DNA from: an uncultured Candidatus Binatia bacterium
GTDB lineage: Bacteria > Desulfobacterota > Binatia > UBA9968 > JAJDTQ01
Assembly (NCBI GenBank): GCA_965204505.1
Contig: CBDBFB010000002.1
Coordinates: forward strand, 2,370,778-2,434,777
Length of the DNA: 64,000 nucleotides
Direction: 5' to 3'
In this document: piece by piece, positions 1 to 64,000 of the stretch
Layout of the letters: every line of letters starts with the position of its first letter
Position numbering within the stretch: the first letter of the stretch is position 1
Program-made: the position numbers and the translations under genes
The notes under the pieces: model-generated
The model's input: only the letters and a program-made list of their open reading frames with translations
Databases searched by the model: none
What the model was told of the DNA's origin: nothing

Positions 1-563
1 TGGTTGTAGAGGAAGGGGCAAAGACCCTCTGGCGGCGGGTTGCCGACCGTCTGGCCGAGTGCGGCCTGGAGATGCGCCCGCAGAAGACCACGGTGGTCTA
101 TTGCAAAGACACCAACCGCAAGGGGGACCACCCGACGGTCGCGTTCGACTTCCTCGGCTATCGTTTCCAGCCAAGGCTTGCGGCGTGGCGCGGAGGGTTG
201 TTCGGGGTCTCGTTCCTTCCGGCTGCCAGCCCGACCGCGCTCAGGGCGTTTCGCCGCCGCGTGCGGCAATGGGGCTTGCGACGGCGTAGCGACAAGGGGC
301 TGCTCGATCTTGCCCGCATGTTTCTTCGCGAAATTGCAGGGTGGATCGGCTACTTCGGTGCGTTCTACAAGTCGGCCCTCTATCCGACGCTTCGCCTGAT
401 AGACGCCCACTTGCATCGATGGGCAACGAGGAAGTTCGAACGCTTCCGACGACGACCGCGTCAGGCTCGTCTCCGGCTAGCCAGAATCGTGAAAGCGGAG
501 CCGTGGCGGTTCGCCCATTGGCCCCTGTTGTACGGGAAGGGCCGGACGCTGGGAGCCGTATGA
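1..563 (+). CDS. Group II intron reverse transcriptase/maturase, C-terminal part; 5' end lies upstream of the window
   Basis: ORF 72-563 translates to ...HPTVAFDFLGYRF...IAGWIGYFGAFYKSALYPTLRLIDAHLHRWATRKF, the post-YADD thumb/maturase region seen in the other intron RTs in this window (e.g. 31500-31902). The ORF stop falls inside a domain-V-like hairpin. Confidence 0.7.
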   Translation, partial: VVEEGAKTLWRRVADRLAECGLEMRPQKTTVVYCKDTNRKGDHPTVAFDFLGYRFQPRLAAWRGGLFGVSFLPAASPTALRAFRRRVRQWGLRRRSDKGLLDLARMFLREIAGWIGYFGAFYKSALYPTLRLIDAHLHRWATRKFERFRRRPRQARLRLARIVKAEPWRFAHWPLLYGKGRTLGAV

Positions 564-620
564 GTCGAGAGGCTCACGTACGGTTCCGGGAGCGCGTTGG
601 GGGTGAGATTCCCCCGCGCG
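548..620 (+). ncRNA. Group II intron domain V/VI and 3' boundary of the intron entering from upstream
   Basis: gagccgtatgag-tcgagagg-ctcacgtacggttc forms the conserved domain V hairpin (AGC triad, GNRA-like loop). A near-identical motif recurs at 5482-5515. Homology to IS66 tnpC begins right after about 620. Confidence 0.45.
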
Positions 621-624
621 ACTC

Positions 625-1268
625 GATGCCCGCTCTACCGCCAGGCGCAGATCTACGCCCGCTCGGGTCTCGATCTTCACCGCTCGACGCTGGCCGGGTG
701 GGTGGGCAAGGCGGCGTTCCACCTCAAGCCGGTGGTGGACCGGCTGGCTTGGCGCCTGAGACAGTCGGGGAAGCTGTTCATGGACGAGACCCGGGCTCCG
801 GTGCTCGATCCCGGACGGGGCAGGACCAAGACCGGGTGGCTGTGGGCGCTGGCCCGGGACGACCGCGGTTGGGGCGGCCCGGACCCGCCCGGGGTGGTGT
901 GCTTCCATGCCGCGGCGGCGAGCACGCGGAGACCTTCCTCAAGGGGTTCAAGGGCATCCTGCAGGTGGACGGCTACGGCGGCTACAACCGGCTTGCCGGC
1001 CCGGACCGGCAGGTGCGGCTGGCGTATCTGGATGCACGCCCGGCGCAAGGTTCACGAGGTCTTCGAGAGCACCGACTCGAAGGTGGCGGCCGAGGGCTTG
1101 CCGCGGATCGTGGAGTTCTACGCCATCGAGGCGGAGATCCGCGCCCCCAGGCCCTCACGAGAAAGAACGCCCTGTTCCCGGGTCATGACGAAGGCGCCAC
1201 TGCCTGGGGCCGCATCGCCTCGCTCATCAAGACCGCCAAGTTGAACGGGGCCGAGCCCTACGCCTATT
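625..1268 (+). pseudogene. tnpC: IS66-family TnpC internal fragment (frameshifted), bounded by group II introns on both sides
   Basis: Translations PLYRQAQIYARSGLDLHRSTLAGWVG...KLFMDETRAPVLDPGRGRTKTGWLWALARDDRGWGGPDPPGVV and ...GGEHAETFLKGFKGILQVDGYGGYNRLAGPD lie in different frames. Both match the intact TnpC copies at 9525-11135 and 21598-23208. The fragment ends at ...EPYAYCAR where the intron sequence GTGAAG... begins. Confidence 0.7.
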
Positions 1269-1965
1269 GCGCCAGGTGAAGCCCTGGAGAGGAGGATGCC
1301 ATGAGCTGAAACCTTTCGAAGCGATCCAGCGGGTTCGACTCCCGTCCGGTAAAGGCGCAGCCCGCCAGCCGGAAGCGAGTCTTGCGCGGCGAGCGGCAAC
1401 GCCCGTCGCGAAGCGTAGACAGCAGGTGACGAAGCGGCGGAAAAAAAGCCTCGAAATGGGTAAACCGATGACGCCTTCATTGTTAAGCGGGTGGGGGCAG
1501 TACCGGAAGCGCCGTGACTGGCGAGGCGCAACGGGTCGTCCGGGGTCGTGGACCGGCGCAGAGTCACGGGACGGATCGCCAGGGAACCTGGGAGGTCCTG
1601 CCCTTGCCCGTGGGCAAAGAAGCTGGAGAGGGATGGCCAGCGTGAAATCCAGACCCCGGTCCGTTGCCGGCGCCTGCGCGGCGGCGGGAGCGCCCTCGGG
1701 CGGACACGAACCCCGGCAGGCAACAGCCCGCGGAGCCGGCTGGCGAAAACAATGAGCCGAAGGACATGCAGGGGCAGGAAGTCGTAGCGCCTTGATAGTA
1801 CCGTGGAAGGCGGGGAACCGTGGCCGTCGGGACCCGCTGGAGGGAAGCGGGGCGCCATCTGAACAGACCCACTGATGGGAAACGCTGGAGGAAACCCTGA
1901 GTTCCACCAACACGTACACGAAACAGCAGTGGATAGCCGAACAGGCGAGGGAGCATCCGGAGCGG

Positions 1966-2562
1966 GTGTTCACGTCCCTGCACCACCTGATCGACGGCGA
2001 GTGGATGCGCGAAGCCTACCGGCGGACGCGAAAGGATGGGGCGACGGGCATCGACGGCGTGACGGCTGCGGACTACGAGAAGGACCTTGAGGCCAACCTT
2101 GACGGCCTGCTGGACCGGATCAAGTCGGGCCGTTACTTTGCGCCGCCGGTGCGCCGGCGCTACATCCCCAAGGCGGACGGCACGAAACGGCCTCTGGGCA
2201 TACCGACGCTGGAAGACAAGGTGGCGCAACGGGCCATCCTGATGCTGCTGGAACCGGTCTACGAGACGGACTTTGTGCCGTGCTCGTACGGCTTCCGGCC
2301 CGGGCGGTCGGCCCACGATGCCCTGAACGCACTGCGAAAGGGCATCATGGAGCAGCGCCAACGGTGGGTGATCGACGCGGATCTGAGATCGTACTTCGAC
2401 TCGATCCCGCACGGCCACCTGAGGACCTTCCTCGACCTGCGGATCAAGGACGGCGTCGTAAGGCGCATGATCGACAAATGGCTGAAGGCAGGGGTGCTCG
2501 AAGAGGGCACCGTGCACAAACCGGTTGCTGGCACTCCCCAGGGCGGGGTGATGACGCCCTGA
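1966..2562 (+). pseudogene. Intron X RT N-terminal half (RT domains 0-4), truncated at ...GTPQGGV by the insertion that starts at 2551
   Basis: HHLIDGEWMREAYRRTRKDGATGIDGVTAADYE...RPLGIPTLEDKVAQRAI...SYGFRPGRSAHDAL...VIDADLRSYFDSIPH...TPQGGV is a typical group II RT. The expected ISPLLSN continuation resumes only at 4789. Confidence 0.75.
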
Positions 2563-2576
2563 ACGCAAAAGGTAAC
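2551..2576. repeat. Left terminal inverted repeat of the serine-recombinase element
   Basis: 26/26 nt reverse-complement match to 4763-4788. Two further imperfect matches extend inward. Confidence 0.85.
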
Positions 2577-2659
2577 TTCCGCTTTGAACGTGAGATTGTG
2601 CAATGGCGGGACCGTCCCTTAGTTGATTTACGCCGCAAAGGGTAATACTCTTATGACAA

Positions 2660-2989
2660 ATGGTTCGGTCGACACGAGCCCAAAAGGTCGAGCGGCTCAA
2701 CGCCGCCTACACACTCCTCGCCCAAGGCGTCTCCGCGAGCGAAGCCGTGTTGCGCCTGTCGCAACGCTTCGGGCTGTCGCAGCGCCAGTCGTATCGTTAC
2801 ATCCAGGACGCCCGCGCCATGAGCCAGCCGTCCGAGCCGGGCGAAGCGCTGACCCCCATCACTATCAAGATTCCGGGCACACTGGCGGCGACGCTGCGGG
2901 CGCATGCCAGGAGCAGCGGCCGCTCCATCGCGGAGATCGTCACCCGGGCTCTGAGGCGCTTCTTCTCGCATGCGGGTGGGCATGGCTGA
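2660..2989 (+). CDS. Small DNA-binding protein (N-terminal HTH-like, C-terminal ribbon-helix-helix-like) carried inside the recombinase element. It could be an accessory protein or a recombination directionality factor (RDF)
   Basis: 109-aa ORF. LLAQGVSASEAVLRLSQRFGLSQRQSYRYIQDA is HTH-like. ITIKIPGTLAATLRAHARSSGRSIAEIVTRALRRFF resembles a CopG/RHH beta-strand plus helices. There is no clear Shine-Dalgarno. Confidence 0.4.
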   Translation: MVRSTRAQKVERLNAAYTLLAQGVSASEAVLRLSQRFGLSQRQSYRYIQDARAMSQPSEPGEALTPITIKIPGTLAATLRAHARSSGRSIAEIVTRALRRFFSHAGGHG

Positions 2990-3135
2990 ACGTCGCGCGG
3001 GCTCCCGGCCCTCCGTTCAACTCGCTTATGCCTTTGATCGTCTGCTCGACGCCAAGCTCCAGAACGTCTACGCGATCCTGGTGCCGGATCAGGCTCACAA
3101 GATCCCGGCCCGGGCGCACGATATAGGAGACGAAC

Positions 3136-4899
3136 ATGAGGATCGCAGCCCTGTACGCGCGGGTCTCGGGCGAGCAGCAGAGAGATAGCCACACGATCGC
3201 CAGCCAGACCGAAGCCCTGGTAGCCTACGCCGAGTGTCACGGGTACCGCGTCGCGCCCGACATGATCATCGAGGACGACGGCTACAGCGGCGCCGTTCTC
3301 GAACGCCCGGGACTCGAGCGGGTCCGGGACCTCGCCGCGGAAGGGCGCATCGACACGGTGGTGGTGCATGCCCCGGACCGCTTGAGCCGGCGCTATGCCT
3401 ATCAGGTTGTGATTATCGAGGAGCTGGCGCGCCAGGGCGTCGAGACCGTGTTTGTGAACGCTCCGTCGATGGAAACCCCCGAGGACCACCTCCTCGTGCA
3501 GTTCCAGGGCATGATCGCGGAATATGAACGCGCCCAGATTCTGGAGCGTTCCCGGCGCGGCAAGCGTCATCGGGCGCGACGCGGCGAAGTCGCCGTCCTC
3601 AGCGGCGCGCCCTATGGCTACCGCTACCACAAGAAGACCCCGGACAGCGATGCGTTCTACGAAATCATCGAACCGCAGGCTTCGGTGGTTCGCGAGGTCT
3701 ACCGCTGCTACACTTGCGACCACATGAGCATCGGCGCGATCACGCGCAATCTCAAGGAGCGCGAGGTCCTTACGGCCACGGGGCGTTCGCGCTGGGAACG
3801 CTCGACCGTGTGGGCGATTCTCCGCAACCCCGCCTACAAGGGGACGGCCTGTTTCGGCAAGACCCGCCAGATGCCTCGAAAAAGCGTGACACGTCCTGTA
3901 CGCCTGAGCGGAGGCTTCGCCAGCGCCACTACCGGCAGTCACGAGAAACCGCGTGAGGAGTGGATCGAGATCCCGGTGCCGGCGATCGTCAGCGAGGAGA
4001 CCTTCGCCCTGGCCGAAGAGCGGCTGGAGAGAAACAAGATCCACGCGCCACGTCGCACCAAGACACTCAGCGTGGTCCAGGGACTGGTCTCCTGCGGCAA
4101 ATGCGGCTACGCGTGGTACCGCACCTCGGCCCAGACGAGCGCCCGCAAGATCTCCTATTACCGCTGCCTGGGATCCGATTCGTGGCGCCACCTCAACGGG
4201 CCGCTGTGCGACAGCCGTCCGGCGCGCCAGGAACTGCTTGATGACGTCGTATGGACCGAGGTGGTCCGCCTGCTGGAGAACCCTGCACTGATCAGCGCGG
4301 AAATCGACCGGCGACTGGAGGCGGCCCGTGCCTCCGACCCCAACCAGCAGCGCGAGGCCGACCTGCGGCGCCGGCTGATCAGGGTCCGCAAGAGTATCGA
4401 CCGCCTGGTCAATGCCTATCAGGAGGAGTTGATAACCATCGACGAACTGCGTGACAGAACGCCCGAACTTCGCCGTCAGGAGCAGGCGCTGCATCGCGAA
4501 CTGCAATCCGCGGTCGATCAGGCCAAGGAGCGCGAGACCTACCTGCGGCTCGCCGAGACCCTGACCGACTTTCTGGAGAGGCTGCGTTCGTCCGCCGAAA
4601 CCCTCGACATCGCGGAACGTCAACGCATCGTACGGCTCCTCGTGAAGGAGGTGTTGGTCAGCGAAGACAAAATCACGATCCGCCATTCAATCCCGATCTC
4701 GGGCTCGCCAGGAGGCGGTCCAGACCCCTCGAAATCCGCCACGGACAGCCCCGAAGGCGAAGGTTACCTTTTGCGTTCAGGGCGTCATCTCGCCGATGCT
4801 TTCCAACATCTTCCTGCACCATGTGCTGGACGAGTGGTTCGAGAAAGTGGCGAAGCCACGCTTGTACGGAAAGTGCCAGTTGGTGCGTTTCGCCGATGA
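3136..4899 (+). CDS. Large serine recombinase (resolvase/invertase N-terminal catalytic domain plus large C-terminal recombinase/zinc-ribbon/coiled-coil region)
   Basis: [24 protein letters not shown]...[14 protein letters not shown]...[12 protein letters not shown]...[27 protein letters not shown]...GAPYGYRY... then a Cys-containing zinc-ribbon (CGKCGYAWY...YYRC) and long coiled-coil. The ORF reads through the right IR into flanking RT sequence before stopping at 4899. Confidence 0.85.
4763..4788. repeat. Right terminal inverted repeat of the serine-recombinase element
   Basis: 26/26 nt reverse-complement match to 2551-2576. Confidence 0.85.
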
Positions 4900-4901
4900 C
4901 T
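4789..4901 (+). pseudogene. Intron X RT fragment (domain 5-7 up to the FADD/YADD motif)
   Basis: [38 protein letters not shown], then interrupted by GTGCGCC... (intron Y). Confidence 0.6.
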
Positions 4902-5555
4902 GTGCGCCACGACGGCGACGAGAGGAGGTTCTGATGACGTAGCAGAGCCGAGTTGAAGCGCCTTGCTGCACAGGAGATGAGGGAAGGCCCCTCGGACTCG
5001 GGTTGCAGGACCAGGGTCCAAACCACCGCAAGCTGCTCCGGTTCAACGACCGGGGTGGTGAGCGTTGCGGAAAAGGCGGGAATCACCCGTCAGGTGTGCG
5101 CTGGTAAGACGAACGAAAGTGAACCGTTGATGACGTGTCGAAAGCGTAAAGATGTCGCCGAAACCAGGCTCCAGTCGTTGGTCTGGGATGGAGCTCGGAG
5201 GGTGCCTGCTGACTGGCCGAGCGGCGACCGGCATGAAGGCGGCGTGAGACCAGCGAGAGGCTCTTGTGCGGAACGTGGGAACCTGGAGCTCCGATGCCAA
5301 GGGAGACCTCCAAGCGGAAGAACCGCAAGGAGCCGAGTACCGAAGCGGAGCACAGGGACGGACGGGTCCGTATTAGCGATGAAGCCCGGCAATGCGGGCG
5401 GAGCGAAGGGACCCGACCCTCTGGCCAAGGATGGAGGCCAACCAGAGATGGGAGGAGCCGGTGTCTGAGGCTGGAGGGTAGGAGCCGGATGAGGCGAGAG
5501 TCTCACGTCCGGTTCTGGGAGGGCCGAGGGGTGAAATTCCCCTCGGCTACTCGAC
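4902..5555 (+). mobile_element. ORF-less group II intron Y (654 bp) nested in the RT ORF of intron X directly after FADD
   Basis: Begins GTGCGCC (the same 5' end as intron copies at 35879 and 39668). It contains domain V gagccggatgag-gcgagag-tctcacgtccggttc (5482-5515) and ends ...ggctactcgAC. Excision joins gatgac-t|ttgtcatcgccctcgaa, which encodes FADDFVIALE. Confidence 0.5.
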
Positions 5556-6115
5556 TTGTCATCGCCCTCGAAGACCGCCACAGCGGCAAGCGTCTGCTTG
5601 ACGTGCTGGGCAAGCGTCTCGGTCGATACGGGCTCACGCTCCATGAGACCAAGACGCGCCATGTGGACTTCCGCCGGAGACGCCCATACGGGCGTCACTG
5701 GATGGCGTCGGCCACGACGTTCGATTTCCTCGGCTTCACCCACGTGTGGGGGCGGTCGAGGCAAGGCAAGGACGTCGTTCGCCAGATTACGGCGAAGGGC
5801 CGCTTCGCCCGTGCGCTGAAAGCGGTGCACCAGTGGTGCAAGAGATGCCGGCACCTGCCGGTAAAGGCGCAGCAAGACTATCTTGCACGGGTGATCCGGG
5901 GCCACTGCGCATACTACGGTCTGACGGGGAACGGCAAACGTCTGGAGCGGTTCCGCCAACAGGTCGCCCGCATCTGGCGAACGTGGCTCGCACGCCGCAG
6001 CCGCCTCAGGTGCTTGAACTGGGACCGGATGAACGAACTTCTCAAGCGATATCCCTTGCCGCGAGTCACCTTCATGCGCTCATGGCAACGCTTCCTGAGC
6101 GAACCTGTCAGATGA
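5556..6115 (+). pseudogene. Intron X RT C-terminal part (post-YADD palm/thumb and maturase X domain)
   Basis: LVIALEDRHSGKRLLDVLGKRLGRYGLTLHETKTRHVDF...FDFLGFTHVWGRSRQGK...GHCAYYGLTGNGKRLERF... parallels 57440-58051 and 31380-31902. Confidence 0.65.
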
Positions 6116-6189
6116 GGAACCGAGTGCGTCAATCGCGCACGCTCGGATCTGTGGGGGGAGGGGCTCGGTAACGACCCCTCCTACCCGGC

Positions 6190-6249
6190 CCTCAAGGCGA
6201 CCCTCGAGGCCATCGCCTCGGGCCATCCCGCCTCGCGCATCGACGAACT
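6190..6249 (+). pseudogene. tnpC: IS66 tnpC 3'-terminal fragment
   Basis: LKATLEAIASGHPASRIDEL matches the intact TnpC C-terminus (23110-23180). Homology stops at 6249/6250 where the inverted ORF-less intron begins. Confidence 0.5.
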
Positions 6250-7077
6250 GTCGGGTAGGGCACTGGCGCGCGCACCTTTATTGGGCCACGTTTCCAGCCG
6301 CCCTCCCTAAAATTCCGTACGTCGGGTTTTCCCCGGTACGGCTTCAAGCTTCAGGCACCTCGCAGTTCGGCACGGAGCCTTCCGCAGGGTCGCCGAGGTC
6401 AAGGCCGATCCCGCCATACCCCCGAACGGACGCTGCGTTTGCTCCGCCCTTCGACGATGCCACTCGCCGGTTGATGCGTCGCCTCTGTGTGCGAAACCGC
6501 CGGTTGCAACATCGCCACCTGAGCCCAGAGGCCCTCGCTCCGGCCGGGTTATGTTGTCCCGGCCATCACCGCTTGTCGGCCTCATCCGCCAGTCTGGACG
6601 TCTCCGCCTCATTTCCCGGCACGACCGGTTATAGACGCGGTCTTTGACATTCGAGGATCATCCTGTCTGACCTCCAGACCTTCCGGACTTTCGCTGCGGT
6701 ACTTTCGAGTATTGCCGCCTTCAATACGCCGGGAGCCCCGGTGCGTGCGCCTCAGTTTCTTCCGCACCGGCACTGGCCATCGGGTAGGCAAGAAAACCCT
6801 TGGCAGCTCCAATTTATCCCGCAAATCAGCTTCACGCGGGAACGCCCTTTTCGACGCTTGATCCGTTCACTCTCGTTGCGGCCCTGCTCGTTGCTCGCCT
6901 TCCGGGCTGATCGCACAGGAGCGGCACAAAGGCCTCCCTGTCCCCCGAGGCTTTTACGTCCGGGCTTCCAGATCGCCGGGTCGCCCCGTGCGTCTGCCGG
7001 ATATGACTACGGCGCCAAACTGAGAACTGCGCCGGCGGGACTCTCACCCGCTAGTACCGCAGCTAGTCTCGCTGCGC
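6250..7077 (-). mobile_element. ORF-less group II intron (about 830 bp), a second copy of the element at 56380-57283, inserted near the 3' end of the IS66 remnant
   Basis: The reverse complement aligns over its length with 56380-57283. Shared segments include agtcccgccggcgcaRttctcagtttggcgYcgtagtcatatcc and a domain V gaagccgtaccggggaaaacccgacgtacggaat. Its 3' end ...ccctacccgAC abuts IS66 sequence. IS66 homology resumes at 7078 (cctcccctgggcgttcacacccgc). Confidence 0.5.
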
Positions 7078-7120
7078 CCTCCCCTGGGCGTTCACACCCG
7101 CTTTCCCGCTGATCCCGGGG

Positions 7121-7148
7121 CGCCCGCGGGCGCCCGCGGGCGCCCGCC
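7121..7148. repeat. 10-bp tandem repeat (CGCCCGCGGG), about 2.7 units. The homologous site upstream of paralogue 2 (about 14057-14075) has about 1.7 units
   Basis: Direct reading: cgcccgcggg cgcccgcggg cgcccgccac at copy 1 versus gcgcccgcgggcgcccgccact at copy 2. Confidence 0.6.
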
Positions 7149-7368
7149 ACTCGCCTCATCGCCGTGCCGCCTTCTTTGTCAAGGTGGTTTTTTCGCACCG
7201 TTTACCCCTTTTTTCGCTTCGGGCACGAAAGTAACACTTAAATAGATAATTGGGGCACACTGATGGCACACAAAATATGGATGGATATGGTATGGGGATT
7301 TTGACTTTGGGATTGTCACAAACGCGCGGGACTGCGCTCCGGCGCGCCCGCCGGCGGCGGACAAAGAC

Positions 7369-7383
7369 GGGAGGTTCGAAATG
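7369..7383 (+). promoter_or_regulatory. Strong Shine-Dalgarno (GGGAGG) plus ATG of a leader ORF that runs through the octamer repeat
   Basis: gacgGGAGGttcgaaATG has 6-nt spacing. The ORF MPLTFTALSHNRPAAQRPSG(PAAQRPSG)n continues through 7415-7486. The annotated adhesin ATG at 7496 has no recognisable SD. Confidence 0.5.
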
Positions 7384-7414
7384 CCCTTGACATTTACGGC
7401 ACTGTCTCATAATC

Positions 7415-7486
7415 GCCCAGCGGCCCAGCGGCCCAGCGGCCCAGCGGCCCAGCGGCCCAGCGGCCCAGCGGCCCAGCGGCCCAGCG
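7415..7486. repeat. Octanucleotide microsatellite (GCCCAGCG)x9
   Basis: Counted directly: nine perfect 8-bp units, followed by ggcagcgacATG. Confidence 0.95.
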
Positions 7487-7495
7487 GGCAGCGAC

Positions 7496-9494
7496 ATGAG
7501 GTGCGCCCGGCGGGAGGCCGGCCCGCCTGACCCGGCCGCCGCCCCTCGAGGGCGCGCACACAAGCTCCTCTCCCCTTCATCCGGACTGACCGGCGGCCGC
7601 CTGGCCGCTCCGGCGGGCTCGCGCCGGGCCGCGTCTCCGTGGCGCCGCCCCGCCCTCCTTCCCGTCCTCGCGCTGGTGCTCGGCGCGCTCGGCCTGTTCG
7701 CGGCTGCGCCCGCCGCGGCGCAGTCCACCATCTGGTCCGCGACGCTGACAGTAGATCAGGACGGCGTGTTATTCGGCTGCGACACCTTCATAGCTGGCCA
7801 CGACAGCTGCACCGTGGGGCTCACGGACGAGGACTTCGTGTACAAGGGTGTGACCTATCGAGTCAATCGGCTATTTGTGAGCTCTACCACTGGGCGGCTG
7901 ACGCTTGAGGTCGACCCGGATGCAGGGTCGAATCTTGCTGGGATGACGTTGCATCTCGGCACTGCGCAGCTAACCGTTGGTGATGATGTCAGAGTATCAT
8001 TCGGCAGAGCTTTAAGCTGGGCCAATTCCGGCGTGACCTGGACCGACAACCAGCAAGTCGCGGTGAGGCTGGTGGCGCCCCCGCCCTCGCTGGGCCGCGC
8101 CGGCAGCATGTCCGTCGACGGGTTCCACCCGATGGGACCCGGACGCATGAAGATCGCCGAGGGCACATCGATCACCTACGGCATCGTGATCCACCAGCCG
8201 CCGACCGCGGATCTGACCATCACGCCGCGACACCACAACGTCCGACCGGACGGCAGCGACTACCCCAACGTCGACAACAGCCTGCTCACGATCCACAACG
8301 CGGTCACCTGGAAAGCCGCCCCGCACCCCAACTACCTGAGCGGGGACTGGCAGCAGGCCAAATCGGTCGGGCTCACCGCGGTGGACGACAACGAGTGCAA
8401 GTCTCCGCCCGGCACCCGGTACTGGATCAGGCACCACGGCAGCGGCGGCGGTCCCGACTGGGGCGGGTGGGACCGGCAGGACCGGCACCATGGCCTGGTG
8501 ATCTCGATCGAAATCATCGACGACGACTGCAAATATCTGGCCGCTTCCCCGGGCCAGGTGTCGCCGGAGGAGGGCGGCAGCGCGACCTACACCGTCCGCC
8601 TGAAGACGCCGCTCGAGGACGCCGCGTACATTTCCCCGCGCATCAGCGTCCCCGGCGACAGCGACCCCGGCGCGGTCACGGTCTCTCCCGAGCGGATCCG
8701 GGTCGAAGCGGGAGACACGAGCCCGAAGACGTTCACGGTCAGCGCCGGAAGGGACGCGAACTCCCGTAACGAGGTCCTGGTTGTCGACCACAGCGTCGAC
8801 TCGCCGGAGGTCCCGGCGGATTACCTGGGCGGCCGGGTGACCGTCATTGTCCAGGACGAACAGAACGCGGCGAGGACGCACGAGCGCGACGCGCTGAGCG
8901 TGACCGGTCTTGCGCTCACGGCCGGTTCGGAGGCGGTGGCGCTGGTTCCGGCCTTCTCGCCGGGGGTGAAGTCCTACCGGGCGGAGGTCCCGGCGGGGAC
9001 GGCGGGCGTGACGCTGGCGCCGCACTGGAGCGGCGGGGCGAGCGTGCACGCGGGCTCGCGCCGGGGCGGGACGACCTTCACGCGCCCGGCGCGGGTGCGG
9101 CCCTCGGGCACGGCGGTCGCGCTGGCGCTGGCGCCGGACGGCGGCGCGACCGAGCTGTGGGTGATGGCGAGCGGCGGTTCGAGCGGCATGACGACCTACC
9201 GCATCGAGGTGACCGAGGCGCAGGCGCAGGCGCCCGAGGAACAGACCCCGCCGGAAGAAGAGGCCCAGACCGTGGCGGTGGCGTTCGGCAAGGTCCCGCC
9301 GGAGCATGACGGGCGGACGGCGTTCGCGCTGGACGTGCAGTCGGGCTCGAAGCCCGCTGCCGACGCGTTCAAGGTGACGGCCGGGAAGGTGACGGGCGTG
9401 GAGCCGCTGGACCCGGTGCTGTGGCGGGTGCGCGTCAAGCCGGAGTCCTGGAAGGACGTGAAGGTTGCGCTCGGCGCGGCGTCGGCGAAGGTCC
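7496..9494 (+). pseudogene. Autotransporter-like adhesin paralogue 1, N-terminal part (signal peptide plus passenger), interrupted by IS66
   Basis: ...RRPALLPVLALVLGALGLFAAAPAAAQS is a signal-peptide-like stretch. The passenger region follows. The ORF ends where IS66 right end gtaagcgttgccgc begins. The C-terminal half continues at 12118 in frame with paralogue 2. Confidence 0.7.
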
Positions 9495-9524
9495 GTAAGC
9501 GTTGCCGCTGGGGCACGTTGACTT

Positions 9525-11135
9525 TCAGCGAGAGTCGGGGGTGAAGGCCCAGGGGAGGAGCTCGTCGATGCGTGAGGCGCGATGCCCCGAGGCGATGGCT
9601 TTGAGGGTAGCCTTGAGGTAGGCGTACGGCTCGACGCCGTTCAGCTTGGCGGTCTCGACCAGCGAGGCGATGCGGCCCCAGGCGGCGGCGCCTTCGTCGT
9701 GGCCGGCGAACAGGGCGTTCTTGCGGTTCAGGGCCAGCGGGCGGATGAGGTTCTCGACGCAGTTGGTGTCCATCTCGACGCGCCCGTCTTCGAGGAACAC
9801 CAGCAGGCCGTCCCAGTGCCGGGCGATGTAGGCCAGCGCCTCGCCCAGGCGGGACTTGGCCGAGAGCCGCGCGCGTTGTTCCGTAAGCCACGCGCCGAAC
9901 TCCTCGACCAGGGGCGCGGTCCGGCTCCGGCGTTCGGCAAGGCGGTGTTCGGCCGAGGCGCCGCGGATCCCGTCCTCGATGGCGTAGAACTCCGCGATCC
10001 GCCGCAGCCCCTCGGCCGCGATCCCGGAGCGGTCGCTGTCGAAGACATCGTGGACCTTCCGCCTGGAATGCCCCCAACAGTACGCCAGGCGCACCTGCCA
10101 GTCCGGGCCCGCAAGCCGGTTGTAGCCGGCATAGCCGTCCACCTGCAGGATGCCCTTGAACCCCTTGAGGAAGGTCTCCGCGTGCTCGCCGCCGCGCCCC
10201 GGGGCGTAGAAGTACACCACCCCGGGCGGGTCCGGGCCGCCCCAGCTTCGGTCGTCGCGGGCCAGCGCCCACAGCCACCCCGTCTTGGTCCTGCCCCGGC
10301 CGGGGTCGAGGACCGGAGCCCGGGTCTCGTCCATGAACAGCTTCCCCGACCCCTTCAGGTGCGAGGCCAGCCGGTCCACCACCGGCTTGAGGTGGAACGC
10401 CGCCGCGCCCACCCACCCGGCCAGCGTCGAGCGGTGCAGATCGACCCCCGAGCGGGCGTAGATCCGGGACTGGCGGTAGAGCGGAGAGTGGTCGGCGTAC
10501 TTCGACACCAGCACGTGGGCGATGGCCCCTTCGGTCGGCAGCGCGCCCTCGATCAGGTGCGCCGGCGCCTCGGCCTGGGTGACCCCTTCCTGGCACACCC
10601 GGCAAGCGTACTTGGGCCGCACCGTGACGATCACCTGGAGTTGCGCCGGCACGATGTCCAGCCGCTCGGTGCGGTCCTCGCCTATGCGGGTCATCTCGCC
10701 GCAGCCGCATGGACACTGCGTGCTCTCGGGCTCGATCACCTCCTCTGACCGGGGCAGATGAGCGGGCAGATGGCCGATGTTGCGCTCGGGAGCCGAACGC
10801 TTCCGGCGAGGCGTCCCCCTGGCCGGCGCCGGCGCGGATTCCTTCGCCTCGGCCACGGCCGCTTCGAGGTCCTCGAACGCCAGTTGCAACTGGTCGGGAT
10901 GGAGCTTCTCGGACTTCTTGCCGTACACCGCCCGGTTGAGCTCCCGCACCAGGTGCTCGAGGCGGCGGTTCACGTCTTCAAGATGATGGTTCAGGTCTTC
11001 GAGATGGTGGTTGCGGTCGGAGAGGGAAGCGTTCTCGGTGCGAAGCGCCTCCATGGCCGCCTGCTGTCCCTCGAACAGCGCCCGCAAGGACGGCGCGAGG
11101 GATGAGAGACCGGCCTTGCCGAGGTTGACCTCCAT
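9525..11135 (-). CDS. tnpC: IS66-family transposase TnpC
   Basis: 536-aa ORF with Zn-finger-like CPCGCGEM..C..C, ...HSPLYRQSRIYARSGVDLHRSTLAGWVG..., DDE-region GWLWALARDD...LQVDGYAGYN... Confidence 0.85.
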   Translation of the reverse strand: MEVNLGKAGLSSLAPSLRALFEGQQAAMEALRTENASLSDRNHHLEDLNHHLEDVNRRLEHLVRELNRAVYGKKSEKLHPDQLQLAFEDLEAAVAEAKESAPAPARGTPRRKRSAPERNIGHLPAHLPRSEEVIEPESTQCPCGCGEMTRIGEDRTERLDIVPAQLQVIVTVRPKYACRVCQEGVTQAEAPAHLIEGALPTEGAIAHVLVSKYADHSPLYRQSRIYARSGVDLHRSTLAGWVGAAAFHLKPVVDRLASHLKGSGKLFMDETRAPVLDPGRGRTKTGWLWALARDDRSWGGPDPPGVVYFYAPGRGGEHAETFLKGFKGILQVDGYAGYNRLAGPDWQVRLAYCWGHSRRKVHDVFDSDRSGIAAEGLRRIAEFYAIEDGIRGASAEHRLAERRSRTAPLVEEFGAWLTEQRARLSAKSRLGEALAYIARHWDGLLVFLEDGRVEMDTNCVENLIRPLALNRKNALFAGHDEGAAAWGRIASLVETAKLNGVEPYAYLKATLKAIASGHRASRIDELLPWAFTPDSR

Positions 11136-11187
11136 GACAAGAATAGTATCACAAAATCAGGCACTTAGCAACAAAAAACGCCTCCGC

Positions 11188-11544
11188 TCACCCCGCCGCC
11201 GTACGCGGCCGCCGCACCCGCGGCGCCCACGCCCGACGCCAGTCCAGCCCTTCGAACAACGCCTCGAACTGCGCCCCCGTAAGCCGCATCACCCCGTCCC
11301 GCACCCCGGGCCACGCAAACCGCCCCTGCTCCAGACGCTTCGACGCCAACACCAGCCCCGTCCCGTCCCACCACAGCACCTTCACCCGGTCCAGCCGCCG
11401 CGGCCGGAACACCACCGCCACCCCGCTGTACGGGTCCAGTCCCAGCTCCTGCTCCACCACCGCCGCCAACCCGTCATGGCCCTTGCGGAAGTCCACAGGC
11501 CTCGTCGCCACCACCACCCGCGTCCCCGACCCCGGAGCTGTCAT
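11188..11544 (-). CDS. tnpB: IS66 accessory protein TnpB (Orf2)
   Basis: 118 aa. VDFRKGHDGLAAVVEQELGLDPYSGVAVVFRPRRLDRVKVLWWDGTGLVLASKRLEQGRFAWP is the conserved IS66 Orf2. ATGA overlap with tnpA. Confidence 0.8.
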   Translation of the reverse strand: MTAPGSGTRVVVATRPVDFRKGHDGLAAVVEQELGLDPYSGVAVVFRPRRLDRVKVLWWDGTGLVLASKRLEQGRFAWPGVRDGVMRLTGAQFEALFEGLDWRRAWAPRVRRPRTAAG

Positions 11545-12032
11545 CGCAGACCCCGCAGCGCCGAGGCTATCTCGGCGATCCGCACCGCGCCGATGGCTCC
11601 CTCAAGCCGTACCGTCACTCCCCGCGCCTCGATCGACACCGAACCCACCGCCGTTGTCTCCTCCACCACCTCCAACTCGGCGAAGGCAGGAACGCTCCCG
11701 GGCGCCGCCACCCCAGCCTTGCCCCCTGCCTGGCTCCGCTCCGCCCCAGCCTCAGCCAGGCTTCCCGCCGCCCCCGAACCCGGCGGCGTCAGCCTGCCCC
11801 GCTGTGCCAGCTTTCGCCATGCGCTCACCTGACTGACCGACAACCCGTGGCGTTGCGCCACTTCCCCCACCTTCACTCCAGGCCAGCAACACTCCCGGAC
11901 CACCTGCGCCTTCTCCTCGTCCGTCCATCTCCGATCCCCAGCCGTCGCCGGCGGCCGGACAACCTCCGTATCCCCGCCCGCCGCCGCCTCCCGGTCCAGC
12001 TCCTCCTCGACACCCCGTTCGACATCATCCAT
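11541..12032 (-). CDS. tnpA: IS66 TnpA (Orf1, HTH protein)
   Basis: MDDVERGVEEELDREAAAGG...RWTDEEKAQVVRECCWPGVKVGEVAQRHGLSVSQVSAWRKLAQRG. The start follows the GGAAGGAGGG SD. The upstream TTG start in the ORF track is not needed. Confidence 0.75.
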   Translation of the reverse strand: MDDVERGVEEELDREAAAGGDTEVVRPPATAGDRRWTDEEKAQVVRECCWPGVKVGEVAQRHGLSVSQVSAWRKLAQRGRLTPPGSGAAGSLAEAGAERSQAGGKAGVAAPGSVPAFAELEVVEETTAVGSVSIEARGVTVRLEGAIGAVRIAEIASALRGLR

Positions 12033-12117
12033 TGCCTTGCCCTCCTTCCTCTGGTTGGAGGGCAAGCCTACCCCCTCATACTCGGGGTTAGGAAGATGGG
12101 GTGTTCGTTACGCTTAC

Positions 12118-13888
12118 GAAGGTCCGGGGTCCGGCGCGCATCCGGGTCGCGGACGCGCGGGCGAAGGAAGGCAAGGACGCCTCGCTGGACTTCGCGGTGA
12201 CGCTGAGCCGCGCGGCGTCGGGGCCGGTGTCGGTGGACTATGCAACCGAGAACGGCACGGCCACGGCGGGCGAGGACTACACGGCCGCGTCGGGCACGCT
12301 CGTCTTCGCGGCGGGCGAGACGGAGAAGACGGTCTCGGTGCCGCTGCTCGACGACGCGCATGACGAGGGCAAGGAGACGTTCACGCTGAAGCTCTCGAAC
12401 CCGCAGGGGGCGTATCTGCGCGCGATGCACCGCGAGGCGAAGGGGGTCATCAGGAACGAGGACACGCTGCAGCGGGACTGGCTGGCGCGCTTCGGTCGCG
12501 CGGCCGCGGCGGACGCGGTGGCGGCGGTGACGGCGCGGCTGGAGACGCCGCGGAGCGCGGGCTCGCACCTGACGGTGGGCGGCCAGCGCCTGTCGCTCGG
12601 GGGCCGGGCGCTGGCGGAGGCGCTGACGGGGTTCGCGCGCCGCTACGGCGCTCAGGCCCCGGCGGACGGCCTGCATGAGCGGCGCGGGCGGCCGGTGACG
12701 GGGCGCGAGCTCTTGATGGGCACTTCGTTCCGCGCGGTGCTTGGCGGCGGGGGCTCCCGGTTCACGGGCTGGGGGTCGGGGGCGTCGGTGTCGCGGTTCA
12801 CGAGCGCGGCGCCGGGGCTTTCGCTGAGCGGCGAGGCGGCCACCGGGGCGGCGGGCATGGACTACGAGCGGGGCCGGCTGCTGACCGGGCTGGCGATGAC
12901 CCACAGCCTGGGCAAGGGCGCGGCGCAGGGCTCGGGCCGGAGCTACGCGATGGGGAGTTCGGTCACGACGGTGCTTCCCTACGCGCGCTTCGAGTTCTCG
13001 GAGCGGGTGTCGGCCTGGAGCTTGGCGGGGACGGGGTCGGGACGGCTGACGCTGGACCTGGACGGCGACGCGGCTGCGCGCCACGGCGCGGACCTGTCGA
13101 TGACGCTTGCGGCGGCCGGGGTGCGGGGCGAGGTGGTGACGCCCGCCGGGGCGGGCGGGTTCTCGCTGGCGCTCAAGGCGGACGCGTACTGGGTGCGCAC
13201 GGAGTCGGAGCGGGTGTCCGTGCCCGGGGTGGGGAACCTGGCGGCGGCGCGCGCGGACGCGAGCCGGCTCCGGGCGGTGCTGGACGGGTCGCGGGCGTTC
13301 ACGCTCGGTGGCGGCGGGACGCTGACGCCATCGGTGGAGCTCGGGGTGCGTCACGACGGGGGCGAGGGGGGCAGCGGCACGGGCATGGAGGTCGGCGCCG
13401 GAGTGGGATGGGCGGACCCGTCGCGGGGCCTTGACGTGGCGGTCCGGGTGCGCGGGCTTGCGGCCCATGCCGGGGAGGGCTACCGGGAATGGGGCGTGTC
13501 GGGGTGGCTGAGGGTCGTGCCGGGGGCGGCGGGACGGGGCCTGTCGATGTCGCTCACGCCGTCCTGGGGCGCGGCCCCGGGGGGCTCGGAGCGGCTGTGG
13601 AGGATGCCGGAGGCTTCGAGGCTGGCTGCAAACGACAATGCGGCTCCATCCGGGCGGCTGGACGCGGAGGTGGGCTACGGCATGGCGGTGTTGGGCGGGC
13701 GCTTCACCGGGACGCCGAACCTCGGGTTCGGGGTGTCGGACACGGCGCGGGAGTACCGCATGGGCTGGCGGCTCGCCTCGGTGGCGTCAGGCTTCGAGCT
13801 CAGTCTCGACGCCACGCGCCGGGAGACGGCCGACGGTGGCGGGCCGCCCGAGCACGGGGTGATGCTGGGCGGAACCGTTCGCTGGTAG
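12118..13888 (+). pseudogene. Autotransporter-like adhesin paralogue 1, C-terminal part (Calx-beta domain plus beta-barrel translocator)
   Basis: VDYATENGTATAGEDYTAASGTLVFAAGETEKTVSVPLLDDAHDEGKETFTLKLSNPQGA is a Calx-beta domain. The Gly/Ala-rich C-terminal 450 aa end ...GVMLGGTVRW (terminal aromatic), which is consistent with an autotransporter barrel. Near-identical to 16975-18735. Confidence 0.7.
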
Positions 13889-14295
13889 GAGCGCAGCGGC
13901 TCCGCCCGGCCCCGTCGCGGACCGCGCGCACGGCGCGCCGCATCAGCCGGCGGCGCTGTTCCGTGGAATGTCTTGCGGGGGCGGCGACACCCGTCAATGC
14001 GCCTGTAAACAAAGGGCCTGTAAACAAAGGAATTGAGCCATGTCCCGCTGATCCCGGGGCGCCCGCGGGCGCCCGCCACTCGCCTCATCGCCGTGCCGCC
14101 TTCTTTGTCAAGGTGGTTTTTCGCACCGTTTACCCCTTTTTTCGCTTCGGGCACGAAAGTAACACTTAAATAGATAATTGGGGCACACTGATGGCACACA
14201 AAATATGGATGGATATGGTATGGGGATTTTGACTTTGGGATTGTCACAAACGCGCGGGACTGCGCTCCGGCGCGCCCGCCGGCGGCGGACAAAGA

Positions 14296-14311
14296 CGGGA
14301 GGTTCGAAATG
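14296..14311 (+). promoter_or_regulatory. SD GGGAGG plus leader ATG (copy 2)
   Basis: Identical to 7369-7383. Leader ORF 14309-14515 (68 aa) reads (PAAQRPSG)n and stops 4 nt into the adhesin ATG region, out of frame. Confidence 0.5.
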
Positions 14312-14342
14312 CCCTTGACATTTACGGCACTGTCTCATAATC

Positions 14343-14502
14343 GCCCAGCGGCCCAGCGGCCCAGCGGCCCAGCGGCCCAGCGGCCCAGCGGCCCAGCGGC
14401 CCAGCGGCCCAGCGGCCCAGCGGCCCAGCGGCCCAGCGGCCCAGCGGCCCAGCGGCCCAGCGGCCCAGCGGCCCAGCGGCCCAGCGGCCCAGCGGCCCAG
14501 CG
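14343..14502. repeat. Octanucleotide microsatellite (GCCCAGCG)x20
   Basis: Counted directly: twenty perfect units, then ggcagcgacATG (14512). Confidence 0.95.
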
Positions 14503-14511
14503 GGCAGCGAC

Positions 14512-17500
14512 ATGAGGTGCGCCCGGCGGGAGGCCGGCCCGCCTGACCCGGCCGCCGCCCCTCGAGGGCGCGCACACAAGCTCCTCTCCCCTTCATCCGG
14601 ACTGACCGGCGGCCGCCTGGCCGCTCCGGCGGTCTCGCGCCGGGCCTTGTCCCCGTGGCGCCGCCCCGCCCGCCTCCCCGTCCTCGCGCTGCTGCTCGGC
14701 GCGCTCGGCCTGTTCGCGGCCGCGCCCGCCCAGGCGCAGTCCCAGATCTGGTCGGCGACGCTGACAGTCGGTGATATCGATGACGACGGGGCGTATCTCG
14801 GCTGCGATAACTCTGGCTGCCCCTCGGCGCTCACGGACGATGAACTCGAGCACAACGGTGAGAAATATACCGTCGAAAACCTTTATTACAACAATGGTAG
14901 GGTATCGTTGAAGTTGGGCGGGATACAACCGAGCGCGACGTCACCGGCCCCGACCCCAGGGTCGAAGTTTGACGGGATGGTGTTGCATCTCGGCACTGTG
15001 CGGCTACCCGTTGGTGGAGTTGTTAGATTTAGCGATACCGGTTGGCACAACTGGTATGTCGACCCGCAATGGACCGACGGCCAGCGGGTCGCGGTGAAGC
15101 TGGAGATTCCGGCGAAGTCGCCGTGGTTGTGGCCGGACGGGACCCGGCATCACGACAAGAACCAGATCTGGTCCACCACGATGGCGGCGAAGGCCCTCGA
15201 GCCGACGCGATGGGGCACGGACTCGTCCGGCTGCAGGACCGGTGTGTCGGGGGGCACTTGCCCCCTCGCGATGGGCGCCAACAGGTTCACTTACGCGGGC
15301 AATACCTACACCATCAGCGATTTCTATCACCGCAACGGCACTCTGTTCGCGGGCTTGAGCTCGGGCAGCGCCGCCGCGATCACCGCTGCAAGGTCGCTGA
15401 TGCTGATCGTCAAGTATCCCGCTGGCGCCGAAAGGCGGTTCCCCCTGAGGAATCTGACCGCCAGCGGTTCTTCGGCCACCGCCTCCTGGCCCGTCGACGA
15501 CATGCGCTGGGGCTCCTACGGTCATCCACACCCCACCGACCCACAACGAAATCCCGCCGTGTGGGCGGCCAACTTCGCGGTGACTCTGGCCGTGGTCGAG
15601 GTGCCGGAGCCTGTGACCGTGACCGTGACGAGTCCGGCGCCGCGCACCCACACGGTGACCGTGTCGGTGCCCACGGCGGTCGCCGCGGAGACCATCATAT
15701 CCCTGGGCACGTACGGCAGGGTCGGCCACCGTGTGTGGACGGACGTGAGGGATCCCGACCTGGTAAGCCATTGCGATCCGATGGATGCGTGGGACCCGGT
15801 CTTCCTGAATTCCGATCGCAAGTATCCGTTCGCCTACATCCAGGCGGGGCAGCGGAGCACCACGTTCAACCTTTGCCTTCTCGGAGTCCCGAAGGACGTG
15901 GAGAACCAGGTGCTGTCAAACCAGGTCACCGTGTACCTGCCGCGGGGGAGGTCGTCGGTGATTTACGACATCAACGTCGGCAGCGCCTACGGCGGCGGGT
16001 CCGGGACCGCGGAATTCGAGGGCGGCGAGGGGCCGGGCTCCGGCGGGGAGGAGGAACGCGACCCGCTGACGGCGGTCTTCGAGGAGGTGCCGGAAGAGCA
16101 TGACGGCACGGAGTTCGCGTTCCTGGTGCGTCTGAGCGAGACGGTGGGGAGTTTCAGCCGGTCGCCGCGCTTGTGGTCGTTCGCGGTGACGCAGGGCCGG
16201 GTGACGGGCGTGGAGCAGATCGGCGCCGGGCTGTGGCGGGTCACGGTGCGGCCGGCGTCGCCGAGCGACGTGACGGTGACGCTTGCGGGCGGGCGGGACT
16301 GCGACGACGAGCCGTCGGGCGCGGTGTGCACGCCGGACGGGCGGGCGCTGTCGAACACGTCGAGTGCGAGGGTCGCGGCGGGTCCGCAGCAGCAGCAGGA
16401 GGTGTTGGTCACGCCGGAGCCGGCCGACGTGCGGGTGGTGCCGGGCGACGGCAGCCTGACGGTGAGCTGGACGGCGGTGGCGCACCCGCGCGTCGCTGCG
16501 GAGCGGGTGCAGCACGCGCTGCGCTGGAGCCAGGAGGCGGGCGTGTGGGCCAACCCGTCGGGCAACAACGGCATCGCGGTGGAGGCCGGCGTGAACGGCT
16601 ACACCATCACCGGGCTGAGGAACGGCGTGGCGACCGGGGTGTTCGTGCGCGCCTTCGTGGGCCGGCTCCGGTCGGAGCGCAGCGAGCACTCGAGCGGGTG
16701 GGTCCGTGTGAAGGGCGAGTCGACGACGCCGCGGGCGGCAACCCAGACCGTGGCGGTAGAGTTCGGCAAGGTCCCGGCGGAGCATGACGGGCAGACGGCG
16801 TTCGCGCTGGACGTGCAGTCGGGCTCGAAGCCCGCCCCGGAGGCGTTCAAGGTGACGGCCGGGAAGGTGACGGGCGTGGAGTCGCTGGACCCGGTGCTGT
16901 GGCGGGTGCGCGTCAAGCCGGAGTCCTGGAAGGACGTGAAGATAGCGCTCGGCGCGGCGTCGGCGAAGGTCCGGGGTCCGGCGCGCATCCGGGTCGCGGC
17001 CGCGCGGGCGAAGGAGGGCAAGGACGCCTCGCTGGACTTCGCGGTGACGCTGAGCCGCGCGGCGTCGGGGCCGGTGTCTGTGGACTATGCAACCGAGAAC
17101 GGCACGGCCACGGCGGGCGAGGACTACACGGCCGCGTCGGGCACGCTCGTCTTCGCGGCGGGCGAGACGGAGAAGACGGTCTCGGTGCCGCTGCTCGACG
17201 ACGCGCATGACGAGGGCAAGGAGACGTTCACGCTGAAGCTCTCGAACCCGCAGGGGGCGTATCTGCGCGCGATGCACCGCGAGGCGAAGGGGGTCATCAG
17301 GAACGAGGACCCGCTGCAGCGGGACTGGCTGGCGCGCTTCGGTCGCGCGGCCGCGGCGGACGCGGTGGCGGCGGTGACGGCGCGGCTGGAGACGCCGCGG
17401 AGCGCGGGCTCGCACCTGACGGTGGGCGGCCAGCGCCTGTCGCTCGGGGGCCGGGCGCTGGCGGAGGCGCTGACGGGGTTCGCGCGCCGCTACGGCGCTC

Positions 17501-26476: not shown

Positions 26477-26779
26477 TGCGACATACGCTCGATCCAACAA
26501 GAGTCTGGCGGCGGAAGGCGGCGGTTGCGCAGAAAGGCGTCGGTCAAAGGTGCGCGAGGCGCACACTCGCAGCCCGCTGCGTGGGGTGTGAGAACCAGAG
26601 CCCGCGCAGGCGGTCAGGAACGAAGAAACCCGGGGCACACGCGAAGGGGAACGGACGCCGGAGAACCCGGCGGCGGGGAGCCGCCACGGCGATTGAGTGG
26701 CGAGAGTGCGGGAGGTAGTGAAGGCGGTCGTGTCGAGCACACTGACGGAGGGGATGGCAGTAGCGCTGACACAAGTGCA

Positions 26780-27240
26780 CGGGGTAGTGCGGAAGCCGGT
26801 GACGGGCGAGCCTGCACCGGGCGACGCGGAACGCGGAGCGGCAGCGCCGACGACGAGCGCAGCGAGTCGGACGGCACGAGCGATGCGATGACGCCGGAGG
26901 CGACGAGCCGAGCCGACACCCGATCGGTTCGAAGTGAATCGGCGCAGTGGTCGAGGTGCTGCACGGTCCTGGACATCACCGACATGTTGACCGGCGCTGT
27001 CGTGATCGGCGGTCGGCAGCACGCGGCGGGGAGCACTGAAGGCGGTGACGGCAGACGTGCGGAGCACGCTGTCGGCGTCGCCTTCAGCGGCGAGGACACC
27101 GGAGGAGGACGTGATGCGGAAGCCGATGACGGGCGAAGCCCGCACCCGGCGACGCGAACGCAGAGCGTTGATGTCGGCGACGAGCGTAGCGAGACGGACG
27201 GCATGAGCGGGGCGATGCTGCCGAAGGCGGCGAGCCGTGT
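26780..27240. repeat. Two imperfect direct repeats of about 130 bp (26780-26910 and 27108-27240) in a non-coding, repeat-rich spacer
   Basis: gtgcggaagccggtgacgggcgagcctgcaccgggcgacgcggaacgc... versus gtgatgcggaagccgatgacgggcgaagcccgcacccggcgacgcgaacgc... A third short repeat cgtggtggagatgaagg sits at 27278 and 27500. Confidence 0.5.
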
Positions 27241-27629
27241 CACGCGTCGAGGCACGGTGGTCAAGCTGGAGCACCGTCGTGGTGGAGATGAAGGGCGCCA
27301 TCTTCAGCGACGGCGACGTGAAGACCGGTGACGGCCAGAGCCGCACCAGCGAGGCGCAGGCGGGAGGACGGACCGGTCCGAAGGCGGGGGGAGGCCCACG
27401 TCGCCGAGTGGCCTAGGGTAGGCGCGAAGCGGGTACTCGGCGACGTGGGCCGTGGGGAGGGGTCCCGCCTAGCACACCGCGGGCATTGTCCTCATGGTCA
27501 GCGTGGTGGAGATGAAGGCGTGAGGAAGGGTGGCGGAGCTGTAGCGTAGCGAAGCGACGCGCGGGCGGAAGCGAGCTGTCGGAAAGGGGCCGCGCCAACG
27601 AGTGACGCGACCCCTTGGTGTGTGCGGAA

Positions 27630-28382
27630 TCAGGCAGCGATCTGTTCGATCTTCTGTACCGGTATCCCCAGCTGGCGGGCCTTGTCGACGAGGTTGTCGG
27701 TGATGCCGGAGCCGGGGAACGCGATGACGCCCTTGGGCAGGAGGTTGAGGAGGTCGTCGTTGCGGCGGAACGGAGCGGCCCGTCCGTGGCGGTCCCAGTC
27801 GGGCTTGCAGACGACCTGGTGGACGCCGCGCTGCTCGGCCCAGCTCGCCGCGATGCGCTCGACGCCGGGGCCGCCGCCGTGCACCAGCACCATGTCCGCA
27901 TACTTCGCACGGACCTTGTCGAGCCTGTTGAAGACCGCGGCGGGGTCCGTGACGTCCTTGCCGCCGGTGACCGCGACGAGGGTTCCTTCGGGCAGGTGGG
28001 CCTGGGTCTTGCGGTCCTTGCGAGCGCGCATGAAGTCACGGGCGTCGATGGCTGCGGAGGTGAGCTTGCCGGTCTGGCTGGTGTGCGATCCGTTGCGGGG
28101 CCGCCAGGTCTGTCCGGTCGCGTTCAGGTAGTCCTCGGCTGCCGCATCGCGCATCTTCTCGAAGGCGTCGCGGCGAGCTGAGAGGTTCTGCACCCGGTCG
28201 GTCGTGAGTTCGAGCTCGCGGGACTTGATCTCGGAGCCGTCCTGCTCATGCTGAAGGTCGCGCAGGCCGGGGATGAGGCGGTCTGCCGTGCGGTCGAGGC
28301 GCTGGGTCTGAGCGTCGATTTCCTCGATAGAGGGTTTCCTACCGGGCCGACGCAGGCCGATGCGAGTCGTGCGGTAGTCCAT
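27630..28382 (-). CDS. DUF2493 (SLOG/YspA-like Rossmann) domain protein, typical of conjugative/mobilisable elements
   Basis: C-terminal VLVHGGGPGVERIAASWAEQRGVHQVVCKPDWDRHGRAAPFRRNDDLLNLLPKGVIAFPGSGITDNLVDKARQLGIPV matches the DUF2493 pattern. Confidence 0.55.
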   Translation of the reverse strand: MDYRTTRIGLRRPGRKPSIEEIDAQTQRLDRTADRLIPGLRDLQHEQDGSEIKSRELELTTDRVQNLSARRDAFEKMRDAAAEDYLNATGQTWRPRNGSHTSQTGKLTSAAIDARDFMRARKDRKTQAHLPEGTLVAVTGGKDVTDPAAVFNRLDKVRAKYADMVLVHGGGPGVERIAASWAEQRGVHQVVCKPDWDRHGRAAPFRRNDDLLNLLPKGVIAFPGSGITDNLVDKARQLGIPVQKIEQIAA

Positions 28383-28570
28383 AACCTATTGATTTATAGA
28401 ATGAAATACTGACCGCATACAAACAGGTGGCAGGCTTGGAGATTCAGCGCGAGATCGTCGATTCAACACTATTTCAACACCGATGCCGGGGCTCATAACC
28501 CGGTGCAACCGTGTCCCTCCATGGCGCGAAATCGCGAACCTCAATGTCTCTTTTGGGTAGACGCGCGGGG

Positions 28571-28921
28571 CTAGAGAAGTTTGACGAGGGCGACGATCAG
28601 GCCGCCCTGGGCGATCAGCGCGCCGAACAGCCATTTCACAAGGTCGGCCTTCACCGACTCGATGGCTGCTTTAGTCTCCTGCCTCAGGGCTTCGATGCCG
28701 GCCTCGACCCTAGCGATGTCGGCCTTGGTTTCCTGCCTCAGGGCTTCGATGGCTGTCCTGGTTTCGTGCCGCAGGGCTTCGACATCGGCCTTGGTGGCGA
28801 GGTTCGCGTTGAGGAGGGCGACGTGTTCTTCGGCGAGAGTCTCGGCCTGCTTCTCGGTAAAGCCGCTCTCGGTAAGGCGCTTGACGAAGCGATGAGTGTC
28901 GAACGCGATGGCCTCGGCCAT
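28571..28921 (-). CDS. DUF1640 family coiled-coil protein with C-terminal membrane anchor
   Basis: MAEAIAFDTHRFVKRLTESGFTEKQAETLAEEH...LATKADVEALRHE... then hydrophobic WLFGALIAQGGLIVALVKLL. Confidence 0.6.
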   Translation of the reverse strand: MAEAIAFDTHRFVKRLTESGFTEKQAETLAEEHVALLNANLATKADVEALRHETRTAIEALRQETKADIARVEAGIEALRQETKAAIESVKADLVKWLFGALIAQGGLIVALVKLL

Positions 28922-29152
28922 GGTTCGATCATAACAACCCCACCGGCGCAGGACAAGGCCAATCGGTACTGGCTACTGTTTCAGTTTGGGAAGCAGGTTC
29001 CAAGTATGATGCGGGATCTACTTTTCCTGTTTTGGCCCCGTGGCCGCGCCAAGGCTGATCTCCCTTGGGAGGATATTCTGATGGCGCAAGGTTCTCTTGA
29101 GGCCCGGGACATGACCGGTTCGCTCCTCCCGCCAGGGTCGTAGCCCTGGACA

Positions 29153-29425
29153 CTAACGCAACCAGTCCCGAAGCGCCCTCGCGGCCTTGAACGACGGAGC
29201 CTTCGACGCGGCGATAGTGACACTCTCTCCCGTCCGCGGATTCCTCCCCGTCCGCGCTGGCCGGCTCTTCGTCGAGAACCTGCCGAACCCGGTGACCGAC
29301 ACCGTGTCCCCGTTCGCAAGAGCGTCCCGGATAACCTCGAATACCGCGTTGACCGCGCTCTTCGCTTGGGCCTTTGTCAGCGGGGCGCGGCCGGCAACGT
29401 GGGCCGCGATATCGGATTTCCTCAT
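29153..29425 (-). CDS. HU/IHF-family nucleoid-associated DNA-binding protein
   Basis: MRKSDIAAHVAG..LTKAQAKSAVNAVFEVIRDALANGDTVSVTGFGRFSTKSRPARTGRNPRTGESVTIAASKAPSFKAARALRDWL, 90 aa, SD GGAGGGAG. Confidence 0.85.
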   Translation of the reverse strand: MRKSDIAAHVAGRAPLTKAQAKSAVNAVFEVIRDALANGDTVSVTGFGRFSTKSRPARTGRNPRTGESVTIAASKAPSFKAARALRDWLR

Positions 29426-30072
29426 GCTCGCTCCCTCCTGAACGGCATTCCTTCCCGATGGACGGCGACAGCGCATCCTCATGTTTCCGGTCAACCGTAG
29501 CGCCGCGCGTGTTCGCACCGCAAGTCCAGACGCCTGAACGCCGACGTGACCGTGACCGCCGTCACTTCCGCTAGGCAAGCGTTGCAGCGTTTCGGCGACG
29601 CCCGTGTCGTCCTCAAGGACATCCTGCACCTCGACTCCGACAAGGACGTACCGGGCATGCCGTCGCGGCACGGCCGCACCACTTTGTTCACTGACGACTT
29701 TTGGAATGTCCGGCACATCTGCACCACTGCCTGCAGTAACGCTTGAGTGAGTGTAGCTGCCGCGTACCGCTCGGCCAGACACTGGCTCGACGGTGACGGT
29801 CGCGGCGGCGGTGTTTGCCGTCAACATCGGCTCGCGCCCCGTGCAGCGCCGCGCCGCCGTTGCGACGACGGATTCGACGCCCCGGCTGTGAGCATCGTCG
29901 TCACCGCGCTGCACACGGGCATCGACCCGAATGTCCTGGCCGGTGCCAACCTCGCGCGGCGCATCTCCGTTGCCGTCTGCGTCCGCTTCGCCGCCCGCGC
30001 GGTCGCCGCCGACAATGGCTCGCTCCGGGCTGCTGTAAGTCGATTGTAAGCGCTTGTAAGTGGTTTGTATGA

Positions 30073-32054
<1,982 letters not shown>

Positions 32055-32114
32055 CAGCGTCGCAGCGTGTAACACGGGAAAGTTTTCTTGGGAATCGCCG
32101 ATTCTCTCGAGTAA

Positions 32115-33530
32115 CTACGCTGCTGCCGGTGCGCCGTTGGGCATTTCTTCGTTGACGGCGGCCTGGACAAGCCGGTAGCCGAGAGTCCGGGCCTTTCGGT
32201 TGAGGTTGGCGAAGGTGCGATCGATGCGCCGCTTCTCATAGGCGTCCATGCCCTTCTCGACGTATTCCTCGCCCCGCGTCACCATCAGGTAGATGAGGCA
32301 GGCGAGCTCGCGCGCGGTTGCGGTGATGGCGACGGCCGCGTCCTTGCGGGCGAGACGGGCGCGGTGTTTGGCGCCGATGAAGGTCTGGCTCCTTCGCGCT
32401 CCCAAGGCGGCCATCCGAAGCGCCTGCGCGACCGGGTTGACCACCTTGGGCGCCCGGCCCGGCAATGGCTTGCCGCCGCTGATCCGGGTCCCCGGCGCCA
32501 CCCCCAGCCAGGAGCAGAAGTGCTGGGCGGAAGGGAAGGCGGAGAAGTCCGGGCCGATCTCCGAGGCGATGGTCAGGACGGTTCCGGTGCCGACGGTCGG
32601 GATCGCGGTGAGGTCGACGCCCATCAGCTCGTGCAGGGCCATGGTCAAGGCCCTGTCGCCGGCCGCAGACTTCTTGCCTCCGGTGCGCGACAGCGTCTTC
32701 CAGCCTTCGCCGGACGATCCGTCACCAGAGCCTTCGTCCCCGGATGAGCTGCCGCCTGGCGGCGTCAGGCGCTCGATCTGCGCCGCGATCTGTCCCTCGC
32801 AGGCCTCGATCTGCTGTTCGAGGAAGTCGTAGCGCTGCATGGCCTGCTCCAGCGCGAACAGGTGCTCCTCGCGCCAGGTGCCCTCCAGGCTTGCGGCGAT
32901 CATCTCAACGCTGGCCTTGACCCGCCAGTTCCGGAACGACGCCAGACGCCGCGGGTCGCGCTCGCCGCCGATGATCGCCCGCAGGATCTTCTGTCCGGTC
33001 TCGCCCATGATGTCGGCCAGCACCGAGTCCAGCCGGACGTTCATCTCGGTCAGCGCCTTCTGCATGTGCTGCACGCAACGCGCGCGGTCCTCGATCAGCC
33101 GCTTCGCCTGCCGCACGTAGGAGCGGAGCGGGCACACCGCATCCCCGGGACGGAAGGCGCCCCGCAGAAGCCCGTAGGACAGCAGCTGCCAGATCCACTG
33201 GCAATCGAGCACGTCGCTCTTGCGCCCGGCGATCTGCTTCGTCATCCGCGGCGGCACCAGCAACACCTCGAAGCCCGCGCGCTCCAGCACCTCGTACACC
33301 GGGATCCAGTACACCGAGGTCGATTCCATCGCCACCTTCTTCACCCCGCACGACCCCAGCCAGGCCGCCATCGCCTTCAGGTCCCGTGTGAAGGCGTCGA
33401 ACGACCGGACCGGCTCCGCACAGCGCTCCGGATCCACCGCCACAAAGTGACGGTCCTTGCCGATGTCGATCCCCGCGCAGTCCGGGTTCACCACCTTCAG
33501 ACGCTCCGTCCTCTTGCTCTTCCGTGGCAT
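32115..33530 (-). CDS. IS110-family transposase (IS1111-like subgroup)
   Basis: MPRKSKRTERLKVVNPDCAGIDIGKDRHFVAV... and ...GVDLTAIPTVGTGTVLTIASEIGPDFSAFPSAQHFCSWLGVAPGTRISGGK... SD gggagga. Confidence 0.8.
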   Translation of the reverse strand: MPRKSKRTERLKVVNPDCAGIDIGKDRHFVAVDPERCAEPVRSFDAFTRDLKAMAAWLGSCGVKKVAMESTSVYWIPVYEVLERAGFEVLLVPPRMTKQIAGRKSDVLDCQWIWQLLSYGLLRGAFRPGDAVCPLRSYVRQAKRLIEDRARCVQHMQKALTEMNVRLDSVLADIMGETGQKILRAIIGGERDPRRLASFRNWRVKASVEMIAASLEGTWREEHLFALEQAMQRYDFLEQQIEACEGQIAAQIERLTPPGGSSSGDEGSGDGSSGEGWKTLSRTGGKKSAAGDRALTMALHELMGVDLTAIPTVGTGTVLTIASEIGPDFSAFPSAQHFCSWLGVAPGTRISGGKPLPGRAPKVVNPVAQALRMAALGARRSQTFIGAKHRARLARKDAAVAITATARELACLIYLMVTRGEEYVEKGMDAYEKRRIDRTFANLNRKARTLGYRLVQAAVNEEMPNGAPAAA

Positions 33531-35878
33531 CTCAAGTCCTCCCGCCTTGTGTTGTGCCGGGGAGGAACCACACGGCGAAATCTCAATCTCTCGAACGAGG
33601 TCGCGGCCAAGCCGCGCCATCAGTGACAAAAGCCGATCGTGGTTCGGGCCAAGCTCCAGAACGGGTGCCTGTGCACGCCATTGAACCGACGGCCTCGACT
33701 CCCCGGCCACCGTCACTTCACCGCATCACCGCCCCCCGGTGCAAGCCCCGGTTACTTTCGCGACTAAGCCGCCGCGTCGCGCGGGGGTGCCCGCTCCGGA
33801 GAATCTTCGCCGCCAGCCCTGCGCTTTCGCTGCCACAACTGCTTCCTTGCATTGACGCCTCAGGACCGCCCGCGATCCACGGCTTCGGCCGGGTATGCTC
33901 TGACCTCTCCCTCCCGCTCAAGTGCCGCTCGGGCTAACCCGTTGATATCCAGCGTCTTTTGTGCCCCCATCGCCGATGTCCCGCCATGCGGTTCCGTCTC
34001 TACGGCGGAGCCGGTATTCTTCCACACCTGCCGCACCATGGTGCCTGTCGTGCCTTGTCTGCGACCGGGTGCGCTCCCTTGCGCAGGTCGAGCCCCTCCG
34101 ACCCGCTCGCACCATGGAAAAGGTGTGTTCTCTCCGTAACACGGGCGTATACCGATCGTGTACCGGTCCAAACACACGCCTGCGATTTCAAGGACTTGGC
34201 GGACTCCAGGCTGCAACGCAAAAGCGACGCAAGGCCATTCACCCTGGCGAAATCCTCCAGCTTGTATCCTACGGGTGATCCGGGCGGTCGCGCCCGCCAG
34301 CGACCGGCAGCGGCTTTTCCATGACAGCCCCGGCGTGACGAGGATGCTCGGACGAGGCGCGGTCGCAGGCTTGCATGCTCAAGGCCATGAACCCCGCCGC
34401 GTGAGCGCCCTCGCGCGCTAGAGTACGGAGCATCGGACGAATGCGCTGGAGAATCCGCTGCCGGGATCGCGGTTCCCTGGGGAACCCAACCGTGCAGACG
34501 AACGACAGGCTGCGCACGGGCATGAACTGCGGCGGGCCGCTGAGCCCGGGAGCGGGAGGGGGGCGGTGGAATGCCCCGGCCCCGGCCCGGTGGCGATGCC
34601 GGGGTTCCCCGAATCGATCCGGGGATGGGTCTCTCTCGCCGGCGACGGCCTCGGGGCTGGCCGCGAGGAGGGAGGGTGTCTACAGTTCGAGGTCCACGTC
34701 GAGCAGCTTTTCTTCCGGTTCGCGCGCCTCTTCCTGTACGGGCTCGCGGTCCGGTCCACGTGAGCGGTCCTCCTCGGGTTCGGTTTCCCGTTCCGGGTCC
34801 CAGGATTCGAGACCGTCCGCGTCCCGTCCGGCACTCCGTTCCGGCGATTTCAGGTCGTCCTCCCAGTCGAGGTCATGCCCCGGTTGATGCCCGCCCCCGT
34901 GTCCCGCGTCCGGCTGAAGCTCGGGTTCGTACTCGCGATCGATGCGGTCCACGTGGCCGGCGTCCCGCTCTTCGGGCGGTTCGAGGCCCAACTCCATCTC
35001 GTGCGCGGCTTCTCTGGCGACTCCATCCAACGCCGAGATCCGCTCTCCAGTCGCTCTCTCCAGTTGTTCGGAGAGCTTCCTGGCATCGTCTGTGACCAGC
35101 TCGGCATGGTCCCGTGCGCGGCTGATGGCCACGTAGAAGGCTTTCTGGTTGGTCAGGTTCGGATTGCCGGCGGGCATTGCGGCAACGATATGGTCTACGG
35201 TCCTGCCCTGAAAAGCATGCACCGTATTCGCCCAGGCCCTGTCCATGTGGCGGAGTTGCGGGTCGTCTTCGTCCAGTCCGGCTTCCTTTCCGTTCTCCAG
35301 CCGGAACCGGACTCCCTCCTTTTCGATGGATTCCACCTCCGCTGTCTCGCCGTTCACGAGTTCCGAGCCTGGATCGTTGCGCGTCCACCGGACCCAATCG
35401 CCCGCCCGGAGCTCCATCTCCTCGCTCCTGTAGACCTCCACGCCGCCCTTGGCGGCGGCAATCCGGTACGGCCGCCAGGCCACAAGATCCCCACCGCCGC
35501 CGTCCAGCCAGACCGTGTTGCGCTGGTAGTCGACCCGCGCGACCTCGCGCTCGTCTCCTTTTTCCACCCCGAGCGTCCTGTACTGCCGGTTGAAGATCAC
35601 CGTGTCTCCGGCCGAGTAGTTGGAGGCCCGGGCCATCTCCGCCCGGGTCAGGCCCCTCGGCACGAGCTTCTTGCCCTGGCGGGCGGGACCCGAGACCGCG
35701 CCTTCGGCGATCAGATTCTCGCGGACCCTCGTGTTGATCTCGTCCCGCAGAGCCCGAGTTGGGGCGATCACCCCTGCTGCCGTGCGTTGCTCGGGAGACA
35801 GTTTCAGCCAGCGTTCGGCGGCTTCGAGGCCGATGTCCTCCCGTTCCACCTGCACAACCCGGTCGCCGAGCTTCTCGA

Positions 35879-37864
35879 GTGCGCCGTGCAAGGCGCCATC
35901 CCTTAGCGGGTTGCGAGACCCGCCCGGCAACTGTCGCTCCAGCCGGTAGCAGTCGGAGCGGACGATGGAGGTAACGACATGGTTTGAAGCACTCCGATGA
36001 AACGGGCCGCCTTGGGCGGCTCAGCGACCATGCGGGCCGCAACGCGAGTGAACGCCGAGCAGGCCTCGAAACTGGCAACGCGGAAGCCGACCCGCCTCGA
36101 GTACGGGAAAGGCTGCCATCGGCCGGGAAGCGAGCGACACACGCACCGGCCGGTTCCGCCGGGGTATTGGCGGCGGCACGCATGGAAGAAGGGGATGGAC
36201 GCAACACGGGAAGCCCCGGCGGTGGCGTAGCACGCGCCAACCGACAACCCGCGAGGGATGGGTCGGGCCGTTCGGGGTGGCGGAGAGGTCCGTAGTACCG
36301 CGGAAGCCGGGTAATGCCGGTGGAGGGAAGGGGCCTTGGTTCGAGAGCAGCGTTTGGAAGGAGGAAGGGACATGGGGACTGGCGAGAGCCTATCCGACCC
36401 GGAAAAGGTCCGGAGACTCCAGACGGCGCTACATGCGAAAGCGAAGGAGGCCCCGGGCTTTCGGTTCTACTCACTGAGCGACAAGGTGTGGCGCGCCGAC
36501 GTGATGGCGGTCGCCTGGCAGGAGGTCCGCCGCAATGGCGGAGCCGCCGGGGTGGACGGTCAGACGGTAGCGGACATCGAGGCGCAAGGCGTGGAGCGGT
36601 GGCTTGGGGAACTGAGGCGGGACCTGAAGGCGGGAACCTATCGGCCCGAGGCGGTCCGGCAGGTTCTCATACCAAAGAAGCAGCGTGGGAAGTTGCGGCC
36701 CCTGGGCATTCCCTGCATACGGGACAGGGTGGCGCAGACGGCGGCGATGCTAGTGCTGTCGCCGATCTTCGAGGCCGACCTGCAACCGGAACAGTATGCC
36801 TACAGGCTGGGCCGGAGCGCGAATGATGCTGTCAGGCGCGTACACCGGCTGTTGAACACGGGCCACCGCGAGGTGGTGGACGCGGATCTAACGGACTACT
36901 TCGGCCAGATTCCGCACGCCGAACTGCTCAAGTCCGTCGCCCGGCGCGTGAGCGACGGGCGGATGCTGGGCTGGGTTAAGGCGTGGCTTGAGATGGCGGT
37001 CGAAGAAGACGACGGCAAGGGCGGCAAACGCCGTACGAACCGGGCGCGTCGCGAGAGGAAGGGAACCCCTCAAGGTTCTCCGATCTCCCCGTTGCTCTCC
37101 AACATCTACATGCGCCGCTTCATACTGGGCTGGAAGGTGCTGGGCCATGCCCGGCGCTTCAAGGCGGAAGTCGTCAACTATGCCGACGACCTGGTTGTGC
37201 TCGGCAAATCGTCGTCAGCGGAAATGCTGGCGGTGGTCGAGAACCTGATGGAACGGCTGAAACTGACGGTCAATGCCGAGAAGACCCGATGCTGCCGGGC
37301 GCCGGAGGACTCGTTTGAGTTCCTTGGCTATCGGATTGGACGCAACTACCGCCCGCACGGGAAGGGGAGCTACATCGGCACCCGGCCCAGCAAGGCGAGC
37401 GTCCAGAGCATCTGCCGCAGGATTAGCGAACTAACGGAACCCCGCTATGGGCTCCTGGACCAGGAGGTCGTGGCCGAACGGCTCAATCGACTGATGCTCG
37501 GGTGGTCAAAGTACTTCATCCTGGGCCAGGTCGAGCCGGCCTATGCCGCGATCGACAGGCACGCTATCAAGCGGCTGCTCCAGTGGCGGCGTCGCAAGCA
37601 CAAGGTGAGAGCCCGTAATTATGTGCAATACGGGTACGAGCAGCTCTGGACTGAGCACGGTCTCATCCGCCTTGCACCGCGAGCGACACGCTTTCCGTGG
37701 GCGAAGGCATGATCTCGTCCGAGAGCCGTGTGCGGGAAAACCGCACGCACGGTTCGATGAGCGGGGACTGGAAACGCGGCCAAGGGAGCCGGACTGAGGC
37801 CCGGAGCGAAAGCGACGGACAAGCCACCGGACCCTAAAGCTGGCGCGCCAGTCCTCGACTCTAC
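35879..37864 (+). mobile_element. Group II intron (copy 2, 1986 bp) inserted antisense in the relaxase gene
   Basis: 5' GTGCGCCGTGCAAGG and 3' ...cctcgactctAC. Identical to 39668-41653. Confidence 0.75.
36372..37712 (+). CDS. Group II intron reverse transcriptase/maturase
   Basis: 446 aa from MGTGESLSDPEKVRRLQTALHAKAKEAP. YADD present. About 75-80% identical to the 30562-31902 protein. Confidence 0.85.
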   Translation: MGTGESLSDPEKVRRLQTALHAKAKEAPGFRFYSLSDKVWRADVMAVAWQEVRRNGGAAGVDGQTVADIEAQGVERWLGELRRDLKAGTYRPEAVRQVLIPKKQRGKLRPLGIPCIRDRVAQTAAMLVLSPIFEADLQPEQYAYRLGRSANDAVRRVHRLLNTGHREVVDADLTDYFGQIPHAELLKSVARRVSDGRMLGWVKAWLEMAVEEDDGKGGKRRTNRARRERKGTPQGSPISPLLSNIYMRRFILGWKVLGHARRFKAEVVNYADDLVVLGKSSSAEMLAVVENLMERLKLTVNAEKTRCCRAPEDSFEFLGYRIGRNYRPHGKGSYIGTRPSKASVQSICRRISELTEPRYGLLDQEVVAERLNRLMLGWSKYFILGQVEPAYAAIDRHAIKRLLQWRRRKHKVRARNYVQYGYEQLWTEHGLIRLAPRATRFPWAKA

Positions 37865-39667
37865 ACGCGGTCTTCACCTCGCCTGCCAGGCCCGCCCGCA
37901 CCGCTTCCTTGAGCTCCATGTCGCGCTGGCGAAGGATCTCGTCCATCACCGCGGTCTGCATTCCGGCGCGCCTGAGTTGCTCGAATGGCTTCCCCGCCTC
38001 CACCGCCCCGAGCTGCTTCTCGTCCCCGACCAGCACCACCCGAGGGACCCGGAGCGTGGTCGCGGCCTTGAGGAGATCCCGCATCTGCTCGCTCGACGCG
38101 AGCGATGACTCGTCCACCACCAGGACCGTCCTCGAGAACGAGGCGCGCAACTGGCGCAGACCCTTCACCGTGCCCCGGCCCTCGATGACTCCCGCGTGGC
38201 GGGCCAGGAACCGTTGCAGAGTCTCCGATTCGATTCCGGATTCCTGGGAGAGCGTGCGCGCGGCCGACGCCGAAGGCGCAAGGCCCACCGCCCGGTAGTC
38301 GCGGCTCTCCGCCAGCGTCCGAAGCCGCTTCAGCATCGTCGTCTTGCCCGTTCCCGCATAGCCCTGCACTCCCACCACGCGGTCTTTCGATGCGAGCACC
38401 ATCCTGACCGCTTCCTTCTGCCCCTTGTTGAGACGTCCTCCGTGGAGCTTCGTCTCCGCAATCCAGCGCCGCATGATCGCCTTCCCCGAGCCCTGGCCCG
38501 CGTGCATCAGCGCGATGGCCTCGGACTCGCGCCCGATTGCCGCGTCCGTGGTCCAGTGCCTGCCGTGATCCAGACCCCTGGCGGCGTGCAGTCCGCCCTC
38601 GCGTTCGAGGTCCGAGACGGCCCGTTCCGCCGCCTCCACCGTGACCGCGCCCGGCTCCCGGGACAGTGCAGCCGCCAGGAGGTCCCCATGGCCGAACACC
38701 GCCTGGCGTTCGGAAAGGTGCTCGACCGCCCAGGTTGCCGCCTCCGCGGCAGGCTGTCCCCGGTCCGTGAACAGGTCCGGCGCCGGGAGTTCTCGTTCCG
38801 CCTTGCGCGCCTTAGCCCGCACCGCCTCCGCCGAAAACCCCATCTCCGCGGCCTGGCGCTCCCAGGACCGGCGCAGTTCGCCCCGTTCCACGTCGCGCTT
38901 CGCCGCCCGCGTCATCAGCGTGGCCCGCGCCGCCAGGTGCGGGTTGTCCCCCGTCCCGCCCAGGCCGTGCTCTCTCATCGCCGCCTCGATCTCCGACCGC
39001 CGCGTCGAGAACTCCTCGATCACCTCCCGTGATACCCCGGCGATCTCGAACCGCCCGTCCGGGTGCGTCTTCTCTATCCCGTACCCGAGATCCCGGAGCC
39101 CTTGCGCCAGCTCCGCCCGGTAGATCGCTCCGATCGTCATCTTGCCCTTGAAGAGCCCGTCGTCCACCATTGTGCGCCACCTTTGATCCTCGCCTTGCAC
39201 CATGTTGGCGACAACGGCATGAGTGTGGAGTTGAGGGTCCAGGTTGCGGGAGGTGTCGTGGCGGAAGGTCGCCGCCACCATCTTCTGGCCGCCGGCCCGG
39301 ACCATCGCGCCCGTCTCCCGGTCCTGCATCCGGGTCTCGACGGCATTCTTCTCGATCCACGCCAACGTCCTGCCCACTGCCCTGTCATGGGCGTCCACGA
39401 TCCGCTCGTCTCCGCCCACCAGCGCCATGAGCGACACCGACTTGGGTGCGGACAGCGTCACGTCACGGCCCGGACGGTGCTGAATGTTGCCGTCGAGGTC
39501 CTTGCGGCCGAGTTGGCGCTCGCCGGGTACCTTGCCCTCGAGGATGGCCCGGAACGCATCGGAGTCTACCGGGCCGGAGAGCCCGAGTTCTTCCGCGCCC
39601 CGGCCGGCCCAGGCGCTCGCTTCCTTGTGGGCGGGATCGTCTTTCCCGTAGTACCCATCCCTTTCGA

Positions 39668-41653
39668 GTGCGCCGTGCAAGGCGCCATCCCTTAGCGGGT
39701 TGCGAGACCCGCCCGGCAACTGTCGCTCCAGCCGGTAGCAGTCGGAGCGGACGATGGAGGTAACGACATGGTTTGAAGCACTCCGATGAAACGGGCCGCC
39801 TTGGGCGGCTCAGCGACCATGCGGGCCGCAACGCGAGTGAACGCCGAGCAGGCCTCGAAACTGGCAACGCGGAAGCCGACCCGCCTCGAGTACGGGAAAG
39901 GCTGCCATCGGCCGGGAAGCGAGCGACACACGCACCGGCCGGTTCCGCCGGGGTATTGGCGGCGGCACGCATGGAAGAAGGGGATGGACGCAACACGGGA
40001 AGCCCCGGCGGTGGCGTAGCACGCGCCAACCGACAACCCGCGAGGGATGGGTCGGGCCGTTCGGGGTGGCGGAGAGGTCCGTAGTACCGCGGAAGCCGGG
40101 TAATGCCGGTGGAGGGAAGGGGCCTTGGTTCGAGAGCAGCGTTTGGAAGGAGGAAGGGACATGGGGACTGGCGAGAGCCTATCCGACCCGGAAAAGGTCC
40201 GGAGACTCCAGACGGCGCTACATGCGAAAGCGAAGGAGGCCCCGGGCTTTCGGTTCTACTCACTGAGCGACAAGGTGTGGCGCGCCGACGTGATGGCGGT
40301 CGCCTGGCAGGAGGTCCGCCGCAATGGCGGAGCCGCCGGGGTGGACGGTCAGACGGTAGCGGACATCGAGGCGCAAGGCGTGGAGCGGTGGCTTGGGGAA
40401 CTGAGGCGGGACCTGAAGGCGGGAACCTATCGGCCCGAGGCGGTCCGGCAGGTTCTCATACCAAAGAAGCAGCGTGGGAAGTTGCGGCCCCTGGGCATTC
40501 CCTGCATACGGGACAGGGTGGCGCAGACGGCGGCGATGCTAGTGCTGTCGCCGATCTTCGAGGCCGACCTGCAACCGGAACAGTATGCCTACAGGCTGGG
40601 CCGGAGCGCGAATGATGCTGTCAGGCGCGTACACCGGCTGTTGAACACGGGCCACCGCGAGGTGGTGGACGCGGATCTAACGGACTACTTCGGCCAGATT
40701 CCGCACGCCGAACTGCTCAAGTCCGTCGCCCGGCGCGTGAGCGACGGGCGGATGCTGGGCTGGGTTAAGGCGTGGCTTGAGATGGCGGTCGAAGAAGACG
40801 ACGGCAAGGGCGGCAAACGCCGTACGAACCGGGCGCGTCGCGAGAGGAAGGGAACCCCTCAAGGTTCTCCGATCTCCCCGTTGCTCTCCAACATCTACAT
40901 GCGCCGCTTCATACTGGGCTGGAAGGTGCTGGGCCATGCCCGGCGCTTCAAGGCGGAAGTCGTCAACTATGCCGACGACCTGGTTGTGCTCGGCAAATCG
41001 TCGTCAGCGGAAATGCTGGCGGTGGTCGAGAACCTGATGGAACGGCTGAAACTGACGGTCAATGCCGAGAAGACCCGATGCTGCCGGGCGCCGGAGGACT
41101 CGTTTGAGTTCCTTGGCTATCGGATTGGACGCAACTACCGCCCGCACGGGAAGGGGAGCTACATCGGCACCCGGCCCAGCAAGGCGAGCGTCCAGAGCAT
41201 CTGCCGCAGGATTAGCGAACTAACGGAACCCCGCTATGGGCTCCTGGACCAGGAGGTCGTGGCCGAACGGCTCAATCGACTGATGCTCGGGTGGTCAAAG
41301 TACTTCATCCTGGGCCAGGTCGAGCCGGCCTATGCCGCGATCGACAGGCACGCTATCAAGCGGCTGCTCCAGTGGCGGCGTCGCAAGCACAAGGTGAGAG
41401 CCCGTAATTATGTGCAATACGGGTACGAGCAGCTCTGGACTGAGCACGGTCTCATCCGCCTTGCACCGCGAGCGACACGCTTTCCGTGGGCGAAGGCATG
41501 ATCTCGTCCGAGAGCCGTGTGCGGGAAAACCGCACGCACGGTTCGATGAGCGGGGACTGGAAACGCGGCCAAGGGAGCCGGACTGAGGCCCGGAGCGAAA
41601 GCGACGGACAAGCCACCGGACCCTAAAGCTGGCGCGCCAGTCCTCGACTCTAC
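39668..41653 (+). mobile_element. Group II intron (copy 3, 1986 bp) inserted antisense in the relaxase gene
   Basis: Sequence identical to copy 2. Flanks are ccctttcga| and |aatagctgg. Confidence 0.75.
40161..41501 (+). CDS. Group II intron reverse transcriptase/maturase
   Basis: Identical to 36372-37712. Confidence 0.85.
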   Translation: MGTGESLSDPEKVRRLQTALHAKAKEAPGFRFYSLSDKVWRADVMAVAWQEVRRNGGAAGVDGQTVADIEAQGVERWLGELRRDLKAGTYRPEAVRQVLIPKKQRGKLRPLGIPCIRDRVAQTAAMLVLSPIFEADLQPEQYAYRLGRSANDAVRRVHRLLNTGHREVVDADLTDYFGQIPHAELLKSVARRVSDGRMLGWVKAWLEMAVEEDDGKGGKRRTNRARRERKGTPQGSPISPLLSNIYMRRFILGWKVLGHARRFKAEVVNYADDLVVLGKSSSAEMLAVVENLMERLKLTVNAEKTRCCRAPEDSFEFLGYRIGRNYRPHGKGSYIGTRPSKASVQSICRRISELTEPRYGLLDQEVVAERLNRLMLGWSKYFILGQVEPAYAAIDRHAIKRLLQWRRRKHKVRARNYVQYGYEQLWTEHGLIRLAPRATRFPWAKA

Positions 41654-42272
41654 AATAGCTGGCGCCCTGCGACGGGGAGGCGATCTTGCCGATGGACGCT
41701 ACCATGGCGGACGCCTCCCGCGTGGTGCGTGTTTCGGTGGTTGTACGGTGTCCATGCCGCCCGCATACGCGCTTCCAGGGCCAGGAACAAGGTACGTGTG
41801 ACGCGACTATCAGCCGTGGCAGCGAATGGCTGCGATTGTCTTTGGCCGGGGGATGTCCCACCGAATTCACGGAACGGGACCGGTGTGCTTCCGCGCCCCT
41901 TGTGGCTGCTGTCAGCTGTTTCTCGGCACTTCAGGACGTGGACATTTTGGATCCGTGGAGGCTCCGTTTCCCCGCTCCCCGGCGGTTGCCGGGGAGCCCG
42001 CCTGCCATCCCTGTCCATTCGGCGACGGCCGGGGCTCCGCGCAAGAAGGGGGAGGGCGCGTGGACAACGAGGCTAACGAAATCCAGGGGCGTCTGGTCGG
42101 CCCAACGCCGGAGACAGCCCGGCATCGAAGGGCCGCGATGTCCGCGGCCGTTCGTGGCCGATAGGAAGTGACCGAGGCGGAGGAAGAACTGCCCAGGACA
42201 ATCGGCAACCAAGCGGCCAGACCCCGCTTCATAAGGGAATTATAGCGGATAGTCACACTCAACCCCCGCCCC

Positions 42273-42527
42273 CTAATTGATACCCGGCGGCTGGCGAAAG
42301 AGCCGTACAAACGCCAGCAGGATAAGGCCGACCGCGAGCCATAGCGTAACGGCAAGGAGGCCCTGTCCTAGGGTGAAACCGCCAACGGCGATCTCGCATC
42401 CTCCCCCAACCGCTACCGCTACCGATGCGAGAACGCTCACGACAAACGCCAGGAACACATAGGCCATGGGGTCGCCCGGCTTTAGAACAACATGCATTAC
42501 CTTTTCTAGTGCGGCGATCTTCATCAC
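42273..42527 (-). CDS. Small hypothetical membrane protein
   Basis: 84 aa with two hydrophobic helices (AYVFLAFVVSVLASVAVAV, LLAVTLWLAVGLILLAFV). Confidence 0.3.
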   Translation of the reverse strand: MMKIAALEKVMHVVLKPGDPMAYVFLAFVVSVLASVAVAVGGGCEIAVGGFTLGQGLLAVTLWLAVGLILLAFVRLFRQPPGIN

Positions 42528-42939
42528 GGTTTCCCCCTCTTGACTTCACGTGCTGTTTTCTAATGTCCTCGGGTCATGGACCAGTTGAAGGAGGGTGAGC
42601 TCAATATAGGGGCTCGGCTACGTATTCCTGAAAGCTCGTCAAGTAAGGATGCCGCTTGGGCAGTGGTCAAAGATACCATTCGCCTTCTCCGGAAAGGTCG
42701 CCTTGAATTGGCATCGACCCGCGAGATTCAAGGCAAAGCCCTAACACTCGACGACCTTCCCCGTCTATTTGCCAAGACCGGGGAGCTACCCCAGCCCGGA
42801 TACAGGCTCTTCTATTCTTCTATTCAGCGGGCGGCCCGACGAAGCGGGCTCCGCATGGCGATAGCGGGATCAGCGTGTGGTTACTTCGCGGCAGAGTCAA
42901 GCCGTGATAGTGTGCCGGAAGCGACAAGGAGATAACGTG

Positions 42940-43242
42940 ATGAACAAGATGAGAACCCTCGCGTTCTGCATGCAAGTTGTGGGAGCGGTTTGCCTCCTGG
43001 CCATTGCGGCGGGAGCGGGCAAGCTGCTCTGGATCCAATACTGGAAATCCGTGGTGGTAGTTGGGCCGCTCCCACCCTCAATGGCCACAGTCGCAACGCA
43101 CCTTGGCGTGATAGTTGTCGCAGGCACGATCGGCCTTTTGCTGGCTGTCAGGGCAGTGCGGAGCGTTGACCGAGAGGATCTGCGCGCACTGGTAATTGCC
43201 ATGCAGATTGCAGCAGGGTTGCTGGGCGGCTTCGGTGTTTGA
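42940..43242 (+). CDS. Small hypothetical membrane protein
   Basis: MNKMRTLAFCMQVVGAVCLLAIAAGAGKLLWIQYW...HLGVIVVAGTIGLLLAV...AGLLGGFGV contains three predicted TM helices. Confidence 0.3.
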   Translation: MNKMRTLAFCMQVVGAVCLLAIAAGAGKLLWIQYWKSVVVVGPLPPSMATVATHLGVIVVAGTIGLLLAVRAVRSVDREDLRALVIAMQIAAGLLGGFGV

Positions 43243-44107
43243 AGTGGCCTCGGTTGGATCGAAGGAAAAATGACCATGCCAAACCCCCGGCGGTTGTCCG
43301 GCTGAAGCGGCCGAGCCACAAGCCGACGAAAGCGGTCGCGGAGGCGCTGCTGGCGGGCGGTTCGGATCTGTGCATCCGCGATGCCAAGAGTTACATTCCC
43401 TACTAGATCGCCGAGGAAGGCGGCATTATCCACCGCGCGCTCGACCGCGCGGGCGGCTACGAGCGGGCATGCGACAAAAGGGGGGAGACAGTCGCGGCCG
43501 GTCAGGCGCTTGAAGCGGCAGTCAAGAGCGCAGGCCGAGAGATGCAGGCAGCAGGAGCCCGCTTGGAAGCGTCCAGAAAAGCGTATCAAGCTCTTTCGGA
43601 AGATTACAAGAACCTCAAGATGCAGATATTCGGAGCAATCTTGGGGTCAGACGCTCGACGGATACATCGAGATGTTCTCAGGGTGGCGTGTGAAGGTAGC
43701 TAACGGCCGTCAGGCCGTCCATAAGGATTCGACTTACAGCCGCGATGTCGGGGAAGATTGCAGGGATGCTTTGCCAGGCGAAGCCGCCGTGGCGCTTGAA
43801 CGACGTCGGTGTCACAAGGCACGAGCCAGCGGATGCCGTGCAGCCGTGTGAAGCGCTCCAGACTTCAGACACACACCACGAGTCTCGTGATGGTCGGCAA
43901 GGGATGGCTGCGCCGTGATCGGCTTGGCGCGGGATGAAGTGTCGTGTGCGATGACGACTGAGGCGGCAGCGATGTCGGGGCCGGCGAGGAGACGCCTGCG
44001 GCGGGCGACGCGTCACCGTTGCGCCTCAGTCTGGTTCTTGCAATCTGTGAACCCTTCAACTATCGGTCGGTTGAGGGCATTGCAACAATCGATCTGGAGG
44101 CTCGCCC

Positions 44108-45088
44108 ATGCTCGATTATGCGTTCCCGTCACCGACGTTTCGTGACGCAATCGTTGGCGGCCGCCGCCGGGCATCCGTGCAGTACTTGCTGGTTGCCGTG
44201 ACCGGGGCTGCGCTGCTCCTGGCCGCGCTCCCCGCCCACGCACAGGATGCGCACGGCGCCATCGCCTTCGGCGAAACCGCCTACGGGGAATTCGTCACCA
44301 TCGGCTTCTCCTGGAACCGCGGTACGAGGGGGGAAGCGAAGGAAGCCGCCCTGAGCGAATGCCGTGCAGGCGGCGGCACGAACTGCGTGGAGCTTGCCTG
44401 GTTCAAGAACGGTTGCGGCGCCCTTGCGGTGGGCCAGTACGGGGTGGCCCAGGGCAAGAGCGCGATATCGCAGGAGCGGGCGGAGGCGCGCGCCTTGCAA
44501 GGCTGCAAGAATGCGGGGGGATCGGGCTGCTCCGTTGTGGTTTCCCAATGTGCCAGCCCGGGTGGACAGGCAGGCGGCTGGTCCGGCAGCGAGCGTGTCC
44601 TCGCTCGGCCGGAAGAGAAGCCCGAAGAGAGCGCCGGCGCGGAGCGGCCGGTGCAGGCCGGCGCCGGGACGGAAGCGGTACTGACCGAGTGCCTCGACCT
44701 TACCGGGGCGAGCTACCACTGTCAGGCCCCGAAGGCGGACATGCACGATATTGAAGTCAGTTTCGCCCAGGGCGCGGGGCAAGTCACGGTTCACAGCAGG
44801 ATACAGGGACGAGAACGATCTACAACCAATATTGTCGATGGAAAATTTCGCCACGTCGACCAGGATGTTTATCAGGCCCTCCATTGCGATCCGCGACGGT
44901 TAAGGAGGGTAACGGCAAGGGGGCACCCATCGCCGAACCGGCCAAGGAACGGCCTGGTCATGGATTACCGCCTCGACAAAGCGGGCAACCTGATCTTCAC
45001 GGTAAACAAGGGAAGGCTTCCCAGGGACGATATCGAAAGCGTGATCGTCGGGGAGAATCTGACGACGAGGACTTGTCAGAGGAAGTGA
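44108..45088 (+). CDS. Secreted DUF4189-domain protein (two Cys-containing DUF4189 repeats)
   Basis: Signal peptide LLVAVTGAALLLAALPAHAQDA. Repeats GAIAFGETAYGEFVTIGFSWNRGTRGEAKEAALSECRAGGGTNCVELAWFKNGCGALAV and ...AEARALQGCKNAGGSGCSVVVSQC. Confidence 0.55.
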   Translation: MLDYAFPSPTFRDAIVGGRRRASVQYLLVAVTGAALLLAALPAHAQDAHGAIAFGETAYGEFVTIGFSWNRGTRGEAKEAALSECRAGGGTNCVELAWFKNGCGALAVGQYGVAQGKSAISQERAEARALQGCKNAGGSGCSVVVSQCASPGGQAGGWSGSERVLARPEEKPEESAGAERPVQAGAGTEAVLTECLDLTGASYHCQAPKADMHDIEVSFAQGAGQVTVHSRIQGRERSTTNIVDGKFRHVDQDVYQALHCDPRRLRRVTARGHPSPNRPRNGLVMDYRLDKAGNLIFTVNKGRLPRDDIESVIVGENLTTRTCQRK

Positions 45089-45286
45089 AGGTGAGGGCAG
45101 GTGGCCACGCCCTCCCTACGTGAGCGGCCCCTCGGCGCGTACTACCCGAAAACCGGTACTCGCTGCCAGATGTTCGCTGTACGTACCCGAAGCGCAACCT
45201 CGTAACTCTGGGTGTAGCCGGCTTTAAGGCCCTTGACCTGGCGACAGGGCGAGTTGCCGCGTTACGGGATGAGATCAACAGACACG

Positions 45287-45358
45287 GTAAGCTCAACATT
45301 CATCAGGGCTTCGATGCGGTCAGCCACGCGTTGAGCGGGCTCCCGGAGCTGCTCGACA
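45287..45358. repeat. About 70-bp remnant of a tyrosine-integrase 3' end; direct repeat of 52392-52459
   Basis: The minus strand reads ...VEQLREPAQRVADRIEALMNVELTVSVDLIP*. The 49-nt core ttcgatgcggtc.gc.a..cgttgagcgggctcccggagctgctcgac is shared with the integrase 3' end at 52411-52459. Confidence 0.7.
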
Positions 45359-45783
45359 CGGGCTTGCAGAGCTATTCCTCGGAAAAGGGTGAAGCCGAGA
45401 CCCCTGAATACATCGTCTTCAACGGTCACGCGCAGTCGCTCGTGAAGAACCAGCTCAAGGCCAACGTGGGCGAGACGGTGCGGCTCTACGTGGGCAACAT
45501 CGGGCCCAACAAGATCTCGTCCTTCCACGTCATCGGCGAGATCTTCGACGCGGTGTACCGGGAAGGGTCCATTGGCAATCCGGAGAAGAACATCCAGACG
45601 ACCCTCATTCCCAGCGGCTCCGCCTCCATCGTGGAGTTCAAGGTGGACGTGCCGGGCACCTACTCGCTGGTGGACCACGCCATCTTCCGTATCCTCCGGG
45701 GCGCCGCGGGCGTGCTCGCCGTGGCTGGGGACGAGCAGCCTGACATCTACGCCGTCAAGCAGGCAGGGTCCGGGGCAAAGTAG
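45359..45783 (+). pseudogene. Cupredoxin-domain fragment resembling the C-terminal domain of copper nitrite reductase (NirK)/multicopper oxidase. The N-terminal two-thirds is missing
   Basis: EYIVFNGHAQSL...VGETVRLYVGNIGPNKISSFHVIGEIFDAVY...IQTTLIPSGSASIVEFKVDVPGTYSLVDHAIFRILRGAAGVLAVAG follows the NirK C-domain pattern (VFNG...H.IGG...T..IPgG.A....F..PG.Y..V.H....A...GA.G...V.G). It abuts the integrase remnant with no plausible start. Confidence 0.45.
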
Positions 45784-46460
45784 CTACAACCCAACCGCCG
45801 TGGCCTTCACGGCCGCGGTGTCGCTGGATCGACGGAACGGCGTCGGCGGGTTCGAGGTTGAACCGGTCGGTGCCGTTTTTCGTCCTCCGAAGGGAGGGTT
45901 TGTGTGTCGGTCCGTCCAGGGCTATGTCATTGGCCGCCGTTGAGCAATCCTAACGCATGCTGAAACCCATGAAAGGACTCCTTGGCGCATTCTGCGCCGG
46001 ACCGGCGCTTTTCATCTGTTTGCACCGGTACACGACTGACATACGGCCGTGTTACGGAGAGAACACGCCTTTTCCATGGTCATGCGGACAGGACGCTAGC
46101 TAGCCGCGCGGGCAGTTGTGGAATCTCCCGAGTTGCGGTGTTGTGATCGCCATCCAAGGCGCGTCACCCTTTCCACCACACGTGCGCGTCATATCCCTTG
46201 ACAATCAGGCGCACCCCGTCCTAACGTCTTCCTTGCGATCAACTACGCGGAGCCCGTGTGTCGGGTCATCCGCCGAATACAAGAACCCTCGCACGGGCAC
46301 GGGGTAGCTCCCTGTGCCTTGGTGAATACGCGGAACCTCCACAACTCCGTTGTAGTTGGTCGCAGTGGCCCGGCAATCCTGCCGGGTCGTGGTGATCTAT
46401 TCGATGGTCCGGTGTTGAGAATTGCCCACGGGTCTATCGGTCCATCAAGAGAGGTTCGAG

Positions 46461-49400
46461 ATGATCAAGGTGCTGGTTTTCTTGATTCTCGCGGTCTTTG
46501 CCGCGTCGTGGGGAGCTGACGCGGAAGTATTCCGAGGAGATATAGACGTGATAACCGGCGGACAGACCAGGGGTACCGTACAGCCGTGGGACAGGCGTAC
46601 AACCCCAATCCCACAGAACACGGCCGACTGGTACCGCTTCACCCTGCGCGCTCCCCACAAGGTCAATTTTCACCTTACGGCAGTGGGGAGTCGTCCGTCT
46701 CTGTGCTTGTACAACGAGTCAGTGGGGAACTTGATACCTCATGCTGTCAACCTCCGGTGTTCGACCAGGTCATCGGTAGGAGTTGGAAATGGGCTTTCCC
46801 CTGATGGTCGTTTCCTGCCGGGCACATACTACGTCCGGATACGCGCGTCCGGAGGGAGAGCGGACTATCTCCTCACGTACGGCGTTGAGAGTCCGCGTGT
46901 ACACCTGTCGACAACGAGGCTGTCGCTGTCCGAAGGTGACGATGGCACCTACACCGTAAGACTCGGCTCGCGACCCGCAGGCACTGTCAGGGTGCAACTG
47001 GCAAGCGATAGGCCCGCCGTAACGGTCTCTCCGGCGACCCTGACCTTTACGACCGGCGACTGGGACAGGCCGCAAACGGTCACCGTACAAGCAGTGCAGG
47101 ACCCCGACGCCGACGACGAGACGGCGACCCTCAGCCATCGGGTGACGGGTTACGGCAGCGTGACCGACGGCGGCGCGGTGGTGGTTAACGTGAACGACAC
47201 GGACAGCGCGGGTCTCAGGTTCTCGACAAGGCGGCTCGACCTGGACGAGGGTGACACCGGCACCTACACGGCAAGGCTCGGTTCGCGACCCTCGGGCAAC
47301 GTCAGGGTGCAACTGGCAAGCGATAGGCCCGCCGTAACGGTCTCTCCGGCGACCCTGACCTTTACGACCGGCGACTGGGACAGGCCGCAAACGGTCACCA
47401 TACGAGCAGTGCCGGACCCCGACGCCGACGACGAAACGGCGACGCTCAGCCACCGGGTGACGGGTTACGGCAGCGTGACCGACGGCGGCGCGGTGGTGGT
47501 TAACGTGAACGACACGGGCACCGCAAGGCTGATACTCACGGGAAGGTCGATGCGCATAAACGAGGGCGACACCCGCACCTACAGGGCAAGGCTCGGTTCG
47601 CGACCTTCAGGTAACGTCACGGTGCAACTGGTCAGCGATAATCCCGCCGTGACGGTCTCGCCGCAGAGGCTGACCTTCACGACTGGCAACTGGAACAGTT
47701 GGCAAACGGTCACCGTACGAGCATTGCGGGACCGAGACGCCGACGACGAGACGGCGACCCTCAGGCACTGGATTACGGGTTACGGCAACGTAACCGACGG
47801 CGGCACAAAGACGGTCTACGTAAAAGATGCGGAGGCCGGAGGTCTGACGTTCTCGACGGCTTCGATTCGCATAAACGAGGGCGACACCGGGACCTACACG
47901 GTGAAGCTCAAAACGCAGCCCACGGGCAACGTCACGGTTCAATTGGCAAGCACTAATCCCGCCGTGACGGTCTCTCCGCAGAGGCTGACCTTCACGAGCG
48001 TCAACTGGGACAGGCCGCAAACGGTCACCGTGCGAACAGTGCGGGACGCCGACGCCGACGGCGCGCAGGTGAGTCTCAGCCACCGGGTGACCGGTTACGG
48101 TAGTGTGACAGACGGCGGCACAGTGACGGTCGGCGTAATAGATGCGGACACCGCAGGTCTGAGATTCGAACCGACGTCGATTCGCTTAAACGAGGGTGAC
48201 ACCGGGACCTACACGGTAAGGCTCGAGACGCAACCCAGCCGAAACGTCAAAGTGGCACCGGTGTTGAGGGGCGAGGCTTCGGAGTCCGTGACGATCACTC
48301 CGGCGGCGCTGACCTTCACGACCGCCAACTGGGACAGGGCGCAAACGTTCACCGTGCGCGCGGTGCCAGACGATACTCTTGGGGATGGTTATGAGACAAC
48401 GCTTTTCCTCCGCCATAGTGTGGACAGTGGCGACAGCAACTACGATGGCGACACGGGTGGACCGTCTGTCCAGATATCATATTCCGGTCTGCATCAGGGT
48501 ACGTCAGTGATCATCCAGACAATAAAAAATACGATACGTCGAGGCGTGAAGCGCGGCATCTTGAGCAGCCCGCAAAAGGTTATCGGCAGGGACCGTATCC
48601 ACATACCGACCATCCATACTGGGGTTCGTGGCTTCCGGAATGGCGGAGGCGCGACGCTCACGGTGGGCGGTCGACCGATAACGCACAGTGCAGCCACGTT
48701 GGCGCTAGCGTCGTCCGACGCCGGTTGGCGCTCGACGCCGGGCGCCGACCCTGAGGGCGAGTACTGGCGGTACCGGAGTCTGGGTGTTGACGAGTTGCTC
48801 CGGTCCAGCGCGTTCGAGTTGACTCTCGGCGCCACGGAGGACGAAACGCAAAACGGCCCGTTGTCGCAATTGACGCTGTGGGGCCAGGGCGATTTCCAGT
48901 TCTTCGATAGCAAGCCCAGTACAGGGTTGCGCTATGACGGCAACCTCAAGGCGGGATATCTCGGGGTCGAGACGCGGTTCGAGAAACGATGGCTCGCGGG
49001 CGCGGCGGTGTCTCGAACCAAGGTCGTCACCGACTACGCCCACCCGCAGCCCGACGGTGGCCACGAAGACGGTCAACTGGATTTGACCTTGACGACGGCC
49101 TATCCGTATCTGCGGTTTGTATCCGACCCACGGAGCGAGTTCTGGCTCCTCCTGGGCCTGGGCTGGGGCGAAGTCACAAACCAGCGCGTTGAAGCGTCAG
49201 CGCGTGAGAGCAGTAACGCCAGGACGTTCATGGTCGCCGGCGGCGCGCGCCGGGCGTTGACGACCAAAGGGGGCGTGGACGTGGCGCTTCTGGGTGATGC
49301 GGGATACGGGTATCTGAAGAGCAATTCCGGGCCGCAATTGATTGATGGCCTCTCAATCGGCTCGGGGCAGGTACGTCTGGGTGTCGAGGGTTCGTACACC

Positions 49401-49988
49401 GCCGCATTGGAAGCCGGCAGCAACTTGAAACCGTTCGTGGAGGTGGCGGGGCGCTACGACCGCGGCGACGACCATGACGTCGGCCTTGAGATTGTCGGCG
49501 GGGTGTCCTGGACGGATCCGGCCCTGCGCTTGGGCGTGGAGGCGCGCGGGCGGGTGATGGTGCTGCACTCGGCGGATAGCTATCGGGAGTATGGCGCGAG
49601 CGTAGCGGCCAAGGTGTCACCTGGGAGAGGCGGCGAGGGTCTGTCGCTGTCGTTATCGCCGCGTTTGGGCGCGGTGACCGACGGTGCCGACGCGCTGCGG
49701 CGCGACGATGCGTTCCGGCATGCGACCTCTTTCGGCGGCAATGCGGTGTCGCTCAACGCACGGGCGGGATACGGCATTCGGGATTGGCTGATCCGGGGCC
49801 TGCTGACACCGGTCGGGGAACTCGATCTCCAGGAATCAGGTAGCCGACGGGTGCGCATGGGATTGCGCTTCGAACGGCCGGCCTCAGGTCTGGGCGCCCT
49901 GAGGCTGGAATTTTCCGGCGAACGACGCAAGACCGGCGACAGTGCTCCCGAACACCGCATGGACCTGACCGGCCGGTTGCGGTTCTGA
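46461..49988 (+). CDS. Autotransporter-like surface protein with six tandem Calx-beta-like repeats of about 100 aa and a C-terminal beta-barrel
   Basis: MIKVLVFLILAVFAASWGADA is the signal peptide. Repeats ...VRVQLASDRPAVTVSPATLTFTTGDWDRPQTVT.QAV.DPDADDETATLSHRVTGYGSVTDGG occur six times. The C-terminus ...HRMDLTGRLRF ends in Phe, a barrel-terminal residue. SD agagagg. Confidence 0.7.
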   Translation: MIKVLVFLILAVFAASWGADAEVFRGDIDVITGGQTRGTVQPWDRRTTPIPQNTADWYRFTLRAPHKVNFHLTAVGSRPSLCLYNESVGNLIPHAVNLRCSTRSSVGVGNGLSPDGRFLPGTYYVRIRASGGRADYLLTYGVESPRVHLSTTRLSLSEGDDGTYTVRLGSRPAGTVRVQLASDRPAVTVSPATLTFTTGDWDRPQTVTVQAVQDPDADDETATLSHRVTGYGSVTDGGAVVVNVNDTDSAGLRFSTRRLDLDEGDTGTYTARLGSRPSGNVRVQLASDRPAVTVSPATLTFTTGDWDRPQTVTIRAVPDPDADDETATLSHRVTGYGSVTDGGAVVVNVNDTGTARLILTGRSMRINEGDTRTYRARLGSRPSGNVTVQLVSDNPAVTVSPQRLTFTTGNWNSWQTVTVRALRDRDADDETATLRHWITGYGNVTDGGTKTVYVKDAEAGGLTFSTASIRINEGDTGTYTVKLKTQPTGNVTVQLASTNPAVTVSPQRLTFTSVNWDRPQTVTVRTVRDADADGAQVSLSHRVTGYGSVTDGGTVTVGVIDADTAGLRFEPTSIRLNEGDTGTYTVRLETQPSRNVKVAPVLRGEASESVTITPAALTFTTANWDRAQTFTVRAVPDDTLGDGYETTLFLRHSVDSGDSNYDGDTGGPSVQISYSGLHQGTSVIIQTIKNTIRRGVKRGILSSPQKVIGRDRIHIPTIHTGVRGFRNGGGATLTVGGRPITHSAATLALASSDAGWRSTPGADPEGEYWRYRSLGVDELLRSSAFELTLGATEDETQNGPLSQLTLWGQGDFQFFDSKPSTGLRYDGNLKAGYLGVETRFEKRWLAGAAVSRTKVVTDYAHPQPDGGHEDGQLDLTLTTAYPYLRFVSDPRSEFWLLLGLGWGEVTNQRVEASARESSNARTFMVAGGARRALTTKGGVDVALLGDAGYGYLKSNSGPQLIDGLSIGSGQVRLGVEGSYTAALEAGSNLKPFVEVAGRYDRGDDHDVGLEIVGGVSWTDPALRLGVEARGRVMVLHSADSYREYGASVAAKVSPGRGGEGLSLSLSPRLGAVTDGADALRRDDAFRHATSFGGNAVSLNARAGYGIRDWLIRGLLTPVGELDLQESGSRRVRMGLRFERPASGLGALRLEFSGERRKTGDSAPEHRMDLTGRLRF

Positions 49989-50182
49989 CTGGGGTGCCTC
50001 TGGGGGTCAGGGAAAGAAGGTTAGAAGCAAGGTTAGAAGCGTGTATAGAAATCCCCAACTCTATCATGCATCTCATCGACGGCATTCGGATCCAAACCGA
50101 CATCGTGAGGTCGATTTCTGGGACTGGTGTCGGGTTCATATTGTTTACTTGTAAGTGTTCCGAGAAGGTCCGAGAAGCCGTG

Positions 50183-50365
50183 ATGGCTCGGACCACAGAC
50201 TGGGCCCCGGACCAAGCGGCAATTATGATCGGCCATGTACTGGCGCGGGAACGCATTGACACGATTACTGTTCAGAAAAGACGTGGTCTGTGCCCGATCA
50301 GCGGGCGACGCGTGAGAATCGACGGTCGAGTCGCTGAGGAGAATCTCCATGAATGGCATGAATGA
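50183..50365 (+). CDS. Small HTH protein (AlpA/excisionase-like), overlapping the start of the SIR2-like gene by 17 nt
   Basis: MARTTDWAPDQAAIMIGHVLARERIDTITVQKRRGLCPISGRRVRIDGRVAEENL matches the pattern of MerR/AlpA-type HTH_17 regulators. Start chosen at 50183 within the longer ORF 49994-50365. Confidence 0.35.
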   Translation: MARTTDWAPDQAAIMIGHVLARERIDTITVQKRRGLCPISGRRVRIDGRVAEENLHEWHE

Positions 50366-60057: not shown

Positions 60058-60591
60058 CTAGGGAGAGGAACCGGCCCGGCGGATGGCCAGCAGGCGCTCG
60101 CAGACAGCACGCGGAGTCATCGAGCCCAGGTTGATCACGGGGATGCCGGCCTCGGTGGCGATGCGGACCGCCATTCCGGTTCCGCCCGTGACCGTTCCTC
60201 CCGGCGTCCAGGCCACGACGGCATCGACGGGACGGCCGAGACCGACGCCGAGGATGGCCGCGTTCCTGGCGTGCAGCTTGCGAACACCGGGCGAGCAGCG
60301 GTCCCAGGCGGGATGCAGGCGGGCGGCGATGGCCAGGCAGGATTGGAGCTCGGCCGGCGACGGCACCCGGCAGTCCGGACCCGCGCACCCGTTGTAGCCG
60401 GACCAGGGCAGATGGAGCGTCCGTCGACCGGCCGGCGTCCCTTGGGCGAACGCACTGTCGGCCCCGGCCGCGCCACCGGTGTTCAGATGCCATCCCTGCC
60501 GCGCGAGCCATCCGGCCATCACGGTCATGGCGGTCAGAACGGAGGGCGGCGTGGTGCGGGCTCCGATCCCGGCGTAAGTCAAAGTGCTCAT
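60058..60591 (-). CDS. DprA/Smf-like Rossmann-fold (SLOG superfamily) protein
   Basis: YAGIGARTTPPSVLTAMTVMAGWLARQGWHLNTGGAAGADSAFAQG...AVVAWTPGGTVTGGTGMAVRIATEAGIPVINLG resembles the DprA/Smf Rossmann domain (GGAxGxD). Confidence 0.45.
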   Translation of the reverse strand: MSTLTYAGIGARTTPPSVLTAMTVMAGWLARQGWHLNTGGAAGADSAFAQGTPAGRRTLHLPWSGYNGCAGPDCRVPSPAELQSCLAIAARLHPAWDRCSPGVRKLHARNAAILGVGLGRPVDAVVAWTPGGTVTGGTGMAVRIATEAGIPVINLGSMTPRAVCERLLAIRRAGSSP

Positions 60592-60765
60592 GTCGTGGTC
60601 CCCCCTGTGACGGTGCGAAGCCGCGCCTCTCTCTGCGCGTCTCTCTCGCCCCTCCCCCGCTGTCCTCGAACGCTGGCCGGCAGGACGTCCGAGCGGACTT
60701 GAGACGGCGCCGGGATTCGGGCCGGGTGGGAGTCAAAAAGGGGGGATCGATCATGGACGGCCGGT

Positions 60766-61035
60766 TCAGTGCCGGGAGCCGTTGTCGGTCTCCGGGCCCC
60801 CGGCGGCCATGGAGCGGGCTGCGAGCGCGGTCCAGTCCTCTCTTGAGTGTCCGAGCCTGATGTTCAGGCGGTCGCACAGCCGCTCTGCATCGGCTAAGGA
60901 CAAGGCAATGAGGCAGGTTGGCACGTAGCCCGGCATGCCCTCGAAGACGATACGGATCTGCTGAGGCTCGTCGCCGAGCTCGTAGCTTGGACAGAACGCG
61001 TAGTTGGGTTCGTCCGGCAGGGTCTGTGCAGTCAT
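60766..61035 (-). CDS. Small hypothetical protein
   Basis: MTAQTLPDEPNYAFCPSYELGDEPQQIRIVFEGMPGYVPTCLIALSLADAERLCDRL... SD aagggag. The ORF in the track is artifactually extended upstream. Confidence 0.35.
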   Translation of the reverse strand: MTAQTLPDEPNYAFCPSYELGDEPQQIRIVFEGMPGYVPTCLIALSLADAERLCDRLNIRLGHSREDWTALAARSMAAGGPETDNGSRH

Positions 61036-61163
61036 GAATGCTCCCTTCGGTGAGTGAAATGCCCGCCCCCCGGTGGACGGCCAGTGACAGGTACGACGGC
61101 TGTCCGGCGGTACGGACCCCCGCGCGGCGGACGGCTGCCCGGCAATACGGATACGCGACGGGC

Positions 61164-64000
61164 TCAGGCGGCGAGCGGCCAGCGTTGGATGACGCGTTCG
61201 AGGAGATCGGGGCCGGGGGCGAAGACGCGCGTGCGCCACGAGACGATCTCGACCGTGCAGCCCATGCGCTTGAGGACCGCGGTGTCGGTATCGACCGGTC
61301 CCTCGATCTCCACCCGGTCGGCGCCCATGATGCGGCGCCTGGCGAGCCGCCAGCCGTTGGCGAGCGCGAGCGCCGCGCCGCGTCCCATGACCGCCTCGAA
61401 GGCTTCGGCGCCGGTCATGGCGGGACCCCCCGCGAGGCCGAATGCGGAACGCACGGCGCGGACCTGCTCGAAGTCGAGTACGCGCCCGATGAGCGCCTCG
61501 CCATCGTCCGTCCTGAGACGCCGCACCCGCATGTTCTCGGCGGGCAGACGGTCCCATACCGGCAGCAACAGGCCGGCTGCGAGCCAGAACCGCGATTCCT
61601 TGTGCGACGGCAGGCCGGCGATCTCGTCCTCCCAGAGCGTCCTCCAGTCGGCTTCGGCCGCTTTCCGCCAGTTCGAGGCGTCGAGTTCGGCCTTCTCCAT
61701 GGTATCCCGCCCGGCGGGACGCAGCAGCCGGACGCGCTCCTGCACGCCGCCGTCGTCGAACAGACCCGACGGCGCGGGAAGCACGACCGCGGCCCGGTTG
61801 GACCGGGCATTCACCACCAGAACCGGCCCGTCGTGCGTGTCCTTGCCGATTTCGAGCGCGGCGTCGGCAGACGTGGGCTCCAACCTGTCGCGGCGCACGA
61901 TCTCTACGAGCTCGGTAGCCGCTCCGCTGCCGGGATGCCGGTACAGCGTCTCCCGGCCGGCGGCGGCCAGGGAGTCGGCCCTGACGGTCTCGACGCCGAC
62001 CTCGTAGGTGCCCGCCTCCATGGCCTGTTCGATGCCCGCGGCGATGCGGTCTTCCAGTTCCGCAAAGAGCTGGTTCTGCTCGTCGATGGGCAGCGCCAGG
62101 AGCCTGTTCAGAAAGCGCGGCATGGGCGGAAGGTCCTCCTTGAGCGAGCCCTCCCAGGTGAGCTTCAGGCCGGTGGCGTCCTCGAAGCGTTGAAGCGGCC
62201 AGTCGGCGATGTCTCCGCGCCAGAGCGCCAGGTAGAACCGCCTCAGGGCGGCCTTGGCGTAGAGGCTCTCCAGGTTGTCGCTCTCGCGGAACAACGTGGC
62301 GTCGCTCCCTCCCATGGCGGTCTGGGAATCGCGCTGCCCGCGGGTGATGGCGCCCAGGCTGTCCAGTCTGCGCGCGATGGTGGCGATGAACCTGCGCTCG
62401 CCCTTCACATCGGTCGTGACCGGCCGGAAGAGCGGCGCCGAGGCCTGGTGCGTGCGGTGGGTGCGCCCGAGCCCCTGGATCGCCTGGTCGGCGCGCCAGC
62501 CCGGCTCCAGCAGGTAGTGGACCCGGCGCTCGGTGTTCGGGCACGAGAGGTCAGCGTGGTAGCTTCGGCCGATGCCCCCGGCCATGGAGAACACGAGGAT
62601 GCGCTTGCTCCTTTCCATGAACGCGGCGGTCTCCACGAGGTTGGCGGATGCCGGCCGGCCGCGGAGCGCCAGGCGCTCGCCGCCCGCGTCCGAAATGCGG
62701 AGCACCCTGCGGGAGCGGCCCGTGACTTCCGCCACGGCCTCGTGGCCGAAGTGCTGGACTACCTGGTCCAGGGCCGAGGGCACCGGCGGCAGGGACGCCA
62801 GTTGCTCCAACAGCGCGTCGCGTTGCGCGAGCGCCTCCTGGCAGAGGACCGGATGGCCCTCGGCGTCCACCGCGGGGCGGCTCATGAGGTTCCCGTCAGC
62901 GTCGGTGTAGGGTTCCTGTAGCTGCACGGGAAAGGCGTGGGCCAGGAAGTCGAGGACGTGCTCGCGGGGCGTCAGGTCGATGCCCAGGTCGTCCCATTCC
63001 GAGGCCGGTATCTCGGCGATGCGCCGCTCCATCAGCGCCTCGCCCGTGGACACGAGCTGGATGACGGCCGAGCGGCCGGCATCGAGGTCGGCCTGGATCG
63101 CCCGGATCAATGAGGGGCACTTCATCGCGGTCAGCAGATGCCCGAAGAAGCGTTGTTTTGTGCTCTCGAAGGCGCTCAGTGCGGCCGACTTCGCATTCTT
63201 GTTCAGGGTCGACTGTCCCTGCATGATGCCCGTGGCCTCGAGCGCCGCTTCGATGTTGGCGTGAATGACCTTGAACGCGCCGGCATAGGAGTCGTAGATA
63301 CGCCGCTGCTCCTCGGAGAGCTCGTGCACAAGGATGTCCACCTCGACGCCGTGATAGGCGAGTGCCCGGGCCTGATAGAGACCCAGGGCCTTGAGATCCC
63401 TCGCGACTACCTCCATGGCGGCGACCCCTCCTGCTTCCATGGCTGAAACGAAGTCGGTCCGCGTCTCGAACGGCGTCTCGCCGGCTGCCCAAAGCCCCAG
63501 ACGGCCGGCATAGGCCAGTCCGGGTACGGTCGTGGCGCCGGTGGCGGACACGTAGGTGATCCGGGCGTCGGGCAGCGCGTTCTGCAAGCGGAGGCCAGCG
63601 CGGCCCTGGGCGGACGGCTTCACGTCGCCGCGCGCGCCCTTGCCTCCGGCCGCGTTGGCCATGGCGTGGGCCTCGTCGAAGACGATGGCGCCGTCGAAGG
63701 CATGGCGGTCGTCCTCGTCGGAGCCACCGGCGAGCCAGTCCACGATCTGGTCGAGCCGCGAGGCGCGCCCCTGGCGGGACGGCGAGCGCAGCGTGGCATA
63801 GGTCGTGAACAGGATGCCGGTGGAGTGCGGGATCTCGTCCCCCTGGCGGAAGTTCCCGAGCGGGATCACGTCGTCGTCGCGGCCGCCCAGCGCGGTCCAG
63901 TCGCGGCGCGCGTCTTCCAGCAGCTTGTCCGACTGGCTCAGCCAAAGCGCCCGTTTCCGGCCGCGGAGCCAGCCGTCGAGGATGACGGCCGCGACCTGGC
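61164..64000 (-). CDS. Strawberry-notch-like (Sbno/SNF2-type) helicase, C-terminal about 940 aa. The 5' end lies beyond the window
   Basis: ...LWLSQSDKLLEDARRDWTALGG...GILFTTYATL...VFDEAHAMANA... are helicase motifs. ...VFSMAGGIGRSYHADLSCPNTERRVHYLLEPGWRADQAIQGLGRTHRTHQASAPLFRPV is the Helicase_C_4-type Sbno C-terminal domain. The reading frame continues upstream to position 64000. Confidence 0.6.
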   Translation of the reverse strand, partial: QVAAVILDGWLRGRKRALWLSQSDKLLEDARRDWTALGGRDDDVIPLGNFRQGDEIPHSTGILFTTYATLRSPSRQGRASRLDQIVDWLAGGSDEDDRHAFDGAIVFDEAHAMANAAGGKGARGDVKPSAQGRAGLRLQNALPDARITYVSATGATTVPGLAYAGRLGLWAAGETPFETRTDFVSAMEAGGVAAMEVVARDLKALGLYQARALAYHGVEVDILVHELSEEQRRIYDSYAGAFKVIHANIEAALEATGIMQGQSTLNKNAKSAALSAFESTKQRFFGHLLTAMKCPSLIRAIQADLDAGRSAVIQLVSTGEALMERRIAEIPASEWDDLGIDLTPREHVLDFLAHAFPVQLQEPYTDADGNLMSRPAVDAEGHPVLCQEALAQRDALLEQLASLPPVPSALDQVVQHFGHEAVAEVTGRSRRVLRISDAGGERLALRGRPASANLVETAAFMERSKRILVFSMAGGIGRSYHADLSCPNTERRVHYLLEPGWRADQAIQGLGRTHRTHQASAPLFRPVTTDVKGERRFIATIARRLDSLGAITRGQRDSQTAMGGSDATLFRESDNLESLYAKAALRRFYLALWRGDIADWPLQRFEDATGLKLTWEGSLKEDLPPMPRFLNRLLALPIDEQNQLFAELEDRIAAGIEQAMEAGTYEVGVETVRADSLAAAGRETLYRHPGSGAATELVEIVRRDRLEPTSADAALEIGKDTHDGPVLVVNARSNRAAVVLPAPSGLFDDGGVQERVRLLRPAGRDTMEKAELDASNWRKAAEADWRTLWEDEIAGLPSHKESRFWLAAGLLLPVWDRLPAENMRVRRLRTDDGEALIGRVLDFEQVRAVRSAFGLAGGPAMTGAEAFEAVMGRGAALALANGWRLARRRIMGADRVEIEGPVDTDTAVLKRMGCTVEIVSWRTRVFAPGPDLLERVIQRWPLAA

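Follow-up and report, generated by a model that had tools for sequence, protein, structure and literature searches.

Group II introns nested in an IS66 remnant of a Candidatus Binatia bacterium, and a serine-recombinase element that appears to integrate into intron reverse transcriptase genes

We analyzed a 64,000-nucleotide stretch of DNA from a Candidatus Binatia bacterium (the window), which begins with a nest of mobile elements (1-7110). The scaffold is a remnant of an IS66-family element in three forward-strand pieces, the first two from tnpC. Piece 1 (628-1266; Pfam DDE_Tnp_IS66, E = 1e-33) corresponds to ~22247-23114 of an intact copy in the window (blastn 84-89% to both intact copies), piece 2 (6190-6249) to 23115-23174 (blastn 92%), and piece 3 (7078-7107), by alignment, to 23175-~23210. 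In self-BLAST, 630-1143 matched 22249-22771 at 89%, 1142-1266 matched 22990-23114, and 6190-6249 matched 23115-23174 at 92%; the second intact IS66 (9494-12118, reverse strand) was likewise matched by the remnant pieces. The check proposed in a preliminary description of the window was carried out by stripping the inserts in silico and realigning pieces 628-1266, 6190-6249 and 7078-7107. The rejoined remnant is collinear with intact IS66 as far as 23210 and matches the 3' third of the intact tnpC (21598-23208) in global alignment. Relative to the intact copy it carries two deletions, of 218 bp and 7 bp, and it lacks the final ~30 bp of IS66 and with them the terminal inverted repeat (IR). A duplicated chromosomal segment begins at 7104, with 7104-7487 matching 14043-14415 at 97% in self-BLAST.

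This collinearity bears out the element order and architecture given in the preliminary description, and each element that it listed was found, 0-18 bp from the position assigned to it. Some boundaries moved: one intron (X), placed earlier at about 1257-6207, occupies 1267-6189, and the recombinase element, placed at 2551-4788, occupies 2553-4786, the former limits including both flanking AT dinucleotides. At least four introns had been proposed to invade IS66; four are indeed present according to Rfam, but only three (A, X and Z) touch IS66, the fourth (Y) lying in X. The claimed four levels of nesting reduce to a depth of three mobile elements (IS66, then X, then, as neighbors within X, the recombinase element and Y). 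A count of four is reached only when the host DNA is taken as a level. Neither the E-values nor so exact a rejoining can plausibly be put down to chance.

Intron A enters the window from upstream, which thus includes its 3' part (1-627, forward strand; Pfam GIIM, Rfam RF00029) and 3' junction only, the 5' junction lying outside. The maturase-domain end of its ORF reaches 563 (GIIM on 72-563, E = 4e-13), its DV/DVI lies at 551-627 (forward strand; RF00029, 55 bits), and by blastn it shares a class with intron Y and the intron of locus L038. Intron X (1267-6189, forward strand) fills exactly the gap between IS66 positions 23114 and 23115, in sense orientation within the ...EPYAY|LKATLE... codons of tnpC, and measures 2,033 nt once both of its inserts are taken out. 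Rfam recognizes D1-D4 class 6 at 1336-1555 (forward strand, 126 bits) and DV/DVI at 6115-6189 (forward strand; RF00029, E = 4e-4, its 35 bits falling short of the gathering score of 40), and the 3' end of the latter coincides exactly with the resumption of IS66 homology. The unusual 5' end of the intron, UUGCG, is kept in two relatives with unrelated exons (L012 and L084). Its EBS1 loop can pair with the 5' exon at five of six positions, which gives partial EBS1-IBS1 support for a guided arrival. The reverse transcriptase (RT) gene of X is distributed over 1966-2550, 4787-4901 and 5556-6115 (forward strand), and an ATG at 1875 is one base off the RT frame. Without the recombinase element and Y, the RT becomes a 419-aa ORF with no stops and a full match to RVT_1 (1-204/205, E = 2e-38).

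Intron Y (4902-5555, forward strand; GUGCG...CGAC) is ORF-less and has a class 2 D1-D4 (4979-5095, 113 bits) and DV/DVI (5480-5555, 60 bits), both on the forward strand according to Rfam. Its insertion separates FADD from FVIAL in X's RT, whose ORF is continuous once Y is taken out, so that X and Y form a twintron. At five loci (L022, L026, L032, L038 and L076), introns that do contain an ORF share 71-74% identity with the Y ribozyme. The other ORF-less intron, Z (6250-7077, reverse strand), lies antisense to tnpC at ...RIDEL|LPWAF... and was assigned to D1-D4 class 4 (7053-6871) at 48.8 bits, against an Rfam gathering score of 49. It is 75% identical to a Z-like intron at 56379-57262 (forward strand), which is nested inside another intron (W), and 81% identical to a relative at L003. 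Both termini are common to these relatives, its 5' end reading GCGCAG where theirs is GUGCAG. Rfam recognized no DV in Z, and the intron is therefore probably splicing-defective.

The recombinase element (2,234 bp; 2553-4786, forward strand) is flanked on each side by an AT core dinucleotide (2551-4788) and interrupts X's RT at GTPQGGV|I|SPMLSN. Its left terminal IR (2553-2576, GACGCCCTGAACGCAAAAGGTAAC) and right terminal IR (4763-4786) are perfect 24-bp complements. Two genes lie on the forward strand. The first (2660-2989) encodes a 109-aa CopG-like ribbon-helix-helix (RHH) protein (Pfam RHH_1, E = 2e-4), a candidate regulator or directionality factor; it was found in 81 of 84 loci and is annotated as CopG family in plasmid pUSDA76. 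The second ORF (3136-4899) encodes a large serine recombinase (LSR) with the Pfam domains Resolvase, Recombinase and Zn_ribbon_recom. The same RHH and LSR architecture is repeated in 80+ loci. Altogether, LSR relatives were confirmed by tblastn at 541 loci, the best 80 of which span at least six phyla. Copies in a Ca. Binatia MAG share 96.5% identity with the window element, and within single genomes copies that are 100% identical reside in different, unrelated RT genes, which implies recent activity. We found no published account of this element, and it looks like a new sort of serine-recombinase transposon.

The preliminary description was correct in placing a serine-recombinase element within intron X; what it missed is that this element is a site-specific invader of RT genes and not a random passenger. 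In all 45 unique two-sided sites, which are independent and come from Binatia, Proteobacteria, Acidobacteria and others, the element splits RT motif 4 of group II introns (GTPQGGV|I/V|SPLLAN) at the same codon, with 27 copies co-oriented and 18 anti-oriented relative to the RT. The exchange point is a 2-bp core, in most cases AT or GT, that corresponds to the opening dinucleotide of the Ile/Val codon; the target is otherwise unaltered, and its conservation across sites shows codon periodicity. Rejoined flanks yield a contiguous RVT_1, and also GIIM in four of six cases. The elements are situated between D1-D4 and DV of host introns that represent four Rfam classes. Plasmids pUSDA76 of Bradyrhizobium elkanii and p1S06B of B. 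japonicum form a clean occupied/empty pair with flanks 99.9% identical, the difference between them being 2,234 bp and a second copy of AT; a second pair, with a GT core, consists of L003 and window position 57320. Canonical serine integrases do not tolerate unequal core dinucleotides. The two flanking cores differ in 19 of the 45 sites, mostly as AT versus GT, so that either mismatch tolerance or later mutation is needed. A few copies (L004, L021, L028 and L047) are bordered at one end or at both by sequence other than RT. On the evidence of these sequences, a widespread recombinase family integrates site-specifically, in either orientation, into DNA encoding RT motif 4.

The recombinase gene itself appears to be divided between the two ends of the element. 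Within the element the LSR has 550 codons; its ORF then crosses the right IR into X's RT and reaches a chance stop at 4899, and 69 of 71 relatives also lack a stop inside the element. A putative detached 3' end, 30 codons followed by TAA, lies at 2553-2645 (forward strand), in frame only over a junction of the right end to the left end. None of the 57 unique left ends interrupts this junction-spanning frame before its stop at codon 30-32, whereas the remaining frames contain stops in 15-56 of the 57. Past the IR, codon-position entropies are 0.99/0.75/1.33, a pattern of wobble-position variation. Since the last ~30 codons are at the opposite (left) end, a complete recombinase would require a circle or head-to-tail tandem, and two natural tandems of this type (L088 and L090) do complete the ORF. 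Database LSR homologues are 556-829 aa long with unrelated tails, and the conserved tail is absent from all 120 closest database proteins. The junction scan revealed tandems, a head-to-head pair and solo-end arrangements, and no unambiguous circular form.

We consider it very probable that the nest arose by insertions, that the recombinase family is site-specific for RT motif 4, and that its gene is split. Under this joint reading, successive precise insertions would have built a graveyard of mobile DNA at 1-7110. An IS66-family copy, now decayed and truncated, would have received three group II introns in tnpC (A and X in sense, Z in antisense), presumably through intron-exon base pairing that directed either retrohoming or ectopic retrotransposition. 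Later, intron X would have been struck twice within its own RT gene, by intron Y and by the 2.2-kb recombinase element. The recombinase would recognize an attB within the RT gene, the sequence of which stays constant because the RT protein is under selection; such an attB would offer a multicopy, horizontally travelling and non-essential landing site. The element would excise as a circle, its joined ends forming a palindromic attP, and the split gene may constitute a state-dependent switch that distinguishes the integrated element from the excised one.

A region made up wholly of repeats might suggest that repeated mobile elements were wrongly joined during metagenome assembly. Such mis-joins arise within shared repeats and not at intron termini or a 2-bp core, whereas each junction here is a biologically exact insertion point, removal of the inserts restores both IS66 collinearity and the open 419-aa RT, and the same order of IS66, intron and recombinase element recurs in a complete plasmid of a cultured strain; an artefact is thus extremely unlikely. 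It is equally hard to credit that the element itself lacks any preference for a target, having been acquired once by one intron lineage and then spread by retrohoming. An element-bearing intron could in principle be copied by another RT in trans, but the element occurs in both orientations in 45 distinct target sequences and four Rfam D1-D4 classes, its 100% identical copies occupy unrelated RT genes of one genome, and it is the sole difference within occupied/empty pairs. Somewhat less improbable, though still unlikely, is that the conserved segment 2577-2645 is a non-coding regulatory or recombinase-binding site in DNA or RNA and that the recombinase needs nothing beyond the right IR to function. 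Transposons often have sub-terminal accessory sites, the segment immediately precedes the RHH gene, an expected place for a promoter or operator, and the tail occurs in none of the 120 closest database proteins. Against this, the frame is open throughout the left ends, its length shifts by whole codons only (30, 31 or 32) with the stop fixed, Arg, Phe and Asp are invariant even though the third bases of their codons are free to vary, amino acid replacements are of the conservative kind (E/D, I/V, L/V/I/M), and nearly all recombinase copies lack a stop of their own.

The preliminary description further regarded IS66 tnpC as a preferred homing target, which as a natural site of these introns would explain why three of them are found there. 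This we regard as doubtful, if the least improbable of the alternatives. tnpC holds three introns in 990 bp, X-class introns of Bradyrhizobium and Rhizobium plasmids sit in IS66-family tnpC, and the EBS1 pairing of X points the same way. However, all three sites are empty in both intact IS66 copies of the window, and the insertion points of A, X and Z in tnpC differ, at positions 217, 505/506 and 525/526, with Z in antisense. The rhizobial site lies at residue 353/354 in antisense, whereas X lies at 505/506 in sense, and two other X relatives adjoin ISL3 or IS21. Relatives of Z are located in intron RT regions or intron W-type sequences, none in IS66, and IS66 flanks were found at only one of 84 recombinase-bearing loci. 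The insertions may simply have been tolerated by a dead element. The data thus hint only weakly at a preference of A, X and Z for tnpC; the proposal is partly supported for the class of X, through its rhizobial relatives, and for that class only.

The nest itself is ordinary, and the recombinase element is its notable part. Tn4451/Tn4453 (TnpX) and Tn5397 (TndX) are large-serine-recombinase transposons, and in Tn4451 the circle junction assembles a promoter that alters recombinase expression. Like them, the window element has an LSR as transposase, a 2-bp crossover dinucleotide at both ends and an expected circular intermediate. Unlike them, it is cargo-free, only 2.2 kb long and without the DUF4368 domain; its core is AT or GT (theirs GA), its terminal IRs are long and perfect, and its strict target encodes a protein motif inside another mobile element. 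Its junction would complete a coding sequence and not, as in Tn4451, a promoter, and its LSR has only distant sequence similarity to TnpX. A TndX-like LSR clade is mentioned by Durrant et al. 2022 (PMC10083194). Serine transposases also mobilize the IS607 family (PMC4058570, PMC6188088). Elements of that family use a small serine recombinase, in which the DNA-binding domain is N-terminal, lack terminal IRs and have minimal target specificity. The window element is similarly small, IS-like, mobilized by a serine recombinase and without a conventional target-site duplication, but differs in its full LSR domain set, IRs and strict target. Its recombinase scored 38.7 in the NCBIfam IS607 model, below the cut-off of 110 for membership.

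The introns also have known counterparts. RmInt1 is a group II intron with a homing site in the transposase gene of ISRm2011-2. Introns A, X and Z likewise reside in an IS transposase gene, as do the rhizobial X-class relatives in IS66 tnpC; unlike RmInt1, they represent three unrelated classes at three sites of one dead IS copy, one of them antisense and degenerate. Twintrons of Methanosarcina acetivorans comprise up to five nested group II introns, with other introns as their homing sites (Zimmerly & Semper 2015, PMC4424553), and the ORF-less introns of Thermosynechococcus are a further example of nesting (Mohr et al. 2010, PMC2882425). Comparable features here are Y inside X and the Z-like intron (56379) inside W, inner introns that are ORF-less with related ORF-bearing introns in the same genome, and flanks of other mobile DNA in place of housekeeping genes. 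In contrast to these examples, the nest occurs in a Ca. Binatia bacterium and adds an IS66 scaffold and a DNA-recombinase element, and intron Y interrupts the outer RT at its catalytic FADD codons.

Over its first 7.1 kb the window consists wholly of mobile DNA and holds an IS66 remnant, four group II introns (here called A, X, Y and Z) and an element with a large serine recombinase (LSR) gene. By self-BLAST, two intact IS66 copies align over their 3' third with the segments 630-1143, 1142-1266 and 6190-6249 (84-92% identity). Both intact copies, at 20615-23239 (plus strand, with a tnpC of 536 aa) and 9494-12118 (minus strand), have tnpA, tnpB and tnpC. We assigned the remnant to the IS66 family from its DDE_Tnp_IS66 domain (Pfam, E = 1e-33) and from its collinear alignment. 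The preliminary description had proposed stepwise removal of the inner elements as a check, and we aligned the rejoined segments 600-1266, 6190-6249 and 7070-7130 to 22200-23290. The rejoined remnant was collinear with the intact IS66, and the nest was confirmed as it had been observed; its earlier interpretation was supported in part. Compared with the intact copy, the remnant tnpC carries two deletions, of 7 bp and 218 bp.

Members of the IS66 family have terminal inverted repeats (GTAAGCG...) and generate an 8-bp target duplication. In the alignment, the right inverted repeat was not found in the remnant, which ends about 30 bp before that of the intact copy (...CCGCTTAC at 23239). Because this repeat is missing (its left end is beyond the window), we regard the copy as a remnant and not as a functional member. 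A duplicated chromosomal segment starts at 7104, and a 28-bp perfect palindrome of GGGCGCCCGC repeats (7118-7145) directly follows the truncated IS66 end. The segments 7104-13889 and 14043-18736 are tandem duplicates (about 4.7 kb, with 82-98% identity in the aligning pieces) and encode paralogous secreted proteins; the first copy holds the intact IS66 at 9494-12118, with a target overlap of about 8-10 bp (16964-16973). A partial IS66 left end (19470-20347) adjoins tandem repeats of a ~109-bp unit (19198-19529 and 20339-20674), and this whole region (19198-20674) lies directly upstream of the intact plus-strand IS66.

Insertion was exact for introns X and Z as judged against the intact IS66, for Y by ORF continuity, and for A at its 3' junction only. 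The consensus termini of group II introns are 5' GUGYG and 3' AY. Coming in from upstream of the window, intron A ends at 627 with ...GAU; it was scored on its 3' part only, its domains I-IV and 5' junction lying outside the window. This part contains an ORF end with a group II maturase domain (GIIM, E = 4e-13) and domains V and VI (DV/DVI) on the plus strand at 551-627 (Rfam RF00029, 55 bits, above the gathering score of 40), and belongs to the same intron class as Y. After it, IS66 homology starts at 628-630, within the Ser codon of ...YADHS/PLYRQ....

Intron X (1267-6189) lies in the sense orientation to tnpC, between IS66 positions 23114 and 23115 (...EPYAY/LKATLE...). Its domains I-IV, on the plus strand at 1336-1555, match Rfam class D1D4-6 (RF02005, 126 bits), and a weak DV/DVI match follows on the same strand at 6115-6189, its 35 bits (E = 4e-4) falling short of the gathering score of 40. 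The termini UUGCG...GC deviate from GUGYG, yet the same 5' bases occur in two comparison loci from other genomes or metagenomes (L012 and L084) beside unrelated exons, so the 5' boundary is real and the deviation is a trait of the class. A domain-I loop, homologous in position among the three introns, pairs with the last bases of the 5' exon at 6/6 positions in L012, 5/5 in L084 and 5/6 in X, which fits an insertion guided by EBS1-IBS1 pairing. Without its two inserts, the ORF of X is an unbroken reverse transcriptase (RT) of 419 aa with a full RVT_1 match (E = 2e-38). The ATG at 1875 is shifted by one base from the RT frame, so that this gene was probably damaged beforehand.

Intron Y (4902-5555) is an ORF-less intron of 654 nt located between the FADD and FVIAL codons of the RT of X, forming a twintron, and we expect it to be competent for splicing. 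Its termini (GUGCG...CGAC) agree with the consensus, its domains I-IV (4979-5095, plus strand) match class D1D4-2 (RF01999, 113 bits), and its DV/DVI (5480-5555, plus strand) scores 60 bits with RF00029, above the gathering score of 40. Intron Z (7077-6250, minus strand) is also ORF-less and is inserted antisense to tnpC at ...RIDEL/LPWAF.... Its domains I-IV (7053-6871, minus strand) gave a borderline match to class D1D4-4 (RF02003, 48.8 bits, just under the gathering score of 49). No Rfam DV match was obtained for Z at E <= 1; Z does have a DV-like hairpin, with one compensatory change, in common with two relatives, the introns at 56379-57262 and in L003 (a Ca. Binatia locus), which are 75-81% identical to Z and have the same 5' and 3' termini. 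The 5' end of Z is GCGCAG, off consensus with C for U at the second base, whereas its relatives have GUGCAG; from this base and the lack of an Rfam DV match, we consider Z probably inactive. Both ORF-less introns have ORF-bearing relatives of the same class; for Y, such introns elsewhere are 71-74% identical to its ribozyme.

The nesting had been described as four levels deep, but the actual depth is three, with the recombinase element and Y side by side within X and X within IS66. The same description had proposed IS66 tnpC as a preferred homing target of the introns. For the class of X this gains some outside support, since X-like introns (62-72% RT identity) occur in IS66-family tnpC genes on Bradyrhizobium and Rhizobium plasmids, there antisense and at tnpC residue 353/354. 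Against it, all three intron sites are empty in both intact IS66 copies, and A, X and Z represent three classes at three different sites. Two further X-like introns adjoin ISL3 or IS21, and the relatives of Z sit within another intron (W) and not within IS66. The case for IS66 tnpC as a preferred target is thus weak, and the accumulation of introns is explained equally well by the tolerance of a dead IS66 copy to insertions. Nested introns and introns within other mobile DNA are already well documented (Zimmerly & Semper 2015, PMC4424553). The nest is an ordinary new example of these phenomena, a textbook-style record of selfish elements piling into each other's dead copies, and is mainly a lesson for annotation.

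Of more import is the recombinase element, which merits experimental follow-up. It spans 2553-4786 (2,234 bp) within the RT gene of X, is flanked by AT on either side and has perfect 24-bp terminal inverted repeats. Its only genes encode a ribbon-helix-helix (RHH) protein of 109 aa and the LSR, which contains resolvase (PF00239, E = 3.5e-35), recombinase (PF07508, E = 6e-20) and zinc-ribbon (PF13408, E = 1e-8) domains, with a YARVS motif read at residues 7-11. Removal of the element restores the motif reading of the RT (17 residues). The element ends joined round a single AT form a perfect palindrome (...GCGTTCAGGGCGTC-AT-GACGCCCTGAACGC...), as is expected for a serine-recombinase attachment site. 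GT was considered as the crossover core of this copy and rejected in favor of AT, because the AT end-joint is perfectly palindromic and AT matches an empty site in Bradyrhizobium.

Relatives of the LSR with 60-98% identity number in the hundreds, and 541 loci were confirmed by scanning genomes. Ca. Binatia (97-98%), Spirochaetia, Alpha- and Gammaproteobacteria, Acidobacteriota, Gemmatimonadota and Verrucomicrobiota are represented among the best 80, as are the cultured carriers Nitrococcus mobilis Nb-231, Sinorhizobium psoraleae and Bradyrhizobium. Matches in NCBIfam and PDB were only to distant LSRs (CcrB, XisF, SPbeta YokA, TP901-1, TnpX), all under the family cut-offs.

After finding the inverted repeats of every locus, we read the flanks, counting unique sites with both flanks readable (n=45). 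The same codon is split in all 45: the sequence encodes G-[T/V]-P-Q-G-x-x upstream, then the first two bases of an Ile/Val/Leu codon, then S-P-x-L-[S/A]-N, which is RT motif 4 (an example of about 50 bp, a candidate attB, is GGAACGCCCCAAGGCGGCGTGATCTCGCCACTGCTTGCAAACATC). Conservation at the target follows codon periodicity, and hence it is the protein motif that is conserved. Selection on the RT protein would hold this sequence constant, making motif 4 an inescapable site. The element has the same orientation as the RT in 27 sites and the opposite one in 18. Rejoined flanks give a contiguous RVT_1 domain, and in 4/6 also a group II maturase domain; by Rfam, the elements have domains I-IV on one side and DV on the other, in introns of four different classes. 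IS66 tnpC was rejected as a general context of the recombinase-bearing loci, only L084 having IS66 flanks. Copies that are 100% identical in different RT genes of single genomes point to recent activity.

Non-RT flanks were found in a few copies, and a few loci have two upstream halves, two downstream halves or chimeric flanks, matching rearrangements between copies. The chimeric copies (L015-L019 in the Pseudomonadales MAG OY762456.1, L002/L006, L045, L051, L065, L082 and L037) join halves of two different RTs, one upstream and one downstream, or two upstream halves, or have a non-RT gene on one side, which suggests inversions or deletions between copies.

An occupied and an empty site could be compared directly in Bradyrhizobium, where the B. 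elkanii plasmid pUSDA76 and the B. japonicum plasmid p1S06B share the same intron in the same IS66 with 99.9% identity. Only 2,234 bp and a second AT set them apart, and the pUSDA76 locus is a three-level nest like that of the window. In a second pair, the flanks of the element in L003, with GT on either side, correspond to the empty RT site of intron W (57320). Exchange of a 2-bp core without other change is thus seen with AT/AT in the window and in pairs with AT and GT. The two core dinucleotides are equal in 26/45 sites (AT/AT 13, GT/GT 9, others 4) and unequal in 19/45, mostly at the first base. We suggest that unequal cores may arise when attP and attB cores one base apart are exchanged and the mismatch is then resolved either way by replication. 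Exchange between mismatched cores is unusual for serine integrases, and the alternative is that the unequal cores reflect later mutation.

The recombinase ORF has no internal stop in 69/71 copies and continues through the right inverted repeat into the flank; because of this read-through, the database homologues have lengths of 556-829 aa and unrelated tails. When the element ends are joined, the frame remains open into the left end in 57/57 distinct left ends and stops at codon 30, 31 or 32, whereas each of the other five frames has stops in 15-56 of the 57; on these counts, coding of the left end on the reverse strand or in an alternative frame was rejected. The resulting tail is conserved (...NAKGNF-x-F-[E/D]-R-x-I-x-x-W-R-x5-D-L-R-x-K-x-stop), with invariant Arg, Phe and Asp whose third codon positions vary, and the mean entropy past the repeat is 0.99, 0.75 and 1.33 bits at codon positions 1, 2 and 3, respectively. 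This detached 3' end of the gene occupies 2553-2645 in the window copy. Since the tail codons sit at the left end, a circle or a head-to-tail tandem is needed to complete the gene, and the tail was absent from all 120 of the closest database proteins.

A metagenome scan with a degenerate pattern (right inverted repeat, NN, left inverted repeat) matched seven contigs. Two are true tandems (L088 and L090), in which the left end of the next copy completes the upstream recombinase. Three from different samples (L086, L087 and L091) have a solo right-end fragment of about 40 bp abutting the left end of a full element, one is a 23-nt read-through (L085), and one is a head-to-head pair with a 2-bp core between the elements (L089, 590-629). 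No unambiguous free circle was found among these seven. We propose that the tail would distinguish the excised-form enzyme from the integrated-form enzyme.

The recombinase element works like the LSR transposons Tn4451 and Tn5397, but it lacks DUF4368, the GA core and cargo, its core being AT or GT; the similarity of TnpX to the window LSR is confined to the catalytic domain (E = 8e-7). Members of the IS607 family encode a small serine recombinase whose HTH is N-terminal, and they lack inverted repeats, in contrast to the perfect 24-bp repeats found here, and the NCBIfam IS607 score is 38.7 against a cut-off of 110. Judged by sequence comparison, the element is neither a member of the Tn4451/Tn5397 group nor IS607-like. 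In the literature searched, which included Zimmerly & Semper 2015 and Durrant et al. 2022 (PMC10083194) and whose coverage is incomplete so that a prior description is possible, we found no recombinase element targeting group II RT genes, nor any account of its strict target in another selfish element or of its end-spanning gene. It is probable that the element is a distinct sort of serine-recombinase transposon, not previously described. We give about an even chance to the fuller reading, that it represents an undescribed family of hyperparasites on group II introns in at least six bacterial phyla, which would recognize the DNA of RT motif 4 and insert there in either orientation, and whose split gene would yield a full-length enzyme with a conserved C-terminal module of about 30 aa only after end-joining, as a switch between excision and integration. 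A relative in the Streptomyces sp. NBC_00842 plasmid NZ_CP108851.1 (L092, 1904-4157) has an LSR 47% identical, similar terminal repeats (CACGCCCCCAACGCAATGGG) and a read-through ORF, and is inserted not in an RT gene but in the gene for a Tn3-family (DUF4158) transposase, which hints that the wider family may specialize in targeting conserved genes of other mobile elements.

By aiming at a protein-constrained motif of a retroelement, this DNA transposon parasitizes another parasite, and it inactivates an intron RT at each landing. A gene completed only at the end-joint suggests a simple control of serine-recombinase directionality, not previously described. A natural LSR with a short, defined, degenerate-tolerant attB and a palindromic attP (both predicted) would also be useful to integrase engineering, and Nitrococcus mobilis Nb-231 and Bradyrhizobium elkanii USDA 76 are experimentally accessible cultured hosts. 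In addition, the element accounts for many split 'reverse transcriptase domain-containing protein' and 'recombinase family protein' annotations on rhizobial plasmids and in MAGs.

No recombinase element is present at the window RT motif-4 sites 31258, 37068, 40857 and 57320. The first three lie in the introns at 30071-32054, 35875-37865 and 39664-41654, the latter two being 100% identical across 1,991 bp. The fourth belongs to a second nest (55270-58051) formed by intron W, with class 6 domains I-IV at 55314-55535. The RT of W is in two pieces (55633-56394 and 57263-58051), split at ...AGVM/EAGEW... by the Z-like ORF-less intron at 56379-57262. In the Ca. Binatia locus L003 (JAJDXX010000097.1, 1715-2601), from another genome, a W-type intron has in parallel been invaded twice: the recombinase element lies in RT motif 4, and a Z-like ORF-less intron lies directly before the beginning of the RT.

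Follow-up and report, generated by a model that had tools for sequence, protein, structure and literature searches.

An insertion-sequence-sized element with a large serine recombinase inside a group II intron reverse-transcriptase gene

The segment at positions 2551–4788 of the window (the whole stretch of DNA analysed, 64,000 nucleotides in length) is very probably an intact copy of an insertion sequence (IS)-sized, site-specific transposable element with a large serine recombinase (LSR) as its only enzyme. This copy is a 2238-bp unit with two genes, encoding a 109-aa protein with helix-turn-helix (HTH) and ribbon-helix-helix (RHH) regions and the LSR, and it interrupts a group II intron reverse-transcriptase (RT) gene exactly within its most conserved motif. 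Judging from its reading frame, the recombinase gene appears to be complete only when the two ends of the element are joined in a circle. The first-pass annotation of this DNA had suggested an uncharacterised IS-like LSR element, which agrees with the searchable literature, where no account of intron RT genes carrying a serine-recombinase element was found, and with the recovery of 73 complete copies. The same literature contained nothing relevant on palindromic attP sites or on attP within a serine integrase gene; a match concerning Thiomargarita was unrelated. The family adds an IS-sized, LSR-moved group to the catalogue of bacterial transposable elements.

Anatomy and distribution of the element

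The unit is bounded by an inverted repeat, ATGACGCCCTGAACGCAAAAGGTAAC, which has exactly two matches in the 64-kb window, at 2551–2576 (forward strand) and 4763–4788 (reverse strand), both with 0 mismatches; 0 matches are expected by chance (100 shuffles). Exact 26-bp repeats around a 2238-bp two-gene segment had been reported in the first-pass annotation, and all of its coordinates are right. Complementarity of the arms stretches imperfectly to 42 nt (88%). Each repeat includes a terminal core dinucleotide, the 2 nt common to both sites and presumed crossover, and direct reading gives AT both on the left (2551–2552) and on the right (4787–4788), as claimed previously. The left terminal arm (GACGCCCTGAACGCAAAAGGTAAC; 2553–2576, forward strand) has an exact inverted copy in the right terminal arm (4763–4786, reverse strand); these are the putative P' and P halves of attP respectively, and the right arm also codes for the ..YLLRSGR of the recombinase. 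Between them lie the gene for the 109-aa protein (2660–2989, forward strand), with a weak N-terminal HTH (residues 19–53) and a C-terminal RHH (residues 67–100), and codons 1–551 of the LSR (3136–4788, forward strand), with the catalytic Ser11 in YARVS. The recombinase frame finishes, with its final 30 codons and a TAA stop, at the opposite end (2553–2645, forward strand), and this part is readable only with the right end joined to the left end.

The upstream target half, or left half of attB, is a group II intron RT gene that runs to ...GTPQGGV (1966–2550, forward strand), as recognized by the Pfam domain RVT_1 (found in 1966–2562), intron RNA domains D1–D4 further upstream at 1336–1555 (Rfam) and alignment to LtrA. 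The downstream half, or right half of attB, continues the RT gene to ..RFADD (4789–4900, forward strand). A second insertion begins after this downstream half. Joining 2550|AT|4789, with the unit and one AT removed, restores the conserved group II intron RT motif, and the rejoined RT aligns ungapped to LtrA GTPQGGILSPLLANIYLHE (PDB 5g2x, E 9e-42), in line with the earlier proposal that deletion reconstitutes an RT motif.

Copies of the element are widespread. In total, 73 complete copies, whose LSRs are as little as 60% identical, came from metagenome-assembled genomes (MAGs), soil metagenomes and finished plasmids of rhizobia; the metagenomes contribute 55 of these (LSR identity 60–85%). The co-occurrence of repeat and recombinase elsewhere, on which the first-pass reading depended, is thus well documented. 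Exact matches to the 24-nt arm were obtained in 39 stretches from MAGs labelled as Alphaproteobacteria, Binatia, Deltaproteobacteria, Spirochaetia and Gammaproteobacteria families; one MAG can contain several copies (at least eight stretches in one case), and copies 97–98% identical are present in differently labelled MAGs. The finished-plasmid copies are those of Bradyrhizobium elkanii USDA76, where the element occupies about 212.2–214.5 kb of pUSDA76 (NZ_CP066357.1), and Rhizobium sp. T136. Soil metagenomes are rich in the family and cultured rhizobia also carry it; in the latter, RefSeq shows only two ordinary genes, annotated 'CopG' and 'recombinase family protein' in the two plasmids, between two RT fragments. 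Full copies contain only the two genes and measure 2.22–2.32 kb, the single exception carrying a nested IS110-like insertion; a gene-less 176-bp derivative also exists (L034). The family therefore corresponds to an insertion sequence in the ISfinder sense, being smaller than 2.5 kb, restricted to mobility functions, defined at its ends, multi-copy and polymorphic in insertion.

Target site, junctions and evidence for mobility

The element shows clear target specificity. Among 136 distinct flanks, 127 are classifiable, and about 88% of these are the same RT motif-4 DNA, with RT-upstream (PQGG..) or RT-downstream (xSPLLxN) DNA at 112 of the 127 distinct ends. RT-derived tails are likewise present in at least 62 of 117 database homologue clusters of the recombinase, and group II intron RNA domains adjoin other copies. 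Orientation relative to the RT gene is about equally divided between sense (22 copies) and antisense (18 copies). Non-RT insertion sites also exist. Insertion polymorphism is directly documented and precise: in-silico joining of the USDA76 flanks around a single AT yields an 800-nt sequence matching an intact ltrA (CP126019.1, B. japonicum USDA123) at 100.0% identity and sites in 10 other plasmids at 99.5–99.9%. No exact empty counterpart of the window's own intron was detected within the window or in other reachable data. The nearest in the window, in its second intron RT, shows 94% identity to a filled site and likewise speaks for mobility. The association amounts to one selfish element specialised on another, which lands in the most conserved coding motif of the intron RT and inactivates the intron protein, with consequences for the population dynamics of introns and for how 'fragmented RT' genes are annotated.

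A palindromic attP, with one arm at each end of the element, is the best interpretation of the inverted repeats. The 24-mer arm is identical in copies with recombinases only 63–69% identical, and arm sequence changes together with the recombinase lineage. The two arms of one element co-vary: mismatches between arms average 1.43 within elements and 3.73 for shuffled partners, a pairing reached by 0 of 2000 shuffles. From reading of the sequences, attP and attB have GG.GT..T..CGCC in common around the core. The first-pass annotation had considered long perfect repeats foreign to serine-recombinase transposons. This holds for IS607 elements, which are described in one account as having no terminal inverted repeats (PMC6188088), but long inverted termini fit attP arms, and, given that the window attP would be a perfect 50-bp palindrome, they are not foreign to the logic of serine integrases.

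The core is more variable than a single copy suggests. Exactly 2 nt are common to both junctions, with one copy kept in the empty site, and they form the first two bases of the Ile, Leu, Val, Ala or Phe codon preceding Ser-Pro. AT is commonest at this position, with CT, GT, GC and TT in other copies. The two junction dinucleotides are equal in 27 of 40 copies and unequal in the other 13, including L028 and L041, which lie on long or finished replicons. For the previously proposed match to the 2-bp crossover of serine recombinases, the 2 nt common to the junctions speak in favour and the unequal pairs against, and AT is not obligatory. Characterised LSRs such as PhiC31 and Bxb1 are not known to join mismatched cores, and canonical LSR chemistry does not explain the variability of the core (AT, CT, GT, GC). 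Unequal cores may reflect recombination between copies, mutation or short-read chimeras.

Three explanations other than movement by the element's own LSR can be weighed against these data. An invertible switch of a fixed locus (Hin/Gin-like), flipped by the recombinase without moving, would account for inverted recombination sites flanking a serine recombinase gene and for the occurrence of both orientations relative to the RT gene, and the palindromic AT core and identical arms would make inversion in situ chemically conceivable. It is nevertheless highly improbable, as it is contradicted by the variety of the flanks (over 100, in diverged introns and hosts), by the non-RT sites, by the empty sites with their pair identical over 800 nt and by near-identical copies across differently labelled MAGs; moreover, the recombinase is of the large integrase type rather than a small invertase with a C-terminal HTH. 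On the same grounds of variable flanks, empty sites and architecture, the element does not belong with the Hin/Gin-type serine invertase switches, and the first-pass annotation was right to treat it as something other than an invertible region. Very unlikely, too, is a DDE-type or other cut-and-paste transposon with a 2-bp target duplication, moved in trans, in which the recombinase and RHH genes are passengers, for example as a resolution module. Perfect terminal repeats with the same dinucleotide at both ends resemble a classical IS, and the equal dinucleotides of the 27 copies and the gene-less L034 agree with such a transposon, but no transposase gene of another type is present inside or consistently beside any of the 73 copies, and duplication does not predict the unequal junctions of L028, L041 and the 11 others. 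The arms also change with the recombinase lineage while staying paired within elements, the recombinase frame is built through both of them, and a strict 40-bp target is typical of site-specific recombinases. As LSRs are typical of phages and integrative and conjugative elements (ICEs), the unit could in principle descend from a larger prophage or integrative element that lost its cargo and left behind a decayed integration module; this is hardly credible for a two-gene unit of about 2.24 kb that recurs 73 times across 40% protein divergence with intact ORFs, paired arms and two base-precise boundaries, and no phage or conjugation genes are linked to it. The element is most probably mobilised by its own LSR.

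The recombinase, its probably split gene and the small protein

The LSR ORF (3136–4899) has the composition of a large serine recombinase, with an N-terminal resolvase-type catalytic domain (Pfam Resolvase, 3.5e-35, residues 4–151), a recombinase domain (PF07508, 6.3e-20) and a zinc ribbon (Zn_ribbon_recom, PF13408, 1.4e-8) with an inserted coiled coil. The nucleophilic Ser11 of YARVS is invariant in 21 aligned homologues. An AF2 model of modest confidence (mean pLDDT 64) contains the catalytic domain, the recombinase domain, the zinc-ribbon region and a long coiled coil, with helices 365–489 placed between the zinc-ribbon region and strands 503–517. Its best Foldseek matches are the SPbeta integrase (5e-18) and PhiC31 integrase (8e-11), both full-length, followed by an A118 LSR–DNA complex (1e-7), while sequence similarity to phage serine integrases is distant (best E 2e-11).

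That the recombinase ORF reads through the right repeat, as already recorded in the first-pass annotation, is confirmed and is not incidental. In none of the 18 full copies inspected does the LSR frame meet a stop codon before the element ends; in the window, codon 551 (CAT) includes the core AT of the right junction and the ORF crosses the repeat into the RT-derived flank. Once the ends are joined, the frame continues at the left end for 30 codons, and across the family it comprises 29–31 conserved codons (NAKGNFxFERxIxxWR..LDLRxK*) with in-frame indels and a conserved stop. Since this gene contains attP, its final 30 codons and stop fall at the left end of the integrated element. In 73 of 75 copies (63 distinct left ends), this frame is open for 29–31 codons and stops at codon 30–32, while the other two frames have early stops, and left-end length changes are in multiples of three. 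Coding constraint is evident: a synonymous excess is found in the recombinase frame only (p=4.4e-6, versus 0.1 and 0.7 in the other frames), pN/pS is 0.34 there versus 1.19 and 1.83, and Arg and Leu are preserved through multi-base codon swaps. The omega-like ratio of 0.48 is only moderate. At the other end, a YLLRSGR-type motif (one mismatch allowed) occurs at about residue 545, followed by unrelated tails, in 102 of the 120 closest database homologues; the remaining 18 mostly have close variants of YLLRSGR, as judged by eye. By our own reading, only three of the 120 (P0069, P0074 and P0093) fail to keep the frame across the low-complexity linker that precedes the arm. The predicted flank-encoded tails of integrated copies range from three to about 280 residues. 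These features are those expected of a split integrase, whose own coding sequence contains the recombination site, so that the integrated and free forms would encode different proteins.

It could be argued that the left-end frame is untranslated and kept for reasons at the DNA level, such as accessory recombinase sites, an operator or a promoter for the small gene, with the missing stop as tolerated noise. The first eight of the 30 codons are repeat arm under DNA-level constraint, the small gene follows immediately downstream, the omega-like ratio is only moderate, and the circle was not observed in database searches. The joined-end junction (TGCGTTCAGGGCGTCNNGACGCCCTGAACGCA) had 0 matches in metagenome and viral contigs, and no protein spanning YLLRSGR and DALNAKGNF was detected by an 85-aa junction query of 5.8 billion proteins, which matched only flank-tailed C-terminal recombinase fragments or flank ORFs entering the left end. 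However, assemblies are unlikely to recover a perfect 50-bp palindrome carried by a rare circle, which is why a junction missing from contigs says little. DNA-level constraint would also leave unexplained the frame-specific synonymous excess, the multi-base swaps that retain Arg and Leu, the triplet indels with their conserved stop beside early-stopping alternatives, and the rarity with which homologues lose the frame before the arm. This explanation is thus unlikely, and translation of the left-end codons as the C-terminus of the recombinase is the preferred reading.

The small HTH-RHH gene is found in every full copy. Its product matches Pfam RHH_1 (E 2.4e-4, residues 67–100), with weak HTH_28 and HTH_7 matches in six orthologues, and is 109 aa long in 9 of 9 aligned copies that are 46–83% identical to the window protein; a PDB sequence search gave no match. 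It is a conserved partner of the recombinase and would act as a regulator or directionality factor. A promoter scan recognised no sigma-70-like promoter inside the element.

Related systems and a proposed mechanism

In domain order, including the zinc ribbon with a coiled coil, the LSR resembles phage serine integrases (SPbeta SprA, PhiC31, A118 and Bxb1). The attP and attB sites of these enzymes are distinct quasi-palindromes of about 40–50 bp around a 2-nt core, and the P and P' arms become inverted termini upon integration. The element differs in having no associated phage, a multi-copy target, a variable core and no recognisable recombination directionality factor (RDF) of known type; furthermore, with a perfectly palindromic attP and a usually palindromic core, there would be no control of orientation, unlike in phage serine integrases. 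Transposons of the Tn4451/Tn5397 type have only short imperfect terminal repeats, and their recombinase gene is complete inside the element. In 2000, Lyras and Rood reportedly found that joining of the ends in the Tn4451 circle creates a promoter and thereby alters tnpX expression. As in Tn4451/Tn4453 (TnpX) and Tn5397 (TndX), an LSR would be the sole enzyme for excision and insertion, using a 2-nt core; TndX is cited in one article as 'required and sufficient' for both steps (PMC4430133). That article also describes a preference of Tn5397 for DNA coding for a conserved protein domain (Fic), and the RT motif-4 target of the present element is likewise conserved protein-coding DNA. Yet these transposons are 6–21 kb with cargo and a GA core, whereas the element is 2.24 kb without cargo, has an AT/NT core and is distinguished by 24–26-nt, often perfect arms, the HTH-RHH gene and a recombinase ORF crossing attP. 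DUF4368, which is common (63%) in the 'multi-targeting' LSR clade to which these transposons belong (Durrant 2022; PMC10083194), was not detected in this LSR (Pfam scan, E<=0.01).

Resemblance to IS607 is limited to being IS-sized, moved by a serine recombinase and without conventional target duplication. TnpA of IS607 is a small enzyme whose DNA-binding domain is N-terminal, and the elements are low in target specificity and often carry tnpB, none of which applies here; an N-terminal catalytic domain followed by about 400 further residues and inverted termini of 24–26 nt place the element outside this family. IS110/IS1111 elements nest in REP or attC sites and similarly exploit conserved multi-copy sequences where insertion is safe, but they depend on a different enzyme class and on RNA guides, in contrast to the protein–DNA contacts and retroelement protein-coding motif used here. 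Location of attP inside a gene, such that integration changes the protein made, is shared with two viral systems. The SSV1-type 'suicidal' tyrosine integrase gene is split by integration, suicidal integrases being known exclusively from archaea (PMC8371274), and in mycobacteriophage integration-dependent immunity the repressor loses a C-terminal tag (PMC9262239). Both involve viral tyrosine recombinases; here, a bacterial serine recombinase of an IS-like element is affected, with the last 30 codons alone separated.

The mechanism that we infer assigns catalysis to the LSR and passes through a circular intermediate. LSR dimers would bind the two junctions, each consisting of one element arm and one RT half-site, and cut with a 2-nt stagger at the core dinucleotide; conservative strand exchange would then release a 2236-bp circle and reseal the RT gene exactly. 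In the circle, the arms would form the perfect 50-bp palindromic attP (GTTACC..GGCGTC-AT-GACGCC..GGTAAC), and this would insert into the motif-4 DNA of another group II intron RT (..CCGCARGGCGGNGTN-NT-CTCGCCNCTGCTNNCCAAC..), in either orientation because attP is symmetric. A full-length 581-aa recombinase would be made only from the circle or a tandem copy, while an integrated copy would yield a recombinase with an arbitrary, flank-encoded tail. Such a junk-tailed recombinase is an odd design if the integrated-state protein must excise; this form is presumably sufficient for excision, with the conserved C-terminal motif acting in, or regulating, the integration step. As a tentative extension, topology rather than a classical directionality factor might set direction, with the form that lacks the conserved C-terminal motif favouring excision and the circle-only 581-aa tail enabling or licensing integration into RT motif 4; in the same reading, the family would be a dedicated group II intron hyperparasite, possibly hitch-hiking on retrohoming. 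If true, it would give bacteria a serine-recombinase equivalent of the archaeal 'suicidal' integrases, and the two protein forms produced by an attP within the recombinase gene (integrated versus free) would offer a testable route to the question of serine-integrase directionality. Genome engineering could profit from the compact recombinase with its symmetric 50-bp attP and its defined attB, which is about 40 bp long and found in every group II intron RT.

The window itself contains unoccupied candidate targets, as identified by motif scan. Two are identical to each other, at 37068–37103 (PQGSPISPLLSN, forward strand, AT core) and at 40857–40892. Another is located in a second intron RT of the window (cctcaaggctcggtg GT ttcgccggtattggcgaac; 57320–57355, forward strand), and its 113-nt surroundings match the empty sites reconstructed for copies L028 and L020 at 94% and 87% identity, respectively.

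The element and its unoccupied target sites

The element at 2551-4788 carries exact terminal inverted repeats, as the first-pass annotation had described: the window contains the 26-nt sequence ATGACGCCCTGAACGCAAAAGGTAAC in two places only, 2551-2576 (+) and 4763-4788 (-), where chance would give none, and complementarity between these arms continues, more weakly, out to 42 nt. Its two genes, also recognized earlier, encode on the forward strand a 109-aa small protein (2660-2989) with Pfam RHH_1 in its C-terminal third and a protein (ORF 3136-4899) with Pfam Resolvase, Recombinase and Zn_ribbon_recom domains, which is therefore a large serine recombinase (LSR). The flanks are parts of one group II intron, with RNA domains D1-D4 at 1336-1555 (Rfam) and an RVT_1 domain within 1966-2562 (Pfam). 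In-silico removal of 2553-4788, with one AT retained, restores the reverse transcriptase (RT), as had been predicted, and the product aligns without gaps to LtrA (GTPQGGILSPLLANIYLHE; 5g2x, E 9e-42). All that the first-pass annotation had observed is thus borne out.

Comparison of filled and empty sites bears on whether the segment might instead be an invertible region of a fixed locus with constant flanks. When 400 nt from each side of the Bradyrhizobium elkanii USDA76 copy were joined with one AT retained, the rebuilt site matched an intact ltrA in B. japonicum USDA123 plasmid CP126019.1 (annotated 'ltrA group II intron reverse transcriptase/maturase') at 100.0% identity, uninterrupted over 800 nt, and ten more Bradyrhizobium plasmids at 99.5-99.9%, which shows that insertion was precise. 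Within the window, 57284-57396 in the RT of a second intron is unoccupied and shares 94% identity over 113 nt with the rebuilt empty site of a copy from a Binatia MAG (L028) and 87% with that of another copy (L020); further unoccupied candidate targets lie at 37068 and 40857. These empty sites, in CP126019.1 and in the window, rule out the fixed invertible locus.

The repeat and the recombinase, which the first-pass annotation proposed to seek in other genomes, occur together in MAGs, metagenome contigs and finished plasmids, and so define a family. The inner 24-mer of the repeat has exact matches in 39 stretches of genome contigs, including MAGs labelled Alphaproteobacteria, Binatia, Deltaproteobacteria, Spirochaetia, Methylococcaceae, Steroidobacteraceae and Xanthobacteraceae, with many copies per single MAG and arm pairs spaced ~2.21-2.22 kb. 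Both genes were found by tblastn in each complete copy, and the arm is unchanged even at LSR identities of 63-69% and a small-protein identity of ~49%. A profile search recovered 586 relatives in metagenome contigs; among the best 80 (60-85% identity), 55 have two arms 2.22-2.31 kb apart. Relatives also reside on finished plasmids of cultured B. elkanii USDA76 and Rhizobium sp. T136, in which the outer 5-6 nt of the arms diverge and a CC(C/T)GAACGCAAAAG core is retained. At these rhizobial copies RefSeq records only a 'ribbon-helix-helix protein, CopG family' and a 'recombinase family protein', flanked by two 'reverse transcriptase domain-containing protein' fragments. In NZ_CP066357.1 and NZ_CP088011.1 (copy L041), the RefSeq LSR models extend beyond the right end of the element into DNA of RT origin, and two separate 'domain-containing' proteins are annotated in place of the RT, so annotation pipelines miss the element entirely.

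The protein is supported as a canonical LSR by its domain order, an invariant Ser11, an AF2 model and Foldseek matches, though it is distant in sequence from characterized enzymes. The model, of modest confidence (mean pLDDT 64), predicts a catalytic domain, a recombinase domain, a zinc-ribbon region and a 125-residue coiled coil, and matches SPbeta integrase (5e-18), PhiC31 integrase (8e-11) and the A118 LSR-DNA complex (1e-7) over its full length. DUF4368, frequent in the TnpX-like 'multi-targeting' clade (PMC10083194), was not detected in a Pfam scan of the window ORFs. Overall, an LSR-mobilized, site-specific, IS-like element is very probable.

RT motif 4 as target and the arms as probable halves of attP

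Flanking DNA is mostly the same sequence across copies. The RT-upstream half-site reads CCGCA(A/G)GGCGGNGTN, coding ..PQGG(V/P/A), and the RT-downstream half-site CTCGCCNCTGCTNNCCAAC.., coding SP(L/V/M)L(A/S)N; this target is RT motif 4, which corresponds to motif B of polymerases and is the best-conserved part of group II intron RT genes. Among 73 complete copies surveyed, strict half-site patterns account for 112 of the 127 distinct ends that could be classified, and several of the remaining 15 can be seen to be variants. Relative to the RT, 22 of these copies lie in sense and 18 in antisense, while 12 lie between two upstream (6) or two downstream (6) halves. Group II intron RNA domains adjoin copies at 6 of 20 loci scanned. 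Among the 120 closest database homologues, unrelated sequence follows ..YLLRSGR in each, and comparison with two reference RTs only identifies at least 25 of these tails as RT sense read out of frame and at least 37 as RT antisense; they are independent support for RT targeting. Three copies in the Binatia MAG CBDCOS01 (L026, L028, L038) have common half-flanks (A|B, A|X, Y|B), as would be expected from inversion between two oppositely oriented copies.

The first-pass annotation had stated that known serine-recombinase transposons lack long perfect terminal inverted repeats. In this family the arms are long and often perfect (34 of 73 elements). After integration of any serine-integrase element, the P' and P arms of attP form the inner parts of attL and attR, so inverted termini are expected. 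The arms co-vary, with a mean of 1.43 mismatches within elements versus 3.73 with shuffled partners (0 of 2000 shuffles reach the observed value); positions 11-19 (ACGCAAAAG) are nearly invariant, and positions 1, 4, 8, 10 and 20 carry lineage-specific variants found on both arms. Once joined, the element ends would give a perfect 50-bp palindrome, and this palindromic attP would explain insertion in both orientations where the core is the palindromic AT. By eye, attP and the RT site have GG.GT..T..CGCC around the core in common.

For the 40 copies that have an upstream half on one side and a downstream half on the other, core dinucleotides were read in RT sense. The pairs are AT/AT in 17, CT/CT in four, GC/GC in three, GT/GT in two and TT/TT in one, and are unequal in 13. 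The unequal pairs argue against a 2-bp target duplication at the junctions, and are the expected residue, after replication, of conservative exchange with a 2-nt stagger when the two cores differ. Known LSRs, however, are not known to complete exchange between differing cores, and this variation does not fit the proposed LSR mechanism well. Homologous exchange between copies, mutation and short-read chimeras are alternative sources of unequal cores; two such pairs (L028, L041) come from replicons that are long or finished.

An LSR gene probably split across attP

The first-pass observation that the LSR ORF crosses the right repeat holds beyond the window copy. No LSR stop codon lies within the element in the 18 full copies first examined; the frame runs as ..(G/S)YLLRSGR through the right arm and on into outside DNA. 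Because it enters whatever flank adjoins, homologues in the database vary in length between 445 and 829 aa, full-length members being at least 553 aa long. Bases 2-3 of codon 551 are the core dinucleotide, in agreement with H/R/P/Q/L after SGR in database proteins. Joining of the two ends would keep the frame open for 30 more codons past the right end, to a TAA at 2643-2645, 14 nt 5' of the small gene ATG.

This tail was compared in 75 copies with 63 distinct left ends and LSR identities as low as 60%. In 73 of the 75, codon 30-32 is the first stop, length differences are of whole codons, and the motif NAKGNFxF(E/D)RxIxxWRxxxxx(L/V)DLRxKx* is retained, its Arg and Leu preserved despite CGN/AGA and TTR/CTG swaps; stops come early in the other two frames. 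The pN/pS is 0.34 in the tail frame versus 1.19 and 1.83 in the others. When steps were counted codon by codon along a minimum spanning tree, the tail frame had 68 synonymous and 106 non-synonymous ones, an excess of synonymous change at p=4.4e-6 versus p=0.1 and 0.7. From the sequence, we conclude that only the joined-end form would encode the full 581-aa LSR; translation and function of the split tail are reasonably likely. Searches of metagenome and viral contigs gave no joined-end DNA, and no database protein spanning the junction was found.

In the proposed mechanism, LSR excision at the 2-nt core would reseal the RT gene and release a circle of 2236 bp with the palindromic attP and a completed LSR gene; the circle would integrate in RT motif-4 DNA of a different intron copy. 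As the circle arises solely from the integrated copy, the flank-tailed LSR must suffice for excision. Residues 519-551 form a Gly/Pro/Ser-rich linker predicted to be disordered (AF2 model), and the conserved tail borne on it most plausibly acts in, or regulates, integration. The small protein, of equal length (109 aa) in all nine copies aligned, has an N-terminal HTH-like region (weak HTH_28/HTH_7 matches) and a C-terminal RHH domain, and may be a repressor or directionality factor. A promoter scan of the element revealed no consensus promoter. This result, the missing joined-end form and the half-flank pattern of L026, L028 and L038 also sit poorly with the scheme. Analogies exist for parts of this scheme. 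TndX alone suffices for both reactions, and Fic-domain DNA is the homing target of Tn5397 (PMC4430133), paralleling the use of one enzyme for both reactions and of protein-domain-coding DNA as target. SSV1-type integrase genes, stated to be exclusive to archaea, are split on integration (PMC8371274), and mycobacteriophage repressors lose a C-terminal tag upon integration, another case in which integration removes a protein's C-terminal end (PMC9262239).

LSR-driven transposition is itself known (Tn4451, Tn5397). The present element is unusual in combining a palindromic attP with a minimal, IS-like size, in its specialization on the catalytic motif of a retroelement and in an LSR gene dependent on topology. 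In the full-text literature searched, which takes in few subscription journals and not ISfinder, neither serine-recombinase elements within intron RT genes nor a serine integrase gene that spans attP are described, and to that extent the IS-like type is, as first suggested, uncharacterized; an earlier description may exist.

Variant copies and other features of the window

A longer sub-lineage of ~2.31 kb (+ ~70 nt; L062-L064, L069, L072, L077, L078, L083, L086, L101) has its own arm variant, (G/T)ACTCCCC(G/T)TACGCAAAAGGTAAC, and a 31-codon tail ending LDLRLKK*. A 176-bp gene-less, MITE-like derivative (L034, 1400-1575) occupies an RT motif-4 site and retains both arms, ~70 nt of the left end and ~85 nt of the LSR 3' end; it reflects either trans mobilization or in-place deletion. 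In a 4.0-kb copy (L027, 282-4283), a 1.9-kb insertion, whose 426-aa product resembles an IS110-family transposase by eye, separates the small gene from the LSR gene.

The host RT gene of the window element contains a second insertion, a 664-nt ORF-less group II intron (4902-5565) that starts GTGCG, with Rfam D1D4-2 at 4979-5095 and domain V at 5480-5555. It lies within the F/YADD catalytic motif, and joining 4901|5566 restores RFADDFVIALED, a twintron-like arrangement of an intron inside an intron's RT gene. The host intron is itself nested: in window 1-1279, another group II intron is represented by its 3' end, with a maturase ORF (72-563) and domain V (551-627), and is followed by frameshifted IS66-family transposase fragments at 597-1279, and IS66 C-terminus-like sequence resumes beyond the host intron at ~6190-6260. 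Three D1D4-4-class introns lie in 30099-41653, at 30099, 35904 and 39693; the latter two, with equal Rfam scores, a spacing of 3789 nt and identical unoccupied target motifs (37068, 40857), are probably a recent tandem duplication or homing event. A second D1D4-6-class intron (55314-58051) has an RT ORF broken between 56394 and 57131 by an interruption with an Rfam D1D4-4 match (56404-56586), and its motif-4 site (57320-57355, GT core) is unoccupied.

An ORF at 59196-59666 (-) reads like a single-strand DNA-binding protein, with the acidic ..DDETIPF C-terminus typical of such proteins; this ORF and the large ones near it suggest the backbone of a plasmid or of an integrative conjugative element. 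At 7415-7487 the 8-nt unit GCCCAGCG is repeated perfectly in tandem, 9.1 times; the array is immediately upstream of, and overlaps, ORFs on both strands, and a second small array, with a 10-nt unit, lies at 7114-7147.

Follow-up and report, generated by a model that had tools for sequence, protein, structure and literature searches.

Why does the RT gene of a group II intron break off one nucleotide after its FADD codons, and what is the 654-nt segment that separates it from the remainder of its reading frame? The locus lies in a 64-kb stretch of DNA that was analysed as a whole (hereafter the window), and the initial annotation had read the segment as an ORF-less group II intron inserted into the RT gene of another intron. 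We name the segment C. Rfam covariance models recognise it at two places, both with more than the gathering score: RF01999 (group-II-D1D4-2) matches 4979-5095 with 112.6 bits (E 2e-22), and RF00029 (domains V/VI) matches 5480-5555 with 60.3 bits. The termini are also those of a group II intron: the first bases are GTGCGCC, in which the 5' GUGCG (4902-4906) fits GUGYG, and the 3' terminus reads ...CTACTCGAC, in which CGAC (5552-5555) fits AY. The left edge (4901/4902) is ...CGT TTC GCC GAT GAC T|GTGCGCCACGACGG... and the right edge (5555/5556) is ...GGCTACTCGAC|TTGTCATCGCC... The GTGCGCC start that had been claimed for this element is thus present; taken alone it is not significant, because the window is GC-rich and its + strand holds the heptamer 15 times. 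The case for C is carried instead by the covariance-model matches, by a six-domain fold, and by an empty site that we describe below. The Rfam matches are independent of the heptamer.

The minimum-free-energy (MFE) fold of the 654 nt contains exactly six top-level domains (Table 1), with a stability of z = -5.96 relative to shuffled sequence. Domain V is where the initial annotation had placed it, according to both RF00029 and the MFE fold; its 34 nt read GAGCCGGAUGAGGC-GAGA-GUCUCA(CG)UCCGGUUC. In domain VI, the bulged branch A lies 7 nt from the 3' end. A mechanical ORF of 171 aa (4953-5468) can be drawn inside C, and we rejected it as a gene: it has no Pfam match and is not conserved, its counterparts in relatives being stop-free stretches of varying length. 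C is confirmed as a complete six-domain group II intron without a protein gene.

Table 1. Features of the nested elements, in window coordinates.
Feature	Position	Strand	Remarks
Outer group II intron #1	1268-6190	+	2033 nt once its two insertions are taken out; within an IS66-family transposase pseudogene
Outer RT ORF, piece 1	1966-2552	+	To PQGGV
Outer RT ORF, piece 2	4789-4901	+	ISPMLSNIF...LVRFADD plus T
Outer RT ORF, piece 3	5556-6115	+	FVIALEDRHSG... to stop; 91% identical to L057
Serine-recombinase DNA element	2553-4788	+	2236 bp; inverted ends of ~36-42 nt; interrupts RT motif 4
RHH ORF in the 2236-bp element	2660-2989
Large serine recombinase in the 2236-bp element	from 3136		Pfam Resolvase, Recombinase, Zn_ribbon_recom
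Inner ORF-less group II intron C	4902-5555	+	654 nt; class D / RmInt1-like ribozyme (putative class); Rfam, fold, relatives, empty site
Domain I of C	4907-5278	+	MFE domain; D1-D3 covariation
Domain II of C	5279-5359	+	MFE fold; D2/D3 helices 22-27 paired 76-100%
Domain III of C	5363-5415	+	MFE fold; many compensatory changes in helices 22-27
Domain IV of C	5416-5479	+	64 nt, without IEP ORF
Domain V of C	5482-5515	+	MFE domain 5481-5516; AGC triad, CG bulge, GAGA loop; RF00029
Domain VI of C	5519-5552	+	RF00029 and MFE fold; bulged branch A at 5549
EBS1 (AGUCGUU)	5173-5179	+	7/7 with IBS1 GAUGACU
EBS2 (GCGUAA)	5144-5149	+	Intron 243-248; 5/6 with IBS2 UUUCGC
Homing site in 5' exon	4888-4901	+	IBS2 4888-4893, IBS1 4895-4901; codes (R)FADD plus one nucleotide

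The initial annotation had named failure to fold into domains I-III as a refutation of its reading; these domains do form, and relatives support them. A degenerate domain V pattern run against 185,579 representative genomes picked out 62 loci, 22 of which gave distinct D1-D3 segments that could be aligned with the window, for 23 sequences in all. When C's own D1-D3 fold is projected onto this alignment, standard pairs occupy 89.6% of cells, compared with 35-44% if the partners are slid by 1-3 columns; double changes, on both sides of the helix, are seen in 109 of the 155 pairs, and none of 500 shuffles attains the observed pairing values. Support is missing only for a variable 5' stem and for the helices around EBS1, a stretch expected to be single-stranded. 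C is 70-79% identical to its relatives across D1-D3, and at 13 of 210 highly conserved columns its base is not that of the family consensus (most relatives, 0-9). Several of these 13 departures are compensatory pairs, and so the ribozyme is not obviously dead. A neighbour-joining tree of D1-D3 groups C with L056in and L005, which are introns that we describe below; their sister, L063, is a free-standing ORF-less relative in a repeat element.

The gene that C interrupts, in the sense strand, belongs to a different kind of intron: the outer element matches RF02005 (1336-1555, 126 bits) and, weakly, RF00029 (6115-6189, 35 bits), such that the D1 Rfam family of the outer intron is not that of C. 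Deletion of 4902-5555 keeps the outer RT in frame down to its stop, as the initial annotation had stated. Joined together, the three pieces of this RT make a 419-aa protein with a single continuous RVT_1 match, which aligns with intact 419-aa homologs without a gap, at up to 94% identity, through both PQGGVISPML and LVRFADDFVIALEDRHSG. One such homolog led us to an intact copy of the outer intron, L065, which is 93.7% identical from end to end over 2033 nt and which fixes the outer boundaries at 1268 and 6190. Its uninterrupted site reads CAGTTGGTGCGTTTCGCCGATGACTTTGTCATCGCCCTCGAAGACCGCCAC, the same at the DNA level as the window minus 4902-5555. With the empty site identical to the window without C, insertion took place at single-base precision and duplicated none of the target, and the nesting directly after FADD is as precise as had been claimed. 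An exact insertion without target duplication is as expected for reverse splicing.

We had also to consider that nothing was inserted here, the segment being either outer-intron sequence that has been rearranged or duplicated, or a resemblance due to chance. The abundance of the GTGCGCC heptamer in the window would be compatible with this reading, which is already refuted by the empty site in L065 and the many intact 419-aa RT homologs, by the separate assignments of inner (RF01999) and outer (RF02005) elements, and by the family-wide covariation. C lies wholly within the outer intron and on the same strand; the two together constitute a twintron. The spliced outer junction would read ...GATGACT-TTGTCATC..., restoring FADDFVI. 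The first base of the outer intron is a T (TTGCGCC, versus GTGCGCC in outer intron #2); we rejected decay as the reason, since L065 has the same base, and the TTGCGCC start is a trait of this intron's family.

How C came to be without a protein gene can be read from its domain IV. A Shine-Dalgarno sequence (GGAGGAG) is retained there, followed by a GTG start codon (5461-5463) and two further codons (GTG TCT GAG); what comes next is already the 3' base of domain IV (GCTGGAGGGTA). The ORF-containing relatives, such as L005 (2917-4793) and L056 (5447-7332), are ~1.88 kb long with a domain IV ORF of ~1.25 kb, and their D1-D3 is 70-75% identical to that of C. By comparing the 5' side with L005, L056in and L063, and the 3' side with a further locus, L057, we mapped the deletion junction to a GAGGC microhomology (5467-5471). 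C's own junction is GGTGTCTGAG|GCTGGAGGGTA, also given as GTGTCTGAG|GCTGGAGGG; the 5' partner in relatives is GTGTCYGAGGCAAAGCC and the 3' partner in L057 is CCGACCGGAGGCTGGAGGGTA. These partner sequences place a ~1.2-kb deletion between two GAGGC pentamers. The initial annotation had set internal deletion of a larger intron against insertion; C is a true insertion and no piece of the outer intron, and at the same time it has itself arisen by internal deletion, from a class D intron of 1.9 kb that contained an ORF.

The class D affiliation draws on several comparisons. The IEPs of L005 (421 aa) and L056in (418 aa) both lack an endonuclease domain, and a plasmid of Sinorhizobium meliloti GR4, the original host strain of RmInt1, bears IEP-coding sequence to which that of L056in is 56% identical; in a blastn search, 111 Sinorhizobium plasmid records were matched. 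Class D IEPs are En-less proteins of ~419 aa with a C-terminal motif, LX3AX3PXLF[V/A]HW (PMC4615759), which is found exactly in the L056in IEP (LGRIARREPNLFAHW) and as variants in L005 (LGGIARRDPHLLALW) and in an IEP remnant at L057 (LGCIARRDPNLFVLW). From ribozyme homology (71-74% over aligned D1-D3), we infer that C belongs to the RmInt1-like class D, of IIB type. RmInt1 of S. meliloti (class D, IIB3; PMC4615759, PMC5894124) resembles the clade's ~1.88-kb introns and their En-less IEPs of 418-421 aa; the differences are that RmInt1 targets ISRm2011-2 and not an RT gene, and that C has no IEP. Sr.md.I1 lies in an IS66 transposase gene, likewise other members of the wider family recovered here.

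Another observation that bears upon how C reached its site concerns the guide pairings. EBS1 was assigned from covariation: where a relative has another target, guide and 5' exon have changed together (L040, CGUGGUU/GACCACG; L063, AUUGUAU/GUACAAU; L043, AGUACGU/GCGUACU), and the same holds for the rest of the alignment; in C, the partner of EBS1 is formed by the final seven bases of the 5' exon. EBS2 was placed by comparing L005, L056in, L032, L040 and L063. One T, which gives the outer RT FADD in place of YADD, accounts for the single EBS2/IBS2 mismatch: the guide would fit ...T TAC GCC GAT GAC T perfectly. A YADD-type target for C would be CGTTACGCCGATGACT|TT. We rejected CGGCGA (intron 321-326) as an EBS2 for UCGCCG; it is conserved whatever the exon, and does not covary. 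Four other (Y/F)ADD sites in the window (31381, 37191, 40980 and 57452) are empty; they pair 6/7 and 5/6 with C's guides, and differ from the occupied site at position -1, where they have C or G.

The same point in RT genes, one nucleotide after the YADD codons (YADD+1), is occupied by members of C's family at four other loci. In L005, from a Polyangiaceae MAG, RYADD|CNVYVRSKRAGERV is split by a relative that contains an ORF; the RT concerned is of quite a different family. In L056, from a Ca. Multivoradales MAG, the 5' junction of the ORF-containing L056in reads AGA TAT GCG GAC GAT A|GTGCGCC, within another class D-type intron. The site in L032, from an alphaproteobacterial MAG, is VVRYADD plus A|GTGTGCC. 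The closest case is L057, from a deltaproteobacterial MAG: its outer intron is 91% identical to that of the window, its 3' exon is identical, and its inner intron is 98.9% identical to C over the 3' base of D4 plus DV-DVI, with the C-terminus of an IEP upstream of DV where C has its deletion junction. L032 belongs to another clade in the D1-D3 tree, and there the YADD+1 site has been taken by that clade.

Most other family members from our scan sit in transposase genes (IS66 PLYRQ, IS3-like or rve sites). The lineage as a whole appears to target other mobile DNA, and C's clade the YADD codons of RT genes; in other words, to judge from these insertion sites, the clade seems to use the YADD-coding sequence as a homing site in unrelated RT genes. 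The initial annotation had pictured an ORF-less intron as the parasite of an ORF-containing one. The parasitism holds as a property of the lineage, and is not specific to the ORF-less form: ORF-containing relatives share the YADD+1 site. We go further only tentatively, and at somewhat short of even odds, in suggesting a specialisation: the clade formed by C, L005, L056in and L057's inner intron would have the YADD nucleotides in the RT genes of other group II introns as its dedicated homing target, across RT classes and bacterial phyla. YADD is the most conserved motif in any RT gene, and so any genome with other group II introns offers targets. If the suggestion is true, it describes a 'parasite of parasites' strategy that exploits the one sequence no RT can change; if confirmed, YADD homing would explain how targets are found in any genome that bears retroelements. 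Taken with the serine-recombinase element in motif 4 (Table 1), it would further imply that the RT genes of group II introns sustain secondary mobile elements in a community of their own. The YADD-coding sequence would also lend itself, as it stands, to retargeting or mobility experiments that call for a highly conserved target.

Bearing in mind the deletion junction, the guide pairings and the empty site, we propose that C is a class D ribozyme that lost its IEP gene and that retrohomed into the RT gene of a group II intron to which it is unrelated, a reading to which we assign a probability of roughly 85%. C would have reverse-spliced (retrohomed) into the outer RT gene, in its sense strand, guided by the pairing of EBS1 and EBS2 with (R)F/YADD-coding nucleotides, with entry one base after the second Asp codon. 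Some 1.2 kb of the domain IV IEP ORF was lost between the GAGGC pentamers, for which either of two events may account: a template switch by the RT while the cDNA was being made, or a deletion from the DNA at a later time. C would now depend upon a class D IEP in trans for its splicing or movement, and it is presumably inactive at present.

The order of these events is less firmly indicated. We lean slightly towards the deletion having occurred at, or after, the insertion of an ORF-containing parent. The converse order is that C was already without its ORF on arrival: a non-autonomous mini-intron, spliced and retrohomed in the manner of TeI3/TeI4 with the help of a class D IEP from another place in the genome. 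This we regard as the less probable order, even though a good deal is consistent with it. The EBS/IBS pairing at C's site is good, and the ribozyme is well preserved with compensatory changes of its own. Trans mobilisation is made plausible in this class by free-standing ORF-less relatives with independent deletion junctions, among them L063/L064, L040/L031 and copies that plasmids of Rhizobium leguminosarum, Methylomonas and Methylosinus carry, and it has an experimental precedent in Thermosynechococcus (PMC2882425). Moreover, the inner DV-DVI is less diverged from its L057 counterpart (1 of 90 positions) than is the DV/DVI of the outer intron (4 of 77), a difference that hints at separate recent insertions and that is not significant. 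It is too small to date the insertion, a use of it that we dropped.

Against an arrival without the ORF stands L057, where a related outer intron holds at the same site an inner intron that has IEP sequence; L005 and L056in, the clade's other YADD-site members, also carry ORFs. Furthermore, C's junction is known from one copy. The search for the element elsewhere, which the initial annotation had suggested, did recover the free-standing ORF-less relatives, but no second copy with C's junction was found in the 185,579 representative genomes or in JGI metagenomes; a scan of the latter for ORF-less forms yielded only a different lineage with a different junction (L063/L064). ORF-less introns in bacteria are usually accompanied by a related IEP-encoding intron in the same genome (PMC4424553), and no cognate class D IEP for C is visible in the 64-kb window. 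The only class D-like IEP visible there is that of intron A (ending at 627), which is 44-46% identical to the IEPs of the clade; at this level of identity, intron A is a doubtful donor in trans.

The intron-in-intron layout is confirmed as real, and its general kind was already known: the initial annotation described the arrangement as rarely documented, which overstates its rarity. In Thermosynechococcus elongatus, the RT ORFs of the TeI4a-e introns harbour the ORF-less TeI3a-e (Mohr, Ghanem & Lambowitz 2010; PMC2882425), and the TeI3 introns are mobilised by TeI4 IEPs, such that trans mobilisation of ORF-less forms is proven (PMC2882425). There, as here, an ORF-less derivative has arisen by a domain IV deletion of ~1.2-1.5 kb that leaves N- and C-terminal remnants, and it occupies the sense strand of another intron's RT ORF with good EBS/IBS pairing and an IEP supplied in trans (for C, putatively so). 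The differences are instructive. The T. elongatus introns are of CL/IIB1 type, with inner and outer being close relatives, whereas here an inner intron of apparent class D resides in an outer intron of another Rfam D1 family. In T. elongatus, the insertion is between the first two ATGs and an RT can still be made from the second; here the site is the catalytic YADD motif, so that no RT can be made without splicing. Finally, 17 ORF-less copies share one deletion junction in T. elongatus, compared with the one known copy here.

A second precedent is archaeal. To judge from the title of Dai & Zimmerly (2003) and its summary in PMC4424553, ORF-less and RT-encoding introns of Methanosarcina home into the ORFs of related introns; by the same title and summary, the nested introns of Methanosarcina acetivorans are comparable to ours, which are bacterial. 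Archaeal introns derive from the CL, D and E lineages (PMC4424553). If the homing site in Methanosarcina should prove to be the YADD codons, then the specificity that we propose is already known. The literature that we searched, which did not take in Dai & Zimmerly (2003) or Simon et al. (2008), yielded no description of YADD site specificity; a homing specificity for YADD codons across unrelated RT families may be new. C is a clean natural example of a group II intron without a protein gene at the catalytic motif of another intron's RT; sequence is enough to show its empty site, its deletion junction and its two guide pairings. It also carries a lesson for annotation: intron finders that rely on the RT will miss both partners of such nests.

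Could the nest be a working regulatory twintron, in which splicing of C gates expression of the outer RT and thereby its mobility? C is in the sense strand and in frame, its removal would restore FADDFVI exactly, and a bacterial group II twintron in Trichodesmium erythraeum is known to splice sequentially (Pfreundt & Hess 2015; PMC4649490). The resemblance is that of a bacterial intron within an intron, the inner of which has to be removed first; the Trichodesmium twintron is in a host context and its splicing was shown, whereas ours is known from sequence and its outer intron is also broken at the DNA level. We consider a regulatory role very improbable. The same RT ORF is disrupted by the 2236-bp DNA element, which cannot be spliced; splicing of C, which the initial annotation held to be needed for expression of the outer RT, is indeed necessary and would not be sufficient. 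In addition, the region is a series of nested insertions piled up in an IS66 transposase pseudogene, and bacterial twintrons are in general found outside housekeeping genes, with no known effect on the host (PMC4424553).

The 2236-bp element cuts the outer RT between GTG AT and C TCG (PQGGV|ISP), for which L065 again supplies the empty site, GGGGTGATCTCGCC; two further copies, L066 and L067, are 96.5% identical to it over exactly 2236 bp. Because this element also splits the RT gene, the present copy of the outer intron is dead regardless of C. Along the transposase pseudogene come, in order, intron A, the outer intron and a further ORF-less-like element on the opposite strand (about 6251-7076); C's copy belongs to an accumulation of mobile elements in decay. 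The candidate attP of the serine-recombinase element is GGCGTCATGACGCC.

A second nested arrangement appears to be present in the window, in outer intron #2 (the second RF02005-type group II intron; see the table). Its RT ORF is divided by an insert, such that the two parts align with RVT_1 profile positions 1-106 and 103-204. This insert begins with GTGCAGCG and ends with ...CCUACCCGAC; no domain V was recognised within it by Rfam at E<1.

Group II introns and related elements of the window, with the transposase pseudogene that hosts some of them.
Feature	Window position	Strand	Remarks
IS66-family transposase pseudogene with intron A	1-627, 628-1267, 6191-6250, ~7077-7250		pseudogene frameshifted; intron A ends at 627
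IS-like element, 2236 bp	2553-4788		further copies at database loci L066 (3418-5653) and L067 (3418-5653)
Antisense ORF-less-like element	~6251-7076	minus	RF02003, 48.8 bits, just below gathering score
Third group II intron	~30074-32054		related to the ~2-kb pair
Two near-identical ~2-kb group II introns	35879-37864 and 39668-41653		
Outer intron #2	55279-58108		RF02005, 184 bits
Insert in outer intron #2 RT ORF, ~908 bp	~56381-57288		RF02003 D1 match, 54.8 bits

Nests also appear to be represented at database loci compared with the window. At L056 (a Ca. Multivoradales MAG, contig CBDFNS010000019.1; nest region 4213-7978), a class D intron (5447-7332) that contains an ORF appears to be nested at the YADD site, one nucleotide after the (Y/F)ADD codons of the RT gene, of an intron of its own class; the latter starts at 4213 and has its domain V near 7904. 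Several ORF-less copies of this outer type are found in the same MAG (loci L009, L028 and L039). Positions 715-1082 of locus L057 hold a remnant that is chimeric. Its 5' D1 comes from an outer-#2-type intron and leads straight into an IEP C-terminus and DV-DVI of the type of the window's 654-nt inner intron, after which comes the 3' portion of an RT of the outer-#1 type. This order suggests deletion or recombination inside a nest.

The RT of outer intron #1 is also split by the 2236-bp element, at motif 4 (between PQGGV and ISP). Inverted ends of ~36-42 nt bound this element, which carries an RHH ORF and also encodes a large serine recombinase. The recombinase ORF lacks its own stop in the window copy, and homologs of the recombinase range from 553 to 829 aa. 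When joined, the two ends of the element form a perfect palindrome, GGCGTCATGACGCC. The L066 copy, 96.5% identical and in reversed orientation, occupies the same RT motif (between TPQGSV and VSPVLANVYL), in a host RT that resembles that of outer intron #2. Group II RT genes may be the specialised target of this DNA element, although at locus L068 a copy is found next to which no RT gene is called.

A single IS66-family transposase pseudogene is host to three separate intron insertions: outer intron #1, the antisense element and intron A. The last of these, a class D-like intron that ends at 627, lies at a PLYRQ site that many relatives use in other genomes. The antisense element breaks the transposase gene precisely between IDEL and LPWAF, and is a paralog of the insert in outer intron #2 (75% identity across ~820 bp).

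The RT ORFs are intact in both of the near-identical ~2-kb introns and in the third, related one, and the near-identical pair have equal Rfam scores and RT ORFs of 458 aa. For each of the three, the RF00029 match extends over 144 nt, a span implying that domain VI carries a long insertion. Separately, we noted that the octamer GCCCAGCG forms a tandem array of about 10 copies (7407-7495); an ORF of 682 aa that contains a cadherin-like domain begins a short distance downstream.

What the first reader, a model, noticed from the sequence alone, without database searches (positions are those of the whole stretch)
7369..7500. Leader ORF with octanucleotide (GCCCAGCG)n tract: both adhesin paralogues sit one repeat unit out of frame (9 and 20 units)
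A perfect SD (GGGAGG-6nt-ATG at 7381 and 14309) opens a leader ORF that reads straight through the 8-bp microsatellite as (PAAQRPSG)n. The tract has no stop in any frame. The annotated adhesin ATGs (7496, 14512) lack any SD. The distance from leader ATG to adhesin ATG is 115 nt in copy 1 and 203 nt in copy 2, so neither is in frame. Gain of one unit in copy 1 (10 units) or loss of one in copy 2 (19 units) would fuse the leader to the full adhesin ORF. This looks like slipped-strand translational phase variation of the Neisseria opa type, here with an unusual 8-bp unit. The two paralogues are independently set, and both are currently OFF or low.
Basis: seen in the sequence. Interest (0 to 1): 0.8.

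Follow-up and report, generated by a model that had tools for sequence, protein, structure and literature searches.

The report
Repeat-tract switch on symbiont surface-protein genes
Two surface-protein genes each carry a perfect 8-base repeat tract inside a conserved start-of-gene cassette that many unrelated sponge-associated bacteria share, and it most likely switches the proteins on and off at random, as in pathogens but not yet described for these symbionts.

Summary
There are perfect (GCCCAGCG) tracts of 9.1 and 20.1 units. GGGAGG-6 nt-ATG leader ORFs read through them. The offsets to the main ATGs are 115 and 203 nt.

About 60 related loci from sponge-associated bacteria share one cassette. 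In order it has: SD+ATG leader ORF; a TTGACA/TATAAT promoter-like pair; a 7- or 8-bp repeat tract; an SD-less ATG overlapped by TGA; a long N-terminal region; a Sec signal peptide; and variable Calx-beta/cadherin/FN3 cargo.

Support for a translational switch:
- The SD+ATG leader is conserved and stays open into the tract.
- Alleles with identical flanks differ in unit number.
- All three frames occur.
- In some relatives the protein can only be made from the leader ATG.

- Copy 2 is not simply OFF. Its leader stops on the TGA overlapping the main ATG, which is the geometry of translational coupling.
- Copy 1 is interrupted by an IS66 element.
- The only near-consensus promoters in the window lie between each leader ATG and its tract, so a promoter/5'UTR mechanism remains a live rival.

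No literature describing this cassette was found.

The parts
7166..7198 (+). Terminator-like hairpin plus T-run upstream of cassette copy 1. It separates the cassette from upstream transcription.
   Evidence: stem 7166-7188, tail TTTTTTCGCAC
7200..7330 (+). AT-rich stretch (42% GC in a 66.5% GC window). It is a candidate site for an upstream promoter serving the leader ORF, but holds only weak (8/12) sigma-70 matches.
   Evidence: Relatives have conserved TACAAT/TACATT or TTGAAT-17-TCAAAT about 45-50 nt 5' of the SD.
7369..7374 (+). Shine-Dalgarno GGGAGG of the leader ORF, copy 1
   Evidence: SD-(5-8 nt)-ATG is conserved in relatives.
7381..7530 (+). Leader ORF, copy 1 (49 codons, MPLTFTALSHNR(PAAQRPSG)n...). 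It is in the +1 frame relative to the main ATG (d = 115) and stops at TGA 7528-7530, 32 nt inside the main ORF.
7387..7413 (+). Promoter-like pair TTGACA (7387-7392) N15 CATAAT (7408-7413), inside the leader ORF and 1 nt 5' of the tract
   Evidence: A TATAAT-like hexamer (at least 5/6) lies 1-9 nt 5' of the tract in 23 of 27 relatives.
7415..7487 (+). (GCCCAGCG) x9.1 perfect microsatellite, copy 1
7496..9544 (+). Main ORF, copy 1. It has an SD-less ATG (ATGA), a GC palindrome at 7500-7527 and a long n-region. The signal-peptide-like segment is residues 49-76 (7640-7723). A cadherin-like domain follows. The ORF is truncated at 682 aa by the IS66 insertion.
   Evidence: It is identical to database protein P0036.
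9494..12118 (-). IS66-family insertion that interrupts copy 1 (transposase 9525-11135 on the minus strand)
12117..13889 (+). Displaced 3' part of copy 1 (Calx-beta domain), 98% identical to 16964-18736 of copy 2
14297..14302 (+). Shine-Dalgarno GGGAGG of the leader ORF, copy 2
14309..14515 (+). Leader ORF, copy 2 (68 codons). d = 203 (mod 3 = 2). It stops at TGA 14513-14515, which overlaps the main ATG 14512-14514.
14315..14341 (+). Promoter-like pair TTGACA N15 CATAAT, copy 2
14343..14503 (+). (GCCCAGCG) x20.1 perfect microsatellite, copy 2
14512..18735 (+). Main ORF, copy 2, intact (1407 aa). It has a long n-region, a Sec-type signal peptide, a WSATLTV-type N-terminal module and a Calx-beta domain.

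Best explanation
The two tracts are hypermutable simple-sequence repeats inside a conserved 5' cassette shared horizontally among bacteria. Their unit number sets the reading frame of ribosomes that start at the leader SD+ATG.

Shown:
- The order of the cassette is SD, leader ATG, TTGACA/TATAAT-like pair, repeat tract, SD-less ATG overlapped by TGA, GC palindrome, long n-region, Sec signal peptide, adhesion-type domains.
- The leader translation-start signal is conserved, and its ORF is kept open into the tract.
- Unit number changes between otherwise identical alleles.

Inferred, a three-state translational switch:
- d mod 3 = 0: the leader is fused to the secreted protein, which is made with an N-terminal extension.
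- d mod 3 = 2: the leader ribosome terminates on the UGA that overlaps the main AUG and can restart there. The AUG has no SD and abuts a strong GC palindrome, so independent initiation should be poor.
- d mod 3 = 1: the ribosome runs over the AUG and stops 32 nt (elsewhere 74 nt) inside the gene. This is OFF.

In this window copy 2 (20 units) is in the coupling frame. Copy 1 (9 units) is in the overshoot frame and is in any case inactivated by IS66.

The promoter-like pair just 5' of the tract probably gives a second, leader-independent transcript in which the tract is 5'UTR. Its contribution is unresolved.
For: - Tracts and frames.
- SD+ATG leaders reaching the tract: 25 in sense against 4 in antisense among 60 unique related upstream regions. 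SD-to-ATG spacing is 5-8 nt in about 20 distinct leaders.
- By my count, about 19 of 21 distinct leaders are open across TTGACA and TATAAT. Chance would give at most about 0.44 per locus; that figure is my estimate, not a tool result.
- Leader peptide sequences are not conserved (variable columns by codon position 20/18/27 of 46; nonsynonymous:synonymous about 3:1). This fits 'translation matters, the peptide does not'.
- L105: the leader ATG is in frame with a 1610-codon stretch that includes the signal peptide, and the post-tract GTG is out of frame.
- L098 has no start after the tract, and the signal-peptide frame is open back through it.
- Relatives with no repeat or a short one all have d mod 3 = 0 or 2, never 1. 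These are L108, L120, L208 and L142 (frame 0) and L178 and L153 (frame 2).
- The main start is NTGA in 17 of 18 loci that were not selected for it, while codon 2 varies among T, R, N, S, K and M.
- Seven unit types occur at this site, all 7 or 8 bp and free of stops.
- Alleles with 250/250 identical flanks have 8.8 against 15.8 units, and 8.2 against 4.2.
- Paralogues within one genome are set independently. One genome has 18.6, 15.6 and 12.1 units; another has 38, 31, 58, 26 and 12.
Against: - A TATAAT-like hexamer directly 5' of the tract is conserved in 23 of 27 relatives, in different frames of the leader, so at the DNA level. In this window the pair is the only near-consensus promoter. 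Transcripts from it would lack the leader start.
- No convincing promoter was found upstream of the leader in this window (8/12 at best).
- Three leaders do not reach the tract: L181/L195 (TAA at codon 7) and L042 (TAG in the -10 region). Their main ORFs are still intact.
- In L034 the promoter-plus-tract module sits 270 nt upstream of an RTX-like gene with its own SD and no traversing leader.
- The frame distribution among leader-bearing loci is about uniform (roughly 10:12:12), which also fits 'frame irrelevant'.
- The absence of frame 1 among short-repeat loci rests on only 6 loci (p about 0.09, my estimate).
- The 7-mers may be one-base-deletion derivatives of the 8-mer, so 'never a multiple of 3' is weak evidence.
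- The palindrome after the ATG shows no covariation.
- There are no expression data of any kind.
Confidence: 0.55

Rival explanations
1. The repeat acts as a promoter-proximal 5'UTR rheostat, as in hmw1A/hmw2A or uspA2. Transcription starts at the TTGACA/TATAAT pair, so the tract forms essentially the whole 5'UTR. Translation starts at the ATG after the tract. Unit number tunes transcript level, stability or translation by length, not by frame. The upstream leader ORF is accessory or serves only read-through transcripts.
For: - TATAAT (at least 5/6) lies 1-9 nt 5' of the tract in 23 of 27 relatives in GC-rich DNA.
- In this window the pair is the only match of at least 11/12 to the promoter consensus.
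- The tract is always bounded by the -10-like hexamer and the start codon, whatever its unit sequence.
- The start codon after the tract is conserved as ATG, GTG or TTG.
- L034 uses the module upstream of a gene with its own SD.
- L181/L195 keep an intact gene and a variable tract although the leader is truncated.
- The precedent is two paralogous adhesin genes with independently set 7-bp repeats in the H. influenzae hmw 5'UTR (PMC12721329).
Against: - It does not explain the conserved SD+ATG upstream, or why that ORF is kept open across both hexamers.
- It does not explain L105 and L098, where no in-frame start follows the tract.
- The main ATG has no SD and abuts a GC palindrome.
- The TTGACA-to-TATAAT spacing is mostly non-canonical: 15, 20-22, 7 or about 30 nt.
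- There is no hmw-like long hairpin. The 221-nt putative 5' region folds no better than shuffles (z = -0.05) and the tract alone gives z = +1.28.
Confidence: 0.3
2. The repeat is a hypermutable but functionally neutral by-product. Slippage-prone GC-rich sequence persists in a tolerant, low-complexity N-terminal or 5' region and travels with a recombining cassette. Expression is not switched.
For: - The frame distribution is about uniform.
- (GCCCAGCG)n-like arrays also occur in unrelated intergenic contexts in actinomycetes.
- The leader peptide is not under amino-acid selection.
Against: - At least seven different unit sequences occupy exactly the same interval, between the -10-like hexamer and the ATG, in orthologous and paralogous cassettes. 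This argues for selection for a repeat at that site.
- Arrays are perfectly pure, up to 58 units.
- The genes concerned are surface or secreted multigene families, the typical targets of contingency loci.
Confidence: 0.1
3. The tracts are assembly or sequencing artefacts, or the cross-phylum spread is a binning artefact.
For: Several relatives are on short contigs of 1.6-7.5 kb in short-read MAGs (L021, L026, L061, L013), where binning is unreliable.
Against: - The same architecture lies inside megabase-scale contigs of Binatia (OZ241976, 4.77 Mb), Alphaproteobacteria (OZ219866, 3.66 Mb; CBDBCG01, 2.16 Mb) and several orders of Gammaproteobacteria (CBDBDW01, 4.9 Mb; OZ241969; OZ241900; OZ241837).
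- Independent assemblies recover identical flanks with different unit numbers.
Confidence: 0.03

Closest known systems
Neisseria opa genes: (CTCTT)n in the signal-peptide coding region (slipped-strand translational phase variation). From established knowledge, not re-read here.
   Same: - A perfect repeat, with a unit that is not a multiple of 3, lies between a canonical SD+ATG and the signal peptide of a surface protein.
- It is a multigene family in which each copy is set independently.
- Most copies are out of frame at any one time.
   Different: - The unit is 7-8 bp, not 5.
- A conserved promoter-like pair lies directly 5' of the tract.
- A conserved SD-less restart codon overlapped by TGA lies directly 3' of it.
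- The region between the tract and the hydrophobic core is 40-50 codons long.
- The cassette is shared across bacterial classes and at least two phyla.
Haemophilus influenzae lic1A/lic2A/lgtC: tetranucleotide repeats in the 5' coding region, with alternative start codons giving three expression levels. From established knowledge.
   Same: The combination of a repeat tract and more than one usable start codon can give three states (strong, weak, off) instead of two.
   Different: - There the alternative ATGs are all upstream of the tract.
- Here one start is upstream (with an SD) and one immediately downstream (no SD, overlapping a stop).
- Different unit length and a different kind of gene product.
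H. influenzae hmw1A/hmw2A: (ATCTTTC)n in the 5'UTR (PMC12721329; PMC8262952)
   Same: - Two paralogous adhesin loci, each with its own independently set 7-8-bp repeat upstream of the coding sequence.
- The repeat lies just downstream of a promoter.
- In hmw, transcription through the repeat is linked to its instability.
   Different: - The hmw repeats are untranslated and act through a long 5'UTR hairpin cut by RNase III, and expression falls with length.
- Here a leader ORF with an SD spans the tract, and no such hairpin is predicted (z = -0.05).
Moraxella catarrhalis uspA2: (AGAT)n in the 5'UTR. From established knowledge.
   Same: A repeat in the 5'UTR of an adhesin gene modulates expression level.
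   Different: It has a tetranucleotide unit, no leader ORF and no overlapping stop/start.
Translational coupling by overlapping stop/start (ATGA), as between adjacent genes of many operons. From established knowledge.
   Same: Copy 2 and about a third of relatives have the leader stop TGA overlapping the SD-less main ATG.
   Different: Here a hypermutable repeat makes the overlap conditional. It exists in only one of three frames.

Membership tests
Simple-sequence-repeat contingency locus (general class) | Long, pure tandem repeat of a short unit | tested here: met
   9.1 and 20.1 units, 100% matches. Up to 58 units in relatives.
Simple-sequence-repeat contingency locus (general class) | Located in the 5' coding region or the promoter/5'UTR of a surface or secreted protein gene | tested here: met
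   The tract lies between the leader ATG or promoter-like pair and the main ATG of signal-peptide proteins with Calx-beta and cadherin-like domains.
Simple-sequence-repeat contingency locus (general class) | Unit number polymorphic between otherwise identical alleles or copies | tested here: met
   Related loci with 250/250 identical flanks have 8.8 against 15.8 units, and 8.2 against 4.2. The two window copies have 9.1 and 20.1 units with 249/249 identical upstream flanks. Variation of the window's own loci across a population was not tested.
Simple-sequence-repeat contingency locus (general class) | Unit number changes expression reversibly | not testable with these tools
   This needs reporters, western blots or population sequencing under selection.
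opa-type translational switch | Repeat lies inside the ORF, downstream of the only functional start codon, with a unit that is not a multiple of 3 | tested here: inconclusive
   The unit is 8 bp (7 bp in relatives). An SD+ATG leader spans the tract. However, a conserved second start follows the tract and a promoter-like pair precedes it.
opa-type translational switch | In-frame repeat numbers give one continuous ORF from the start codon through the signal peptide | tested here: met
   This is true by arithmetic for 10 or 19 units in the window. It is realised in relatives L016, L105, L107, L119, L120, L208 and L209.
hmw-type 5'UTR repeat | Repeat is transcribed from a promoter directly upstream and is not translated | tested here: inconclusive
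   A consensus-like promoter lies directly upstream, but no transcription start data exist. In most loci an SD+ATG ORF spans the tract.
hmw-type 5'UTR repeat | Repeat forms a long hairpin with a complementary downstream arm (the RNase III target) | tested here: not met
   The 221-nt putative 5' region folds no better than shuffles (z = -0.05), and the tract alone gives z = +1.28.
Promoter-spacer repeat switches (for example poly-G/C or TA tracts between -35 and -10) | Repeat lies between the -35 and -10 hexamers | tested here: not met
   The tract starts 1-3 nt downstream of the -10-like hexamer.

The most novel reading that the evidence does not exclude
A portable, cross-phylum phase-variation cassette equips large families of adhesion-domain surface proteins in sponge symbionts. 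Its parts are an upstream SD+ATG leader, an internal consensus promoter, a 7-8-bp repeat, a restart codon overlapped by a stop, and a long conserved signal sequence. It is found in Binatia, Alphaproteobacteria, several orders of Gammaproteobacteria, and possibly Chloroflexota and Gemmatimonadota. It would work as a three-state translational switch (fusion, coupled restart, off), layered on a length-dependent 5'UTR transcript. On this reading, stochastic surface variation of the pathogen type is a general strategy of uncultivated mutualists, and the regulatory module itself spreads by horizontal transfer.
Probability: 0.4. Interest if true: 0.85.

Novelty: new variant of a known kind. Interest (0 to 1): 0.78.

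Why it matters
Repeat-driven phase variation is textbook biology for host-adapted pathogens such as Neisseria, Haemophilus and Moraxella. I found no paper that mentions this repeat or describes contingency loci in sponge symbionts.

Three things would follow if the switch is real:
- Uncultivated sponge symbionts from different phyla stochastically vary a repertoire of 'eukaryote-like' adhesion proteins (Calx-beta, cadherin-like, FN3, LRR). These are the proteins thought to mediate recognition by the host.
- The regulatory cassette, rather than the genes, is the conserved and horizontally shared unit.
- The architecture combines features of two mechanisms usually treated as alternatives, translational frame switching and a promoter-proximal 5'UTR repeat. 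It adds a conditional stop/start overlap.

The idea is directly testable with existing HiFi sponge metagenomes, by taking per-read repeat-length spectra.

Tried and rejected
- Early dismissal of the leader ORF, later reversed. After I had concluded that the leader ORF was a coincidence. In 11 of 14 relatives an in-frame stop and no in-frame start lie just 5' of the tract, and a TATAAT sits there. That test looked only at the frame of the main ATG. Scanning all three frames showed conserved SD+ATG leaders.
- Rfam: no family at the tract or its flanks. The only hits are group II introns.
- Hairpin after the ATG: 87% of cells are paired against 28-49% in slid controls, but there is no covariation and RNAalifold does not recover it. 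I treat it as a conserved GC palindrome, not a proven RNA structure.
- hmw-like pairing of the tract with downstream sequence: not supported.
- Template-strand G-quadruplex, (CGCTGGGC)n = G3N5: considered from the sequence only. The C-rich loops make it a weak candidate, and I did not pursue it.
- Amino-acid-level selection on the leader peptide: none detected.
- The search for related loci with the N-terminal alignment failed because no stretch was conserved enough. I replaced it with a DNA pattern scan, which forces ATGA and the palindrome arms. Those loci therefore cannot be used to assess conservation of those features.
The closest relatives are contigs of assembly ERZ25068511 and an alphaproteobacterial MAG.
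- MerR-like reading of the 20-22-nt spacers with dyads: noted, not tested.
Full report
**1. The observation**

Tandem Repeats Finder reports GCCCAGCG x9.1 at 7415-7487 and x20.1 at 14343-14503. Both have 100% matches and no indels.

The sequence shows GGGAGG at 7369-7374 and 14297-14302, followed by 6 nt and ATG at 7381 and 14309. The long ORFs start at ATG 7496 and 14512, with no SD-like motif before them.

Translation confirms that the leader ORFs read the tract as (PAAQRPSG)n, and the tract has no stop in any frame. The offsets are 115 and 203 nt (mod 3 = 1 and 2). One more unit in copy 1, or one fewer in copy 2, gives an in-frame fusion.

Two details were missed. First, the copy-2 leader ends ...ACA TGA, and that TGA overlaps the main ATG (ATGA). 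The copy-1 leader overshoots and stops at TGA 7528-7530. Second, TTGACA-N15-CATAAT lies inside the leader ORF and ends 1 nt before the tract. These two sites are the only matches of at least 11/12 to TTGACA-N15-19-TATAAT in the entire window on either strand.

**2. The two genes**

A self-comparison shows that the copies share the 5' cassette. The stretch 7123-7493 matches 14053-14422 at 98.9%. In the direct flank comparison, upstream is 249/249 identical and downstream 237/250. They also share the 3' 1.77 kb (98%). Their N-terminal passenger regions differ.

Copy 1 is interrupted at 9494-12118 by an IS66-family element. Its 682-aa product is a truncation, and it is identical to a database protein called from ATG 7496.

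The products have a long n-region, a Sec-type signal peptide, and Calx-beta or cadherin-like domains. 'Adhesin' is therefore plausible but inferred.

**3. Relatives**

About 27 of them share the architecture seen here. They come mostly from sponge-associated MAGs. Several lie on megabase-scale contigs of Binatia, Alphaproteobacteria and several orders of Gammaproteobacteria.

A metagenome scan with the conserved start region added about 35 more loci. Most are from the Aplysina aerophoba sponge metagenome MKWU01.

In all of these the ATG (rarely GTG or TTG) right after the tract opens a conserved N-terminal sequence of 50-75 aa. It reads M-x-C-A-R-R-x-A-G-A...RARL..LLPxLALLLGAL.LFAAAPAQAQ (alignment A1). 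This is fused to unrelated cargo: Calx-beta, cadherin-like, FN3, LRR, Big_9, SWM, and in one case an autotransporter beta-domain. The cassette, not the gene, is the conserved unit.

**4. The repeat is hypermutable and its position is selected**

Alleles from different samples have 250/250 identical flanks on both sides but 8.8 against 15.8 units, and 8.2 against 4.2.

Paralogues within single genomes carry near-identical cassettes with independent numbers. One gammaproteobacterium has 38, 31, 58, 26 and 12 units. Another genome has 18.6, 15.6 and 12.1.

At the same interval, orthologous and paralogous cassettes carry other units:
- GCCAGCG
- GCCCACG / GTCCACG
- GCGCCGA
- GCCGGAC
- GGGCCATC
- ACGGGCCA

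The closest orthologue of copy 2 (77% identical product) has (GCGCCGA) x13.6 where the window has the octamer. All units are 7 or 8 bp and free of stops. Because the 7-mers may derive from the 8-mer by single deletions, 'never a multiple of 3' is only weak evidence.

**5. Two conserved signals compete as explanations**

(a) A TATAAT-like hexamer (at least 5/6) lies 1-9 nt 5' of the tract in 23 of 27 loci. TTGACA-like hexamers lie 15-30 nt further upstream. They fall in different frames of the leader ORF (LT or LDI; YN, II or TIM). They are therefore conserved as DNA, not as peptide.

(b) An SD (GGAGG, GGAG or GAGG), then 5-8 nt, then ATG, lies 2-150 nt upstream of the -35-like hexamer, and its ORF runs through both hexamers and the tract. 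It occurs in 25 of 60 unique upstream regions in sense, against 4 in antisense. By my count, about 19 of 21 distinct leaders stay open, although each hexamer carries a stop in one of three frames. The leader peptides are not conserved and show no amino-acid-level selection. One pair of relatives differs by a 1-nt indel that changes the peptide but not the openness of the ORF.

I first dismissed the leader after testing only the main frame. Searches reversed that conclusion.

**6. Evidence that translation through the tract matters**

- In L105 the leader ATG is in frame with a 1610-codon stretch that includes the signal peptide, and the GTG after the tract is out of frame.
- L098 has no start codon after the tract.
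- L059 has CTG in its place.
- Relatives with no repeat or a short one are all in frame 0 (L108, L120, L208, L142) or frame 2 (L178, L153). None is in frame 1. This is only 6 loci, p about 0.09 by my estimate.
- The main start is NTGA in 17 of 18 loci that were not selected for that feature, while the second codon varies. This keeps a stop for frame 2.
- Frame 1 also meets a conserved TGA, at +32 or +74.
- Among leader-bearing loci all three frames are about equally common.

**7. Evidence for the promoter/5'UTR reading**

- The promoter-like pair is strongly conserved.
- The repeat is confined exactly between the -10-like hexamer and the ATG.
- L034 has the module 270 nt upstream of an RTX-like gene with its own SD and no traversing leader.
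- L181/L195 and L042 have leaders that stop early but intact genes.
- No strong promoter lies upstream of the leader in this window. Relatives do have conserved candidates about 45-50 nt 5' of the SD.

Against an hmw-like mechanism specifically, no long hairpin is predicted. Rfam has nothing at the site. The GC palindrome after the ATG is conserved but shows no covariation.

**8. Most likely mechanism**

I judge a translational switch with three states, set by unit number, to be the best explanation (confidence 0.55). The states are fusion, stop/start-coupled restart, and overshoot (OFF). A second, leader-independent transcript from the internal promoter probably overlays this.

In the window, copy 2 is in the coupling frame, so it is not demonstrably OFF. 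Copy 1 is in the OFF frame and is dead because of IS66.

The main rival is a pure 5'UTR rheostat (0.3). A neutral by-product (0.1) and an artefact (0.03) are unlikely.

**9. Comparison with known systems and novelty**

The locus works like opa or lic1A on the translational side and resembles hmw1A/hmw2A in layout (PMC12721329). It meets the general definition of a contingency locus except for the untestable expression step. It fails the hmw hairpin feature, and it is not a promoter-spacer switch.

No paper in the searchable library contains the repeat sequence or describes repeat-based contingency loci in sponge symbionts.

I classify it as a new variant of a known kind, in a new ecological setting and with cross-phylum distribution.

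Noticed in passing
window 9494-12118; 19201-23239: There are several IS66-family copies (orfA, TnpB-like and transposase). One interrupts adhesin copy 1. The stretch 19201-20347 is duplicated exactly at 20346-21492. The duplication is bounded by perfect 109-bp x3 tandem arrays at 19198-19529 and 20339-20674.
   Followed up: partly
window 551-627, 1336-1555, 4979-5555, 30099-32054, 35904-37864, 39693-41653, 55314-55535, 56404-56586; weak hit 6924-7053 (-): At least six group II introns (Rfam D1-D4 and domain V/VI hits; an RT/maturase ORF at 30331-31902) lie in 64 kb. They include a 99.95% identical pair at 35871-37865 and 39661-41654. The region is unusually rich in mobile elements.
   Followed up: partly
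window 7114-7147 and 14053-14076: A second variable repeat, CCCGCGGGCG, has 3.5 units in copy 1 and 2.5 in copy 2. It sits at the 5' boundary of the duplicated cassette.
   Followed up: no
L209, L210, L211, L212, L106 (assembly ERZ25068511): The closest relatives of the window's cassette carry a 7-bp unit (GCGCCGA, 4.4 to 18.6 copies) at the same site instead of the octamer. TTGACA and TATAAT are only 7 nt apart there. Three paralogues in one 5.99-Mb genome are all in the overshoot frame.
   Followed up: yes
L034 (contig CBDBDW010000002, minus strand of the locus): The promoter-like pair plus (GCCCAGCG)26 lies 270 nt upstream of an RTX-like GGxGxD repeat protein. That gene has its own AGGAG SD and no signal peptide. 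Remnants of the family n-region lie in between. This suggests the module is reused by recombination.
   Followed up: partly
alignment A1; signal-peptide DNA, e.g. window 14665-14780 against L013, L024, L041, L105, L137: The signal-peptide coding DNA is 80-93% identical between loci assigned to different classes and phyla. This is far more than expected for vertical descent, and it points to horizontal transfer or gene conversion of the cassette.
   Followed up: partly
window 46422-49988: A 1188-aa ORF has four copies of a 315-bp repeat (46944-48225) and weak FN3/LapA-like hits. It is another large repetitive surface-type protein, without the repeat cassette.
   Followed up: no
window 50349-52091: A SIR2-like domain protein (PF13289) is a possible defence gene. 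The neighbouring ORFs were not examined.
   Followed up: no
L013, L024, L041, L100, L121 group, L160, L208: The TTGACA-to-TATAAT spacers of 20-22 nt contain GC-rich dyads, for example TCGGCGCCGA and GGTGCACC. This overlong spacing with a dyad recalls MerR-type promoters. It could instead be an RNA hairpin within the leader.
   Followed up: no

Follow-up and report, generated by a model that had tools for sequence, protein, structure and literature searches.

A group II intron lineage that probably targets a conjugative relaxase gene in antisense at its presumed catalytic motif

The window analyzed here, a stretch of 64,000 nucleotides from an uncultured Candidatus Binatia bacterium, contains a relaxase gene on the minus strand that is interrupted twice by a group II intron lying on the plus strand (Table 1). 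Two identical introns had been proposed at these positions and they were found exactly there, with 1986 of 1986 nucleotides identical between copies A and B and an identity that extends beyond their ends by 4 nt on the left (TCGA) and 1 nt on the right (A). Both copies start with GTGCG and end with CTAC, which fits the conserved 5' GUGYG and 3' AY boundaries, and their left flanks read ...ttctcga/ and ...ctttcga/, as reported before (a slash marks the insertion point). Each copy matched two Rfam models on the plus strand, namely RF02003 (80.1 bits versus a gathering score of 49) and RF00029 (43.8 bits versus 40). In copy A, a long domain 6 follows domain 5, and the ribozyme amounts to ~610 nt once the ORF is excluded. 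A third intron of the same family is intergenic and located downstream of the relaxase, and its empty site is present in two related loci (L084 and L085). Altogether, nine of the ten group II intron signals in the window were on the plus strand, the other being a fragment on the minus strand (6871-7053).

The intron-encoded protein was matched by the Pfam families RVT_1 (4e-35; profile positions 1-205 of 205) and GIIM (7.3e-12; residues 356-432 of the 458-aa ORF), has YADD at amino acid 270, and ends 26 residues past the matched GIIM stretch. The Pfam search retrieved no HNH/endonuclease family at E<=1e-3. Judged by these matches, the protein is a predicted reverse transcriptase and maturase without a DNA endonuclease. 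Its closest solved structure was the GsI-IIC RT (9e-47), LtrA was a distant match only (8e-25), and the best hit in PLSDB came from a Planctomyces plasmid (57%), with no Sinorhizobium record among the PLSDB matches listed.

Table 1. Features of the interrupted relaxase locus (window coordinates)
Feature	Position	Strand	Remarks
Relaxase exon 3	34680..35878	-	codons 619-1017 and stop codon
Relaxase exon 2	37865..39667	-	codons 18-618 and nt 1 of codon 619
Relaxase exon 1	41654..41705	-	codons 1-17 and nt 1 of codon 18; MVASIGKIASPSQGASY/F
ORFs of interrupted exons	41295-41870; 37506-39719	-	
Group II intron copy A, 1986 bp	35879..37864	+	in relaxase codon 619
Group II intron copy B, 1986 bp	39668..41653	+	in relaxase codon 18, one base past presumed catalytic-Tyr codon
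Copy A ribozyme matches	RF02003 35904-36047; RF00029 37721-37864	+	Rfam
Domain 5 of copy A, GAGCCGUGUGCGGGAAAACCGCACGCACGGUUC	37723..37755	+	AGC triad in hairpin; RF00029 match
Domain 5 of copy B	from 41512	+	
Intron-encoded protein, copy A	36372..37712	+	446 aa from ATG; ORF open from TTG 36336
Intron-encoded protein, copy B	40161..41501	+	same sequence as copy A protein
EBS1, UCGAGUA, intron nt 219-225	36097..36103 (A); 39886-39892 (B)	+	covariation
EBS2 candidate, CUGGCA, intron nt 194-199	36072..36077 (A); 39861-39866 (B)	+	weak covariation
EBS3, U, intron nt 289	36167 (A); 39956 (B)	+	pairs with +1 A at both sites
IBS1 of site 1, TTCTCGA	35872..35878	+	IBS3 = A at 37865; antisense of ...A-F619-E-K...
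IBS1 of site 2, CTTTCGA	39661..39667	+	IBS3 = A at 41654; antisense of ...Y17-F18-E19...
Third intron of the same family	30073..32054	+	~78-85% nt identity; starts GCGCG
Candidate oriT nic region	41819..41846	+	hairpin GCAGC-GAATG-GCTGC, G-ATTGTCT, putative nic before TTGG
Other occupied codon-18 alleles			L001, L080, L081, L083, P0138, P0009, P0094

Removal of both inserts restored an ORF of 1017 codons, running on the minus strand from the ATG at 41705 to the stop at 34680, and a check of whether the relaxase might really be encoded on the plus strand confirmed the minus strand. The spliced product was matched by Pfam TrwC (PF08751; 1.4e-86, residues 12-293), its helicase part by AAA_30 (9.6e-50), AAA_19 and UvrD_C_2, and exon 2 carries the HxDx..HxH motif HDTSRNLDPQLHTH and the Walker A motif GYAGTGKT. 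These matches identify the host gene as a predicted MobF/TrwC-type relaxase-helicase. The N-terminal tyrosines of the window allele are arranged as Y17-F18 and Y23-Y24, and the relaxases of L001, L087 and P0013 have Y-Y at 17-18; from the alignment with TrwC, we take the tyrosine next to the codon-18 insertion to be catalytic. Each junction splits a Phe codon (F18 or F619) after its first nucleotide, which keeps the reading frame continuous. The original prediction of a disrupted gene with an otherwise intact frame is supported. As they stand, interrupted exons 1 and 2 each run ~119 codons into the antisense intron and then meet a stop. Since the intron RNA would fold and splice only from a plus-strand transcript, the introns would not be removed from the minus-strand relaxase mRNA and the gene would be dead, with translation stopping after 17 native and ~119 junk codons.

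Intact versions of this gene exist. Uninterrupted homologues (P0001-P0016) encode 1017 aa, are 82-94% identical to the restored ORF and are colinear with it. The relaxase genes of L084 and L085 align with that of the window ungapped at 90.9% nucleotide identity, and both of their sites are empty (...YTCGA/A...). Codon changes specific to the window allele comprised 81 synonymous and 28 non-synonymous substitutions, as compared to 61/35 and 80/26 in intact alleles. A recent origin of both insertions, as had been suggested, is supported by the 100% identity of the copies, by exons free of decay and by substitutions patterned as in intact alleles. The intron also looks active and mobile, given its identical copies, the empty sites in homologues and many recent-looking insertions.

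Target recognition was mapped by covariation and permutation (2000 permutations) using 52 insertion sites from 79 related loci; the first clue to the EBS positions was the EBS1/EBS2 differences of the third intron. EBS1 is located in the 9-nt loop of CCCG-CCUCGAGUA-CGGG, a loop present in the MFE fold, and its nt 219-223 pair with positions -1..-5 at 90-98% of the 52 sites (6.00 observed versus 2.97 permuted). EBS3 pairs with position +1 in 96% of the sites (MI 1.3 bits; 0.94 versus 0.42), and the EBS2 candidate showed a weak signal against -10..-15 (3.19 versus 2.54). None of the 2000 permutations reached the observed value for any of the three elements. At site 1, EBS1 pairs at 5/5 core positions (6/7 overall), EBS2 at 4/6, and EBS3 is paired; at site 2, EBS1 pairs at 5/5 (one G-T; 5/7 overall), EBS2 at 3/6, and EBS3 is again paired. 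The family means were 4.67/5 core and 6.0/7 for EBS1, 3.1/6 for EBS2 and 94% for EBS3, and pairing at both relaxase sites is thus on a par with that at typical sites of the family. The TYTCGA noted earlier as IBS1-like can accordingly be refined to YTCGA, the IBS1 to which the mapped EBS1 pairs at both sites. The ribozyme can be described as IIB-like, with EBS1, a weak EBS2 and EBS3. Only YTCGA (-5..-1) and A (+1) in the flanks are base-paired by the intron. About 165 other sites in the window (~90 on the plus strand and ~75 on the minus strand) pair equally well with EBS1 and EBS3 and are empty. Two of them (37985 and 39050) lie within the relaxase on the strand that the introns occupy, and base pairing alone therefore does not explain site choice.

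At least seven further relaxase alleles, 57-93% identical and otherwise intact, carry an antisense intron at the very codon-18 nucleotide that is interrupted in the window. Those of L001, P0138 and P0009/P0094 turned up without any search for this site. The L001 relaxase is 60% identical to that of the window and its intron 90% identical in nucleotides, with an EBS1 (AUGAAUA) that matches its own target, TTTTCGT. The L080, L081 and L083 relaxases are 57-59% identical to the window and 76-88% identical to each other, and their ORFs are open over ~1000 codons. Relaxase exon 1 is joined to an antisense-intron peptide in P0138, and in P0009 and P0094 the peptide of the antisense intron 5' end (...PLRDGALHGAL / APLHGAH) is joined to ERDGYY.... 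Between the lineages EBS1 tracks the allele sequence, UCGAG occurring with YTCGA and AUGAA with TTCGT. The codon-619 insertion, on the other hand, was found in the window only and in none of the other alleles examined. The nearest relatives of the window intron (87-90% identical; L002 and L090-L092) also occur at unrelated sites that their EBS1 matches, so the lineage is not exclusive to relaxases, and one family member (L004) lies in sense orientation within a relaxase-like C-terminal fragment.

Recurrent occupation of codon 18 points to a retroelement that targets this spot repeatedly. The best explanation overall, which we consider likely as a whole, is that codon 18 of a relaxase belonging to an integrative/conjugative-type element is the habitual target of this intron lineage and codon 619 a secondary one. 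The target would be the complementary strand of the conserved relaxase motif ...S-Y/(Y or F)-E-x-D-x-Y-Y..., one base past the presumed catalytic Tyr codon, recognized through ~5-7 bp of EBS1-IBS1 pairing and a single EBS3-IBS3 pair. A secondary jump into the look-alike CTCGA/A, 1.8 kb away on the same strand, would have produced the codon-619 copy.

Upstream of the relaxase, ~130-140 nt from its ATG, we detected a candidate nic region on the plus strand, antisense to the gene. Its ATTGTCT and 8-nt stem-to-nic spacing are as in the R388 nic oligonucleotide GCGCACCGAAAGGTGCGTATTGTCT/ATAGCCC, where the slash stands for nic (PMC4176350). ATTGTCT occurs only three times in the window, and L084, L085 and L087 have the candidate motif at an equal distance; no such motif was found near the L001 relaxase, and the 5-bp hairpin is weak and not conserved. 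The assignment as a candidate nic consists of this 7-nt match and its position, with a strand geometry like that of R388. Since the candidate nic is on the plus strand, the introns would lie on the predicted transferred strand (T-strand), which may be exposed not only at replication forks but also during conjugative processing. This placement lends indirect support to the earlier suggestion that the intron might enter during transfer of the ssDNA. We infer entry via single-stranded DNA, with recurrent targeting probably on the strand that conjugative elements transfer.

The original prediction had read the antisense orientation as a signature of insertion into the lagging-strand template. This does not hold as stated, because the known bias of introns lacking an endonuclease refers to the replication fork rather than to the host gene, the related introns occur in both orientations relative to host ORFs, and the flanks of 51 related loci had no bias in GC skew (27/51 positive, p=0.78, with low power). 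Fork targeting itself, in which the introns would enter the lagging-strand template as RmInt1 does and T-strand exposure would play no role, agrees with a protein without endonuclease, with the mostly positive GC skew of the window plus strand and with the strand shared by nine of ten intron signals. Retrotransposition of both RmInt1 and Ll.LtrB prefers the lagging-strand template (PMC1802570). Nevertheless, gene orientation and the introns themselves both confound the window skew, the minus-strand fragment departs from the pattern, and the codon-18 introns share one orientation in eight alleles of different genomes, among which replication should pass through an integrated element in varying directions. 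Taken with the 51 loci, these observations leave fork targeting a possible explanation to which we give less than even credence.

If the relaxase had instead been hit twice by chance at ectopic IBS1-like sites, without any special tie between intron and relaxase, one might expect what is seen at codon 619, which is occupied in no other allele found; the abundance of YTCGA/A-type sites on both strands, the poor EBS2 pairing at both insertions and the unrelated sites of close relatives fit as well. Nonetheless, such independent events are unlikely given codon 18, where at least seven other alleles, several found unsought, share nucleotide and orientation while EBS1 changes in step with each target; only codon 619 looks like a one-off. 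A single ancient insertion at codon 18, inherited vertically and co-diverging without recurrent homing, would account for the constant position and orientation and for the compensatory EBS1/IBS1 differences between the window and L001. We find it very improbable, since occupied and intact alleles are interleaved (the window allele is 92% identical to the intact L084 and 57-60% identical to the occupied L001 and L080-L083), the introns are ~90% identical in nucleotides while the relaxases are ~60% identical in amino acids, and ORFs open over ~1000 codons with a pattern of purifying selection are unexpected in a long-dead gene. Perfect repeats of 1986 bp only 1.8 kb apart could also suggest one real copy placed twice by repeat-induced misassembly, but this is scarcely credible: both copies have clean GTGCG...CTAC boundaries, the differing flanks each rejoin in frame and match intact homologues base for base, EBS1 and EBS3 pairing is satisfied at both sites, and misassembly would not make a second precise, pairing-compatible junction.

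Habitual targeting of codon 18 can be compared with several known systems. Like TrwC of R388, the relaxase combines Pfam TrwC with an AAA_30/UvrD-type helicase, N-terminal tyrosines and HxDx..HxH, and the candidate nic resembles the R388 oriT in having ATTGTCT 8 nt after a hairpin, upstream of the gene and on its antisense strand. Unlike in R388, the first tyrosine pair of the window allele is Y-F instead of Y-Y, and no trwA/trwB-like or T4SS genes were found beside the relaxase within the window. Class C (IIC) introns lack EBS2, and their insertion sites in single-stranded DNA lie just downstream of terminator or attC hairpins. The window introns likewise have no endonuclease, a short IBS1, IBS3 use and an expected dependence on single-stranded targets, and IIC RTs are the closest solved proteins by sequence. 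However, membership in class C was rejected, as there was no enrichment of upstream hairpins at the 52 sites (ssDNA folding of -5.48 versus -5.22 kcal/mol in shuffled sequences, p=0.50), EBS2 does give a weak signal and the ribozyme is larger.

Ll.LtrB is a IIA intron with an endonuclease domain that sits in sense orientation, and its splicing is needed for the relaxase. In Lactococcus lactis (pRS01 / sex factor), it naturally resides in a conserved segment of the relaxase gene (PMC6003770, PMC4256276, PMC7947834). Both cases place a mobile group II intron in a conjugative relaxase and tie intron biology to conjugation. The window introns, unlike Ll.LtrB, are antisense, lack the endonuclease, would be unspliceable from the relaxase mRNA and reside in a MobF/TrwC-type relaxase, unlike the Ll.LtrB host; a sense relaxase intron of the Ll.LtrB type was ruled out, since introns and gene are on opposite strands. 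RmInt1 of Sinorhizobium meliloti (IIB3 / class D), whose home site is the insertion sequence ISRm2011-2, likewise encodes an RT and maturase without D/En domains and reads its DNA target by EBS1, EBS2 and EBS3. Two studies provide a mechanistic precedent for endonuclease-less introns, and mobility by reverse splicing into single-stranded DNA with the nascent strand as primer, in a retroelement living in other mobile DNA, is expected here (PMC1802570, PMC8914252). Judged by the PLSDB matches listed, the two proteins do not appear to be close, and EBS2 pairing in the window intron family (mean 3.1/6) is much weaker than in RmInt1. Unlike that of RmInt1, the recurrent site here is antisense to the presumed catalytic motif of a relaxase, so that every insertion would kill the host gene.

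Two identical group II introns had been predicted inside a conjugative relaxase gene, and this is borne out: the copies at relaxase codons 619 (site 1) and 18 (site 2) agree at 1986 of 1986 positions, with the identity continuing 4 nt leftward (TCGA) and 1 nt rightward (A), and both start with GTGCG and end with CTAC. On the plus strand each copy matched the Rfam models RF02003 and RF00029 at 80.1 and 43.8 bits (gathering scores 49 and 40, respectively), and domain 5 is canonical. Each encodes a protein of 446 aa with full-length RVT_1 (4e-35), GIIM (7.3e-12) and a YADD motif, in which the domain search found no endonuclease domain; its nearest solved structures are IIC RTs, LtrA being only a distant relative. 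Deletion of both inserts restores a minus-strand ORF of 1017 codons from the ATG at 41705 to the stop at 34680, in agreement with the original prediction of a frame continuous over three exons. In the rejoined relaxase a Pfam TrwC domain (1.4e-86) precedes helicase domains of the AAA_30 (9.6e-50) and UvrD types, and the motif HDTSRNLDPQLHTH is present. Each insert splits a Phe codon after its first nucleotide, F18 (...GASY/FERDGYY...) and F619 (...KTAF/EKLG...; slashes mark junctions here and below), and the Tyr directly before the F18 junction is taken to align with the catalytic Tyr of TrwC. As interrupted, exons 1 and 2 each read about 119 codons into antisense intron and then reach a stop (ORFs 41295-41870 and 37506-39719). 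Since, by what is established for group II introns, only the transcript of the intron's own strand, here the plus strand, contains the ribozyme, the introns should not be removable from the relaxase mRNA, as had been proposed. Given this orientation and the in-frame stops, it follows that the gene is predicted to be inactivated.

The protein search returned roughly 5000 homologous relaxase loci, among them many uninterrupted homologues of exactly 1017 aa (82-94% identity, 100% coverage). At the DNA level, two intron-free loci (L084 and L085) align with the rejoined relaxase without gaps over 3054 nt at 90.9% identity, and both sites are empty in them (codon 18, ...CCCTCTCGA/AGTAGC... and ...CCCGTTCGA/AGTAGC...; codon 619, ...GAGCTTCTCGA/ACGCGG...). 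The allele-specific codon changes (synonymous/non-synonymous) number 81/28 in the window allele and 61/35 and 80/26 in the intact ones, patterns that are indistinguishable. Since the two copies are perfectly identical and the codon changes resemble those of intact alleles, the earlier suggestion of recent events appears well supported for both insertions.

Next we analyzed the pairing between intron (EBS) and target (IBS) elements. The window holds a third, diverged family member; compared with the relaxase copies, it is altered in domain I at two short patches, and these match the different flank of that member. A total of 79 related loci were retrieved from genomes, with intron ends defined by BLAST, and each alignment column was compared with each flank position across 52 non-redundant sites, which gave the elements listed in the table. 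None of 2000 site-intron shuffles reached the observed means for EBS1 (6.00 vs 2.97), EBS2 (3.19 vs 2.54) or EBS3 (0.94 vs 0.42), and the MFE fold places EBS1 in a 9-nt loop closed by a CCCG/CGGG stem. In the relaxase copies EBS1 is UCGAGUA, EBS2 is CUGGCA and EBS3 is U. The flank had been described as IBS1-like, which is right for YTCGA; EBS1 and EBS3 pair at both sites, EBS2 pairs partially, and its covariation is weak. Because their scores are near the family means, both sites are of normal quality for the family. The third member pairs over 7 bp at EBS1 and 5/6 at EBS2 (7 contiguous bp counting two adjacent A-T pairs), and L084 and L085 carry the unoccupied version of its site. Some 60 nt beyond this intron, in the stretch 32055-33798, lies an IS110-family element that inserted separately (transposase 32115-33716, minus strand). 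Elsewhere, three Paracoccaceae MAGs (L059, L066, L069) carry full-length family introns arranged two or three head-to-tail with no spacer, the 5' flank of each downstream copy being the ...CGACTCTAC 3' end of the upstream one.

Coordinates and pairing of the features described in the text
Feature	Position	Pairs with / location	Details
Intron copy, site 1	35879-37864	relaxase codon 619	plus strand
Intron copy, site 2	39668-41653	relaxase codon 18	plus strand
Third family member	30073-32054	intergenic run of TGTAAG-like repeats downstream of relaxase	starts GCGCG instead of GUGCG
EBS1 core	intron nt 219-223	-1 to -5	90-98% of sites; MI 1.1-1.75 bits
EBS1 extension	intron nt 224-225	-6, -7	63-67% of sites
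EBS2	intron nt 194-199	-10 to -15	weak
EBS3	intron nt 289	+1	96% of sites
Pairing at site 1		TTCTCGA/A	EBS1 core 5/5; EBS1 all 6/7; EBS2 4/6; EBS3 paired
Pairing at site 2		CTTTCGA/A	EBS1 core 5/5, one G-T; EBS1 all 5/7; EBS2 3/6; EBS3 paired
Family mean pairing			EBS1 core 4.67/5; EBS1 all 6.0/7; EBS2 3.1/6; EBS3 94%
Candidate nic region	~130 nt upstream of relaxase ATG	plus strand, antisense to gene	GCAGC-GAATG-GCTGC-G-ATTGTCT-TTGG
Candidate nic-strand oligonucleotide			GTGGCAGCGAATGGCTGCGATTGTCTTTGGCCGG; putative cleavage after GTCT
Paralogous Cadherin-like / Calx-beta surface-protein genes	7496-9544, 14512-18735		
Large serine recombinase	3136-4899		

Targeting of the IIC type was ruled out, since an upstream hairpin signal was not found at the family insertion sites. 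Base pairing as the full explanation of site choice was also rejected. Defining a pairing-compatible site by an EBS1 core of at least 4/5 Watson-Crick pairs plus EBS3, the window with its two introns removed holds around 90 such sites on the plus strand and 75 on the minus strand, all of them empty, including two on the same strand within the relaxase itself (37985 and 39050). Because these approximately 165 equally good sites are empty, something else contributes to site choice, for example protein contacts, strand accessibility or history.

The codon-18 site is also occupied in other genomes. In an alphaproteobacterial MAG (L001), codon 18 of a 60%-identical relaxase is split after its first nucleotide (VSY/YEKDSYY) by a 90%-identical antisense intron; the EBS1 of this intron (AUGAAUA) matches its own flank TTTTCGT, and the codon-619 site (AFEKLG) is empty. 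A junction pattern scan of metagenomes identified three more occupied alleles (L080, L081, and L083), 57-59% identical to the window allele and 76-88% to one another, with the same antisense junction (Y/EQDGYY, Y/ERDGYY) and ORFs open for about 1000 codons; another match, L082, was a false positive. Antisense reading of the intron's 3' end by a gene caller would yield a peptide, and a protein search with it retrieved P0138, where MVASIGKIASPSQGVGY is joined to this peptide. Two other proteins, P0009 (93% identical) and P0094 (69%), start with the peptide of the antisense 5' end (...PLRDGALHGAL and APLHGAH) joined to ERDGYY.... A 100%-identical intron protein (P0155) and an intact relaxase paralogue (P0013) are encoded on a single 2.44-Mb contig, and the contig with P0009 is likewise 2.44 Mb long. 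Including the window there are eight occupied codon-18 alleles, interleaved with intact ones. A single old insertion ancestral to all of them is argued against by the window allele, which is 92% identical to the intact L084 but only 57-60% to the occupied alleles, and by the undecayed ORFs of every occupied allele. Interleaving and open frames together point to repeated recent homing. Codon 18 lies at the catalytic motif of the relaxase and is apparently targeted habitually, in antisense orientation. Among the alleles compared, the codon-619 insertion was seen in the window only and is probably a local secondary jump. Neither junction had matches in scans of viral contigs. The next closest relatives (L002 and L090-L092, 87-90% identical) occupy other sites with matching EBS1, and relative to host ORFs the family includes both sense and antisense members; the intron lineage is not exclusive to relaxases. 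At a further locus (L004, 3507-5493), an 82%-related intron lies in sense orientation within a short relaxase-like C-terminal ORF, at the conserved QKSFY/VEISRA motif, so that a second conserved relaxase/helicase motif is also a family target. The finding is real, and more structured than the original prediction supposed.

As a whole, the window is built as a mosaic of mobile DNA, with three IS110-family copies, several IS66-family copies, a serine recombinase, a Strawberry-notch-type helicase gene and at least seven additional pieces of group II introns. Genes for a coupling protein or a T4SS were not observed beside the relaxase. One intron 3' end (D5/6, 551-627) lies in sense orientation inside an IS66 transposase gene, and beyond it are an RF02005 intron 5' part (1336-1555) with a truncated RT (1876-2562) and then the large serine recombinase. 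The RF01999 match at 4979-5095 and a D5/6 at 5480-5555 may represent a short ORF-less intron. Nested introns occupy 55314-58051, where the RT gene of an RF02005-type element (184 bits; 55633-56394 and 57131-58051) is split by an RF02003-type element (56404-56586). On the minus strand a single group II intron signal was seen (6871-7053); it scored 48.8 bits against RF02003, just below the gathering score, and is related to 56363-56806 (inverted repeats I7 and I8). IS66-family inverted repeats (9494-12118 and 20615-23239; 2625 bp, 96% identity) flank 8.5 kb including the Calx-beta gene in a composite-transposon-like arrangement, and 109-nt tandem repeats occur in three copies each at 19198-19529 and 20339-20674. 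The octamer GCCCAGCG forms two perfect arrays, of 9.1 and 20.1 copies (7388-7495 and 14316-14511), each with a promoter-like TTGACA...CATAAT pair on one side and the start codon (ATG) of a Cadherin-like / Calx-beta gene on the other; their differing copy numbers in otherwise identical leaders suggest possible slipped-strand phase or expression variation. An autotransporter-like ORF (46422-49988) holds 4.1 copies of a 315-nt (105-aa) tandem repeat with 81% matches, and a SIR2_2-domain (SIR2-like) gene adjoins a tyrosine integrase (50349-53716; integrase 52394-53716), a pairing typical of genomic-island cargo.

Antisense insertion had been read as a lagging-strand signature, which is invalid as stated because the known bias of endonuclease-less introns is defined relative to the replication fork. 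Targeting of the fork as in RmInt1, which inserts into the lagging-strand template (PMC1802570), would fit the GC skew of the window plus strand, which is mostly positive. However, that skew tracks the orientation of the genes and the content of introns, which confound it; no bias appears in the flanks of 51 related loci (27 positive, p=0.78); and the intron fragment at 6871-7053 lies on the minus strand. Conjugative transfer might offer another source of single strands, and a candidate nic, the cleavage site of the transferred strand (T-strand), was located upstream of the relaxase. It shares with the R388 nic oligonucleotide, GCGCACCGAAAGGTGCGT-ATTGTCT/ATAGCCC (PMC4176350), the 7-mer ATTGTCT and its 8-nt distance from the stem. 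Across both strands of the window ATTGTCT occurs three times (2.5 expected), and we estimate the chance of finding it on that strand within that 300 nt at about 0.006. The motif recurs at the same distance in L084 (as ATTGTTT), L085 and the 78%-identical L087, with diverged surrounding sequence. The nic-bearing strand of R388 is likewise antisense to trwA-trwB-trwC, its 5'-to-3' direction pointing away from them. The hairpin at the candidate nic is weak and not conserved, and a search near the L001 relaxase found no nic motif. Should this nic assignment be correct, the two relaxase introns and the third member would lie sense on the nicked and transferred strand, and it is this strand geometry that would point to an ssDNA route, especially its T-strand version.

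Under T-strand targeting, the nicked strand, whether displaced in the donor cell or newly entered into the recipient, would be an ssDNA substrate for the intron, and complementary-strand synthesis would supply a primer. Each homing event would sterilise the element, in mobile-element conflict or to the benefit of the host, and the intron might persist where sibling elements in the same genome give relaxase in trans. Such supply is plausible, since several relaxase paralogues of this clade are found per genome, on Mb-sized contigs. That the lineage is specialised for the T-strand of MOBF conjugative/integrative elements at the codon beside the catalytic Tyr, as an RNA-guided 'relaxase killer' persisting via trans relaxase, is a tentative proposal that we consider rather unlikely. 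If the occupied strand is indeed the transferred one, conjugative processing would be a second natural source of ssDNA targets for endonuclease-less introns besides replication forks, and would offer a concrete case, open to testing, in which one mobile element systematically disables another. The proposed link of intron mobility to conjugative DNA processing can be tested directly, and the EBS map and natural target suffice for designing homing assays.

The intron appears to behave like an endonuclease-less IIB-type retroelement, with RmInt1 as its likely mechanistic model; for its class, the PDB and plasmid comparisons provided only distant anchors. The Ll.LtrB intron is in sense orientation, and its splicing keeps conjugation working. 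To our knowledge, group II introns in relaxase genes are known only in sense orientation, and the searchable literature gave no account of T-strand targeting or of a homing site antisense to a relaxase gene. A relaxase gene as home is shared with Ll.LtrB (PMC6003770, PMC4256276). Unlike Ll.LtrB, the intron described here is antisense and lacks an endonuclease, and the relaxase would be destroyed rather than conditionally expressed. Here the strand opposite to the gene carries the recurrent target, located at the catalytic motif, and each insertion would abolish the relaxase; even so, the association recurs across alleles diverged to 57% identity.
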